A stretch of 62,503 nt of DNA, counting the filler, from Hausera hauseri (taxonomy: Eukaryota), in the NCBI GenBank assembly GCA_046269625.1. It is 11 parts of 11 records of this genome, joined end to end, with 100 filler letters (N's around TTAATTAATTAA, not from the genome) between each part and the next. Parts side by side here need not be neighbours in the genome. Positions count along the whole stretch, not along the records: positions 42,761 to 48,054 come from JBJURY010287502.1; 10 more parts are not named here. One strand, written 5' to 3'. Shown here piece by piece: positions 1 to 62,503 of the stretch. How positions within the stretch are numbered: position 1 is the stretch's first letter; the number at the start of each line of letters is the position of its first letter. Below the pieces are notes generated by a model. That model saw only the letters and a list, made by a program, of their open reading frames with translations. It had not been told where the DNA came from and did no database searches. Position numbers and translations under genes: made by a program.

Positions 1-1
1 T

Positions 2-2376
2 GTCAGTCGGGTTATGAACTTCATAAAATTCCCAGATGACGAAATGAAGGATGCATATAAGATGCTAGATAAAGCTATATTGGCAAAACCGATAATCGCC
101 AATCAATTGTTGGAATGGTCCGAATTAATAATGAGACTAAGTAAAGTAGTGGAAAACCGTAAGAAAGAATTCTCAGAAAGTCAACAATCTGTAAGAAAGC
201 AATTAGAAGAAAATTCGCGTAATTTAGATACAATACAAGCCTAAATAGACATCCGAACGCAGTTCAAAGCATTACGACGACTAAATATTATGAGGAAGAA
301 GCAAGAAACGACGATATTGGAAGAGATTTATAAAATGATCAAAGAAACAAACTTTACAGAAAAGTGAAATATGAATTGCTATTTTTACCCAAGATTAAAG
401 AATATCCGACTAGAAGAAGTCCAACATTTAACATCTAAATCTATTGACGAAATTTCAATGCAGGATATTGAAACTTTAGATATTTGTACAGAACATAAAG
501 CGGGTATAGAAGAAGTTATGAGATTCATACGTAAGCCGCAAGAATGTGTGACCGGAACGGATCAAAATTACCATACGGAGTTGACAAAAATAAGAAACGA
601 CCAACATCTTAGTTTTGAAGAATCTAAGTTCGTAAAGTAATTGCTTGATGCAGTAGATCCCGACTCAAAAATCATTAATGAGATGTACGAGTTAGCTTTT
701 CTGTTAGTAGAAATGTCAGAAATTAACGATGAAAAGATGATACAATTGACGCCTAAAATGAGACAAGTTGAAAAAACATGCATTAAAACTTAACAAAGAG
801 CAATCAGGTTAGACGAACTAATGAAAGAACTCGAAGTCTATCGGATCAAATATGCTTTTACCGACTCAGAGATCAAAAATAATCCTGAATTTGTACAAAG
901 ATGGCAAAGAGATGTAATCATAGAGCTAACTGACTATCACCAAAAAGAATTCATCTATTCTAATGAATTGTGCGAACTACTAAAAATGATTCAAAACGAC
1001 TGTGGAAACATGTTTGACTTCCGCACTACGCAGATGAAAGAATTACAACCGATGTTAAAAGAAATTCAAGAGAATGTAAAAAGGACGAATACAACACTGG
1101 CAAACTATGGATTTCCAGACGTTGGAAATGAGCCGGAATGGGATGCGTACTTAGATGCATTAACGGCCGAAAATCCTGTGACTCCAGTACAGCTAAATGA
1201 AATCGAAACCTATCCGCAGAGTGGGAGATTCAATGTGGAGATGCTCCCGTATTCGGCACTAGCTGAAAAAGATTTAATTGAACCAATTAACGTAAACATT
1301 ACTGAAAGTAAATTAAGACAACTTATTCCGATCCTAACTAAATTATCTAGTGAGCATACAATTTATAGTGCGGTGCCGAAACAATTGATAATGAAATACT
1401 CTAAAATTCTGAGGACTAAACCTGAGGTAACGATGAAAGAAAGGGTATCTTCCGAGTGGATGGATGAAAAAGAATGCGAGCTAAGCACTTATTCCTATGT
1501 AAGGGACCTAGGAGAATGGTTATTAAATAATGGCGGAACAAACGAGATAAACTATATATTCTATTTTACAGGTAGAATACTAGATGATTTTGAGCAATTA
1601 ATCGATGTTGGGGTTATCCCCGACGATATAAATTGAATAGTGGTTACAATGACTAATGAACAGACCAAGGAAAAACCCACACGAAAGGTCAAGATACAAC
1701 AATGCGTAGGACAAATTATGGGAGTCCGAGACGCCGCAATATATTTTGAATACTTACAAACAGACGAAGACAAGGAACAATACGGTAAGAATTTGGTGCC
1801 TCTGAGTACAATTACCACAACCGTTCCAAAACAAAGACGCCCGGTAGGTAGACCCGGGAAAATAGGAGAAGACGTTGACTACAACGGAAAATTAATTATA
1901 GAATTGAAACAAATGTCGATTCCTACCTTCAGCACAGACAACGAAGAATTAAGTGTATTAATGAAAATTTGATAGGAATTGTAAATTATTCAATCTTTCG
2001 GGGTAACACATTAGATGAGAAAGAAAAAGCGATATTCAATGCGGCTAAGATAATGAGAAGTTAACTTTTCAAAATATAAAAAAGTAATCTAACCGATGAA
2101 TCAGTGATCGAAAAGATAATAGTAGAGAATACAGTAGAGGAGCTAAGGAAGGTATTACTGTACTTAGCCATCAAGACAAATCCCAGTCGAGAGAATGAAT
2201 TTAGCAGAGCTACACGCTTGGCGCGGAGAGCGGCAAGAAAGCTGCCCTGAGAAGTAAATTGGTCGAGATTATTTAATAAGGAAGAAGACAAAAGGACCGG
2301 TAATAATAATAGACTTAAAGATATGTTACGTAATTTGACGACGACGAATAATAGTAACCGGAAAAACGAATCCAGT
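2..2376 (+). pseudogene. Large N-terminal region of the retroelement polyprotein (gag position; helical/charged, unassigned)
   Basis: ORFs 14-244, 371-640, 821-1636 and 1640-1972 share one frame, separated by stops, several of which are sense codons in copy 2 (e.g. TAA 242 vs GAA; TAA 638 vs AAA). No CCHC knuckle seen; contains RRPVGRPGK. Confidence 0.75.
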
Positions 2377-4248
2377 TGGTTAATTAGTTTACTCACCTTG
2401 ATGATGCTAGTAAAGCAATTAGGTGCTGTTACCGTCTACGATTGCGATAAATTTAAACTAGGGCAAAAATATTCTCTGGTGGATTTAGAGGCCTGTGAAG
2501 ATGCCAAACCGCATAAACTAGAAACAATGCAGAAAGGTTACTTTCTTTATCAACAGCAAGAATTAGTATCTTTGGACGGAATGGAATGTATGTTGAGACG
2601 CTCCCGTAGCATTTTTCACTGCGGAGTAATGCACGGACATTCTTCCATAATCAAACCAACAACTCCCCCAATTCCGATGAATCTGGAACGCCAGCATTGT
2701 AAGCAGGCCAGAAAAACCGGAAGATTAAAATAGTATAGCAGGGAACTAGAAATTAAACCGGAAAAGATAATTAGGGCATATAAAGTAGTAATCGGAAGAC
2801 CAGACGTGCATAACGGACATTGTAGTGGAACAGAGTATGACACTGGAAAAGACTAGAAGCAAACGTAGTTGTCGTAGACTTCTATAAATCAGAGATGCGA
2901 GTACAGAAAGTAATGTTCCATAGCGTTACAAAATTATAAACCGAAAACCAAAAAATGCCATTTACAAGACGAAATGTGTGCATTTAGAAGTTCTGTTATA
3001 ATATGGGAACCTCCCTCTGGAAGAATCTGTAATTTTATAAAAATCAAGGAACTGAAATTTAACGAAACTACTGGAAATCCATATGCAGATAAATCCTACA
3101 TCAACTCAAAAACACGCGAGGAGGTAGCAGAACATCCTGCACCTACTATATTGATCTCCGACCAACATGGACTAAAGTTTATTAAGAAAGAAATGATTTC
3201 TCGTTGCGAAGTCGTGATGTTTGCCACTAAATATAAAGCATTTTTCGTCGCAGAAACGGAAATAAATGCGAAAACTTTCAAACTAGATACGCAAGATATT
3301 CGGATCGAGGATTACCTAAAGAACCTAGGCGACTATTTTTATTACAAAGGACAAGTTGGAATAGCCGAGCTATACCATAAAACGATAACGAACGATTGTA
3401 AGTTAGACATGGAAATTATGAGGACAAAATTAGCTCTCATTTATTTGAACCCTGAGTTAGCGGCACCAACAATTCCCATAAGAGAAGGAATTTTCAGTCG
3501 AGTTACTGGTGAAGTTCTATTGACTTACGAATGTAAAAAACGGGACGTACAAATTAATGTCGAAGATAAACGTTGTATACAATAACTCCCCGTTATTTAT
3601 CAGAACACCCCACTGTTAGCCATGCCACTTACCAGAGTACTGTTAGATAACGCGACTCAACCAACAATCCTTAAGGAATGTAGGACAAGTTTAGGAGAAC
3701 CTATGTTTAGACGTAGTGAAACGTATTGGGTTATTTTACCTAATGGAGGTATTACTGCCGTCCAGATTAAGTTAACGGAAACTAATTTCGTAAAGGGAAT
3801 TACAGATGATAAATTTCAGGACACCACATCAAAAGGCACTTATAGTCCAAAGGGAATTGAGGCCTTTAAACAATTTCTTGCTTTTCCGCGACAGTTGACA
3901 CATGAATTAAATCGAGCCATGGCCTCCATAATAGATGATACTCGTTACCAAGCTAAATGGGAATCCTTGCTCGGAGTAAACTATTACCAACGAGTAACCA
4001 CAGAAATACTCTATAAAATTTGGGGAAGATTTTTAATTTTTGGACAAGTCGCATCTGGATTTCTAGCGATATATTTCCTAATACAGCTGATTAAGACCGT
4101 CATCCAAGCAGTAATAAATAGATATGAAATATTTACATTGACCGGATTTTTGCGTAAAATTTTGACTGCGATAATAATGCCATTTTGGAAGTTTTTAAAG
4201 GCCTATGAAGAAAGCAGGTGGAAATCGGACGTAGAACGGTTATCATAA
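2377..4248 (+). pseudogene. Chuvirus-like envelope glycoprotein, copy 1 (disrupted)
   Basis: Signal-like WLISLLTLMMLVKQLGA, then VYDC...YSLVDLEAC...C..RRSRSIFHCG.HGHSSI; CKLDMEI...LA...P.LA...EG..RVTGEV...EC...C..LPV...PLTRVL; C-terminal FGQVASGFLAIYFLIQLIK TM. This Cys/motif pattern is the one I recall for Chuviridae G and chuvirus-derived EVEs. N-glycosylation sequons NET and NAT. Confidence 0.8.
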
Positions 4249-4869
4249 TCGTAAACGAAAAGGAAAACCGATGTTCTTGTACAAGCGGAAATTCACAAAA
4301 TCTAATATACGGAGAGGTAATTCGGATTATGACGAGCCTAAGGGAGAAGAAGTACTTTCGAGAACAAGTAGGCACAAGACATATTCTATTATTAAATCAA
4401 CACTGCCTATGCTACCCCGTACTGCTCCGTCTATAAAGACTGTGACGAGCGGTCAATGAGCTCATACCAGACAGAAGTTTATAAGAGAACAACTAGCTTA
4501 GAAGACCCGTATGAAGGAACAAAACGGTATGGAATTTTGCAGAAAATGAGCTACCGACGGCCAATGAATGATTTTAGAATCTTGTACTCCCCACGGAAAC
4601 CCCGAAATATAGAAACAAGACCACCTGACTGGGGAAATCAAAAGTTACAAATCTTTCTGGATATAGAACCACACATTAGTACCCGCGAACCACTGATTGG
4701 TACACCCAAGTAGAAGAATTGAACATCGAAAACAATAAATTACAATCAAATGGTGAATTGAGACAGTTAACAGAAAACATAGTATCATCTGCGGAAATCA
4801 CGATAAACGGTCACAAAATATCGGCAACAAAACGCCCTAAGACTGCATCAAACTGCTTCGGGACAGTAA

Positions 4870-5200
4870 TAGAGGGAAGAACCTTCGCCAAAATTAATAC
4901 TGAGGATTGGTAAGTTTGTCCATTAATTGATACAGGATCTGAGATATCATGCATTAAAAATGACTCAGTTCCTTAAGTCCTAAGAGGACAATTATACCCA
5001 CTATCTACAAAGGATCCAGGAAGTACAGGAGCCTTTGGCCAAATGTAATTACCAATGTTCAAATAGAACCCAGAAGTTCAGATCATTAGACAGTTTTTCC
5101 ACCACGAATTTGCAGTTATGTAACAATTAACTGACGACGTAGTTTTAGGGTGTGATCTCCTAAAGAGACTACGAAATATAGCAATTGACTTGCAAACAGG
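4870..5200 (+). pseudogene. Retropepsin aspartic protease domain
   Basis: LIDTGSEISCI (DTG at 4929) and downstream VLGCDLL; internal stops. Confidence 0.9.
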
Positions 5201-5800
5201 AATATTAATAGAAATCCGGCCAGATAAAGGCGTGAAAAACGCTAAGGATAGGAAATTCGGAGAAGTGTGGATACCAGTAGATGAAAACATTCCACCGAGA
5301 ACGGAGATAATAATTTACGCGCAAATATAAGAAGATGACGATCAACCGGTATATTTTAAACCAAAGAAAACGTTAAATCCAAATATAACACTCAGTAACA
5401 TACTGAAAAGAGTACACTCCGGTCATGTACCGATCAGGATAGCAAATAATGCACCGACCCCCGTGAAGCTTCATGCTTATACTACTTTTGGAAATACCTA
5501 TAGAATGTCGTCATTAACTATTGAAGAAAAGCCTTATAAGCATGCAGAATTCCCACCTCATGTAGAAACTAAGTTTTTGCCTAAATCCTACTGCCTATTT
5601 TACGAATTAATGTGTCGTTATAAGTCAATAATTGCTAAGGACGACGAAAATATCGGCAGGGCTAAAGCATTAAAACAGACTATGCCACTTAAGAAAAAGC
5701 CTGGTTTGAACGAAGAAATAGATATCGAAGATCAAAATATGCCGAAATGGTATCCTCCGCCACACTTACTAAGACCAGAGATAGCAAAAAAGTCGAACGG

Positions 5801-6240
5801 ATGCTTAAGGCCGATATAATTAGGCCAGGTTATAGATCATGGTATTCACCGATCCTCATGTTTAAAAAGAAGGGTACTACAAAGCATCGATTTAGTACTG
5901 AATACAAAGCGTTGAATAATATAATGATAAAAGAATCTTTTCCATTGCCATCAGTAAAGGAAGCTCCAAACAGACTTTCAAGAGCCAAATAATTTACCAC
6001 TGTAAATTTACAATGTGGATATTGGCAAGTAGAAATCGAGGACGAAGATCGATATAAAACAGCGTTCAAGACACACGATGGCGTCTACAAATTTAATGTC
6101 ATGCAATTCGGTATCATTACCGGACCAGCTATTTTCACAAGAATAATGAACAAAACGTTAATGGGATTAGATTATGCCTTTGCATGTTTAGATGATGTAA
6201 TGATAGCGGCAAGGACAGAAGAAGACGATTTAAAGGAATA
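5801..6240 (+). pseudogene. Reverse transcriptase domain (degenerate, internally deleted)
   Basis: IIRPGYRSWYSPILMFKKKG..HRF, FPLP, GYWQVEI..DRYKTAF, FNVMQFG, and YAFACLDDV (YxDD position). The C-terminal palm/thumb part appears deleted near 6245. Confidence 0.93.
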
Positions 6241-6429
6241 TTGAGCATACTCTAATGCTAAGTCTCTGTGGATATTATGCCACTTATGCATTAGATAACT
6301 CAAAAAAAAATGCACCTCTATATCGCCTACTTAAAAAACGAATTAAATTGAAATGAACGGACGTCGAACAGAAGGCTTTTGACGAGATGAAGAATATATT
6401 AAGAAGTGAACAAGTTTTACGATACCAGA

Positions 6430-6810
6430 CTTCAATTTACTATTCATAATTAAGATAGATGCCAGTAAAGAAGGTATCGGATATGAATTAGCCGAGAAAA
6501 GAGAAGAGAAAAAATTAAAACACCAAATTGCTTATGGAGGACGTTCCCTGAGGACGGCCGAGAAAAACTATTCTGTTACTGAATTAGAAACTTTAGCCGT
6601 TAAAGAAGCCCTACGACATTTTAACGTTTACGTGTACGAACAGAAAATTATAATTGTTACTAACCATAAAGGTGTGACTACTTTAGAAGGACGAGCAAAC
6701 AGTCCCACTTGCAGGCTCAACAGATGGATCGAAGAAATTTCTAGATATAATATCGAGTTTCAGTATAAGCCAGGAAACAAACACATAGATAATAATGTAT
6801 TTTCCAGACT
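6430..6810 (+). pseudogene. RNase H domain (Ty3/gypsy type)
   Basis: IKIDASKEGIG, IAYGGRSLRTAEKNYSVTELETLAV, IVTNHK, RLNRW, YKPGNKH. Confidence 0.93.
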
Positions 6811-7079
6811 AAAAAATAAAACAATAATGAAGAAAACGCAACTCGAAGAAATAATAGATCGCCAACGTGTTTTAACACTGAAAAGGCGACCAAAATCTCA
6901 AGCGAACAAAAGAACGATAAAGTTATCCAGCAGTATATAGAATTTGTTAAAAAGGATATTATACCAAAAGGGTGGCAACTAAAAAAGCATCTACACAGAC
7001 ACGGGCACAAGTACTGTGTCTTGAATAACAACAGCAGTGAAGATATTCTATATTACAAACGCAAAAAAGGAAACTGAGA

Positions 7080-8120
7080 GTTATCCCAAAGAGTTTACGA
7101 ACTGAAGTTTTAATGGCGGAACATAATTCATATTTGGCAGGGCACATGCCCTGGAAGAAAACATTAAAGAGTATATTGAATAAATTCTTTTGGTCCAGTA
7201 TCTATATCGATGTGAAGAATTGAGTGAATGCTTGCGAAGTATTTGCGACTAAACAAAAAAAGACAAAGAATTACATGACCGAAAACCGATCAGTGTGCCG
7301 ATAGACCTATGCAAGCCATGTCAATGGATATCGTAGGACCGCTTCCTATGTCCCACAAAAATAATAAATATATCTTGACTTGTATTGATAGACTCACTCA
7401 TTTTGTCGAGTTAATAGCATTGATTGATTAGAAGGTAGAAACTTTTGCCGAAGCTGTAGTAAGAAGAATTATTTGCCGATATGGACCTCCAGACCAAATG
7501 TTAACAGATCGAAGAAGGAATTTTACAAGTGAACTATTCGAAAAAATTACCAAAATATGTGAAATCGAACGATTAACTACTACCGCGTATCATCAGCAGT
7601 GTAATGGAATTGTCGAACGAATGAATGCAACTGTCATACGCATACTATCAACAGTAGTAGCGAAAGACCAAAAAGATTGGGATGAATTCCTAGAAGGAAA
7701 TCAATTTGCCATTAACACTACTCCGCATCCCTCAAGAGGATTTACGCCATTTTTATGATGTACCGACGTGAAGCTGTGATACCCACAAACTTCGCAATCA
7801 ATCCCGAAGATTTCGAACAGAACTTTGTTGAAGTATTACAGACACGACTACAAAAATGTTGAGAAATCGCCAAGGAATTATCCAGAGAATATGAAGAACA
7901 GTTTAAAAAACAATACGATAGTAAGGCCAAGCCACACGATTTAGAACCAGGAAATTGGGTTTATGTGCGTTATCCGGTAGCCAAGAAAGGCACGTCATTA
8001 AAACTGACTTGTATAGGCAGAGGACCTTACGAAGTTACTAAAATCACACCAACTACAGTATACATCAACAAGAATGGAAAGGAAGAAGTTGTGTCAGCAC
8101 AAAGAGTTGTCAAGACGGAG
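7080..8120 (+). pseudogene. Integrase (HHCC zinc finger, DDE core, GPY/F module)
   Basis: EHNSYLAGH...FFW...ACEVF; SMDIVGPLP; RYGPPDQMLTDRRRNFTS; TTAYHQQCNGIVERMN; GRGPYEV. Confidence 0.93.
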
Positions 8121-8777
8121 ATAGGGCCCAATAAACATTACAATTTACGCCAACGAGAGAAAAAAACTTCTTCAATAATTGCTACACCTATATCGTACGT
8201 ACATATAGTTCTAGCACTATTACTAATTGCTTCTTACATTCCAAAAACACCAACTCAATGGTGGAACAATGAATCTATGTTAGGAGACGTATACGTAATA
8301 CGGAAAAGCGGGATAAAGGCGAAAAATACCATACCAGAGAAGAAACCAACCGCCGAAGAAATCCAAAGAAAAGAAGACACTAGATTATTACAATCGATGA
8401 CGGTTCAGTACTTTTCGCCAGACGCTGTGTGTGTTGGATTTAAAACGTGGAGGCCACATCATGATTTTGGGAGTTTTCAGATTATCCTATACGATAAAAT
8501 AACAAAAAAGAGGGAAAAATGTGATTTTGAACCCGGAATGTATACCCAGTGCTGCGACATAGATTTTGGACATACCTACATCCTTGCTTATTGCATGTTT
8601 TTGCCGGACTCAACAGAGATCTACATAGAAATAAATACACAACTTCTGTCGGTTATTCCCCCTTCGCCAGGGCGATTCGGAAGGAAACCCATCGAAATGC
8701 TACACTCCACCAATCCAGAGATAAGGATAGTAGACGAGAACATAAAAGAGATGTCAATAAATAAAGAAAAACGGTGA
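7965..8777 (+). CDS. Integrase C-terminus fused in frame to a hydrophobic segment and a Cys-rich domain of unknown function
   Basis: One 270-aa ORF: GPYEV, then YNLR, then hydrophobic ISYVHIVLALLLIASYI, then CDFEPGMYTQCCDIDFGHTY. Confidence 0.65.
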   Translation: MRYPVAKKGTSLKLTCIGRGPYEVTKITPTTVYINKNGKEEVVSAQRVVKTEIGPNKHYNLRQREKKTSSIIATPISYVHIVLALLLIASYIPKTPTQWWNNESMLGDVYVIRKSGIKAKNTIPEKKPTAEEIQRKEDTRLLQSMTVQYFSPDAVCVGFKTWRPHHDFGSFQIILYDKITKKREKCDFEPGMYTQCCDIDFGHTYILAYCMFLPDSTEIYIEINTQLLSVIPPSPGRFGRKPIEMLHSTNPEIRIVDENIKEMSINKEKR

Positions 8778-8794
8778 ATTTAAGCAAATGCACG

Positions 8795-8894
8795 NNNNNN
8801 NNNNNNNNNNNNNNNNNNNNNNNNNNNNNNNNNNNNNNTTAATTAATTAANNNNNNNNNNNNNNNNNNNNNNNNNNNNNNNNNNNNNNNNNNNN
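8795..8894. other. Artificial contig spacer (first of ten; others at 13801-13900, 22196-22295, 27641-27740, 33714-33813, 38177-38276, 42661-42760, 48055-48154, 52768-52867, 57365-57464)
   Basis: Identical 100-nt structure each time: 44 N + TTAATTAATTAA (stop in all six frames) + 44 N. Confidence 0.99.
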
Positions 8895-11800
8895 AATAGA
8901 AAATGAAAAGCGAGCACAAATATATAGCCTGAGAAACCGAATTATGTCCCCAAACCAGGAGGAGACCCAATACGTAGTGAAAGCTTGTATCATAGAATTG
9001 GGCGAATACAAGGACGAGTTTAGCTATGTCAGCCGGATTATGAATTTCATAAAAGGACCAAATGATGAGTTAAAAGATACATATTAAATGCTAAATAAGA
9101 CCATAATAGCAAAGCCAATAATCTCCAACCAATTATCGGAATGGTCCGAATTAGTAATGCGACTAAGTAAATTAGCGGAAAACCGTAGGAAAGAATTTCC
9201 ATAGAGTGAGCCTGCTATAAGGAAACAGTTGGAAGAAAGCACATGTTATTTAGACACAATAAAGGCAGAAATAAATATTCGATTTCAATTTTAAGCTCTA
9301 CGATGGCTATATTTTATGAAGAAGAAACAAAAAACGACGATACTGGAAGAAATCTATAAAATGGTCGAAGAGACGAGTTTTAGAGAAAGGAAAATATGAC
9401 TTGTAATTTTTACCCGAGATTAAGAAATATCCGACTAGAAGGAGTTTAACATTTAACAGATAAACCTGTCAATGAGATCTGTGTCCAAGATATTGAAACC
9501 CTAGATATTTGTCCGGAACGTCGAGTTACTTTAACGGACGCAATAAAATTCTTGCATAAACCACAAGAATGGAAGACCGGACCAGATCAGAATTTCCATA
9601 CCGAGTTGACAAAGATAAGAGATGACCAACATCTTAGTTTCCAAAAATCTAAGTTCGTAAAGAAATTGTTGGATGCAATGGATCCCGACTGAAAAGTCAT
9701 AAATGAGATTACTTATTAGTAGAAATGGCAGAAATTAACGATGAAAAATGAAGCAATTGATTCCTAAAATAAGACAGGTTGAGGAAACCTGCATTAAAAC
9801 CAAACAAAGAGAGATAAGGTTAGACGATTTAGCAAAAGAACTCGAAATCTACCGAAATAAATATGCTTTCACCGAATAAGAGATCAAAAATAAGAGTGAA
9901 TTCGTACAAAGATAACAAAGAGACGTAATCATGGAGCTAACGGATTCTCACCAAAAAGGACTCATCAATTCTAATAAATTAGGCGAATTACTAAAAATGA
10001 TCCAGTATGCCTGTGGAAACGGAATAGGTTTCGAACTACGCAGATGAAGGAAATACAACCCAAATTGAAAGAAATTCGAGAAAATGCGCAAAGAAAGAAT
10101 ACAGCCTTAGTGGACTATAGACTTACAGATGTTGGAATCGAACCAGAATGGGATGCATACTTAGATGCGATAATGGCCGAAAAACCCGTAACTCCGGTAC
10201 GACTAAATGAGATAGAGACATATCCGCAGGACATGAGATTTATGTGGAAATGCTCCTGGATTCAGCGTTAACTGAAAAAGATTTAATCAAATTAATTAAC
10301 GTAAATATTACTAAAAGTAAGTTAAGGCAACTTATTCCGACATTAATTAAATTATCTAGTGAGAATACGATTTATATTACGGTGCCGAAACTTTTTGTAA
10401 GGAAATACATTAAAATCTTAAGGACTAAACCTGATATAACGATGAAGGCAATGGTATCGTCCGAGTGGATGGACGAAAAAGAATGTGAGTTAACTACATA
10501 CTCCTATGTAAAAGATGTGGGAGAATGGTTATCTAACAATGCCGGAACAAATGAGCTAAATTACAGTTTTTACTTTAGAGGTAGATGTCGGGATTATCCC
10601 CGACGAAACAAATCGGATAGTAATAATAATAGAAAATTAACAGACAAAAGAAGAAGCTACACGTAAAGCCAAAACGAAGCAGTGCGTAGGACAAATTATG
10701 TGAGTCTGAGATGCTACAATGTATTTCGAGTATTTACAATCGGATGAGGACAAGGAACAATACGATATAAATTTAGTACCACTGAGTGAATGAAGGGCCA
10801 AAGGCATAAACGTCCAGTTGGTAGACCTAAGAAAACGCGAGAAGAAGTGAATTATTATGGAGAATTGATTAGAGAATTGAGACATATGTCGATTCCAACT
10901 TTTAGTACAAACAGTAACGAGTTAAGTGAGTTAATGAAGAATTTAGTACGAATGGTAGATTATTCGAGCTTTCGAGGTGATGTATTAGATGATAGAGAAA
11001 AGATAATATTCAATGCAGTTAGAACGATGAGAAGTTTACGTTTTAAACTATCAAAAAGTAACTTAGCCGACGAATCGGTAATTGAAAAGATCATGGTTAA
11101 AAACACCAATGAGGAATTGAGAAAAGTATTACTATACTTATCTATCAAAATAAACCCTAATCGAGAGAACAAAATCAATAGAGCTGTAAGCTTAGCACGA
11201 AGAGCAGTGAGAAGATTGCCCTGCGATGTAAATTGGTCGAGACTATTTGACAAGGAGAACGACAGACGGGCTAGTAATATACTAGACGATATGCTACGTA
11301 ATTTGCATCGACAGATGTTGGCTACCGGAAAAACGAATCAAATTGGTTAATCAGCCTACTCAGCTTGATGATGTTAATAAAGCACTTAAGCGCTGTTACC
11401 ATCTACTACTGCGATAAGTTTAAACTAGGGCAGAGGTATTCCCTAATAGACTTAGAAGTATGCGAAGATGCAAGACCCCACAAGTTGGAAACAAGAGAGA
11501 AAAATTACTTCCTGTACCAACAACAAGAACTAATATCACTAGATGGGATGGAATGCATGTTGAGACTATCGCGTAGCATTTTTAATTGTGGGTTAGTACA
11601 CGAACATTCCTCCATAATCAAGCCGACAACTCCGCTAATCCCAATGAATTTAGAACGCCAGCGCTGAAAACAGGCCAAGGAAACTGCAAGAGTACAATGG
11701 GGCAATGTGCAATTAAAAATGCAACCAGGGAAGATAATTCGATCATACAAAGTAGTGGCGGGAAGGTTAGATATGCATAACGGACATTGTTACGGAGCAG

Positions 11801-12569
11801 AATACGACACCGGAAAAGGATTGTAAGCAAAAGTGGTAGTCGTAGATTTCTACGAAGCAGAGATGTGATCACAAAAAGTAATGTTTCATAGTGTCACTAA
11901 GTTATACACTGAGAATCAAAAATGTCACTTGCAAGATGGAACCTGTGCTTTTAGAAGTTCTGTTATAATATGGGAACCTTCCTCTTGTAAAAGCTGTAAT
12001 TTTATTAAAATTAAGGCATTAAAGTTTAATGAACCTACCGGAAAGCGATATGTAGATAAATCTGATACCAACTCAAAGACACGCGAAGACGTATCGGAAC
12101 ACCTTACACCCACTATGTTAATCTTGGATCAGCATGGACTGAAATTTATTAAAACGGAGATGATTTCCCGTTATGGAGTGGTAATGTTCGCCACAAACTA
12201 TGTCGCGTTTTTCATAGCCGAAACCGAGATAAATGCGAAAACCTATAAGTTGGAAACACAGGATATCCGGATTGAGGACTACTTGAAGAACACAGACGAT
12301 TACTTTTATTATAAGGGACAAATCGGAATAATGGAATTATATCACAAAATGATAACAAATGACTGTAAATTAGATACTGAGATCACGAGTACGAAATTGG
12401 CTCTCATCTACGCCAATCCGAAGTTAGCTTCGCCAATAATCCCTGTGAAGGAAGGAATTTGCGGACGAGTCACAGGCGAAGTATTGTTAACTTACGAATG
12501 TGAAAAGAAAGATGTACCATCAATGTGGAAGAAAAACCTTGCATTCAGGAACTTCCTGTTATTTATCAG
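8895..12569 (+). mobile_element. Same gypsy family, copy 2 (N-terminal region plus most of the glycoprotein; 3'-truncated near 12569)
   Basis: Colinear with 1-3603 (e.g. EPEWDAYLDA, SSEWMDEKECEL, CDKFKLGQ.YSL). Similarity stops abruptly after ...CCTGTTATTTATCAG. Confidence 0.93.
11344..12569 (+). pseudogene. Chuvirus-like glycoprotein, copy 2 (partial)
   Basis: ORFs 11365-11667 and 11881-12654 carry the same Cys pattern as copies 1 and 3. Confidence 0.8.
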
Positions 12570-13606
12570 TTTAGTAGATCGCGTTTCTACAATTCCGACC
12601 TCAACGTCATTCGATGATTGTAAGATTGAATTCTGCATAAAAAATTTATTATAAAAGTTTGTATAACAATTATCTCCTTCACTCATTAAATGATTCTTCT
12701 TTTCAATCTGTTTTTGAATTTCCTTAATATCCGTTTAAATTCCTCCTCACACTGAACTACTTGGTTGAGACATTTTCAATCATAACATTTGCCTACCTAT
12801 ATTCAATTTTTACACGAATTTTTGTTGGACGCCATATTTAAAATTTTAAAAGCCTGTTAAATATCTACAGTACATGTGCTTGTGTCTATCACTTATAACT
12901 GTATGCCTCCTATCTTCGCCTTATTAAACGTGCATGTGTATCATTTCCTCTCATCCTCGAACCACATCATGCGAAGTCTGAGCATAGAGGATTGGTGCAG
13001 TGTTCTCACTTCTATCTACTATTCACAAATAGTGCACTGCTTAAAAAACTAATCAACAAAATTTTTAATTTGAACATTTGCTGTATATATTGAGACGTGT
13101 GTGGTTTTACCTTGATGGTGTATGTTATCATATTCAATATATTCAAATTCAATTCTTTTTCATTTATCTTTTTGTGAACAAAATACTTTTATATTCTATA
13201 CATTTTAATACATATAAATACACTTTTACTTGTTACTTTTTTCTAACAATATGGCGACATTATATTTAAAGTTTTACTGAAATCAGATTAATGAAACCAT
13301 TTGTACGTAATAAATATTTCAAAGAATTTCATACTGGTTTCAGAAAATATTTTAATTATATCAAAAACATTATATTGTGCTTTATTATGTCGCCAGTGGC
13401 ATTTTTCATCTTGAAACTAATTTCAGTTACCAGTCTTGTGTGCTACTTTCCGTACAATCAATAATTGTACATAAACGGTATAAAATGAAATTAATTACAG
13501 TAGTACTTTACTTACGAGTAAAACAATTTTCTACATTTTAGACGGAACTATTTAGATTATGTACATTATCACTGCAGCATAGAAAGTTTTGTTCTTCATT
13601 TTACAA

Positions 13607-13706
13607 TATTAATCGACATTCAACTAGCTAATTAACTAGCTATTGGACTTCTGAATTATTAATCGACATTCAACTGACTAATTGACTAGTTATTGGACTT
13701 CTGAAT
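13607..13706. repeat. 50-bp tandem duplication (2 copies)
   Basis: TATTAATCGACATTCAACTAGCTAATTAACTAGCTATTGGACTTCTGAAT repeated with a few substitutions. Confidence 0.9.
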
Positions 13707-13902
13707 TAAATGAATTGTTGGACAGTTAAAACTAGTTAATGGAAATGTCCATTAACTATATTTCGGGACGTTACTACCTGGTTGACATTTACTGCCGTGA
13801 NNNNNNNNNNNNNNNNNNNNNNNNNNNNNNNNNNNNNNNNNNNNTTAATTAATTAANNNNNNNNNNNNNNNNNNNNNNNNNNNNNNNNNNNNNNNNNNNN
13901 AT

Positions 13903-15020
13903 GCATTGTTTATGGACAAAGGCCATAGAATCAAAAACAATCAATGTCTGCTGTACAAAATTATACATGAAGTAATTCCATACTCGAGTAGACTGCTTAC
14001 CTCTCAATTATCTATTAGATGAATATTCAATATAGATTTCTTCTTACTGGAACACCGATACAAAACAATATCGATGAATTTTACAACGTTCTTGTCATGG
14101 TGTCTCCTGAAAATAAAATCCTCGTCAGCCGTTCTCATTTCAAAAAACACATTGAATCCCAACTCAAGCAACTAAAATCTGACACATGTGATAGTATTAT
14201 TGACATGGATCCAGATTTGAAACCTGTAATACTCCGAAGAACCAAACTTGAAGTCTTAAAGGACTTACCGGAAAAAATGGAAGTCTTGATTTTCCACGGA
14301 ATTACAGATCTCCAGAAAAAACTGTACAAGTCGTTTCTGTCGCATGATACTCTACTTCTTCATGAAATATTCTCAGGAAACGGAAACTCAAGAGCAACTA
14401 CTCAAAGATTACTGAATATCTTAATGCAAATTAGGAAGTGTGTTCTTCATCCTTATCTCTTTCCAGGAGTTGAAAAGGAGCCATTTCAATTAGGTGAACA
14501 CATTGTCGAAAACTCATTGAAATTGCACGTTCTCGACAAATTACTCAAATATTTAATGCCATTGAAACACAAAGTTCTGATCTTTTCTCAAATGACGAAG
14601 ATGCTCGACATTATTCAAGATTTTTGTTTTTTGAGAGGACATGATTACGAACGATTGGATGGATCTGTTCGTTCTGAAGAAAGATTTGCGGCCATTGCCA
14701 ATTTCAATAAAAATGAATCAACTAAAATATTTCTACTTAGTACCAGAGCTGGAGGACAGGGTTTGAATTTGACTGCTGCAGACACTGTGATATTTATCGA
14801 CAGTGATTTTAACCCCCAAGCCGATTTACAGGCAATGGCTAGAATTCACAGACCGGGTCAGACTAGACCCTGTCGAACAATTCGTCTTGTTGCGAAAAAT
14901 ACTGTTGAAGAAATGATAATCTCTCGTGCGCAGAAAAAACTTGAAATGACAAGAGGTATACTCGGCAATGAAGACGAAACGGAAGAAAAAATGAAAGTTG
15001 GCAATTTACGTATTGTTTAA
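13903..15020 (+). CDS. CHD1L: CHD1L/ALC1-like SNF2 chromatin-remodelling ATPase (5' partial; 47-nt intron 13972-14018)
   Basis: LLTGTPIQNN, RKCVLHPYLFPGVEKEPF, KVLIFSQMT, YERLDGSVRSEER, LNLTAADTVIFIDSDFNPQADLQA match the ALC1 subfamily. A GTAATT...TATTAG intron joins an upstream exon carrying HRIKN. Confidence 0.85.
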
Positions 15021-15478
15021 ATTTTTCTCGTTACATTCAACAGGAGATCATCACTTACTGTAAATGATTGTTTTTGTAACAAATTGTCAGAGTGGCGCTC
15101 ATAATAATATGAAAATATTTTTTGCCAACGAAACCAATGCAATTGAAGCTTTTAAATGTGACAGCATTTCGCACTTATTCAAATCTCCCCAAAGACAAAA
15201 TTTTCTTTCCTTTGCTCGAGCTAAAATGAATGAAAATTTATTTTGCACGTCTCTAACTAATAGTTATAAAATCCCAAATTTACAGTAAAATACGTTTCGA
15301 GTCGAATGATTTACCGTCAATTACCACTTCGAAAGTGCACAAGTTATTATCATAATAGTCATTTTTAACAGTAATATAAAATAAACGTTCTGTTTTGAGT
15401 TTTCTTTTTACATCTAAAGAACGATATCAGATCTTTCAAATAATCAATTTTATAAAACAGAGCATTTATTATATTCAT

Positions 15479-18400
15479 CTAAGAACGCCCCAACAAGAAC
15501 GATGTCAAATCTCGCAAGTAGTTCATTTTATACTGATGGGAAATGTCAGAATACACGCCAATTTGCTGTAGGAGGAGGTCGGCATCTTTAGTACAAACAA
15601 TTTTATTGCCGCATGCCTTACAATTTCGTGCACCAGTCAACGTAGATTCGAGCACTCCCTGCGGACAATGAATGCACTGGACGTCCTGCAACAAATTAGC
15701 CTCAACCATGGAGTTCAACTGGGCAACAAGTACATCCTGCATTGCGGATTTATTGTAAAGTTGTCTGCAGGCTGGGCAATGAAACCAATATCCATCTGCT
15801 GTTTTCTGATAGTTAACATCTCGACACAAATCCAGATCTCTCGTCAAATTACATTCTTCACAAATAACCTCTGGCACGATAACGAGTAGTTCGCATCCAT
15901 CATGTTCAATTACCGAACCCTTGACATCCTTACTGTACGGTGATCGCCATCGAGCCTTATCGTCACACGAACCAACTTCCAGCAAACGCAACATGTTCTG
16001 TTTCCAATCACTGACATGTGGTGACGCAATCGGATCCCATTTCAATATGTACGCCACTGTGTTCACAAAATCGATCAACGGATACCGACGAACAGCGTTC
16101 TTCAACGGTAACAATGGAGATTCGTCTGGCGACTCACCGAGTGTTACTTCACCCAATCTGCCACTGACAGCCATCAATTCCGCCACCAACTCGTACAGTT
16201 TCTCGGGTAATTCGTTGACGAAAAATGACTCAATCGCCTGACGACTATCCGATTGATCGCGAATAATTCGCTGACTGTTTCGCAACAGTTGATCGATAAT
16301 TTTTACAAGTCTCAACTGTACACTGGTGTCCGGTGACAGATAACGAGCCAGATGCCAATTCGTATCGATTGTTCCCTCTGACGACTCAATACCACTGTAA
16401 TTCTGCTGATCACGCCACAATAACACCGTCCAACTGGCAACCGAACGGAAATCCAAATGGGCAAAAATCTCTTGTTTCCGAATCGCTGTCATGACATATT
16501 CCATGAAATTCATCGCTTCCCCAGCATCGGTCCGTCGTGTACTCAAGACAATTCGGTTGAAATTCCCATAGACGACATCGACACCGAAATTATTCAGCTG
16601 TTCGATGAGCTTGAAGAACACTTTTCGCATGAGTCTTTGGAGAGTTTTATAAAGTGCCGGATCGTAAAGAAGTGAGTATCGATGTCGTAGCCATTTGTAG
16701 AAACCGATCAGATGATCATCGGCAATGACATTACCATCCCGACTGGCATCCATTATCCAGTCCATGACCATGGTCCTGAATACGCGAAATGCATTGGCAG
16801 CTGCGTTGGTGTCATCGTACCGACTTAATACGTTCAAATTGAATTTCCTCGGATCCATGGAACGTAACATGTCGTCTACCGATTTGCTAGTTGCTACTGA
16901 TGACTCAAACAATCGTCCTTGGGTACCGTCAATTTCAAATACTTTCTGCATGGCAATCAACGAATTGACGGTGAAGAATGTCATTTCAATGTCGACACAG
17001 ACATTGCGATAAAACGACGGACGATTGTATTGGACAATGGATGATTCCCAATCAATGAGCATTAGTCTTCTGTCTTCATTTTCTTTCCCACCGAGATCCG
17101 GTTCTGCTGATGGACTACACCAGAGAACATGTTCATTCTTGATAAGATAACGAGCATAGATCAGATCACAACTGTGAATCGTGTTGACATACTGACCGAT
17201 ATTTCCAATGGGTACATGGAGATATCTGGCACGTTCAATGAGCTGTTTCATTGTGTCGTTGTATGATCCCATTGCCTGTGCACAGATGATTGCTGATTTG
17301 TTCAACCAATTCAATGTCAATGGTTCATCTGATTGTTCAGCGGAACGCAATGGAATTGTAGGGAAATCCACCAGTACCGGCATGGCTGTATGGAATTGCT
17401 GCTGGGACATTTTACTAACGATAACAACCGCTGCCGGTCCCTTGCAGTCCTTCCTATGTGCTGCTAATATCTGATTCACATGACGGAACATGTCATTCTC
17501 ATTCCGCTGATTTGTTAATGTCAATTCGAGTGTCTTGTCTCCACGGGCACGATGGAATGCCGTCTGTGCTGCACGTACAGTGTCCGCTGGTACTTTATCA
17601 CTACTCAACAAACAGATGGCAGCTACACGACGATCAGGATCGACAATACCAATCAATTGTTCATTCCGTCGTCCAACAATGTGATGGATGTACAACAATC
17701 GCAATCGCCCATCCGGTAAATACGGTTGTTGTCCCGTAATCCGCATTTTCAATGCATCCATTGGCAATCGTCGTGACTTGTCTACATAACCCAGAATATC
17801 ACCGGCAGCCGGATGAGATTTATCAACAACACACAGACAACCCAATCTCATTATGGCACGCATCAACAACGGCACATTCAATTCGTAAATTCCCTCAATT
17901 TCATTCTTCGTAAATTCTGACAGAATGTCCGACTCGTGCTGACGATATGTTCGCTCATCAATCGAATATTCGTACAACCAACACACTGCATGTGACCGTG
18001 GTAATATCCGATGGACTCGTCTGCAATGTCCCATCTCATCATCCGACTTTGCCAATCGCGTGTTCACGTAGAATATCCGCGGCACCACCACTGTCACCCA
18101 ATGAACATCCTGTCCCATCACCGCCCACAGTCGATATTCCCCAGGTGTCGACATCTCCACAATCTGTAGCACTTCCCACGTCGCCTCCAATACCAACTGT
18201 CTCGTCCTGTCAATAAACGTCGATAACCCGCCTGTAAGTCTTTTCTGTACCGGTTCGCTCGTTAATTTCCGTTGGCGAATTTCTCGCTGAATCTCCCATT
18301 TCTTTATGTGGAACCGCAGCCATTCTTTCATTTGCTGACGAGTTGTTCCGCGGACCGGCGGATCGCCTAATTCATCTCGCCAATTATTGATGATCTTCTC

Positions 18401-21400
18401 GGTATCGGTGGCCCGTGCTCGTTTCACAACGGTCGGCCGTTTCTTAAACAATTCGCCACAATTCTCAATGTCTCTCAACTGACGGGAGTTGCGTTCGGCG
18501 AGTGTTGATTGGTCGACGGCGAACATCTCGCTAATGAGCCGCTGTTTACAGACATCGGTTTTCTCCAACAGACGTTTCTGTAGCCAATCCGGATGTGGGA
18601 CTCGCGGTACGGGATTGTTGATGCCTTGTAGTGCTGCGGGAATTGTGATGATCTTCTGAATGTTACTACTAAATCTGTCGATGTAATATTCCCAGTCCAG
18701 GATCGACCGAATGTCGAAATCCTCCATTGCCGGACTCTTGAGCCATTTCCGCAGATAGAATCTTTTGACGGAATCTTCCGCTTGAAATATAGCCAATGGA
18801 ACAGCCCGTTCGGTGATTGGAGCCCCCTCCGGTTTCTTTGAGATGATAAACTTAAATGACAGTCCACTATCACGGACCATCTCATCACCGAGAAATTCTG
18901 CCAATCGGTGAGCAGTCTTCAGTGATGTGGATTTCTGTGATCCGTATTCATCAATTCGTCGACTCATACATCGTCGTTCACAGATCAACTCAAACAACTC
19001 CTCCTCGGTCACTGTGGCACCATGTGTGTACAACAAATCCAACCAATGATCGGCAACAGTTGCCACTGATGCGTAAATCTCAGCCAATGTCGATCCCTTG
19101 AGAAATGACTCGAACACCGACGATTGAAAGATTTTGATGAGATTCAATTCGCCGTTTCGTTTAACTTCGAATCCTTTCAATTCGGCTAACGTGCCGTTCT
19201 TGTTGAAGACCGCATAACGTTTCTTCAGTTTCTTACCTTGTTCTTTGGATGCCGGCAACACCATTGCCAGATACGGCCCGTCGACCTCGAAGAAAATTGA
19301 ATTCTCTGATCGAATACGGTACGTGTGTGTAGTGGGATCAACGAGATCATGGTACTGGTCGTTAGTGAATAACGATTGGACTATAACATTCAACATGACA
19401 CCCGGGTACGATACAGTTACACTGGATCGACGATAATTTGTCAATTGAAATGTCAGATTTTCCGGGAATGATGCTGGCAGGACGCACCAAATACCGTCGG
19501 TGTCCAGTTCGAGTGGCTGGCCGATTTGCTCGATAGTTTCACGAGCCTGTTTGATAATTTCCGCACCAGTACAACAGACGATACCGGCCATTTCCATGGA
19601 GAACCAGCGTGCCCCACGACGCATTACATAGCCATAAAACGAATTCAGAATACACTTATGGGCCAATTGCAATGAATCATACAACACCAACAACCCGTTT
19701 GCCCGTTTGATTTCCGTCGCATCGCCACCCTCCTTTACCAATCTGTCGTAATTCGTCTTCCATACTTTCGTCAGATCTTTAAATTCGTATCGACGGTCAC
19801 GAAATGCCCGAACAGTGTCAACGTAAAATGAATTCTCTTTCTGACAAATAACCGATGTCCGTTCTTCGGTTCGCGTATCGTGTTTTCGTTTGTATGCCGT
19901 TCGACAGTAACTACCGAGTCGTTCGCGTTCGGCAGCGGCTTTCTCGTCACGGGAAAGTTCATGGAATTTTCTCGCCGGTCCGCCGGGAAATGCCGGTTTG
20001 AACGTTTCCTTTTCCAATTGGCTTTGGATGAGATAATATTCGGATTTGTTGGCGGGCATTATTTCACCACGCCAATTCCATTTCATCGAACGTTTACATC
20101 GGGCATCGGGCACGTTGAAGTCGCATGCGGCGCACGTGCTGTCATCAACGATGGCCGATGGTTGGAGTCTGTTGGATAGAATGATGTTCGGATACATTGC
20201 GGCAACGTCCAGATGGTAAATTAGCGGGCATTCCAGTCGATTTGGGATCGATTGTAATTGGGCGAGTTTCTCGTCAACTTGCTGGACAATCTCGTCAAAA
20301 TTCACAACGCATTCCATTGGTATTTTCTCTTCAATTTCGAGTGCATGTTGCAATGTTTTGCGTAATTCGTCACGTAAACTCTGACATTTTGCTGGTACGA
20401 TACGGAATTTGATCGGAATGTCGCTACGGAATACGCCGGACATGATTGCCTCGACATGACCGCCGACGTACGTTTCGGATTCCAGTAAATGGCCGTCTTT
20501 CGTTAGTTCGTTTAGCTTTTGGACTTTTTTATTCGGATAGACAATTCCAGCTTTGTATGCCTCAACCATCAGTAGAGATTCACATAACGTGCCACTGCCT
20601 TTGCGTAACGTGTCGTCTGGATCCAATGGAATGATCGTACACAATGCAAATATAAACGGATTGACGTATTTCATGTACAAATAATACGTGGCGACAGCAT
20701 CCGATACCGAATAGTTCGCCATTCGTCGAGGATCTTCTCTCGCTAATTTACACATCTCTTCTGGATCGACCTCAATCGGATCGTATCGTAATTTTGCTTT
20801 ACAAACAGCTTTCAAACCCTGTGCACCAACAGGAAGATAACTGTCTCGCTGTACCCATTTAAATGCATCCATATGCGCTGCATTACGAGATCGATATTCA
20901 TCTTGTTGAGTTTTACTCACACCGATATAATCCGCCATATCCAGCGAATGGTACGCCGCACGAGTCTCCACAAATGGCCAATCGAATGAATCACCGTTGT
21001 ATGTTACGAATATGTGCGGTTTCAGTTCACGAATGTGCTCAAAGAATCGCGTTAAAGTCGCCTTTTCATCGGGTTCGTTGAATACTATAAACGGACCGGG
21101 ATATTCCGGACGAGGAGTGAATTCAAAATTTTCAATATCGGCAGAGAGAATTTCTCGGTTGCAAATGAGATATCCCTGACCATCGACGACGTACGAGATC
21201 ATCATGACTTGATCAAATGCTGCATCTGGGAATTTCAATGGCAATTTCGTTGTTTCTATGTCGAATGCCAGTACGACAGGTTCTGGTATATCCACGATTT
21301 CGGTCGCAGGAACAATACGGCAATGTTCACCGCTACCGAAAACTTTATACCATTTTCCAACGAAAAAATTGTTATCGATGGACACACGCATCTGATACGG

Positions 21401-22105
21401 AACGTCATATTCCCGTATTTCGACAATATTATCTGCAGGATCACTTACATACTTCATCGACCTTTTCTCGCCGTTGCTGGCACCGGTAATGTGTTCAGAT
21501 AACATTGAATTATATGCCGATTCGTTTTCCATTTGCTTTTGATTACGACTGATTATCGGCAACAAAACCTGCCGAACAGCGATGAGATCATCGGTGTTGC
21601 TGAATGAGAGTTTGATATACTTTCGTTGTAATCCCGATAAATGATTTGGTAAATCTAGATCAACTTTGTCAACGAATTGTACGTCCGATAAAAATTTTGT
21701 GAATTTCTTTTTAATGTAGTTGTATACATCGTTTTCCGTTTCGTTTTTCGTTCCAATGTAAAAATACGGTTTGTAAATAAGAATGGATTTAAATCGTGAT
21801 CCGTCTTCTTCAATGAAGTAATAAACTATACCACTAACAAAACGATTGTCGTCATGAATGACATCAGTTGGTTTCATATTAATGAGCCACCCATATCGGC
21901 CATCAACATTTTTGTTTTCTTCATACCCATATATTCGATCGATTAAATCGTTCTTTTGTAATCTCTGGACCTTTTCTTCGTTCAACGGCACTTCTTCTTC
22001 CGAATCTTTGTTGTTTTGATTAAATTTCTTATTATTCTAAAATTAAAATAAAGATAAGTACAAAATATTTGTGCAAAAAAAACTAACATCTCGACTAAAA
22101 GTCAT
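15479..22105 (-). CDS. POLE: DNA polymerase epsilon catalytic subunit A (exon 1 22088-22105 MTFSRD, 51-nt intron 22037-22087, exon 2 15479-22036; about 2191 aa)
   Basis: Exonuclease AFDIETTKLPLKFPD; polymerase HLDVAAMYPNI, QLAHKCILNSFYGY, LELDTDG; CysX CAACDFN..C; C-terminal CysA/CysB zinc fingers. A phase-0 GT..AG intron links an upstream ATG in frame. Confidence 0.98.
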
Positions 22106-22295
22106 CGATAAAAATTTATAGTAAATCCACAAAAATGTGAGATTTTTATTTTCGTTTATAAAAACTACAATTCCGTTGCTATGGTCGAATAGCAANNNNN
22201 NNNNNNNNNNNNNNNNNNNNNNNNNNNNNNNNNNNNNNNTTAATTAATTAANNNNNNNNNNNNNNNNNNNNNNNNNNNNNNNNNNNNNNNNNNNN

Positions 22296-22372
22296 CAACA
22301 ACATTTATTAACACAACAATGTTTATAACATTTTTATCTATATTGACGTCTAAGCCAGTCCACACAATAATT
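22296..22372 (+). repeat. Exact 77-bp direct repeat of 26625-26701
   Basis: CAACAACATTTATTAACAC...CCACACAATAATT is identical at both places; the first copy starts at the contig edge. Confidence 0.9.
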
Positions 22373-22599
22373 ACAAGAATATATTTTAAACAAACGTTAT
22401 GTTAATTGTAGAAATGTATATACTAATATTACAGAATTATACTAAAATTTCACTTTTGCAATAAGAGTACGTTGGTAGAAATGAACATCAGTAATTACAT
22501 TTATCAGTAATAAGATAAAGGATTGCATTTAAAGATGACAGTAGAGGGAAAATGTACCTTCGGTCCCAACCCGTGGGAGGGTAACCGATAAATCCATAC

Positions 22600-23325
22600 T
22601 GCATATGTGCTAATCGATAGTGCACATGGAGCACTATCGATCGGTAATGTTCCAGGCAACGGTACCGTTAGGCACAATTGCTAAGCAGATTTTTGCACAT
22701 TTCAATTATTAATCTCTGCACATTTCACTATTCATCGAATCGATCAAGACAAAGTGATAATCGATAGTGCACATTAGTGCGCATCGATTGGTGCACAGTG
22801 CAGGTGCTCTGCACATGTGCAAGTGTGCAAAAATCAATAATATCGGATATCCAATAATTCCAATATTGATGATTAGAACATGACACGGGTACAATCGATA
22901 GCCAATACGATGCACTATGTGAATGTGCAATTAGAATTTAAATCGATCGATTGGTTTTCGAATAAATGCCAACTGGGACCGAAGTTACACAGGTCTTTCC
23001 GCTTTAAAATAAAAATCGTTAAAATCGATATTATACATATACTAGTCGGTGCACTACCGATCGGGAAATACTTGATGCGGATGTACACTTGGGTACCGTT
23101 GCCATGGCATTTTGCACTTTTCACATATTTGTAGGTATACGGCCTATCGATGCTGGAATCGATCGGGACCAAGTTCAGGTGGATAGAGCATGTCGAGATG
23201 CATTTCTGTGTGCATGGTGCAGTGCGCCTCCACATGTGCAAATGTACAAAAATCAATAAACACGATGCACTACACGAATGTGTAATTAGAATTTAAATCA
23301 ATCGAATGGATTTCGAATAATATCT
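22600..23325. repeat. Degenerate ~0.4-kb tandem duplication rich in palindromic words
   Basis: CACATGTGCAA.TGT.CAAAAATCAATAA and GATGCACTA..GAATGTG.AATTAGAATTTAAATC each occur twice; perfect 11-bp hairpin ATCGATAGTGC-N7-GCACTATCGAT at 22613-22641. Confidence 0.7.
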
Positions 23326-23739
23326 ACTCGAAGGTGAGGTGGTGGAGAATGACAATAGGTTTGTTCTGCCCTAAGGAATCAAAAATCGATATTACATTGA
23401 GCGGGGACAGATAGGAAACCGAGTATGGAGATCTCGAATATCGAGTCGAATATTCGAATTTCGAAAATTTCCCCTTCTAAAATCGAACTTCTAACTTCCG
23501 AAAAATCTGATGACGGCATTCGCTTCCCCTTGTTCGAAAACCCCTTTATGCATTAAAGTTATTCCATAAAAATATGATATATAGATACAAAATCAATATT
23601 TAGAATTAAGCAAAATGTGCATTTAAAGCTCAGTGAAGCGGAAATCGATAAATCTAGTAGCGCATAGCGATAGGAACCCATAGATGGCGATTTGGATTAT
23701 GACATTCGAATTCGAGCTTAAAAGTCGAATATTTAGCTA

Positions 23740-25988
23740 TTGGAACTCATAAACTCGATCAAGCGTGCATTATTCGAAGAATCTAATGATGTAATTCGAA
23801 TCTCCATGTGTGAAAACCTTTTAAATTTGGCGCCGCAATTCTATGTAAACTCGTACGGGATCAAAAACATTCTTCACGAGTTTGGCTATATGAGGATCTG
23901 TAGCGCAAACTATGACTTCCAATGTATCACGTTCCCACCATCCATAGATGAAGTGAAGAAATTCAGTCGAATCAACAACATTTCCATCAATATCTTTGGA
24001 TTGGATGAGGACAAATTCTATCCCTTGCAAATATGTGATGCTGAATTGGAAGATCATACCTTGGAGCATCTACGTTGCAGAACATGTACATATGTGCCTG
24101 TAGTATTCCACAATCTCAGTGGCTATGATTCCCATTTCATAGTCCGAGAATTGGGAAACATTGAGGGGAACATTGATGTTATCCCAAAGAATGAAAAAAA
24201 AATGCGTCACTTTTACCAAACATGTTTGAAAAGTCCGACAACGCTTAGTAGGCAGCTTCCGCTTCATGTCGTCTTCACTTGACAGTTTAGTGAAGAACTT
24301 CTTCCCCACTACATTTGACCTAGTCAAGAGGAAAGGAGTGTTTCCCTATGATTAAATAACCTCATGGGGATGACTGCATGAGACTTCATTGCCGGACAAG
24401 GAGGGCTTTTATAGCCAGCTGTCGGACAGCCATATCAGTGATGAGGGCTGCCAGCATTCCCAAAATATCTGGCATGCATTCCAATGCAGGATTATTGGGG
24501 AATACAGCTATATATACCTCAAGACGGAAATGCTGCTGCTGACAGATGTCTTTGAGAACTTCAAGGATGTTACGATGAAGAGCCATGCATTGGATCCAGC
24601 TCATTTCCTTACGGCTCCAAGTATGAGTTAGGTAGCAATGCTGAGATATACCGGTATTAGGCTATAGATCATAAAGGATTATGACATGATCCTCATGATC
24701 GAGAGAGGCATTAGAGGCGGAATATGCCAGGCCATTCACCGTTATAGTGACGCCAGCAACACATATGGCCGAATACGATCAATCCAAGCCATCATCATAC
24801 ATAACATACCTAGATGCCAACAACTTGTATGGATGGGCAATGAGCGTCCATTTGCCATATGATGACTTCAAGTTGGTCGAGCATCCTGAAGATATCCCTA
24901 TACTGGACCTGGATCGCAGTAAAGATACGGACTACATACTGGAGGTGGATGTTGAATATCCACATAGCATTCACACAAGGCATGAACAGCTGCCTTTCCT
25001 CTCTGAGATCAAGCCTCCGCCCCATGGAAAGCATAGAAAGCTGCTCTGCTATGTGGATAGTAGGGAGAAGTATGTAGTCCACTACATAAATCTCCAGAAG
25101 GCGGTAAGAAATGGACTCCGCATTACTAAGATTCATCGGGCCCTGCAGTTCAGCTAATCCATGTGGCTGCAGCCCTACATAGATCTCAACACGAAGCTGA
25201 GGGTTAATGCCAAAAACAATTTTGAAAAAGATAAATTTAAACGGTATAATAACAGCGTTTTTGAAAAGACGATGGAGAATATCCGCAACAGGATCAACAT
25301 CGAGTTGGTCTGTGAGTGGAAACGGGCAAAGAAGCGCATTGACAAGCCCAACTTCCACAGCAGAACCATATATGCGGAGAACTTAGTTAGCATCCATAAG
25401 CTGAAAACATCCTTGCAATTCAGTAAGTATGTATATTAATGTATGGCAATACTAGACCTGTCAAAGATCTTGATGTGCAAATTCCACTACGACATCATGG
25501 TCCCCACATTCCAGTCCATACAGCCGATGTATATGGATACTGATAGTTTCATCTATCAGATCCATACAGAAGACTTTGCAAAATTAGCTCAGCATATGGA
25601 TACGTCGGACTATCCGAAGGAGCATCCCAACAATTCAATCGCCAACAAGAAAGTCCTTGGGAAATTCAAAGACGAGATGAATGAGGCAGTCATTTCGCGA
25701 TTTGTAGCTCTTAGGTCCAAATTGTATGTCCTTGATGTATGTGGCCAAGTAAAGAAGAGGGCTAAAGGGGTTCAAAGGGCGACCTTAGCCAAGAAGGTCA
25801 GCTTCGATGACTATGTCAGATTTCTGCATCAGCAAACTCACATAATATCAGAGATGCGCAGGATCCAGTCTAGGGCTCATACGATTGACACAATAACACT
25901 ACAGAAGAGCCTAGATTGGATGGATGACAAGAGACAGATCCCGGGTAATGGAATAATCACACTACCTCACGGGCAAGCTACATTGTGA
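23740..25988 (+). pseudogene. Protein-primed family B DNA polymerase (Polinton type), frameshifted with stops
   Basis: PVVFHNLSGYDSH, KGVFPYD, GIRGG, YLDANNLYGWAM, NNSVF.KTMEN, YMDTDSF, KRAKGV. Confidence 0.93.
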
Positions 25989-26150
25989 ATAGCTTTGTAT
26001 TTGTTACGACGTGTTATATATTTGTATTAATAAATCTTACAAAAATATCGAGTTGTTTTCTTGATCACGTAATATGGGTCAATGCGAAGTAAAATTATTT
26101 TCATTAAACATTTATTTCATAACAAATCTTTGGCCTAACTCTAAACACTT

Positions 26151-26504
26151 TTAATAAGCACAATGTAAACCACGTTCACGATAAATACATGTAATGTTCT
26201 TTGGTATAGCTACCAATTTGTCACATTCATATGTACATATTCGTAATTCTGAAAATGTAATGTTAAATATCTTCTTTCGACCATCAGCATGATCCTTGAC
26301 GTAAAAGGTAGCATCACGTATATCACACATAGTGTCAATGTCTCGCATGAAGCAATCTCTGCAAAGCTGGGTATTATATTCTTCCCACGTCAGTTTGTGA
26401 TGCATTTGCGTCAAATAGGCATTTCTTACTTGCACCTTGTTCGTGCAGCAATGTATTGTACGTCTAAAAATAACATATATTACATGTATTATACTAAAAT
26501 TCAT
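26151..26504 (-). CDS. Small Cys-containing hypothetical ORF in the Polinton fragment
   Basis: ORF only (LCRDC...CTYEC); no family recognised. Confidence 0.3.
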   Translation of the reverse strand: MNFSIIHVIYVIFRRTIHCCTNKVQVRNAYLTQMHHKLTWEEYNTQLCRDCFMRDIDTMCDIRDATFYVKDHADGRKKIFNITFSELRICTYECDKLVAIPKNITCIYRERGLHCAY

Positions 26505-26532
26505 TTACGCAAATACATAATGTAGTGGATTA

Positions 26533-26619
26533 TTACCCTACGGCCTTATACAGCTCCTTTATGAGGTATTCATTATTATTATCCACAAATCCCTCTAAGT
26601 CAATAAAGAAGACAGCCAT
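26533..26619 (-). pseudogene. Truncated Maverick accessory gene, DEDD-like N-terminus
   Basis: MAVFFIDLEGFVDNNNEYLIKEL resembles the DxxGF...KEL start I recall for a Maverick-associated ORF family; immediately downstream of the protease. Confidence 0.4.
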
Positions 26620-26662
26620 TATTTCAACAACATTTATTAACACAACAATGTTTATAACATTT

Positions 26663-26998
26663 TTATCTATATTGACGTCTAAGCCAGTCCACACAATAAT
26701 TCCCACATAGAAATGCCAATAGACGTTGATACATAATTTCATTGTATGTGACAGCTTGCCGCATACGTTCCTATTTCGTCACCAATGATGATTGGTAATA
26801 CATCCCAAGGGGATCAAACACTTGAATATTATCTGCTGAAACATGTATTGCTATCCAGTGTTCTATTGGTAAATTAGATGAATGTGTATTAATCACATAT
26901 CATCCATTGAGAAGATAGTCTGGAACTTTATCCAAAAGATATACTCTACGGAAATTTCGGAGTCTGCCTAAGGCCTTTTCAATCTGAAATGTACGGCA
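26663..26998 (-). pseudogene. Adenain-like cysteine (maturation) protease of the Polinton; not in the ORF track
   Basis: Manual translation: ...YVINTHSSNLPIEHWIAI...VFDPLG...YNEIMYQRLLAFLCGNYCVDWL, giving catalytic H (HW), D (FD) and Q-x5-CG.YC; two internal stops. Confidence 0.85.
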
Positions 26999-27063
26999 TG
27001 TATAAATATAATTCCTTAAAAACTTAATTCATATCAACATCCAACAACAATTACTGGCACTGT

Positions 27064-27640
27064 TTATGCAATAATTAGTCCATCTTTGCGAATTTGTATC
27101 TCAGTATCGAAAACTCCACATATATACATTGTAACAGAATTTTCTAACGCCTTGTGGAATCTTAAATCTAATTTCAAATTGCCTGTTCGTGGAATTTGTG
27201 GTTGATCAACATCAAGGTCCGGTACTAAAACAAATGTAAAGAAGGGATACTTTTCTTTGAATTCATTCACGGTGATGCCATTATTCATATTTTTATTCAC
27301 AAGTCCCATGTTTAGTATTGTGGACCGATAATATGCTTCAGTAAAGTCATTCGTTTCAAAGTCTACTCTATATCTATCCCTATAGTCAATACCTTGAGAC
27401 GAGGATTAGGGAACTAATATTGCAGTGATCAAATGCTGAACAGTATGAGGTGTATTCACCACTGACTTTACCACTAGTCTGAAATGTTACCAATACTAAT
27501 TTTTCTAGACGTTCATCACTAAATAGATTGTCCTTGTATTCGCCATGTGATCCCTTGGGAATTGAAAATTGAACTATTTTGGCTCTTCGTGCGGGATATA
27601 TGGTATTTTGACTATCAAGACCCAATGCATGGCCATTCTC
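27064..27640 (-). pseudogene. Polinton-type major capsid protein (double jelly-roll), C-terminal part
   Basis: YPARRAKIVQFSIPKG..DNLF..., DF..FTEAYY, FFTFVLVPDL...GNLKLDLRFHKALENSVTMYICGVFDTEIQI match the Maverick/adintovirus capsid C-terminus; frameshift near 27400. Confidence 0.75.
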
Positions 27641-28554
27641 NNNNNNNNNNNNNNNNNNNNNNNNNNNNNNNNNNNNNNNNNNNNTTAATTAATTAANNNN
27701 NNNNNNNNNNNNNNNNNNNNNNNNNNNNNNNNNNNNNNNNGTTTCTTTGTTAGTCCGTTAACTGAATACAATTTAGAATAGCACTCCTCCAATATACTCC
27801 CAAAATATATACATACATAGAATTTTAAATACATATATAAAAATTTACTAATTTAAAACTTCGAAAATTTGAAATCTACAATCAAATATGACCTTGACAT
27901 ACTTTTACCGGATTAAATCAAAACACGGTGAGTATGTGTGTAACATTTTGATTTATTCAACGGGGTATATCAGTAGAGGTTACCTTTAGGTGGTATGTGG
28001 CTTGAAAATTTGATTAGCAAATAGCAATTTAATTTCATTTAAAATAACTAATATATACGCATCCTTGTGAAAACTGAATAAATTTTATTTTACTCTATAT
28101 TGATACAAAATTTTTATTTTTGTTTTGCGCCCGAATTATTATTTTTTTATAAGACTTTGGAAAATGTTTAGAGGATTCATAAACTTTCTTAATGCTTCTA
28201 ATTGTTTGGATGCATTTTATTGATTATGAATAGGTAACTTTTATTTGTGATTGGGTACCATTTCAAAACATATTAATTTCTGTTTATTGTTGGCCAAAAT
28301 CAGCAAATAGGTAGGTTTTTAAAGACGACAAATAAACCCTTAAAAGTTTTTGGAAACATGTGAATTATTTTATAAAAATGTCTGTAATACTAATATTAAC
28401 TAAGGTGCCAATAAAATCAAAATCACAAATGAACATTTTAAATATCGAAAATAAAAGTTGAAACGAATTATTATATTAAATATTATATTAAATATATTAA
28501 ATTTTTATATACGAATTATTGTATTAAAATTTTTGATATTAAATCTCAATATCC

Positions 28555-28911
28555 ATGTGGAATTTCCATATTGAAAATAGGAAGTAGCGATACGATATCG
28601 CAATATTCCAAAAATAGAATGACGTAATCTTATTTTTAAAATGACGTCACTCCCAAAATAGATTTGATATTAAATCTCAATATCCATGTGGTTATTTTTA
28701 AAATGACGTCACCCCCAAAATAGAAGTAAGCAAGTATAAATACCTTCATAAAATTCTCTCAAAAAACTCTCTAGAAACTTTGGAACCTGAATTTATTTGA
28801 TTTTATCTGACAGATCACAGGTTAGGCCTTGTGGTAAATTTGCAAATAATCATCATATTATTAGGACCATGGCCGAAAACCATTACAATAATTCATTAGA
28901 AGGAACGACGG
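28555..28911 (+). promoter_or_regulatory. Pol II promoter plus leader: CRE sites (28642, 28704), TATAAATA (28735), 44-nt 5'UTR intron (28821-28864), leader exon ATG 28869 MAENHYNNSLEGTT ending at a phase-1 donor (28912)
   Basis: TGACGTCA palindromes, TATA box and GT/AG sites, all conserved in the homologous block at 44157-44458. Confidence 0.7.
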
Positions 28912-30014
28912 GTATGTATCCTCTCAGTTTACTTATGATTATTTTTTTTGATTCTTTTATTTTTTCTGTATAAGTTTGTATTTTAATAAATATTTGAAAA
29001 ATAAATAAAATGAGCCACGAAGGTGATATGTGACAGTTGCTGGAACCCCGAAGACTCCTTGAATGCGAACGCACGGAGAAGTATGTGAGAAAGAGATGAC
29101 GCGACATATGATGGAGTAACAATGCGTCGATGTGATGAACGATTATTTTCCTGAAGCACTGTAAAGTAGACAATTTGTGATAATGATTACATCAACAATT
29201 TAATTGCGACATACCGACATTGCGGTTTTGGTTATTACAGGATATTCTATTTATATCGAGTGTAATTCGATTGCAGAAGTCAGTGGAAAGATCACCAACT
29301 CCAAGCCATCTCATTTTGATCAAGATTATAGAAGATTGCATATATCAAAAGGTTAGACTGAGGATGAGCTGTTAAGGGAAGAATGGGTTCATGGTAATGC
29401 GTACTCATGAGATGTTCATCCTGTGTATAATGATAATGATTTATTCGTGACGAAATATAATAAGCGCCTTGCATTTGTTGATACAATCACGCATTGTTAA
29501 AATTTATATTTAGGTAGACGGCTAAAATATGTAGCATCCGCCGATATATTCAGACGTTGATTTATTCAAATGAAATTTATATTTAGACATTCGGGTAGAA
29601 CATGTGTCTTCCGTTGCGGTTACGAGGTTGCGAACGATTTATTCGAGATATTTTAAGTTATTATTCCGTTGTGGTTATGTGATTATAGATGATTCGAAGT
29701 GTTTTAGGTTATTTCAATCAATCTCCTATTACGGTTATGACCTTGATCCATCGTTTATGTTGCGCCAAAATACAATGTGTTCTTTTGATTATCGTGTATT
29801 TTAATTAACATTTTATTACGGCTGTGTCCTTAGTCCATCGTTTATGTTATGTTGAAGTACAATGTGTTCGTCTGGACAAGGAATAAATTTATGGGATCGA
29901 GGAAACGGCGGTGAATTAGAAAAATCATCATCAAGTATAGTGGATGAACGAATACCTAATGAGGAGAAAATGTTGGGACATTGGTATTCAGGTTTATCAT
30001 AAATGAATCGAACA

Positions 30015-30190
30015 ATTATTGGTTTCGTATTTTAACTAATGAGATAAATTTGAAGATTTGGGATTTATCATGAATTAATTGGTTTCGCATTTTAATTGAT
30101 GAGATAAATTTATTTGAAGATTTGGGATTTATCATGAATTAATTGGTTTCGCATTTTTGATTGATTAGATAAAATTGTTTGAAGATTCAG
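30015..30190. repeat. ~60-65 bp tandem repeat, about 3 copies
   Basis: ATTGGTTTCG.ATTTT...GATAAA...TTTGAAGATTTGGGATTTATCATGAATT recurs. Confidence 0.85.
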
Positions 30191-31320
30191 AAGTTATCAT
30201 AGAAGGAATTAATTATTTGGTGGAAACCTTGGGGTCATTATGGTGTATCATTCAATTAACTAGTCAGAAGAGTGGAGTTCTGGGAGATTATGTACTGTAT
30301 TCATTTAGATTTGGATCATTTAATGTTTTTGTATTTACTTTATGTTGGATCAGATATCGAACACAAACTGGATGTGTTTTTTGAGATTAATGAGAAGAAA
30401 TATATTGAATATTATGTCAGCTATTCTCGCTTCCAAGTATCATTAATGACACACTTTTAAGAAATATATAGTTCATTATTATGCCCCAATGATTAAAGGC
30501 GCAGGTATCTCGTATACCGAACCGCCATCGGACTCCCCCTTCAGGTTCAGTGAAGGATTTGTTTGTATGTTACTAGTATTGACAGAGCACTTGGAAATAC
30601 CTAAATATATTAGAACCTAACACTGTGTCAAATAGTAACAACAGGAAGAGCCTAGATAATGAAAGTTTATTATTGAAAATAAAGATATTTGAAAAGAAAT
30701 AGAAACTGTGAAGAAAAGATTTGAAAATATTGATAATCATAATGAAAATAATGTTAACATATAATTTAAGAAAATCTGCAATACCTTGTATAAATGAAAA
30801 CCATGTAAGTTGTAAAGCATTCTTTCGAGAAATGGTTATGTTATTGAAAGAGAATCATTGAGGGGCAAAGCGCAGTTGGAAATCGATGAGATGTTCGTAG
30901 AGCGAGAATTCAAAATCGACAATATTCAATTGTAAAAGGGTTTCGCTGTTGAAATGGTTGTACGAAAAGCAAATTTTATCAAAGAAAATTGCATATTTCT
31001 GATCTTTATTGTATTAATAACAATTTTCCTTTATATTAACACACCAGTGGATTATATATTTTAATGAGAAAGTAAGACAGCGGCTCCAGGTGGAGTTCTT
31101 GTAGTGTGGATTTCAATGTAGTAGGGGATGAAATGGGGCAAATTATCACGTGTATTGTGGATTGCTACATACATTGTGAATTATGGCAAAAAAAAATAAA
31201 ATTGCCCTGGCAATAGGGATAAAGGAATTCAATAAATATTGAATTCCGAGAATTTTTTTAAATTTTAAAAATTACGAAGTTCATAGTGTCTGATCTAGAT
31301 GACACAAAATTCAGAGATTG

Positions 31321-33519
31321 ATGATGAGAAAGAAATCGTTTTTCAAAATTCCCGATCTAGAAAGACTTAAAAAAGTAGCAGTCGAAGCCTATCGAACCAT
31401 GGCATACCAAGTAGCTGATTTTATGAGCGGAGTTATGTGAGACCTTATTAAAGAAGTTGAAATATCTCCAAGTCTTGACGTTATAAAGGACATTGTGAAT
31501 GATTTCGAAAAACTTACTGAAACAATATCGAAGAGTTATGAAAATGATGAGTCGTACATAAAGACGTTAATGAAGTCTAGACGAGATTATTACTCCAATC
31601 TTAGAATACTGTGCATTTTTGAAAAAGTACAAATGAGAGTTACACGAACGTTTGATGATATATCGAAGACGCTTTACAAAAGGTTCATAGAAGCAGAAAC
31701 ATATGCAGCTGTGTACGAACCAACGAAGACACTGGTCGATAAACTATCGTATGCAAATGTAAAAACAATCGTAAGTTTGTTTGTTAAAACGTTGGAAAAG
31801 ATGAGTTCACCTTGGAATGCATTGACATATGACAATGCAGATCGATTGGATACATGAAGTAAAAAATTAAAAGCTATTTGTGGTGTAACCGGAACTACGT
31901 CTGGCGCCCTTACGTCTATAATAAACACAAGTAAGCTGAAGGAAATGTTTAAAATGTTCCGAAAAATCGAACTTCAGATTCTAGAAGCTATTAGTAAAGT
32001 AATAGAAACAGAAACAGTAAAGACCAACCTGAATTACTACAAGGAAAGCCTCGACAACAGAAAAGAGTCCATTAAGACAGCTAGAGATTTGAGAAAACAA
32101 GCAACTCGACTCACAAAAACTTCAAATTCTCTATCTCAATTGATACTGATCGGCGACTTCGTTTGATCAATGAAATACAAACAAATGTTTCTAAATGTTT
32201 TGAGACTCAACAAGACAGTTTTTGAAACGAACTCGAAAGAGGTGTACTTAACCGTTAGAATGTACATATTTCCATTACGAAAACCACCAGCGAAGTTGTT
32301 GAAAATTATCTGAAGTTGGTTCCCGATAGAAGCTGTCTACCGAATAATGGATGATAGACTTGGGAACAAAATTCTCGAACTTTCCTATCGATGTGAATAT
32401 CTTGCTCACATTTACAATTTGTCTAAATTGTTAAAAAAGCTACTGCCACCATTTAAAAGAACGGCTTGGGTCATGAAAAGAAATTCGACCATTGCCTTCG
32501 ACGAAATTTCAGTAAATGTCGGAAAAAGCCAATACTCTTATATCTTGGCACATGGATTTAAAACAAAAGGTTTTACATTGAAGTTGATAACAAGCCACGA
32601 TGGAATGGTCACTGATTATAAACTATATTATATTGAAAAGGGTTTAACCTCATCAAATGGATTGGTAGAAGTCGACGGAAACACATTGCTTCATCTGTCA
32701 GAAGTATACAAAAAGACCAACCAAGCTTGGGAAATCTACCGAAATGGAGAATTAATGAAAATTAAGACTCCGAAAGAGCTGACAATAAAGTATTTAACAG
32801 AATTTGACAATTTGAAACTAGTCCTTCGTGGTTATTGACATGGATCTGTCAGAAGTCTTTTGGGGTTAAATGATCTTGACAAATTAAATGATTTGATCTT
32901 ATCAAATGGTTATGTAGCCTATGTCATTGGAATTCTGTTGAAGGAATGGAGCATTGGAAAATACCAAGTAAAAACAAAAACCGGTTTGTATGCGATTCGA
33001 GATGATGGAGATGAACTGCAGAAATGCGTTCGGTTATTTAAGTCCGAATCAACTTCGTACCTCGAGAGATGTTTTAGTGTAATTGATCAAGAACCACACT
33101 ACAGTATGACTAGCACGAATCTTCAATATGGCAAAATGAATAATAAACAATTTAAACGATTCCTATGCGATTTATCGAGAAATTATGTGATCCGACGTAG
33201 ATTCAAAGGAATGCTATCACGTTTGGACAGAACATCTGTGAAATACAAAACCGCGTATATTGACAAAATTTCTCATAGCGTGGCCCAAAACTTTCATTAC
33301 GTACTCCTAATAAAACAAAGAAATCGTCTGAACAGATATCAACAGTTAATTAGAAAGTTGTATATGACATTAGGTTTAAGCGGGACCATCGAATTCAGCC
33401 TCATTTCGTATAGAACTAAATGTCAGTATGAACGTGTCAGTATTCGAATGCCGTTCAAATATTATCATGCGTTTTTGTTATTGTTCTCTTGGTTCCTTCG
33501 GTGTGGTCGGGGATCGTGA
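31321..33519 (+). pseudogene. 733-codon single frame broken only by five TGA codons; weak piggyBac-transposase-like motifs
   Basis: ORFs 31495, 31945, 32347 and 32860 are all in one frame; internal stops TGA at 31438, 31855, 32164, 32311 and 32836. Confidence 0.6.
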
Positions 33520-34538
33520 TTCTCGTGTGATTGATAAAATCTGTGTTTATTGGGGTACAAGTACTTAAAGGTGAAAATATTCCCCCGCGGAGCGGCACCG
33601 CGAAAACAATGGCCAGACGTGTTTGTAAAATTAACGTATATTCCCTTTCATATGGTTATATATTGGGTAGGAGAGCTTGGGAATTAAAGTGGTATATGAA
33701 TTACATTGTGTGGNNNNNNNNNNNNNNNNNNNNNNNNNNNNNNNNNNNNNNNNNNNNTTAATTAATTAANNNNNNNNNNNNNNNNNNNNNNNNNNNNNNN
33801 NNNNNNNNNNNNNGTAATAGCCAACGAACAGACAAAAGAAGAAGCTACACGTAAAGCCAAAGCAGAACAATGCGTAGGGCAAATCATGGGAGTTCGAGAC
33901 GCTGCACTATATTTTGAGTATTTGCAAACAGACGAAGATAAGGAACAATACGACATAAATCTAGTACCACTAAGTGAAACAACCATTAAGGGTCCAAGAC
34001 CGAAACGCCCAATAGGCAGACCTAGGAAACTGCGAGAAGAAGTTGATTACAACGGAGAATTAATTAAAGAATTGAGACAGATGTCGATTCCGACTCTTAG
34101 CCCAGATAACGAGGAATTCAGAGAGTTAATAAAAATTTAATACCTATTGTGAATTATTCTATTTTTCGAGGAGATGCGTTGGATAATAAAGAAAAGATAA
34201 TTCTCGATGCATCCAAAATGATGAGAAGTTCACGTTTCAAACTATCAGAAAGTAACTTAACCGACGAGTCAGTGATAGAAAAGATCATGGTGGAAAACAC
34301 GAATGAAGAATTAAGAAAAGTATTACTATACTTAGCTAACAAAATAAATCCTAATCGAGAGAATGAAATCAATAGGACTATAGGCTTAGCACGGAGAGCG
34401 GCAAGAAGAATGCCTTGCGAAGTAAATTGGGCAAGACTATTTGACAAGGAAGAGGACAAACGAAACAACAATAAACTCGACGATATGTTACGTAGCCTGA
34501 CGACGTCAGACGTTGGAGGTCGAAAAAATGAATCAAAT

Positions 34539-36390
34539 TGGCTAATTAACTTGCTTACTTTAATGATGCTAATAATGCAGATAAGCGCGGTAACCGTCTA
34601 TGATTGCGATAAGTTTAAATTAGGAGAGAAATATTCTTTAATAGATCTAGAAGTATGCGAGGACGCCAGGCCGCACAAATTGGAAACAAGAGAAAAAAGT
34701 TACTTTCTTTATCAACAACAAAAATTGATATCATTAGATGGAATGGAGTGTATGTTGAGACGATCGCGTAGTATCTTCCACTGTGGACTAATACACGGAC
34801 ATTCCTCTATAATTAAGCCAACTACTCCGCTAATTCCAATGTATTTAGAACGCCAACATTGCAAACAAGCTAAAGGGAACGGAAGAGTACAATGGGATAG
34901 TATACAATTAGAAATGCAACCAGGAAAGATAATCAGAGCATACAAAGTAGTAGCTAAACGGCTGGATATGCATACCGGACATTGCAATGGAGCAGAATAC
35001 GATACCGGTAAAGGATTAGAACCAAACGTGGTAGGTGTGGATTTCTAAAAATCAGAAATGCGATCACAGAAGGTAATGTTCCATAGTGTCACTAAGTTAT
35101 GCACTGAGAATCAGAAATGCCATTTACAAGACGGAACCTGTGCTTTTAGAAGTTTGGTAATAATATGGGAACCTCCCTCTGGAAGAAGCTGTAACTTTAT
35201 CAAAAATAAGGAGCTAAAGTTTAATGAAACTACCGGAAAACGATATGTAGACAAATCGGAGACTAATTCAAGAACAAGCGAAGATGTATCGGAACACCCT
35301 ACACCTACGATATTAATCTCAGACCCGCATGGATTAAACTTTATAAAAAAAGAGATGATGACTCGCTGTGATGTAGTAATATTCGCCACGAACTATGAAG
35401 AGTTCTTTGTAGCCAAAACGGAGATAAACGCGAGGACCTACAAATTGGAAACACAAGATGTCCGGATTGAGGAATACATGAAAAATAGAGATGATTACTT
35501 CTACTATAAAGGACAAGTCGGAATAACGGAATTATATAATAAAATGATAATGAATGACTGCAAATTGGATATGGAAATCATGAGAACTAAAATGGCTCTG
35601 ATATATGCAAACCCAGAATTAACTTCACCAATAATTCCCATGAGAGAAGTCATTTTCGGTCGGGTAACAGGCGAAGTATTGCTAACTTATAAATGTGAAA
35701 ATAGAGATGTACCCATCAACGTGGAAGAAAAACGTTGCATCCAGGAACTTCCTGTTATTTACCAAAATATTCCAAGATTAGTTACACCGCTGACGAGAGT
35801 GTTACTGGATAACGCTACCCAGCCAACCATCCTTAAAAATTGCAAGGCAAGCTTAGGAGAACCCATGTTTAGACGTCGTGACACAGACTGGGTCAGCCTG
35901 CCGAATGGAGGTAGCATTGCCTCCCCAAATAAATTGACAGGAACAAATCTGGCGAAATGAATCACGGACGATAAATTTCAAAACACCTTATCAAAAGTTA
36001 TATCGAAAAGGAAGGAAGAAAATCGAAACTTTCAGACAATTTCTCGCCTTTCCGCGACAGCAGACACATGAATTAAGCCGAGCCATGGCTTCTGTAGTAG
36101 ATGATACACGATACCAGGCTAAATGGGAATCTTTACTTGGCGTAAATCATTACCAATGAGTAACCACTGAAATACACTATAAAATTTGGAGAGGATTTTT
36201 GATTTTCGGACAAGCAGCATCTGGATTTTTAGCGATATACTTTCTGATACTAATGATTAAGGCAGTTATCGAAGCAGTAATTAATGGATACGAGATATTT
36301 ACATTGACTGGATTCTCTTGCAAAATACTGACTGCAATCATAACGCCTTTTGGAAAATTCTTAAATGCATACAAAGAAAGTAGATGGAAA
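34539..36390 (+). pseudogene. Chuvirus-like glycoprotein, copy 3
   Basis: WLINLLTLMMLIMQISA|VTVYDC...IFHCGLIHGHSSI...NDCKLDMEI...RCIQELPVIY...PLTRVL...FGQAASGFLAIYFLILMIKAVIEAVINGYEIFTLTGF. Confidence 0.8.
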
Positions 36391-37248
36391 TTGGACGTAG
36401 AACTCCATGTTGGCTATTATAATCACAAGCGAAAAGGGAGACCTATATTCTTGCGGAAACGAAAAGTTACAAAACCTAGTACACAAAAAAATAATTCAGA
36501 TGATGACGAGCCTAAGGTAGGAGAGATACTTTCAGGTATGAACAGACACCAGATGTATTCTGTCATTAAAGCGCCATTGCCTATGCTACCTCCTACCGCT
36601 CCAATCTACGAAGACTGTAACAAACGATCAATGAGTTCATATCAGACAGAAATATGTAAAAGAACAATTAATGTTGAAGATCCTTATGAAGGAACAAAAC
36701 GTTACGGAATTCTACGTAAAATGTGCTACCGACAATCCACAGATGATCCCAAGATGTTGTACTCACCGAGGGAATCTAAGAATATAAAAACTAGATCAAC
36801 GGTCTGGGACAACTCAAGGCTAAAAACTTTCCAAAATACCGACTTAAACACTAACAATCGAGAACCATTAATTAGTACACATGAAACGGAAGAATTACAC
36901 ATAGAAAACAACGGGTTAGATCCAAACGGAGAATTAAGACAGTTGGCAGAGAATATAGTATCCTCCTCGGAAATGCGAATCAATGGACACAAAATATCAG
37001 TAACTAAAGGTTCAAAAGTAGCATCGAACTGTTTTGGAACGGTAATAGAAGGAAAGCCCTTTGCTAAAATTATTATCGAAGATTGGGAAGTCTATGCCTT
37101 AATTGATACAGGATCCGAAATGTCTTACATCAAAAATGATTCAATACCTCAAACACTGAGAGGACAATTATATCCACCGTCTACGAAAGATCCAGAAAAT
37201 ACAGGAGCTTTTGGCCAGATGTCAAAACTGGTGTCTAAATGGAACTAA
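36199..37248 (+). CDS. Uninterrupted ORF joining glycoprotein TM and tail to the aspartic protease
   Basis: 349 aa with TM (GFLAIYFLILMIKAVI) at the N-terminus and YALIDTGSEMSYI (DTG at 37105) near the C-terminus. Confidence 0.9.
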   Translation: MIFGQAASGFLAIYFLILMIKAVIEAVINGYEIFTLTGFSCKILTAIITPFGKFLNAYKESRWKLDVELHVGYYNHKRKGRPIFLRKRKVTKPSTQKNNSDDDEPKVGEILSGMNRHQMYSVIKAPLPMLPPTAPIYEDCNKRSMSSYQTEICKRTINVEDPYEGTKRYGILRKMCYRQSTDDPKMLYSPRESKNIKTRSTVWDNSRLKTFQNTDLNTNNREPLISTHETEELHIENNGLDPNGELRQLAENIVSSSEMRINGHKISVTKGSKVASNCFGTVIEGKPFAKIIIEDWEVYALIDTGSEMSYIKNDSIPQTLRGQLYPPSTKDPENTGAFGQMSKLVSKWN

Positions 37249-37975
37249 GAAATTCAAATAGTTGGACAGATTTTCCGTCACGAATTTGCAGTTATGGAAC
37301 AACTAACTGACGACGTAAATCTAGGATGCGACTTACTAAAAATATTACCAAATACAGCGATTGACCTACAAACAGGAAAATTAATAGAAATCAGACCAAA
37401 TAAAGGCGTAAAAACGCTAAAGATCGAAAATTTGGAGAAGTGTGGATACCAATCGAAGAAAACATTCCACCGAGAACAGAAATAATAATTTATGTTTAAG
37501 TTCAACAAGACAACGATCAACCGGTGTACTTCGAACCAAAGGAGACATTAAATTTAAATATAATACGAAGTACCATACTAACCAGAGTACACTCTGGTCG
37601 AGTGCCAATGAGATTAGCTAACAATGCGCAGACTCCCGTCAAGCTGATGCTTATACCACTCTAGGAGATACGTATGGGATATCCTCTATAATTATTGAAG
37701 AAAAGCCTTATAAATATGCCGAATTTCCACCTCATGTCGAAACTAAGTTCTTTCCCGAATCTTATTGTCGATTCTATGAATTATTATGCCGATATAAATC
37801 GATTATTGCTAAGGATGACGAAGACATCGGTAGAGCGAAAGCATTAAGATTGACTATTCCGTTCAAGAAAAAGCCCGGTTTGAATGAAGAAATAGATCTT
37901 GAGGATCAGAAGATGCCGAAATGGTACCCTCCACCACATTCGCTAAGGCCCGAGATAACAGAGGAAGTCGAATGA

Positions 37976-38176
37976 ATGCTTAAGGCCGATATAATTAGGC
38001 TCAGTTATAGATCCTGGTACTCACCTATCCTTATGGTTAAAAAGAAAGGTACTACGAAGCATCGATTCTGTATTGATTACAGAGCCTTAAATAATCTTAT
38101 GATGAAAGATTCCTTCCCATTACCGTCGGTAAAAGAGGCCTTAGACAGGCTCTCAGGAGCAAAATGGTTTACAACT
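37976..38176 (+). pseudogene. Reverse transcriptase N-terminus, copy 3 (runs off contig)
   Basis: SWYSPILMVKKKG..HRFCIDYRALN..FPLP..LDRLSGAKWFTT. Confidence 0.93.
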
Positions 38177-38276
38177 NNNNNNNNNNNNNNNNNNNNNNNN
38201 NNNNNNNNNNNNNNNNNNNNTTAATTAATTAANNNNNNNNNNNNNNNNNNNNNNNNNNNNNNNNNNNNNNNNNNNN

Positions 38277-38780
38277 GTCTGTTTGTCTGCCTGCCTGCTT
38301 GCCTGTCTGCCTGCCCGTCTGTCTGTCTCCCCGCCCGCCCGTCTGTCTGAGCCCGCTCGCTCCCGACCGCCTGCCCGAGCAACACCCGCCCGCACGTCCG
38401 TCCGTCCGTCTGTCTGTCTGTCTGACTTCTGGATGAGGTTTTTGGTTTAATTGCTTTACTTTTCTACGGATAAGGACTTTTGTAGTGTCGTTTTAAAGTG
38501 GTGTTGTCTGGTGTTGTCTGGTGCTGTTATCTAGTACTGTTATCTGGTGCTGTTGTCTATTGTTGTTGTCTGGTGATGTTGTCTAGTGTTTGTGTCTGGT
38601 GCTGTTGTCTGGTGTTGCTGTTTGATGCTGTTGTCTAGTGTTGCTGTCTGCTTTGTTGTCTGGTACTGTTTTTCAAGTGGTGTTTTCTGGTATTGTTACA
38701 TAGCGATGTTTCTTGGTGCTGTTGTCTTGTGTTGTATAGTGCTGTTATCTGATGTTTGTGTGTGGTGATGTTGTCTGAAG
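38277..38780. repeat. Microsatellite/low-complexity tract (GTCT, GCCT, GTCC tetramers, then degenerate GTGTTGTCTG-like units)
   Basis: Directly visible short-period repeats. Confidence 0.9.
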
Positions 38781-39464
38781 CTGGGAACTTTTTTGGATTG
38801 ATTGATTGATTGATACGGTCACGGCTTCATAGCAAACGGTCACCCCCTAATTGCGAAGCCGCCCCCGCCAGTAGCAGCCACATACAAAAAATCTTTCACT
38901 GTCCGACACGAAGTACAATGATGTTCCCATCGGAAATCTAGAAATCCACCACATCGGAAGGCTGCACACAGCCGCAGTTATAAGGCGCCAACGGACAGAC
39001 CCAAAACAACCAATTGTCGATAGCGGGGACATGCGAATCATCCATACGACTACTACTGCTCGCAGCGTCGCCAGTAGCACTATCTCAATAGCTCCGGCGC
39101 CAGACCGGGCCTCCAAACTGGAACACATATGCTACTCTTAGCATCGTCTTCGTCTTTGAATTAAATTTATTTCGCCTAATTCTTCTTGCTGCTGATCATG
39201 AAGGTGCTGGGGCTCTTCTATCTATACTTAGGTATTTTGATCATTCAGAAATTCCTTCCACAACCTCAACACTCAATTTCAACCCTATGCATTTGCTCAG
39301 ACACAGACTCTGGTCCAATTTCTTTGAAGAATATGGCTGACATATAATCTTGCCAGAGTTTCTTCCATTGTCATGAGAATGACTCTTAACTCCATGTTTC
39401 ATCAATGATCTTTACACAGTGAAAGATCTTGTAAATGATCCCTTCAAAAGTCTGTGCGTGTTAT

Positions 39465-40495
39465 TTAGGTTTCTTTGTTTCCATCAAATCGCTTTGACCT
39501 GTACAGAAGAAGCAGTTTCGGGAGATGTCCATCTAGACCTTCATAGAAAGAATTGAGGTCCACTGACATCAAACGGATGAATTCCTTGAAAATCTTTAGG
39601 GAGACAATGACAAAGAGAGATTGTAGACATGAAGTACAAGCCTTTGAAAGACTTAAGACATTCAGATGACAAAACCCTAATACGCACCTGTCTCTCAGTA
39701 TTTTGTAATCAGAGCCAAAAGGACCATTCGCTGACAAGCAGCTTAAAGGGTTAGCTGTTTTTACAATTTCTGTTATAGCTGTAGTGACTGAACTATTGAC
39801 TTCACAGTTATGTTTGATCAATACATTTTCAATAAGTTTAGGTGTGAACTCCTCTAAAACTAAATTTATATTACATAGCTCATTTATTATTTCCCGAGTA
39901 GTTGCCTTGGAAACATGTAAAACTGTTTGCATGCGCAGTAACAGGGAGGCAAATTGGTGTTGAAGCAAATCGCCAAAATCCTGATAATCTAGATCTTCAG
40001 TTGTCAATGCAGAATCATCTGTCTCTGTCTCAACTCAATATTTTCAGAGCTAACATTTTCTGCAGTGCAACTATCATGCAAGTTAGAACGAAAATTGTCT
40101 GAAGAAGACAGTTGATGCTTCCTACATTTATGTGCACGAAAAGTACTGTACACACTGGATTGGAAATTGCACCCTTCATAAGGGCATTTTACAGTTTCTT
40201 TGTTGTTTATGTGTCGTTTAAGATGTGCAAAATATTCTGCATCTGTGCATGTCTCTGAAAAACTGCACAGTTCACAATTCAACTTTGAAGTTGCCTGCTT
40301 TGAGTAAGAATGGTTGTGATCTCTAGCTAAATGTTTTCTAAGGGAATATTCAGTCCTGAAGGAACACACACAGTCTCCATAGACACAGGGAAGAGGAACG
40401 TTTCTTGCCTGATTACAATGCTTCAGTTTGTAATGGGTGATTAGTGTGCGCTGGTTTGGTGAGGAGTAACTGCAGCACTTGCAGTACCATCTCAT
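39465..40495 (-). mobile_element. Deleted EnSpm/CACTA-like transposon: C2H2 zinc-finger transposase N-terminus joined to a SAMD3-like fragment
   Basis: MRWYCKCC..HYKLKH..PCVYGDC..HL.RDH..CELC..HLKRH..CPYEGC..HKCRKH, then LLLRMQTVLHVSK; ends FKEFIRLMSVDLNSFYEGLD.HLPKLL.LYRSK. Family recalled, not searched. Confidence 0.55.
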
Positions 40496-40645
40496 TGAAG
40501 TGTAACACCCCAGACACAGCAAGGCAGCGTTAAGCAACCTAGAAGAGACAAAAAAATAAAAAAATTATTTAAATTACAAAAATAGACGACGTGTTTTCAA
40601 AAGACATATTTCAAGTATGGGTAAAAAACAATTATTTGAACGTAC

Positions 40646-41994
40646 CTTGGATGTAAAGAATCGATAAGCATCTCATCGACAATTGAATTTTGAGACAGAT
40701 TAAATAACTTTATGTCCATTTTTTGTGATTAAAAGAATCAATTCAATTGAAGATGAAACCCAATCAAACGGATATATCGTATATTGGAATGATAGATTAT
40801 GAATTGACTTAGTACATTTATCGGAATTGCACCAAATTTTAAACGTCCCGCCTGCATCTAAGATAGCCCAGTACGGATTAGGCAACCTTGAAGATTTTGC
40901 ATGTGTTATCATAGAGAAGTGTTCGTGATATATAAATGGCTTTGCAGATTCAAAACTTGTTTTGGGCTTAAATATTTTCTGAGATATTGGATAATTGCTT
41001 AATCCCAAGTGTCAGATGAACCGAAAGGTGGCGAAGTCTTTGTAGACGTTCCAGGAGTTGAATTCGAACTTAAAGCTGATGCTGAAATTCAATGTCTACA
41101 TTTTCTTTTTGACTGTGTACTGGTATCTGGAACTTTTTCAGGACTACTCTTGAGTTTAGGGTTTTCGGTCATTTGCAAATTAGCACTCATTCTTTTTTGA
41201 ACAACAGTGTTTGAAAGAGACGGCTTAGATATGAAGGCTATTGTGACACTTCATCCTTTCGGCTTAGTGGTTCTAAACAAATTTCTCACTTCAATTTGAT
41301 TATTTTCACTGACCAGACGAAAATCACACATAAGTTCAGACACATAATGAGGAGTACATGTAGGTAATGTCCAATTATCGAATAATCTATCTGAATCTAA
41401 TATTTTCAGGCTGACCATTATCGATGTTTTTCAAATACTGCTCATCTGCGGACTTAACGCAAAAAATTTCTCCAGATGATTTTCATTATTCAACGCAACT
41501 CGAAAAACTTGTGCATAGAAATTGGATAGAGACAAGAAAAAATTATCTATCCAAATTCGTGTAAAATATTTCCCAAATACTTTATGTTCTGTAGGTGACT
41601 TTGTCATTGGAAATTCTGAAGTATTCTAATGAATCGGGTTTACCGAATAATTTAATATATTACCAAACCAATCAGACCATTCGTACATGTTTGATGACAT
41701 GTATTGGCCCATTGATTGAAAGAACCGAGTAATTTTATCATGCCGCTTGTTGCGGTAACATTCAACTAGGAAAGCTTTGAACAATTCTGATTTTAGAAAA
41801 TCAGCTTGTCTTTGCTTATTCCAAATTTTATTCAAATTATCAAAATCATTCGACTGTAAAGCAGCTTGTATAACGTCTCCGAAGTATCGCAACTTCTTTG
41901 GTCTATTCAATTTTTCTTCCTCTATTAAGGCTGTCTGTGCATTCTTACAGTTCTTACAACTGAGAATGTATTTGACGTATTGTTTATCAGTCAT
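40646..41994 (-). pseudogene. WDR91: WD repeat-containing protein 91 homologue, disrupted (48-nt intron 41616-41663; in-frame TGA stops and frameshifts)
   Basis: Spliced LKSELFKAFLV..RHDKITRFF..EWSDWF|EFP..PTEHKVFGKYFTRIWIDNFFLSLSNF matches the WDR91 N-terminus; first WD repeat YHEHFSMITHAK..AILDAGGTFKIW; HPR followed by an intron donor at 40645. Confidence 0.75.
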
Positions 41995-42012
41995 GGTGCA
42001 TGTATGAAATAA

Positions 42013-42282
42013 TCATATGATAACAGATAAATACTTCACAAATTTAACTTTCCATATTTGCGTTAACTGCACCCGTGATTTCTTTTTCCGATGGTCCTCC
42101 ATGGACTGTTTGAATCCCAACAAATGTTGTAAACTGTTCTTTTCTTCTGCACTTTTCTCCAATGTATGACGCATCAAGTTACGGAATTCATCAGACCGCA
42201 CATATTCCTTCTGTAACAATTGGAAACTCGTCCGCAACTTTTTGAAAACTGCAATCTCGATATTTGGTACAATCAATTTCAA
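42013..42282 (-). CDS. Hypothetical coding exon (coiled-coil-like) just upstream of WDR91
   Basis: Protein-like composition; no family recognised. Confidence 0.3.
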   Translation of the reverse strand: MKLIVPNIEIAVFKKLRTSFQLLQKEYVRSDEFRNLMRHTLEKSAEEKNSLQHLLGFKQSMEDHRKKKSRVQLTQIWKVKFVKYLSVII

Positions 42283-42760
42283 ATTGGACTCAAACTAATT
42301 TTCCATTCAATCAAAATAAGAATTATTTACTTATTTACCTTTATCTACTGTCGTTCAGATATTAGTTCAATAAAATAAATATCGATAAGATGTTAGTTTT
42401 GTTTAAAATTTGCGAATTTTTCTTTTGATAATAAAATAAATGTCCACAGAAATGTTGCCAAAAACCTCCTTCAAAATCCGGTCAATTTCGACAATTTCGA
42501 TTTAAAAACATGTTGAAATATATCTTCTGTAATTGAATTTTTCACAATACAGTCTTTATATAAACAATGAAAATTTATTTACAATTGTCCGTAATAAATT
42601 CAATTATATATAGATCTTTTTATTTTTCTTTTTGGATGATAAGTCCGTGATAACATGCACNNNNNNNNNNNNNNNNNNNNNNNNNNNNNNNNNNNNNNNN
42701 NNNNTTAATTAATTAANNNNNNNNNNNNNNNNNNNNNNNNNNNNNNNNNNNNNNNNNNNN

Positions 42761-43532
42761 ACATTCAGAAAGCGAAATGCTGATCTTGTCCATTTCTTTA
42801 AGGATGAAGGTCAGCTATGTTCATGCACTGATATAGATGGCTTATTTTCTGCCTTACATAAAATTTATGATGCATCCAATTGGCGTCTTTTTATAGATTC
42901 ATCCAAGCGCAGTTTGAAAGCTGTGTTATTACATAATGGCAATCAACACCAAAGCATTCCACTAGCACACTCTGTGCATTTGAAAGAATCTTACGACAAC
43001 ATGATACTTCTTCTACGAGCAATCAACTATAACATGTATCAATGGCATATTTGTGGTGATCTCAAAGTCATTGAATTGTTACTTCGAATGCAAGAAGGTT
43101 TTACCAAATATTGTTGTTTTTTATGCTTCTGGGACAGTCGAGCTAAAAACGCACTGCGCAAGGAAAGAATGGTCATCTCGGGAGTCATTTCATCCAGGTT
43201 GATGCAGTGTTTAACACAATCCATTAATCGACCCCAAAAGTTGTATGTCTCCACTTCACATCAAGTTGGGATTGATGAAAAACTTTGTCAAAGCTCTTGA
43301 CAAAAGTAGTGTGGCATTAAAATACCTGTGTAATAAGTTTCCACAAATCAGTGATGCAAAACTTCGTGGAGGTATATTTGTGGGACCACAAATTAGGCAA
43401 GTCATGTCTGATTCTAATTTTGATACGAGCATGAGTGAAAGTGAGTTAAATGCATGGAAAGGTTTAAAAAACACAGCAGACTACTGCTGGACACTTCTGC
43501 GCGATGCACCTAATGTTCAATACAAAAGGTAA
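42761..43532 (+). mobile_element. CMC/Chapaev3-like transposase fragment, internally deleted
   Basis: WRLFIDSSKRSLKAVLLHNGN, CGDLKV, FTKYCCFLCFWDSRA, PLHIKLGLMKNFVKAL, GIFVGPQIR, then a jump straight to ADYCWTL (the last catalytic segment appears missing). Confidence 0.75.
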
Positions 43533-44156
43533 TGCAAAAAACTCATTATATAATTGAATATATTAAATATATTGGATATATTAAAAATTGTGATATATTA
43601 AAAACGTGATGTGTGTTACGACTCCTTAAGCAACATTTTGGACAAACCCCTCCGTGATGAATTCATTGATAAAAACGTACATTTACACTTCACATTAGTA
43701 ATTTTGATGACTATTAAATGAAACATTTTGGACAAACCCCTCCGTGATGAATCTTTAGTACATTTGAAACGAAATAAACCATTATCTTTTACCCATTATC
43801 TTTTGTTGTAACATGTCAAGTCCCTCATGATGGACATTTTTATTTTCCCTGTATTTTGTACGATTAATGTACCCCTAACCCTGTTGGTAAGCCGAGAGGA
43901 TACGTTGTTCAGTAAAATGAAAAGAGACTTCAAAATACACAGAATATAGTAAAGAGAAATGAATTATTATATTAAATTTTAAAATGAAGGATAAAAGTTA
44001 GTTGAAAACGAATAATCATACTAAATTTCAGTAGAGTCGTTATATTAAATATTAAGAATAAAAAACAAATTCGTTTCAATAGAATTAAATAGAATTATTA
44101 TATTATATTATTAAATTGTGCTAGAAATTTTGATATAACGAATTTTGTTATTCATT

Positions 44157-44458
44157 TGGAATTTCCATATTAAAAATGGAAAATAGCGACATGATATCGC
44201 AATATCCAAAAATAAATTGACGTCATTATATTTTTAACATGACGTCACTCCCAAAATAGAAGCCACCAAGTATAAATACTTCCACAAAATTCACTTAGAC
44301 ACACGCAAAAAACTCTCTAGAAACTAACTTCGAATTTCGAAAGTATTCAATTCCCACAGGTTAGGCCCTGAGATGAATTTTAAATGATTATTATATTCAC
44401 AGAAACATGGCCGAAAATAACAATAGCGATCACAACAATTCATTTGAAGGAGAATCAG
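44157..44458 (+). promoter_or_regulatory. Second copy of the CRE/TATA promoter plus leader: TGACGTCA 44218 and 44240, TATAAATA 44271, 43-nt intron 44360-44402, leader exon 44407-44458 MAENNNSDHNNSFEGES with phase-1 donor at 44459
   Basis: Homologous to 28555-28911 with every functional-looking site conserved. Confidence 0.72.
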
Positions 44459-46274
44459 GTACGCATACTCTTGGTTTATTTATGTTTTGTTTTTATTTTT
44501 CTTATATGAATTTGTAATATTAATAAAAATTTATAAAATTAAATCTGATCTCAAAAGGGGATGTGTTGGTAATATGTGTAAAGGAGATCTACAAATGAAG
44601 ATAATGGCTACTGAAACTTCAGAAAATCATCAGGTACAGATATATGACAAGGAACACGACAGACACGACAGACAGGAAGGGTTGACGGGACTCGAAACCT
44701 GCGACGTAACAATGTATCTAACGATCCACCAGCATGATAAATGGTAAATGACTCTATCCAATAAGTGTCAGAGATGCATGATTAGTGGTTATGAATATAT
44801 TAATAGTTGTGGTTTATCGTTATTGATAGTAGTATCGCATCGGATCCGTTCATGAATGCAAATCGTATGTTCAGATTATTTTATGATTTAGCAAAATACT
44901 TGCATTACAGAAATCAGACAAAAGACAAATTGACGGATGATTACAGAAATCAGACAAAAGATAAATTGACGGATGTACTGTCGGCATGTACCTTTGTGGT
45001 ATCGATTTAATGTGCGATTTGTTGTGGAACGAAGATGGTAGTGTCATTGAAAGTTAAATAGACTTATATTCGGTCAAACTACATTATGATAGTAATTATA
45101 AATAAAACATGTTTACATTTGTGTATTTGGTTTAAATTAAGCTACAGTATAACAACAGCTATAAATAAATTCAAGCTGTATGGAACAGATACTTTGTACT
45201 ATAATTGGAGTAGTGTTCGGTTTGCAATATTCGATTTTGATCGTATTATTTTGGTATATTATGTTTAAAAGGTAATATTTTAGAATAGTATAGGTTTTAG
45301 CATTAGATCTGCAATATTTGGTTATAGTAGTGCTTTTAAATTAACTTAGCGTATTATGTAATCCATTTCTAAAATGCTATGCATCAGAGGTGTTTAATTA
45401 TTTTAATCCATTTCTAAAATGCTGTGCATCAGAGGTGTTTAATTATTTTAGTGTATCATGTAATCCATTTCAAAGTGCTGTACGGTATATATTGATACTA
45501 TGTCAAGGGTTGTGTGAATAGCATTTTGACTCTGATTTTCGATTTAATCACATTGTCGTAATTTTTACAATATTTCTTGACTCTACTCTGGGAGTGTATT
45601 GATTGTATTCAGGACAATATTGAGATCATAAGATATGATGATAATTTCCTGTTCCATTTTATTATTATACCCAACTGCCACCTTCAATTACTGTGCTTAA
45701 TGATAATTCTCCTCACTACGTTGGCTTATAATCAGGGCAAGAATTATTAAATTTTGATTGAATTGAAGATCAAAGAAGACAGAAAACCCGAGCTTATTAC
45801 CTCAGAGGATAAGAAGATCTCATGATGATAAATGTAAGAGAAAAATTCGAACGGAGACACGAAGACAGTGGAACTCACAAACCTTCAGATCATGAGACAA
45901 ATAGAGATACCCCGATCAATCAGTAAAGAGCAAATGCATTTTGGAAGATGTGAATACTTTAAAACTTTATGTCTCATGTTTGGAAAAACTCAAAGTTGGA
46001 TCAATAACAATAAGGTGAGATCGTTTTGGGGAAGAAATGTATATCTATTCCGGACTAGTAAAAATGATACTTTTAATAGAGGAGTTTGGATGAAAGTGGG
46101 TAATAGAATCGCAAACAGATGTGAATTATTTATATGTTAGGTACTATTTAAGGTTATCAAATATACTAACCCCTGTACCACCAACATATAAACTGGTGCC
46201 CCGAGTGAGGACACTATATTGATAAAATGATCAATAATTTTAAGGTGAAGTTATTATCTAAATTTGAAATTCAG

Positions 46275-46588
46275 ACGACGATCCGTATGCACCATTGAGA
46301 TGCGAAATATGTTGCGGATTACTTGGGAGGAACTATGCGTTACTACGATGTACGCATATTATGTGTGTGAAATGTGCGGATAGATGGCTATCCAAGAGCC
46401 AAACATGCCCTTTCTGCAGAAGAAAGACGAGCTCGTACCAATGCAGAGGAGCCACAGTGGTGGTGATATTGGATGACGAAGAAGATGAAGAAGGAAGCGA
46501 GACAGAGGGGAATGGAAACCTGTTACCAGAAAACCAGCACGACTTATATGTGTTCGGGCCCAACGGGCTTGTATATATGCCAATTTAA
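46275..46588 (+). CDS. C3HC4 RING-finger cassette 1 (probable terminal exon; acceptor TTCAG ending 46274)
   Basis: CEIC-x-CTH-x-CVKC-x-W-x-CPFC plus acidic tail; no in-frame ATG ahead of the RING; AATAAA at 46587. Confidence 0.85.
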
Positions 46589-46751
46589 TAAAATAGAATA
46601 TTTATTTCGATTCTGATGAAGAATAATGGGACCCAATGGGATTAGTGATAGTGCATAGGGTGACAATAAATCGATTATAGTAGTAATAGAGTATGAAGTT
46701 TATCTTAGAAAGGAATAAATTAAGGAATTAACTGAATTACATTGCTTTTAG

Positions 46752-46987
46752 GTTGTGTTATTTGCAAAAGATTTCCAGAAACTTGGAACTAAGAGGACAA
46801 TCCATGCCCCCTATGTCAATTGGTGGAACAGTTAAACCAACCAGATGATCTATTTGAATGCAGTTATTGCGGAGAAGAAATTAACATAGGTTTAATGGCG
46901 CTGGACGAAGACTGTCGTTTATTGTGTCCTGTGTGTGATATGACCTGGAACGATCTGGAAGAAATTGATAAACTAATTAACCTATGA
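46752..46987 (+). pseudogene. Zinc-binding cassette 2 (four CxxC pairs; one internal stop)
   Basis: CVIC..*..CPLC...CSYC...CPVC after acceptor TTTTAG ending 46751; AATAAA at 47001. Confidence 0.6.
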
Positions 46988-47052
46988 AATTTGTAATAAG
47001 AATAAATAAATTGATTATTATACTTAGTAAAATTAGATTTCATTGATTATAG

Positions 47053-47465
47053 AAAGATGCCCCATCTGTCTGGACAACATAACGGGCGAAAGGACAGTGT
47101 TACCATGCGGACATATATATTGCCAACCTTGTATCAACACTTGGCTAGAAGAACAAAGCAATTGTCCCTGTTGTCGACGAACCTGCACCTTTTGCTGGAT
47201 GTGCCTCAAATTGGTGGCAGATAATCTAGTGGTCTTGTCATGTCGTCACGTATTTTGCCGACCGTGTATTTTGGAATACCTGAGTTGCAATCAGTATTGC
47301 CCTTATTGTCTAGAAACAGTGGATTTCTATGTTGCAGAGGAAGTTATTACCTATCTGAACATTGACAATCGTCCATCCATAGTATTAGTGATTGATGAAG
47401 ATGATGGCAGTTGGCCAGAAGCGTGGAGAAATCCACAACCTTATACTATGTTGGACATAGATTAA
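47053..47465 (+). CDS. Double C3HC4 RING-finger cassette 3
   Basis: CPIC..LPCGHIYCQPC..W..CPCC and CWMC..SCRHVFCRPC..CPYC; acceptor TAG ending 47052; AATAAA at 47470. Confidence 0.88.
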
Positions 47466-47589
47466 ATTAAATAAAATTAATAGTAGCAAATCGTTTATTT
47501 CATTTTCTTAAGGCTTACCTTGTATTGCGAATTCGTCAACCATACTGAGTCACGGGTTTCCAGTATTCCGCCAAATCAATGATATAAGC

Positions 47590-47820
47590 ATGTACACAAT
47601 ATATAACCCAAATGGAAACTTCACTCCTGTAGGAAATCAATGCCCAATTTGTTTGAATGGGTATTCAGTGGACCCAGTGGAGTTGGTCCCTTGTAAGCAC
47701 CAATTTTGCAGACAGTGCTTAAAGGAATGGTTTACTGTCGCAATTTCATGCCCAGTGTGTCGCGCTGATAATAAATTATTCCGATATGGACACAGTTATT
47801 ACACAATAAAAAATTTATGA
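47590..47820 (+). CDS. C3HC4 RING-finger cassette 4
   Basis: CPIC..PCKHQFCRQC..W..CPVC; in-frame phase-1 acceptors ending 47512 and 47632; AATAAA at 47805. Confidence 0.85.
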   Translation: MYTIYNPNGNFTPVGNQCPICLNGYSVDPVELVPCKHQFCRQCLKEWFTVAISCPVCRADNKLFRYGHSYYTIKNL

Positions 47821-47859
47821 ATGGAATTAGTGTTTTTATTTGATTGGGTTATATTTTAG

Positions 47860-48054
47860 CTGAAATGCAAAGGACAAAAGAATTCAAACTTCGAACACCT
47901 GGACGGTACGAACATGTCAAGTCAATACAACCTAATATCGCGCAGTATATTTTACATTATCAGAATAGACAATTCGGACCAACATCATTTGTTAAAAGAC
48001 TGATAAGCTACTCTAGAGCCATAGTGATGGACAACTCCATGAGAGATGCACAAA
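47860..48054 (+). CDS. Cassette 5, unknown product (3' partial)
   Basis: Open frame AEMQRTKEFKLRTPG... after acceptor TTTTAG ending 47859. Confidence 0.4.
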
Positions 48055-48154
48055 NNNNNNNNNNNNNNNNNNNNNNNNNNNNNNNNNNNNNNNNNNNNTT
48101 AATTAATTAANNNNNNNNNNNNNNNNNNNNNNNNNNNNNNNNNNNNNNNNNNNN

Positions 48155-50860
48155 AGGTACTCAACTGAGCCTGCCATGTTTGCTTGTGGTAGGTTGACCA
48201 TTATGTCGTCCAGTTCTTGTCTGTCGACTACCCATTGAAATGAACCGTACGGCAAGCGTTGACAAAGCGCCCAGCCGTACAGGTTATTAATATAAATATA
48301 CAGATGTGATGTGATATCGGTAGCACTGACCTGATGCTTGTTGATAAATGTCATGGCGCCGCGAATACCAACATCAAATATTCGGTATATTTCCAGGTTT
48401 TGCAGTATTTCAATATCTCGATCCAGTGACATTAGAGCTGACGCCCAACTAATTCCTGTTATGGAATAAAAGTTGAGTTACTCCAACCTATCTTCTGCCA
48501 GCGCTTTGGTTTAAAATGCTTCAGACACGTCGGTTAATAAGTACACGTCCAGTTTAAGATACTGAAGGATGTAATCCAACATGTTTCTACAGCCGAGTTC
48601 TGTCCAACACCTGTGCTTTGCAGTATTTATCCTCTGCGGTACCTGTCCATCGCGGCGGTAATTCCTGTGCTGTCCGGAGTTGTTCATATGATGTTGCAAA
48701 TTTATATGGAAATATGACTTTACTGCGTGATATATGTGAAAGGAACTGCGTCAGTGCTATCGGCACATCTGGCAAGGCATTTACCACCTTTGCCAATGAT
48801 TTATTGAGAAATTGCAATGCACAAGGGAAGCGTCCCTGGAACCGGTTAATACCAGCATACAGTGAGAAGTATTTCTCCCTCGTAGTCGGAATTATTGAGA
48901 GTTCCCAGTGCGGGAAGCCGTCAATGCCCCTATTGAGAATATGGTGACAGTCATAACCTCGGAAATTATGAAAGATCACTGGCAGGAATGGTCGCACTCG
49001 CCTTACTAAATTGCATGAATTGCATGTTGCTCCCAAGTATCGACCGGTGAAATGTTCGTGATCCGGTACGAGCCGTTCCTATGCATCAAACGGTATTCTT
49101 TTGTGGCACATATAGCATTCATCGATGAACGCGAAAAGCAACGGTTGATATTCGTCTGCCCAAATCAGAGGCTTATTGCAATTGTTACGATACCACGGCG
49201 CGATTTCCGTTTCCACTATGGTTTCCAGCTGCTGCAGGAAATCACGTACACTATTCCGACCATGGAAAACGTAATACTGCGGTTGTCCGGCGGCTTTTAT
49301 TGGTACCAGCAACGGCAATTGGAACGTGCTTTTGATCGTATACATTGTGCCGTGGTAGAATTCCTTCGATATCGGCATACATCAGACATGCAGGACTGTT
49401 CGTTTTTGACCAGTCAGTGAATCTCAACTCCTTTTTGACTGGCATAACATACATTGTGGTTCCTGACGAATTTTTGCTGAACAGCGTTACATGCTTTTCT
49501 CATGTCTCATTTGACCGGAATCTATGCAGACACACTGGACACCATTTGCATTGTATTCGCCATTTGGTGAACTGGTCATGCTCTATGTTTAACAATCTGT
49601 CCAAATTGGTCACGGCCTTGTAATGAAGCTTTTCTTCATTTTCCAACAGCAACAAATTTACTGGGCGTTTAATTGGATTTCGACTGCGGTAAATTATGTC
49701 CACGTGACGATTCTTGTAAATTTCCTCATCCACCGGTATCTCCACGATTGTGTTGAACCGGAACACGTTGATTCCTAGTGTCGGATTACGCCGTTCAAAA
49801 TCCGGAATGGATTTCAGTTTCATCTGCATCCAACACTTGTCGTAGTTTAATTCTCAGAAATACTGTACTGCTTTGGACAATTTGCATGATGTCTGAATAC
49901 TTGATCATATTTCATTATGTCCAGAATGCGGTAAATAAAACAGTATTCGTCGTTAATATTTTGCACATTCACTACCGTCAGAGACTGCTTCAAGGATGCA
50001 GGTCTCGGCATGAATGAACTTCAGGACAGGTAAATAATGTCACTCGTCTTGGTCAGAATAAAGCCTAGAGTGACAATCTTTACCATTTGCCAACCAGTGC
50101 CCTTTTTTGTAGTTGGCGATATTTTCGTCAAGCTTTTCGCCTACATTGGCAATAAAATTCTCAGAGTATGGTATGGCTCGATGTGACAGATACTATTGTT
50201 TCCTGTCACCCTGCAGATTTTCAAATTTTCCAAGTGCATAATATTGCACTTTGCAGTGGTCTTGTTGGAATTTGGCCACCTCTGATTTCAACTTGTTACG
50301 TACATTAGCGGGTACATCTTTCAACTGCGTTGCTGTTTTCGCCGGCATGTCCACCTTTATGTCCACGTACGATCTGTTTAGGTCGTACTTGACAGTAATG
50401 GGCGGTTCACGTTCTTGCTGCAGCTTTTGCTGTTTCTGACTTCTGTAGTTTTGAAAGTATTCGTCAAGGCTTGCTGATGCTTGACGTTTCCTGATGCTGC
50501 TTCTTGCTGCGTCCATTAATATTTCCTTTTTGGACCTCTGAAACTGGTTCAAGTGGTATATGTGGTTATTGTAGAATTTTTCATAGTTGACTTGCGCCTC
50601 AACTATAGAACAACCGGGACAAACATAGACCCGTTTACCGTGCACCGATGTGGTTGTTGTTGTTGTTGTACCATAGTACTGTTCCATTGCACTATTGTAA
50701 CCATCAACGTCATGCACCTTACAAGTACAGTAACGTGGGTATGTGGGGCAATGCACATGCATCATCTTAGACCGCGTGAATGGACCGAGATGATGCTTGT
50801 GCATCTCATAAAAGTCGGCGTACGGGCATGTGTTTTGAATAAAACACACGGGACACAGTT
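48155..50860 (-). pseudogene. Protein-primed PolB of a second Polinton-like family, N-terminal two-thirds, degenerate
   Basis: PDFERRNPTLGINVF, LHYKAVTNLDRLL, CPVC, YADIEG, CYMC..HFTGRYLGATCNSCNL (endonuclease VII-like insert), PVIFHNFRGYDCH, YLKLDVYLL, GIRG, INNLYGWAL. Confidence 0.9.
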
Positions 50861-51137
50861 ACGTGTCCTTGGCCACTGAATAATATTTTGCCATTTCCTT
50901 GTGGCATTATCCACCCTCGTGTATGCGGGAGACGCAGTACATGGAATATTGCAAACATTTCTGAATGATAAAAATTAAAGTAAATGTTAGACGAAAAACA
51001 AATAAAATGTATTAATTATAAATAAATAAATGTAATTACAGTACATCATAACTTATTCCCCTTACTGCAGTCTCAGACGTCGCCTAAATCGGCTATAAAC
51101 GTTTATCAACATTACTACTACTACTACTATAAATCAA

Positions 51138-51410
51138 ATGGAAGAGTATATTGAAAGTGAAATTCAGAGACTGACCGATGACATTTTGACCGGACATGTA
51201 TTTGATGTACAGTTTTTTGTGGTCACAGAAACGGGAATAATGAGCAGACTAGAGCATATTGAATTGATAGATATATCTCTCTTCGTAAAACGTATCGAGA
51301 ATGAAATGAGACGAAAACCGCAACAACGACGGCGGATTACTTTCCTCATTGGACTTGCATTTTCTGCTTCGCTTTGTATTGTAAGGAAAAAGTTGATTGA
51401 ACTTATTTAA
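51138..51410 (+). CDS. Small hypothetical ORF divergent from pPolB
   Basis: ATG ORF preceded by TATAAA motifs near 51094 and 51128; no family recognised. Confidence 0.4.
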   Translation: MEEYIESEIQRLTDDILTGHVFDVQFFVVTETGIMSRLEHIELIDISLFVKRIENEMRRKPQQRRRITFLIGLAFSASLCIVRKKLIELI

Positions 51411-51517
51411 TCACAAATGATGCATTTATTTTCGTAAATCAATATAATTTATTTCGCGTGTCTTTGTTATTACATTTCAGTATAAAAACGCGTTACTTTA
51501 CGGTATCACATTACGAC

Positions 51518-51967
51518 ATGTCCCATTTAACAGAACTCATTCGTTTATATTACTCGTTCGACGGTCTGCGAAGTCACCTTTACAATGTTGATAGACCTTT
51601 ACATAACGCACGATACTGTTCGCCCGAAGAAATACTCCAGCATGCTGAAGACAATTGGAGGGCACGAGAACTTTATGTGCGACATATGAAGCAGGTTGTT
51701 GGTGACATGGATATGATATTCGGTCAGTTGTTTCGCACCTGTCGGAAATTGGCGGATTACTATGCGTTGGATGACAATCCATGTCAAATACGGTTTGTGG
51801 AAGATTTTGTCAAATGTGATTAGATTGGTGATTACATTCCAACGTGGAAGTTAGCGGATCGGATTTGTTTCAAGCAACATTGCAATGTAACTAATTCTCA
51901 TGGACTCGTTCATTCTCCTGATGATTTGGTTAACCCATATGCTTTGTGTGCTCCTAATATTCATTAA
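51518..51967 (+). pseudogene. Hypothetical ORF with one internal TAG (51821), Cys/His-rich end
   Basis: The frame of 51458-51823 continues IGDYIPTWKLADRICFKQHCNV..HGLVH..CAPNIH to TAA at 51965. Confidence 0.35.
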
Positions 51968-52101
51968 AAGCCATTTACTTGTTCGACTCAGACTTGACTT
52001 GGCAGCATACCTGATTGTTATAGCCAGACAGGTGTGGTTCGACCAAAAACTAGGTTACCGAAAAACTAAATGATCCTTATAGTTAGACACGTGAGGAAAT
52101 G

Positions 52102-52767
52102 CAGGTGTCCGAAACTGGGTCAGTCCAAAATTTTTTCCGACTCAACTCATTGCGGTGAGTCCGAATATTCAGGTGTCCAAAACTGGGTCAGTCTACAATT
52201 TTTTCCGACTCAGCTCATTGCGGTGAGTTGGATTATGCAGGTATCCGAAACTGGGCCAGTCTACAATTTTTTCCGACTCAGCTCATTGCGGTGAGTCCGA
52301 ATATTCAGGTGTCCAAAACTGGGTCAGTTTACAATTTTTTTCTACTCAACTCATTGCGGTGAGTCCGAATATACATATGTTCGAAACTGGGTCAATCCAA
52401 AACCTTTTCCGACTCAATTTATTGCGGTTAGTCGGATTATGCAGGTGTCCGAAACTGGGTCAATCCAAAACTTTTTCCGACTCAACTCATTGCAGTGAGT
52501 CCGAATATTTAGGTGTCCAAAACTGGGTTAGTCTACAATTTTTTCCGACTCAGTTCATTGCAGTGAGTCCTAATATGCAGGTGTCCGAAACTGAGTCAGT
52601 CCAAAATTTTTCCGACTCAACTCATTGCGGTGAGTTGGATTATGCAGGTATCCGAAACTGGGTCAGTTCGAATTTTTTCGACTCAACTCGTTGCGGTGAG
52701 TCCGAATATACATATGTTCGAAACTGGGTCAATCCAAAACCTTTTCCGACTCAATTTATTGCGGTTA
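52102..52767. repeat. 68-bp tandem repeat array (~10 units, runs off contig) with an internal inverted repeat
   Basis: Units start at 52102, 52170, 52238, 52306, 52374...; consensus CAGGTGTCCGAAACTGGGTCAGTCCAAAATTTTTTCCGACTCAACTCATTGCGGTGAGTCCGAATATT. Confidence 0.95.
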
Positions 52768-52984
52768 NNNNNNNNNNNNNNNNNNNNNNNNNNNNNNNNN
52801 NNNNNNNNNNNTTAATTAATTAANNNNNNNNNNNNNNNNNNNNNNNNNNNNNNNNNNNNNNNNNNNNCTTTTTTTCAATTTTTTCAAAAAAACAGTGATA
52901 AAATTTAAGTAGTATATAATATCAGTATTTCAAAAAAATGAAAAAAATGTTTTCAAATACTGACATTATATACTACTAACGCCA

Positions 52985-55900
52985 AACATCAGCAAGCCCT
53001 TACGAGTACTTTCAAAACAATAAAAGTCAGAAACAGCAGCAGCAGCAGGAACGTGAACCGCCCCTTACTGTCAAGTACAACCTGAACAGATTGTACGTAG
53101 ACATGAAGTTGGATATATCAGCGAAAACCGCAACGCAATGGAAGGATGTACCTGCTAATGTGCGTAACCGGGTGAAATCAGAGGAGCCAATTCCTCCAAC
53201 ACCACCACCATTGCAAAGTGCAATATTATGCACTTGCAGAATTCGAAAATCTGCAGGGTGACAGGAAACAATGGTACCTGTCACATCGAGCCGTAGCATA
53301 CTATGAAGATTTTATTGCCGATGTAGGCAAAAAGCTTGATGAAAAATCTCCAGATTCATCGAAAAGGGCAGTGGTTGACGAATTGTACAAATCGTTACTC
53401 TTGGCTTTATTCTGACCAAGACGAATGACATGATTTACCTGTCCGTACGTTCATTCATACCGACACCAGCAACCTTAAAGCAGTCTCGGGCAGTAGTATA
53501 TGTACAAAATACTAACGACGAATATTGCTTTATTTACAGCATTCTGGCCGTATTGAAATATGATCAAGTGTCCAGACATCATGAAAATTGTGCAACGTAG
53601 TACAGTAAATGTTTCTCAGAATTGGATTACGACGCTTGTTGGATGCCGATGAAACTTGAAACCATTCCGCCTTTTGAACGGCGTAATTCTACACTGGCAA
53701 TCAACGTGTTCCGGTTCAACACAATCGTAGAGATACATATGTAAAAAAATTGTACAAGAATCTTCACATGGACATAATTTACGACAGTTGAAATCCAATT
53801 GAAGGCCCAGTAAATTTGAAAAAAAGTTTCATTACACGGCCGTGACCAATTTGGACAGATTGTTGAACATGGAGCACAACCAGTTCATCAAAAAGCGTAT
53901 ACGGTGCAAATGATGTCCCGCGTGTTTGCATGGATTCCGGTCAAATGAGACATGGGCAAAGCATGTGGCGTTGTGCAGGCAAACGTCGCCAGGAACCACA
54001 ATGTGTATTATTCCAGTCAAAAAGGAGTTGAGATTTAGTGATTTGTCAAAAACGGTCAATCCGGCATATGTGGTGTATGCCGATATCAAAGCAATTCTAC
54101 CACGGCACAATGCATAAGATCAAAAGCGCGTTTCAATTGCTGTCGGTATGTTGCTAGTACCAATAAAACCCGCCGGACAACCGCAGCATTACGTTTTCCA
54201 CGATTGGAACTGTGTACGTGGTTTTCTGCAGCAGTTGGAAACCATAGTGGAAACGGAGGTCGCGCCGTGGTATCGCAACAAATGCATTAAGCCATTGATT
54301 TGGGCAGACGAATATCAACCGTTGCTTTTCGCTGTCACTGATGAACACTATCTGTGCCACAAAATAATACCCTTTGATGCACAGGAACGTCTCGTACCGA
54401 ATTAAAACCATTTCACCGGTCTATACTTGAAAGCAGCATGCAATTCATACAACTTAGGAAGGCGACTGCGACCATTCCTTCCGATGATCTTTTATAATTT
54501 CCAAGGTTATGACTGTCACCATATTCTCAAATGGGCCATTAACGGCTTTCCGTACTGGGAACTGTCCATAATCCCAACGACAATGGAGAAATACCTATCG
54601 CTGTTGGGACGAGTAAGCCGATTCCAGGTATGCATCCTTGATTCATTGCAATTTCTCAACGAATCAAAGCTAGTAAATTTCTTGCCAGATATGTCGATAG
54701 CACTGACGCAGTTCCCTGCACATATTGAATGCAGCAAAGGCATATTTCCATATTACTTTGCAACATCATATGAGCGACTCCGGAAAGCAGAGGAATTACC
54801 GTCGCGATAAACAGGTATCGTCGAAGGTAGATATCGGAGAGCACAAGAATCTTGGACACAACTGAGTTGTAGAAACATTTTGGATCACATGCTCCAGTAT
54901 CTTAAACTGGGCGTGTACTTATTAGCCGACGTTTTCGAAGCATTTCGTACCAAGGCGCTGATGGAAGATAGGTTGGAGCCACTGAATTTTTATTCCATAT
55001 CGGGAATGAGTTGGGCGTCAGCTCTAATGTCACTGGATCGAGATTGAGCTGCTCCAAGACTGGGAAATATACCAGCTGCTTCATGTTGGTATTCGCGGTA
55101 GCATGAAATTTGTCAACAAGCATCAGGTCAGTGATATTGATATCACATCACTGATCTATATTGATATTAATAACCTGTACGGCTAGGCACTTTCACAACC
55201 CTTGCCGTATAGTTCATCTGAATGGTTAGTCGACAAACAAGATCTGGATGACATAATGGTGAACCTACCACGAGTACACATGGCAGGCTCAGTCGGATAC
55301 TTAATGGAGGTCGATCTCGAGATACCATATGAACCGCATGACGTTTTGGACGATTTACCAGTTGCACCATTTAACCAATATCCGCCAGGCTGAAAAGTGA
55401 AGAAACTGCTCATGACGCATGAACCGAAGCTGAAATATGTGGTCCATTGGAGTCTGCTACAGTACTACTTACAGCTAAACATACGCGTCACACAGCTGCA
55501 TCGTGCAATCAGATTTGCTCAGGCCCCCATATTCAAGGCGTATATAGATGAAAATTGGGAGAAAAAAGCCGCAGCTTGTACATAGTTCGAAAAGGACTAC
55601 TAAAAGCTGAAAATCAATTCCCTGTATGGAAAAATAGTGGAGAATCTGGAAAAGTGGCTCAATGCGCTTATGCAACTCGGAAAAGCGACTAGTTACGTAT
55701 ACCAGCAAGAAACAATTTCGACGGTCAATACACATTGTCGATTAATTGGTTGTGGTGCTGTTAAACAGAGAAGAAGTCGTTCTGGACCGGCCAAGTTACA
55801 TCGAACAAGTGGTATTGGACCTAAGCAAGTTGCGGATGTATGAGATGCAATATCGGGTTTTGGTACGATACCGCCAAATGTTCGGCGGCGTCAATACTGA

Positions 55901-56390
55901 CATAATTGCCGGTAACACAGATAGTTTTTTTCTGCGGCTGAAAAAACTCAATCGCAAACAACTACTGCAGCATATGATGGCAGACGAATTACTGGACACG
56001 TCCAATTACCCACAGAATTATCCATTGTACAGCAAGGCCATCACAAACAAAATCGGCTGCTTCAAGGATAAAAGTGAAGGTCGGATTCAGTATCGGGAAA
56101 GGATAATTCTACGGCCAAAATGTTATAGCCTTTTAACCGACGGTGGACCGAAAATGCGCGCCAAGGGAGTTCAGTTGGCCAAGACAAAAATAAACCACGG
56201 TGATTATCGCCGTGTCTGTGAAAAAGAAGGAGGACAATCAAAGGCTGTTGTGTCTCAAACGATCATACGATCAATTGAGCACCAGTTGTATACGGTGATC
56301 GATACAAAATTCGCTTTATCATGCAGTGATAAAGGAAAGTGTGTGGGACGAAATAAGAGTTGGGCGTACGGACATTGGCGTTTGAGATAA
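52985..56390 (+). pseudogene. Protein-primed PolB, same family as 48155-50860, near full length and degenerate
   Basis: Colinear with the contig-9 copy; adds KLKINSLYGK, LDLSKLRMYE, AGNTDSFF (DTDS site altered), LRPKCYS, MRAKGVQ. Confidence 0.92.
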
Positions 56391-56653
56391 CACACGTTTA
56401 GTGTTCACAAACAGTTCAGTGCAAACATGCAATTAAGTCCAGCTAGACCATTGACATTAACAGTTTTTGTCTTCTGTTTTATAGCAAGGAAATGGGGCTT
56501 AAGTTCGTTTATTGAAAATAAATTTAAAAATCTCATTACTCAAAACCTCAAATACTTTTCATTACTAATTTAAATCACAACACCAAAAACTCAAATAAAT
56601 TTTATTATAAATCATAAACTAACAACACCAAAAACTAAAAAGAGTATGTCAAG

Positions 56654-56953
56654 TCAATTCATTGCGGTAAACTTCCCCAACCTCCACACTGGCGATTTAA
56701 TACCGTGCAGTTCCTTATATCCTTTCAGCTTCACTGTCAAGTATCCTTTTACTCCTTCCATTGGCAATACTGCGGTTTATCCACTTGCACTCACAATTTT
56801 CGCCCTGTTGCCTTTAAGGAAAAGCGAGGATGTGTCCCGATTATCATTGAACAACATCAAATCACTGTCCACTTTCTTTATCGTTTCCTCCAATGCATCT
56901 GGGTCACTGTCACCGATTTTTTTTACCAACAGACCATATTTTATTTGTTTCAT
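56654..56953 (-). pseudogene. Small convergent ORF with one internal stop, possibly an OB-fold ssDNA-binding-like protein
   Basis: MKQIKYGLLV...LFLKGNRAKIVSASG*...GYLTVKLKGYKELHGIKSPVWRLGKF; beta-strand pattern only. Confidence 0.3.
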
Positions 56954-57465
56954 TTTAATCTATGTTGATAATTGCACTAGAATGGGGGTTAGCAGGAAGT
57001 GAAGATTGTACCCGTTGTACACTCTGGACTGTCTGAGGGAATGCGGATTGTACTTGGACTCACTGTTCCTTTCTAGATACATATTAAGGACTAAAAGTAA
57101 AAATGAAATGGACTTACTAAAACCTGGCACAACTGAACTGCCGATGTTGTTGTCGTTGTTGTTGCTGCTGCAGATGCTACTGTTTTATTGTACAGATATT
57201 TTAGAGACAAAGTGAAATGAAAAGACATTCATATTCATACCAAATTTATTCAAATCCGTTTATTTTCGTTGTAAACAATGTACCAAATATGTATCAACCG
57301 GTTTGCCATCATTGTAAACAATAGACAACGGTTAATGAAGCCAGTGACCAAATTTGCTCCAACTNNNNNNNNNNNNNNNNNNNNNNNNNNNNNNNNNNNN
57401 NNNNNNNNTTAATTAATTAANNNNNNNNNNNNNNNNNNNNNNNNNNNNNNNNNNNNNNNNNNNNA

Positions 57466-58157
57466 GCAGTAAACGGAAAAACTCCGAAAATAAAATACTG
57501 TTCTGTTCATGCCGGTGTGCAACACCCATGTTGTAAGCTACCAGTAAACCAAGAATTCAAAATAAAATTTGATCTATATTAAGTAAGACCGAATACACCC
57601 AGCAAACATTTGCGAACTTATTAGCCAAAGGATAGAGTATGGAGGAGTCCAATAGAAACTACAACCGAAAAGCCGACTACTCAAGTTAGTGCCATTACGA
57701 GATCCGATACATTAAACATTATGCCTAAAAGAGAATAAAAAAGTATACCTATAAAATAATCGGTACATAGATTTAAAATTGTGTTCTTTGTAAAAGAAAA
57801 ACAAAATTATGATATACATCTAAGTTGTCGAACGACGTATAATAATCAAATTGTAACACTGGTTAGAGACCTTACCGGGCAAAATGCATTTTGCTAAAAC
57901 CACAATCCGATTATATAATCCAAGTATATGCAGCAGATAAACTAAACCAAACAATTAAATTGCGTAGCTTAGATGTAAATTGTCCAGAATTGCATATATA
58001 TGCAAACATAGATGATGAAATCGCAACTCCAGTCACCACACAAGCACCAATGGAATTAACCGCTTTAAGGATCATATCGATTGTCGTACTGTCAACGTTT
58101 GTTCCCACTACATTGATTGAAATTTTTTCGGTTAGTTGCCAAAAATTATCATTCTAA
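57466..58157 (+). pseudogene. Degenerate membrane protein: Cys-rich repeat, Thr-rich stalk, FN3-like segment, TM
   Basis: CSVHAGVQHPCC.., ETTTEKPTT, LKPQSDYIIQVYA (FN3-like), hydrophobic IISIVVLSTFVPTTLIEIFSV. Confidence 0.5.
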
Positions 58158-58281
58158 GCTTCCTAGGATCACAGAATGGAAATTAAGGGAAAGGGAACCC
58201 ACGATTGATCCTATGATAAAATAACATAACAAATACAGAACGGGTTATTTTCTCATTGGTTTAAATTCAGGAACCTCATTT

Positions 58282-59702
58282 ATGGTAATAGTAACCCTTA
58301 TTGTTCATTTTTCAGACTTGAAACCGATCACAAGGCCAGACGACGTAGCATCGACGAACCAAGAAAAGAGAGCGCTCAGGAACTCCGACATAGTATCGAC
58401 AGATTCTTCCAGAATCACGCTACCGTACTACTCCCAAATTCTAACTCCATATACCGAAAAATTCACAATGAATTGCATAGAAGCGTTTCCGTAAAATACG
58501 ACCAGGTCCACGCAATTCCAAACAATTTGAAAGGAGTCACCGAAGAAAAGAGAATCCTTTGCTTATATGCTATGAAGGACGACAGAGATGGCAAAGCGTA
58601 CTTCCTTAAACAACTGTTAGATTACGAACTTGGCCGAAATATCTACATATATCTAGCCTACGGTAAAATATATTACCTATTCAAGGATCAGGAATGGAAT
58701 AGGAACAAGGGAAGGCAGTATAGGTTTAGTACTTTTAGCCCATGCAGTAAAGATTTGCAGCTTTGGAATTCCGAGTAGCTGCTCTTCCCGTCAAGATAAT
58801 ATTCGAAATAACTTATGAAGAACAAATCCGAGTTCCGTTGCCACCCTTAGAATTTTGGCAAAAACCATCAACAGGAGAGCTGAAAATCTCTTTAAAATCA
58901 TATAGATTGGCACCAGACGCCAAAAATACCAGAATTGTAGCTATCAACTGTGGAGAAGGAAGTAATGTAGAGAAAATTGCAATGGAAATCTCCATTAGAG
59001 AAACAAACGGAGTAGAGGTATACCACACGATCATCAGTCCGAGAAGACGTGTCAGAGAAACACATTACGACCTAAGAGGAATCCGCAAGGAAACCCTTCA
59101 AAACGGAAAGAATATCAGACTTATACACACCAAGTTGGAGCATTGTCTATATGGGTATGTCATTGCTGGATATCTTATTCACGAAACTATGGAATTATTA
59201 CAAGTACCAGCAAACCAAGAGGTTATTACGAGAAAGGAATTATCCCATGCCAAAAATTATGGATGCCTACTTTAAATTATTAGTCGGCGCCATGAGTAGT
59301 AGCCATATCAAAATCAGCAAGAGGTTGACAGCGAGTCAACGCACCCAATACCTCCGTGACATTTATGCATGTCTAAAATGGGATCACAGATGGATTCCTA
59401 GCAACCCAGGACGAAATGTACGCAGCTCTTGAGACCCAGAATTTATAAACAGAAAGTATCGAAAGCAGTATTGTCCATACAGCCCATACAGAACTGTTGA
59501 ACCCATGGAACCGGACAATCTTCGAATAACAATCCGGAGAGATGTCCAAGGACTAAGCAGAGATGAATTACCTAGTACCAGTTACAAAAGACCTGAAACG
59601 ATAACACAAGAACCGGCTACAACCGGAGTATTTAAAGTTTGTCATATTCCCAAGAAAAAGAAAAGAATAGAAATGCCAACCCAAGTATCGAAAGAAAAAT
59701 AA
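58282..59702 (+). pseudogene. Frameshifted coding region of unknown product
   Basis: Chain of overlapping + strand ORFs with A-rich, protein-like composition; no motif recognised. Confidence 0.35.
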
Positions 59703-60029
59703 CCTTCTATGACTACCTATTTAAGAATGCAAATAAAGTGACGGTCCCGAGACAGGCAGACCAATCCAATAAAATACCCAAATTGCAAAAGAAGTAGAAA
59801 ATCAACTAACAACATCTAGCCGAGTGTTACCTAAAACTGCAGAAAAATCTACAGAGATGACATGTGGACGTGAAAATGTAGAAGGCAAATTCCAGCAAAA
59901 ATTTACTGAAGTGAACCTACTCAGGAAACGACACATACAAGGAGACGTACATTTCAGAACAACCAAGTATCGCCCAAGAATGTTAGTGATTAACGAACAC
60001 TATAGTCGCAAAAAATTGAAAAAATGATG

Positions 60030-60520
60030 TTCTATATAGAGACTCCGTGATATTGTTCAGCTCTGTGATATTGTCCTTGGTCGTTCGAGTGACATGAGGA
60101 GGGGCATTTGTTTGCTGCAGCAAGACATATTTCAGCTCGGTCAGAGCGGGATACTTGAATTTGAGGACTTCATACATTCCTTTCAACCGATCAGGATACA
60201 GTTAGACTGTTATTCCGCATCCATCGGAGCCAAATTCAAATAGTATAGAATCTCGTAGTTCCACCAGGCATGTAGGAAAACATTATGTTCATATGTGCCA
60301 TATTCGGCAATTAGTCTAGGAAGCTGATCAGAGTTTAATCATTGATTTCGGAAAAAAATCCATTTCTTATTGGAAGTTACAATCCTTTTAATGAACCGTT
60401 CATCATTTGGGATGGAAAGAAGTTTTTGACAGATTTTTACACGTCGCTCTGCTTGATCAGGACTTAGTTCATGGGGAACAACTCTGCATCTCCTATTCAC
60501 CTTTCCATGGGAGACCACAT
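60030..60520 (-). mobile_element. Tc1/mariner transposase remnant
   Basis: Minus strand VVPHELSPDQ..RVKICQKLL..FIKRIVTSNKKWIFF (WVPHEL and VTxDEKW positions) and VLLQQTNAPPH (DNAxPH position). Confidence 0.8.
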
Positions 60521-60539
60521 CTTCTGTTCAATTGAACAT

Positions 60540-62503
60540 TAGGGTGGTGCAAAAAGTGATGTTTTGAATTCTGCAATTTAATAATGTGGAAAGGGTGTGT
60601 TTAGTGGTAGTTAACTGCTGTGCAAAATTTCAGAAACTTTTACTTATTTTAACAGGTGCCCTAAGCATGTTTAAAATTTGGACTTCGGTATATAACACTG
60701 TAGGGTTTAGGCTCTTTCGCTGCCTATCTGGCAAACGAATGTCCTTTGATTAAATTGACTCACCATCTAGCTGGCAGTTATTACATCACGTTTATTATAA
60801 AAGTAAAAACAAAGTGACCGTTCGGGACAGCAGCAAAGCAACAAATGAAGAAACAAGGGCATTGTTCTGACCGGCGCCTGAATCCGCACGACTCGGATTG
60901 GCCAATTAGCGCAAGGCTAGCTCTGTCGCTGCAACCTTACGTATGCGTAAAAATATATCAGTACAGGTATAAACAAAGTCTATCTAACGGTTGTGTTCAA
61001 ATTTTTTTTCAAGTTTGTTTTGCCTTTTGGAGTCTCTATATTCATAAATCTGCAACTCGGGATACCTTTTTCTTGTTTTATACTTTATGTATAGCTAACT
61101 CATAATAAGTATGTTTAGTAATCAAACTATTAAAACATCGCAATGAATTAAATTTACAATAATGTCTTTCAAGCATTATGCCTATTACGACACACTGATT
61201 ATCACAATGCTAAAACACAATTCTCAGAATAATCGCTTTTTAAATTTAAATTTTGTTATAATAAATGCTACTATTATTTTTTATATTTTTCATTTAACTT
61301 TTGATTATGTGCTTCAGATAATCTCCAGGAAAAAGATGTGATCTAATATTGTTACTAGGATGGCACAAAATTGCCCAGTTTTTGGTCATTCATATAAATT
61401 ACCTACAAATGTATTGCCAACTTACACGGACATGATGAAGCATTACACTCACACAAGACAAAAGTTCAGGTCAGAAAAAGCGAAAGAGACAACGGTAAAT
61501 CAAATAGCTGAAATTGTTGCAACAGATATCGAAGCTGTATGGCACAAAGCTTCCATTCCAGTTGTTTATCGCACCAAAGTTCTCAAATTGATCAGAAATT
61601 CCTATGATGAACTCAGAAAGCTCATGAAACCATTTAAAGTAAGAAAGACAGACAAAATCTACATGTTGAAATTATAGACATGCAAACAAAAGTACACAGA
61701 AGCTGTTTGACATTGCATACTGCAAATCTGCTTGTGACATCTGTACGTGTGTAAAGCAAGGCAAAGTACCATCTCGAGAACAATATATTTTGCAAGATCA
61801 GAGAACTGTAAAGCTGATGTTTTTTGGTATTGTTAGCTCAGCCAAATTAAAAAAAGCGATATGAGCGCAAAGTTAAGGAGAATTCAAGAGCTAAAGTGGC
61901 ATTGGAACTTATTTTGAATGATCAATATTGTGGAGTGGTAACCTCTTTAAATAGTGCGGAATCATCAGATGCTGATATTGAAAACGATGAAGATTCAACT
62001 AAGATCAATGAAGAAAACAATACTACGATTACAATTAGTGAGACATGTACCTTATCTACATCGCGTTTTAGCAGAAATCAAATGAGAAGAATACTACAAA
62101 AATTAGCAAAAATATGTGATAAATTTGCTGTATCAGATAAGGTGGGTGCAGCAGTTGCAACTGCAGTACTAGAAGATTTTGGTATAGTTTCACAAACTGA
62201 GTCAGCCAATGTAATTGACCATTATAAACTGCGACGTGGGCGCACGTTGGCTAGATATCGTTCAATGGACACAACTGATCTAATTCAAACTCTCTACTTC
62301 GACAGACGTAAGGACAAAACAATGAAACTCGAGAAGAAAGGAAGCCGTTTGTATCGAAAACTAGTTACTGAAGAATATATTACTCTTGAGTGAACCTGAT
62401 GGAAAATTTACAACGCATTTGTCGTCTATATCATCATCAGTTCAAGGAATTGCTGACAGCATATTCACTTACTGTGATACAATGGACAGATCATCAGCAA
62501 CAT
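60540..62503 (+). mobile_element. hAT-superfamily (hATm-like) transposon, 5' part; degenerate transposase from 61360
   Basis: CPVFG..LPTY, VWHKASIPVV, LFDIA.CK, LQDQRT, CDKFAVSDKVGAAVATAVL.D, LYFDRRKDKT, EEYITL.EP. Begins TAGGGTG, the terminus I recall for hATm. Confidence 0.7.

Follow-up and report, generated by a model that had tools for sequence, protein, structure and literature searches.

The analysed 62,503-nt stretch of Hausera hauseri DNA (hereafter the window) carries, at 33814-38176 on the + strand, a decayed Ty3/gypsy gag-env-pol element in which the envelope protein (Env) and Pol share a single frame. Taken as a whole, the locus is very probably what remains of an animal LTR retroelement of the Burro-like Ty3/gypsy kind, with an inherited Env-Pol frame and a product that would be a polyprotein threaded through the ER. 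The element is not a retrovirus. Membership of Retroviridae was considered and rejected, as it predicts a separate env ORF downstream of pol and a class I fusion protein, whereas here env precedes pol and the Env fold is class III. A fusion of this kind has already been published, so we do not present it as new; the fresh points are a lead on late domains in the Env tail and the question of assembly.

The window is made of 11 contigs joined by N spacers, three of which bear copies of the element, all decayed and all on the + strand. Copy 1 (1..8794) runs from a region upstream of Env through a leader, Env, its tail, protease (PR), reverse transcriptase (RT), RNase H, then integrase (IN), to a C-terminal membrane domain, as identified by Pfam (RT_RNaseH and rve) and tblastn. 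Copy 2 (8895..12570) contains the upstream region, the leader and the 5′ part of Env (PF24664), and copy 3, the element described above, extends from the upstream region through the start of RT. Copies 1 and 3 are 76% identical at the nucleotide level, copies 2 and 3 are 81% identical, and copies 2 and 1 are 77% identical. Contig ends truncate each of the copies, and the element ends, LTRs, tRNA primer-binding site and 5′ gag fall outside the window.

Other contigs of the window hold further features. An intron-free DNA polymerase epsilon of 2185 aa (13901-22195) is convergent with a SNF2 helicase gene; it is animal-like, and none of its 92 matches exceeds 39% identity. This contig, which shows no tie to the element, suggests a divergent, gene-compact animal. 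An inverted region, 82-88% identical, is found on two contigs (48157-50425 and 53038-55300), and both segments, along with 23737-25985 and 55746-56387, look by eye in translation like decayed protein-primed DNA polymerase B of the Polinton/adintovirus type. A tandem array with a 68-nt period occupies 52031-52767, up to the contig end.

The fusion of Env to protease is seen directly in copy 3 as an open frame at 36160-37248 of 362 codons stop to stop, or 349 aa from a TTG at 36199, in agreement with the single 349-aa ORF running from transmembrane segment to protease that the first-pass annotation had reported. Residues 2-73 of this frame match the end of the PF24664 fusion glycoprotein (Pfam, E 1e-13), hydropathy marks residues 11-49 as a hydrophobic stretch, and residues 298-332 match RVP at E 0.013, under the gathering score. 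The frame is a remnant bounded by decay stops and does not constitute a separate gene. The stop that precedes it, at 36157, lies within Env; the stop that closes it, at 37246, lies within the protease and upstream of the second protease motif; and the TTG falls in the membrane-proximal helix of Env. No exact match to the 362-aa frame, or to the polymerase epsilon, was present in the protein library.

Three features follow one another along this part of copy 3, all on the + strand. The Env membrane anchor and a following hydrophobic helix (36190..36360) were recognized by hydropathy, with the same pattern in 11 relatives and a dN/dS of 0.08. They are followed by a linker (36376..37035) and then by the aspartic protease (37036..37360), which has its catalytic DTG at 37105 and matches the protease of a relative, P0002, by tblastn at E 3e-8. 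The protease had been called retroviral, which was not borne out, as it belongs to Ty3/gypsy pol. The linker had been described as about 240 aa long, basic and Pro-rich; it does join the anchor to the protease, but it is about 220 aa long (K+R 37, D+E 28 and P 13 of 220), its basic character is confined to the first 40 aa (12 K/R), and its richness in Pro to aa 110-150. Anchor and catalytic Asp are separated by 306 aa in copy 3 and by 131-391 aa among the relatives.

Within the window the linker is covered by copies 1 and 3 only; copy 2 stops before the anchor and thus provides no test of the fusion. Between copies 1 and 3 the linker has a dN/dS of 0.17 in the open frame, compared with 0.79 and 0.84 when the remaining frames are read, and shared stops number 0 in the open frame and 6 and 12 in the others. 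The first-pass annotation took a stop shared between copies as the mark of an accidental fusion, and we found none; both copies are free of stops at the 190 aligned codons, an open run expected by chance at about 8e-6 given the off-frame stop rate. Third positions hold most of the mismatches in every linker block between indels. However, with only two copies, of which copy 1 carries indels, the ancestral state is not polarised from the window alone.

Alternatively, Env and Pol could have been separate frames, connected by a programmed frameshift or stop, that an indel joined by accident in copy 3. We regard this as highly improbable. Three frame-breaking indels leave the anchor and protease of copy 1 out of frame with each other, and in the 120 nt leading up to the last linker indel the excess at third positions is weak (15/41, 12/40, 17/40), both of which would fit such an accident. 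Yet the two copies share no stops, selection acts on the open frame of copy 3 in every block, and apart from an A-run near 36485 the linker of copy 3 has no slippery heptamer of canonical type, while the heptamer of copy 1 at 4632 opens onto a frame closed by a stop. The state of the relatives also argues against an accident.

Searching the full library with copy 3 Env yielded 384 matches at E up to 0.001, 17 of them at E up to 1e-30 (P0001-P0017). These closest relatives are 26-33% identical to copy 3 in Env. We scanned 20 long matches with Pfam, 14 from the top 17 and 6 lower-scoring; the 3 top matches without a scan are short ectodomain pieces that contain no anchor or protease motif. An aspartic protease was found downstream of Env in the same polypeptide in 11 of the 14 scanned top relatives, 5 of which extend to RT and 4 to integrase, and in none of the 6 lower-scoring matches. 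P0010 stops within the ectodomain, and among the closest relatives that cover the anchor the fusion is present in 11/13. The remaining two, P0004 and P0014, extend no more than about 35 residues past the anchor, a break that decay, the end of a contig or a genuine stop would each explain. In a FastTree phylogeny of 29 ectodomains, copy 3 falls inside a clade of 15 (support 0.949), all 10 junction-covering members of which are fused, and 14 lower-scoring envs lie outside; these 14 were chosen and labelled by length, and the partial P0010, P0012 and P0016 were omitted. Given the purifying selection on the linker and the fusion in 11/13 anchor-bearing relatives, the sequences indicate that the fusion is inherited and not accidental.

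Further searches were negative. A word-index search for longer proteins with the 362-aa frame returned 0 of 1576 candidates, which is weak evidence as the search was limited to 2000 aa, and residues 375-1190 of P0001 retrieved nothing beyond P0001 itself among 5663 candidates. At domain E <0.02, the copy 3 linker, the upstream region, the leader and the post-integrase domain had no domain-level similarity to the 17 relatives, and no hidden second protease was detected against them in the copy 3 linker. P0002, P0003, P0005, P0006, P0013 and P0016 carry between two and four aspartic-protease-like domains in tandem after Env, with one further protease motif downstream of integrase in P0002. P0001 comprises the whole of a gypsy env-pol polyprotein and is annotated as hypothetical in a Flavobacteriaceae MAG; its source is probably a mis-binned animal contig.

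Downstream of the protease, copy 3 has a broken PR-RT spacer (37400..37975, +) at the place of the dUTPase-like domain of Burro. The spacer aligns with P0001 and P0002 and has a dN/dS of 0.06 in part, and no Pfam match to a dUTPase-like or other domain was found in the three pieces scanned. It is followed by the start of RT (37976..38176, +), recognized by tblastn against the RT regions of P0001, P0002, P0011 and P0015 and cut by the contig end. Copy 1 has the pol order PR-RT-RNase H-IN, as in Ty3/gypsy (Pfam and tblastn, with the class assigned by domain order). After its integrase, copy 1 encodes a signal-like hydrophobic segment and a Cys-containing domain (8175..8774, +), a layout common to P0001, P0002 and P0011. 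The post-integrase regions of these relatives (P0001 2257-2566, P0002 2485-2738, P0011 2779-3195) contain an extra membrane segment. The region is possibly a second membrane protein that closes the polyprotein; the Atlas search with this domain gave a best score of 0.87 and none of 0.9 or more.

The Env of copy 3 has a gB-type (class III) ectodomain (34590..36189, +) that is broken by stops and a frame change. PF24664 matches it at E 1e-13 and 2e-20, and the structure predicted for 34110-35957 (mean pLDDT 64) finds herpesvirus gB with a best E of 3e-12. The ectodomain is preceded by a putative internal signal peptide or signal anchor (34533..34589, +), a hydrophobic segment that closes on a small residue, after which cleavage would leave the mature N-terminus. 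In copy 3 and 11/17 relatives the signal-like hydrophobic segment ends four residues before a conserved (Y/F)DC. Upstream of the signal is a helical, presumably cytosolic leader (34131..34532, +; dN/dS 0.07) at the site of a Bcl-2-like domain in the relatives. Pfam detected Bcl-2 in the leaders of 4/4 relatives and 0/3 window copies, and a joint leader profile reached Bcl-xL no better than E 0.04. Foldseek found no match to a Bcl-2 fold at E up to 0.001 with a single-sequence model of pLDDT 47, and leader pLDDT was also below 50 in a second model.

The Gag side of copy 3 is represented by the end of the region upstream of Env (33817..34140, +), on a contig that starts at 33814. It has a dN/dS of 0.14 against copy 1, no Pfam match and a basic GRP motif at 34000-34030, which we take to be AT-hook-like. 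A basic GRP motif is also seen upstream of Env in the other two copies and in P0002, P0005, P0006 and P0010. It had been noted that no nucleocapsid CCHC knuckle precedes the protease. Indeed, the pattern is absent from the three + frames of all three copies, but the contigs start downstream of the position of CCHC in the relatives. There, CCHC knuckles are located upstream of Env in the same polypeptide in 6/17 relatives, with Retrotrans_gag at this place in one. The comparison suggests that the nucleocapsid has not been lost and lies upstream of Env in sequence beyond the contigs. The presence of CCHC upstream of Env in 6/17 relatives implies that Gag, Env and Pol would be co-translated.

Co-translation could instead be partial, if Env-Pol were a second frame entered through -1 frameshifting immediately ahead of the leader, with Gag made in excess. 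We consider this unlikely, and it is compatible with the Env-PR fusion. At the leader junction (about 34135 in copy 3, 1965 in copy 1 and 10940 in copy 2), copies 1 and 3, which have diverged under selection, shift frame at one shared place, and P0002-P0005 begin 130-160 residues before mature Env, although these starts may be contig ends. Copy 2, however, is continuous through the junction, as are eight relatives from far upstream into Env. The upstream frame contains no canonical slippery site, downstream structure is unstable (z -1.55 to +1.51), and the junction is an A-run, itself prone to slip. The frame change at the leader junction may be a programmed shift or decay in the A-run.

A continuous frame could also be compatible with Env and Pol being made from different spliced mRNAs, with tethered Env-Pol a minor product or absent. 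A 1:1 Gag:Env:Pol ratio would be unusual, and a gypsy element with a single ORF, Cer1 CERV, is known to yield spliced sub-genomic mRNAs in the portion of PMC10309623 available to us. However, coding selection spans the whole linker up to the protease and there is no sign of an intron, making this alternative quite improbable. Cer1 was also considered as an example of the same arrangement and rejected, as its arrangement differs in the accessible part of that source (PMC10309623).

Among known elements the one with the inherited Env-Pol frame described here most resembles Burro/GYPSM1, giant planarian gypsy elements with env in frame between gag and pol, the Env being related to mononegaviral fusion proteins, and with decayed copies in Dugesia japonica (PMC6431247, in the parts available). 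Copy 3 shares with Burro an Env in frame directly before the protease (by frame, Pfam and dN/dS), an Env akin to mononegaviral fusion glycoproteins (PF24664 and gB fold) and a spacer between PR and RT, which in Burro holds the dUTPase-like domain. The BCL2-like domain before Env is found in the relatives, whereas the window leaders have no detectable Bcl-2 signature. Burro elements are over 30 kb long, with long LTRs, BIR, MATH and ankyrin domains and an N-terminal Gag, and the window copies end before such regions. On the Gag side, copy 2 is continuous into Env whereas copies 1 and 3 shift frame before the leader. The accessible text of PMC6431247 makes no mention of tail motifs or of a post-integrase membrane domain in Burro.

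GAG-ENV-POL errantiviruses with HSV/gB-type Env have been described in Platyhelminthes, Nematoda and Bryozoa (PMC13524379, as far as available). They have the same gene order, with a gB-type Env upstream of Ty3/gypsy pol, and are intact and LTR-flanked, whereas the three window copies are decayed. By eye, copy 3 and P0001-P0007 resemble, in their ectodomains, six Schmidtea rows labelled 'Platyhelminthes_C1a' but none of ten bryozoan rows (PMC13524379, same parts). The text available from PMC13524379 contains no mention of in-frame fusion, topology, late domains or frameshift, and its figures may show ORF continuity. That text also cites nematode endogenous retroviruses (NERV) as having Env before pol (PMC13524379). 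The element described here has this order too. NERV, attributed to Sacco et al. 2022, reportedly have a continuous gag-env-pro-pol ORF and, to our knowledge, are restricted to nematodes.

The cytoplasmic side of Env can be compared between fused and unfused proteins. The first-pass annotation listed the Tyr motifs YSVI, PIYED and DPYEG in the copy 3 linker and YSII and DPYEG in copy 1, and proposed a trafficking role. These motifs are present. However, the trafficking signals were rejected, as YxxPhi occurs at chance level in the copy 3 linker (2 vs 1.96 from shuffles). YSII and DPYEG are found in copy 1, but this says little about conservation, as the linkers of the two copies are in any case 62% identical and those of the relatives are unalignable with that of copy 3.

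A different class of motif is enriched. YPxL, P(T/S)AP and PPxY are the three classical late-domain patterns that recruit ESCRT. Copy 3 has a PTAP (36592..36603, +; 0.002 by shuffle, though spotted post hoc and not at the matching place in copy 1), which we presume to be TSG101-type and late-domain-like. YP is found in the linkers of 10/11 relatives where 2.9 would be expected (P 0.04, family-wise for dipeptides), chiefly in the form PhiYPxL and 30-60 aa N-terminal of the catalytic Asp. We then asked the same of tails without a protease, taking the 96 matches of at least 560 aa among P0018-P0150 and dropping 28 in which the anchor went undetected or the tail was below 30 aa (n=68). YPx[LIVM] was present in 27/68 of these unfused tails, compared with 2.9 in shuffles (max 10) and 2 in ectodomain segments of the same length. 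P(T/S)AP was present in 10/68 (1.0 shuffled), PPxY in 11/68 (2.3 shuffled), and any of the three in 36/68 (5.9 shuffled), while the reversed control PY was not enriched in the 68 tails. The unfused tails are cluster representatives yet still related, so these counts are not independent. Since copy 3 has PTAP without YPxL and copy 1 lacks PTAP, the late-domain support is stronger for the Env family than for the copy 3 locus. As late-domain-like motifs are also found in unfused Env tails, the linker is best read, from these comparisons, as Env's own cytoplasmic tail, and it would have arrived with env when env inserted between gag and protease. We found no literature on late domains in the tails of chuvirus-like gB Envs within the sources covered, subscription journals being outside their scope.

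These features suggest a route for the polyprotein. It would be threaded through the ER membrane with the Gag-side region and leader in the cytosol, the internal signal peptide directing the gB-type ectodomain to the lumen and signal peptidase cutting between Env-Pol and the Gag side. Stop-transfer by the Env anchor would leave tail-PR-RT-RNase H-IN on the cytosolic face. Pol tethered to the membrane until released by the protease, as previously proposed, fits the topology predicted from the signal-like segment that precedes the ectodomain of copy 3 and of 11 relatives, and tethering is sound as a proposal insofar as signal peptidase would separate Env-Pol from Gag. The accompanying idea that Pol is packaged independently of Gag does not hold as worded: CCHC lies upstream of Env in 6/17 relatives, and only the covalent link to Gag would be lost, through the putative cleavage. 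Pol would be incorporated not as a Gag-Pol fusion but through a membrane patch shared with Gag and Env trimers, where crowding may drive protease dimerisation, freeing the enzymes and trimming the tail. Late-domain-like motifs in the tail probably recruit ESCRT for budding, which is the weakest step of the scheme.

Flaviviruses and hepaciviruses likewise make one ER-threaded polyprotein, with capsid, signal-anchored glycoprotein and cytosolic enzymes in order, which a viral protease cleaves together with signal peptidase. The likeness is in how the two would work and implies no homology, and the viral enzymes are unpackaged, whereas RT and IN must be packaged. Extending this comparison, we tentatively propose that Env and not Gag organises release by a flavivirus-type ER polyprotein assembly, with ESCRT late domains in the tail (YPxL, P(T/S)AP, PPxY) dragging Pol along and the post-integrase membrane protein perhaps pinning the other end of Pol. 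Late-domain tails may then be a general and apparently undescribed trait of the chuvirus-like gB fusogens of retroelements.

The question that the element raises is one of assembly, as there would be no Gag-Pol packaging once signal peptidase parts Pol from Gag. The relatives make this question approachable, with their conserved signal site, tail motifs, sometimes tandem proteases and second membrane domain. If the tail motifs do recruit ESCRT, budding would be driven by Env, unlike in orthoretroviruses, which bears on whether such elements spread from cell to cell at all.

Follow-up and report, generated by a model that had tools for sequence, protein, structure and literature searches.

In the adenovirus major late unit, a compact DNA element, transcripts from one promoter have a common spliced leader that can be joined at many alternative 3′ splice sites, and they end at one of several poly(A) sites (PMC7851563). 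A locus in the genome of Hausera hauseri (GenBank assembly GCA_046269625.1) appears to be laid out in the same manner, with one leader donor in phase with several acceptors and a poly(A) signal for each body, in four cassettes. As described in PMC7851563, the tripartite adenovirus leader has no AUGs and each body has its own start, whereas here the leader is the only predicted source of a start codon, AATAAA accompanies every cassette and the bodies are paralogous RING or zinc-finger domains. A shared leader with alternative last exons is a known layout; what seems new, judging from the DNA, is a leader that would provide the start to RING and zinc-finger cassettes. We searched the literature for RING or STUbL units with a spliced leader in Polintons, Mavericks or transposons, most subscription journals being outside its scope, and found no such unit.

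The common part of the Drosophila genes mod(mdg4) and lola is a folded BTB domain. These genes join common 5′ coding exons to one of many variable 3′ exons, as we propose here; PMC13490949 describes them as single host genes that use trans-splicing, whereas our unit is multicopy and its common part has 17 residues. Among selfish elements, Burro, a giant Gypsy of planarians, has cargo tied to ubiquitination, and similar elements with env before pol occur on other contigs analysed here. In Burro the cargo is described as part of the polyprotein or of an ORF upstream, and spliced alternative last exons are not the arrangement there (PMC6431247). Our contig has no gag-pol.

At the protein level, HSV-1 ICP0 and other viral SUMO-targeted ubiquitin ligases carry a RING and SIM-like motifs with a hydrophobic core and an acidic flank (PMC8616421). 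ICP0 is one long protein, whereas here one unit would give several variants of 120-155 residues, and the similarity is confined to the generic RING core. Oncoids are small accessory proteins of adintoviruses and Polintons, endogenous DNA viruses of animals, and share paired CxxC with our cassettes (PMC8502044). According to that source they are defined by an LxCxE/CK2 motif, which is absent from the cassettes: LxCxE occurs in 0 of 5 segments and not in the leader, which leaves them outside the Oncoid definition. The main text of PMC8502044 contains neither 'splic' nor 'RING', and its supplementary maps may show RING genes.

Contigs and copy number

The window, i.e. the whole stretch of 62 503 nt that was analysed, consists of about 11 contigs with ten 100-nt spacers between them. 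The leader and the RING array occur together on one contig only (42761-48054). Variation was taken from two runs, X1 and X2, which are contigs of unrecorded kind (X1 is possibly the source sample). In X1, 1004 contigs align to 1.5 kb: 138 at 99% identity or more, 202 at 95-99%, 327 at 90-95% and 337 under 90%. The unit is a many-copy, divergent repeat in this genome. None of the listed joints (0 of 15 in the first comparison, 0 of 1 in the second) links the leader to a cassette; these are contigs, silent on expression.

Very many copies at 80-99% identity argue against a host cluster, in which the same splicing layout would belong to an amplified RING gene family and to no selfish element. We find such a cluster unlikely, also because cassette 2 is broken in the window copy, transposon remains adjoin, spacers are short (39-65 nt) and a search of 1.84 billion representatives returned one full-length relative only. 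What suggests a host origin is that the contig has no mobility gene, and that a candidate intron of the host (51 nt, with a GTTAGT donor, in the polymerase-epsilon gene of the window) resembles those of the unit in size and splice signals. Host genes in which zinc-finger 3′ exons vary behind constant 5′ exons also exist in flies (see PMC13490949).

Predicted promoter and leader

The 5′ part of the unit comprises the following elements, all on the + strand.

44218-44247, + strand: two TGACGTCA boxes, presumably CRE/ATF-type sites; the same boxes lie at 28620-28711 in a second copy
44271-44278, + strand: TATA box from which the predicted promoter would act; the second copy has an identical box at 28735
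44360-44402, + strand: predicted 43-nt intron in the 5′ untranslated region, GTTAGG...CAG; 44-nt counterpart at 28821-28864
44407-44458, + strand: coding leader, ATG and 17 codons, with a phase-1 donor at 44459; 28869-28911 in the second copy, also in phase 1
44522-44527, + strand: AATAAA, 64 nt past the donor; also at 28985 in the second copy
28620-28990, + strand: second copy, on another contig, with promoter, mini-intron, leader, donor and AATAAA; 70% identical to the first

The leader has 52 nt, ends in phase 1 immediately before GTACGC, as the first-pass annotation had read it, and encodes 17 residues without a known domain. Its second copy has 43 nt and retains the phase-1 donor over the 9-nt indel. 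From this arrangement, and from the cassettes described below, we infer that a multicopy, likely mobile or virus-like DNA element probably makes one protein per transcript, in which the leader is spliced to one of four cassettes and the RNA ends at the poly(A) site of that cassette. Transcription would start from the TATA box at 44271 and the 43-nt intron would be removed from the 5′ untranslated region. The phase-1 donor would then join the acceptor of one cassette, skipping a variable intron of 1.8 kb. Each AATAAA would compete with the acceptor that follows it 39-163 nt further on, which would decide the isoform, and the main gift of the leader to the protein would be its start codon.

The AATAAA at 44522 directly follows the stop of an unspliced read-through frame of 36 codons. 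Such a signal lies 64-74 nt past the donor in both leader copies and could terminate transcripts before any cassette. This would suit leaders and cassettes that are transcribed apart and trans-spliced as at the fly mod(mdg4), where the leader RNA ends at this AATAAA and a second TATA-like box, at 46187, starts a start-less RNA. That box stands right before cassette 1 and in the deepest X1 bin, and the leader also exists without RING cassettes behind it: none follows the second copy in the 4.7 kb up to its contig end. The variable 3′ exons of mod(mdg4) have, according to PMC13490949, independent promoters. Still, we regard trans-splicing as quite unlikely: leader and cassettes are in order on one strand and 1.8 kb apart, so that cis-splicing suffices, A+T-rich introns often contain AATAAA (44100-48056 has 13) and depth bins cannot place a motif. 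A simpler use of the same box, which the first-pass annotation had named as the case that would overturn its reading, is a separate first exon from the TATAAA at 46187. This fails by frame, since ATG 46227 with GT 46245 gives phase 0.

Cassettes and their acceptors

Behind the leader, splicing in cis as preferred above would have the following elements to choose from or to skip.

45746-46140, + strand: decayed reading frame, possibly a further cassette; 100-codon open stretch with single-base indels between copies
46187-46192, + strand: second TATA-like box, by sequence, 80 nt before acceptor 1; within the deepest X1 bin, which cannot place a motif
46275-46588, + strand: cassette 1, C3HC4 RING with an acidic tail; Pfam zf-RING_2, E 4.6e-9
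46752-46987, + strand: cassette 2, four CxxC pairs, zinc ribbons; SIM-like motif at 46892-46912
47053-47465, + strand: cassette 3, two RINGs in tandem; matched in two stretches by Pfam zf-C3HC4_2, E 1.2e-18
47513-47820, + strand: cassette 4, an N-terminal part of about 40 residues and a RING; Pfam zf-RING_2, E 1.5e-12
47860-48054, + strand: segment 5, in many copies, cut by the contig end; EMQR frame open to the contig end

The AGs that end at 46274, 46751, 47052, 47512, 47632 and 47859 each open the frame assigned to them in phase 1. Cassettes 1-3 had been described as devoid of an ATG ahead of the zinc-binding domain, and indeed the stretch from the nearest stop upstream to the first Cys contains no in-frame ATG there. 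A phase-1 YAG is expected by chance in the open stretch before that Cys with probabilities of 0.30, 0.13 and 0.17 (joint 0.006). The AATAAA noted earlier at or near the stops of cassettes 1-4 lies within 20 nt in 4 of 4 (offsets -1, +14/+18, +5 and -15), with a joint chance of about 0.001 in local shuffles. G+C rises over acceptors 1-4 (0.20 to 0.53, 0.23 to 0.30, 0.17 to 0.43 and 0.23 to 0.43).

We then considered how the listed variants (40 of 602 and 40 of 173 table rows) fall on the frames. In cassettes 1-4, 25 of 35 are synonymous in phase 1, for an expectation of about 35-36% (binomial p 2e-5 at 36%, with variants that co-occur on copies and hence do not count as independent observations); either of the other two phases gives 5 of 35. 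By cassette, the counts are 9 of 9, 4 of 7 (the stop site left out), 3 of 5 and 9 of 14; cassettes 2 and 3 taken alone are not significant (p 0.22 each). The excess begins right behind the acceptors: from 46274 to the first Cys, 5 of 5 listed variants are synonymous, as are 5 of 7 from 47512 to the ATG at 47590, an ATG that itself differs in 250 of 411 of the X1 depth (one contig) and 26 of 26 in X2. Upstream of acceptor 1 there are five listed variants at 16-31 nt and 0 within the last 15 nt, and the change listed at acceptor 2 exchanges one YAG pyrimidine for the other. Purifying selection on the cassette frames starts at the acceptors, upstream of any ATG.

For cassette 4 the first-pass annotation had left a choice between 47512 and 47632. 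The AG at 47631-47632 is missing from most related depth (571 of 731 in X1, 24 of 47 in X2) and G+C does not rise there; since this AG is mostly lost and 5 of 7 variants before ATG 47590 are synonymous, we take 47512 as the acceptor and reject 47632. The claim of five cassettes with phase-1 acceptors stands for four (46274, 46751, 47052 and 47512). The fifth falls away: of the 8 variants listed in segment 5, 0 are synonymous in the phase-1 frame (EMQR) and 5 in phase 0 (p 0.09), so that its phase-1 frame is unsupported. A shared leader and a choice of terminal exons that open in phase 1 and carry separate poly(A) signals is consequently a reading that the sequence supports for four cassettes, not for five. 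Joining all cassettes into one multi-exon protein was rejected by eye, a weak phase-1 GT before the stop being present in cassette 4 only.

The frame of cassette 2 is interrupted in the window copy by a stop at 46790-46792, to which the first-pass annotation does not refer. Because most related depth differs at that codon (768 of 859 in X1, 47 of 72 in X2), we read the stop as a lesion of this copy. Together with the decay of the region 44560-46140 and the commonness of AG, it could suggest that we are looking at dead fragments, deprived of their starts, whose phases agree by chance. This is highly improbable in view of the synonymous excess right behind the acceptors, the joint chances of 0.006 for phase and 0.001 for AATAAA placement, the leader phase kept over the indel and the existence of a relative, P0122, that is 47% identical and has an invariant tail.

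Stop-to-acceptor spacers of 39-163 nt resemble those of operons, and PMC12582326 describes an ATG at the end of every flatworm leader reported. Both would fit an operon resolved by host spliced-leader trans-splicing, with the terminal ATG of a flatworm leader as the start codon. This is almost certainly not the explanation, as it fails by frame: a terminal ATG requires phase-0 acceptors, and none occurs from the last stop to the first Cys in cassettes 1, 2 and 4, while the phase-0 AG at 47036 in cassette 3 is lost in 1187 of 1277 of the depth in X1 and 55 of 55 in X2. Nor is a flatworm host established: the CHD1L of the window has its best matches in animals (54-58%), and a quick tree of 50 rows (49 of 120 matches) places it on a long branch beside trematodes with a support of 24 only.

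Predicted functions

The proposed array of RING cassettes contains three of them. Cassettes 1, 3 (double) and 4 are RINGs by their C3HC4/C3H2C3 zinc-ligand pattern, above the Pfam threshold. Cassette 2, read with an X at the stop, matches no RING family at that threshold and gives weak zinc-ribbon matches only; it is a non-RING zinc ribbon. Segment 5 and the frame 45746-46140 have no Pfam match. A Trp in the central helix and an Arg after the last Cys are hallmarks of RING ubiquitin ligases. Cassettes 1 and 4 have both, and in cassette 3 the first RING has them and the second does not. Cassettes 1, 3 and 4 are predicted to be small ubiquitin ligases. The model of cassette 3 has a mean pLDDT of 66 (tail <50), and its fold matches cover the RING only (TM 0.24-0.34).

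A pattern scan for SIM-like motifs, with a pattern that agrees with the consensus in PMC8616421, found them in 3 of 5 segments (cassettes 1-3), each at 1-2% by shuffling, and none in cassette 4. The background is 8 matches in 14,169 residues, and the consensus is degenerate, many pattern matches not being real according to the same source. Cassettes 1 (VVILDDE at 46460-46480; AATAAA overlaps the stop of this cassette) and 3 (VLVIDED at 47382-47402) combine RING and SIM-like motif in one chain (about 1% by shuffling each). They look like SUMO-targeted ligases of the ICP0 type and, like herpesvirus ICP0, would strip SUMO-marked host repressors from the DNA of the element. The proteins are predicted to attack SUMO-based silencing of the host. 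If the SIM-RING reading is true, this is a testable candidate for a selfish invertebrate element that undoes SUMO-dependent silencing, as herpesvirus ICP0 does.

The carrier

Because introns and internal poly(A) signals are kept on the sense strand, a DNA-replicating carrier, predicted to be Polinton/adintovirus-like, fits best. On the contig 42761-48054 there are neither capsid, polymerase or integrase genes nor terminal repeats; pieces that resemble PolB are found elsewhere in the window, on contigs separated from this one by spacers, and have no DNA similarity to it.

The unit might instead belong to a giant LTR retrotransposon of the Gypsy group (Burro-like), as its 5′ accessory region with the LTR as promoter. 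TGTTAC begins at 43614, with a purine-rich tract before it in 2 X2 contigs, which we take to be the layout of an LTR start, and in the window a fusion-protein region precedes pol in Gypsy pieces, as in Burro. Burro elements also carry accessory domains related to ubiquitination (PMC6431247). We hold this to be very unlikely. The similarity between the promoter copies begins near 43950 and excludes 43614-43900, which gives the repeat at 43614 the look of an independent insertion. An RNA genome would be hard to reconcile with retained introns and with four internal poly(A) signals on the sense strand, and the contig has no gag or pol.

More specific than the DNA-replicating carrier, and a long shot, is an endogenous Polinton-type virus of invertebrates with its own coding spliced leader, a mini-gene of 17 codons that would terminate just past its donor and be trans-spliced to start-less cassettes with transcription of their own. 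Any copy could then start SUMO-targeted ligases against transposon silencing.

Relatives

The sole full-length relative, P0122, is 47% identical to cassette 3 over residues 19-140, and the SIM-like motif of cassette 3 lies inside a 17-residue tail motif that is identical in P0122. The gene call for P0122 begins at an internal Met and so leaves out the first CxxC; it lies on a contig of 756 bases whose edge could also explain the absent start. Beyond the first reading, the case is supported by selection from the acceptors, a second leader copy with the same phase and this shortened call of P0122. Annotation of endogenous DNA viruses and large transposons usually treats their accessory genes as plain ATG-to-stop frames. 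Start-less cassettes would be invisible to ATG-based callers or truncated by them, as P0122 illustrates, and counter-defence arsenals may be missed.

Other searches yielded few relatives. A word-based search confirmed 0 of 1 candidate homologues for cassette 3 and 0 of 2183 for a broken frame on the second contig (32347-33516). The promoter motif had 0 matches in metagenome and viral contigs, and 0 of 4 stretches of segment 5 were matched in viral contigs. Among 103 related loci, none (0 of 103) matches the cassette tails, cassette 2, segment 5 or the frames of the second contig; these loci are generic RINGs. The piggyBac-like look of 32347-32835, noticed by eye, was dismissed, with no match to solved structures, Pfam or PHROG and a model pLDDT of 35. 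The Atlas features of segment 5 resemble C-terminal pieces of integrases (0.94, 150 shared features), below the family bar and in a frame that is possibly wrong.

In the viral fold search, RINGs of the ICP0 family fill much of the list, and an equine herpesvirus RING is among the solved-structure matches. An adintovirus 'Oncoid' of 85 aa ranks 4th (E 7e-4, RING part only). One Atlas cluster near P0122 is viral, most commonly Preplasmiviricota (0.91, 139 shared features, phylum known for 4). Both are weak leads to Polinton-type viruses.

Related copies and constraint on the cassettes

The candidate unit has a promoter followed by:

44407-44458, + strand: coding leader ending in a phase-1 donor
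46275-46588, + strand: cassette 1
46752-46987, + strand: cassette 2
47053-47465, + strand: cassette 3
47513-47820, + strand: cassette 4
47860-48054, + strand: segment 5

The window consists of about 11 contigs, cut by ten spacers (44 N, a 12-nt stop linker, 44 N). The unit lies on contig 42761-48054, which ends within segment 5, and features on other contigs were not counted as linked to it. The leader, its phase-1 donor and the six AG sites are all where the first-pass annotation placed them.

Two public sequencing runs, X1 and X2, contain the stretch (shares 0.52 and 0.13) and differ in organism, sample and study codes. Their sequences are contigs of unrecorded kind, of which 2108 and 330 aligned on the contig of the unit, and 1004 and 259 on 46560-48054. 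Because these range from <90% to >99% identity, many divergent copies exist; alignment depth itself is no copy number. We classed every listed variant inside a cassette, except that at the cassette-2 stop; the variants are those listed (40 of 602 and 40 of 173 rows) and are linked on copies. In phase 1, 25 of the 35 listed variants of cassettes 1-4 are synonymous (9/9, 4/7, 3/5 and 9/14), whereas about 35% would be expected and either of the other two phases gives 5/35. None of the eight listed in segment 5 is synonymous in its phase-1 frame.

Among the listed variants, constraint begins in the first codons past acceptors 46274 and 47512, ahead of the first Cys and any ATG. Selected coding sequence without its own start requires an upstream exon giving one base of the first codon. 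Cassettes 1-3 indeed lack, as had been claimed, an ATG ahead of the zinc-binding domain: none occurs between the in-frame stop, 2-5 codons upstream of the acceptor, and the first Cys. In cassette 4 a stop abuts acceptor 47512 and the single ATG is at 47590. This ATG and the AGs at 47632 and 47036 are not conserved in the majority of aligned depth (listed variants); of the two acceptors proposed for cassette 4, we accept 47512 and reject 47632. At acceptor 2, the variation in the listed rows keeps the YAG intact. An AATAAA lies within 20 nt of the stop in 4/4 cassettes, in agreement with the annotation. By shuffling, in tests framed post hoc, this has a chance of about 0.001, and phase-1 YAGs in the short stretches before the first Cys of cassettes 1-3 a joint chance of 0.006. 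We consider splicing of the leader to the cassettes, in cis or in trans and whatever the carrier, likely.

Two other starts were rejected. If the TATA-like box at 46187 drove a first exon, the ATG and GT of that exon would set phase 0, which matches the frame of none of the four cassettes. A host spliced leader with a terminal ATG, as described in an excerpt of PMC12582326, requires phase 0 and fails by frame. The deepest X1 bin of the contig (46124-46300) contains the box at 46187, which is the second TATA-like box of the unit, along with 50 nt of higher G+C content.

The leader and its second copy

A second leader copy (28620-28990, on contig 27741-33713) is 70-82% identical across promoter and leader. 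It retains the TGACGTCA boxes, the TATA box and the MAEN start, and its donor is in phase 1 despite a leader 9 nt shorter. The annotated layout of leader and donor stands, but overlooked a 43-nt candidate mini-intron (GTTAGG...AG) in the 5' untranslated region, with a 44-nt counterpart in the second copy. A 51-nt candidate intron in the polymerase-epsilon gene has a similar donor, which suggests that the host, an animal, splices introns this small.

The whole window has three RING-pattern matches, all in the unit and none behind the second leader. Both leader copies have an AATAAA 64-74 nt behind the donor. These two observations count against a fixed pairing of leader and cassettes. The element's own leader might instead be joined by trans-splicing, as in mod(mdg4) (excerpt of PMC13490949). 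This would account for the AATAAA behind the donor and for the second TATA box; we judge it decidedly unlikely.

If left unspliced, the leaders read through (44407-44517, 28869-28973) into peptides of 34-36 residues whose end is hydrophobic, and an AATAAA comes next. These peptides may be a default isoform, or may simply arise because the intron sequence is T-rich. Behind the second leader, long but interrupted reading frames extend over about 2.2 kb (31299-33519); searches of Pfam, PHROGs and solved structures and a word-based homologue search gave no match for them.

Upstream of the unit, a high-coverage repeat (43614-43920) begins with TGTTAC and has two identical 31-nt units and a GTAACA at 43808. 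Its LTR-like start at 43614, preceded by a purine tract in two X2 contigs, could place the unit in an LTR retroelement. This start lies outside the part common to the second leader copy, making such membership very improbable; the repeat is likely an LTR inserted upstream. Frameshifted remains at 42761-43532, DNA-transposon-like by eye, have no match in Pfam.

Domains and predicted function

Five RING/zinc-finger cassettes had been proposed. Cassettes 1, 3 and 4 pass the Pfam RING thresholds, cassette 3 twice. The RING label fails for cassette 2 (four CxxC pairs), which has no RING match even with its stop read as X, and for segment 5, which matched nothing in the domain search. The in-frame stop of cassette 2 (46790-46792) is a minority state among copies (listed variants).

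P0122, a distant relative, is the sole end-to-end match to cassette 3 among 1.84 billion representatives (47% over residues 19-140, E 1.7e-33); the other top matches rest on RING cores. The two share 17 identical tail residues, LVIDEDDGSWPEAWRNP. The first residue of the P0122 protein is a Met located after the first CxxC pair, which would fit a start-less cassette of another lineage; the edge of its 756-base contig could also explain this start.

Solved-structure and viral fold searches confirmed the RING fold. RNF4, BMI1 and ICP0-family RINGs were among many matches; this likeness is generic and points to no orthologue, so function is predicted only. SIM-type (SUMO-interacting) patterns occur in cassettes 1, 2 and 3 (VVILDDE, LMALDED and VLVIDED; 1-2% each by shuffling). 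They agree with the consensus in an excerpt of PMC8616421, a hydrophobic core with acid flanks, and with the PML core VVVI. The same excerpt defines SUMO-targeted ligases, such as ICP0, by RING plus SIM, and has ICP0 stripping SUMO-marked repressors off viral DNA.

In layout, the unit is comparable to an adenovirus transcription unit, whose leader is without AUGs (excerpt of PMC7851563), whereas the leader here is predicted to hold the only start. Adintoviruses have small CxxC 'Oncoid' genes (excerpt of PMC8502044), one with a RING fold in the fold search, but the cassettes lack LxCxE, the defining Oncoid motif. On balance we favour the joint reading of a multicopy selfish DNA element whose leader is spliced to one cassette, with cassettes 1, 3 and 4 as ubiquitin ligases. 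That the unit is a host gene family appears unlikely.

Neighbouring contigs

On other contigs, Pfam identified fragments of Gypsy elements carrying RNase H, integrase and a Monjiviricetes-type fusion domain. Three decayed Gypsy copies (1-13800, 33814-38176) encode the fusion protein ahead of protease and pol, like planarian Burro elements. Broken frames with a hydrophobic segment at 57867-59432 resemble, by eye, the post-integrase cargo of a Gypsy contig.

Decayed protein-primed PolB-like frames lie on three contigs (22296-27640, 48155-52767, 52868-57364), one with a capsid-like end and two with small CxxC frames upstream; one piece matches a PHROG DNA polymerase (E 3e-7). We regard these pieces and the capsid-like piece (27064-27405) as putatively Polinton. 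A 68-nt tandem array (52031-52767) lies within these contigs.

The DNA polymerase epsilon catalytic gene (15479-22110, - strand) is a single open frame of 2185 codons, its sole candidate intron being at 22037-22087. Its 3' end faces that of a CHD1L-like frame (14019-15020, + strand), itself uninterrupted; the two form a very intron-poor animal locus.
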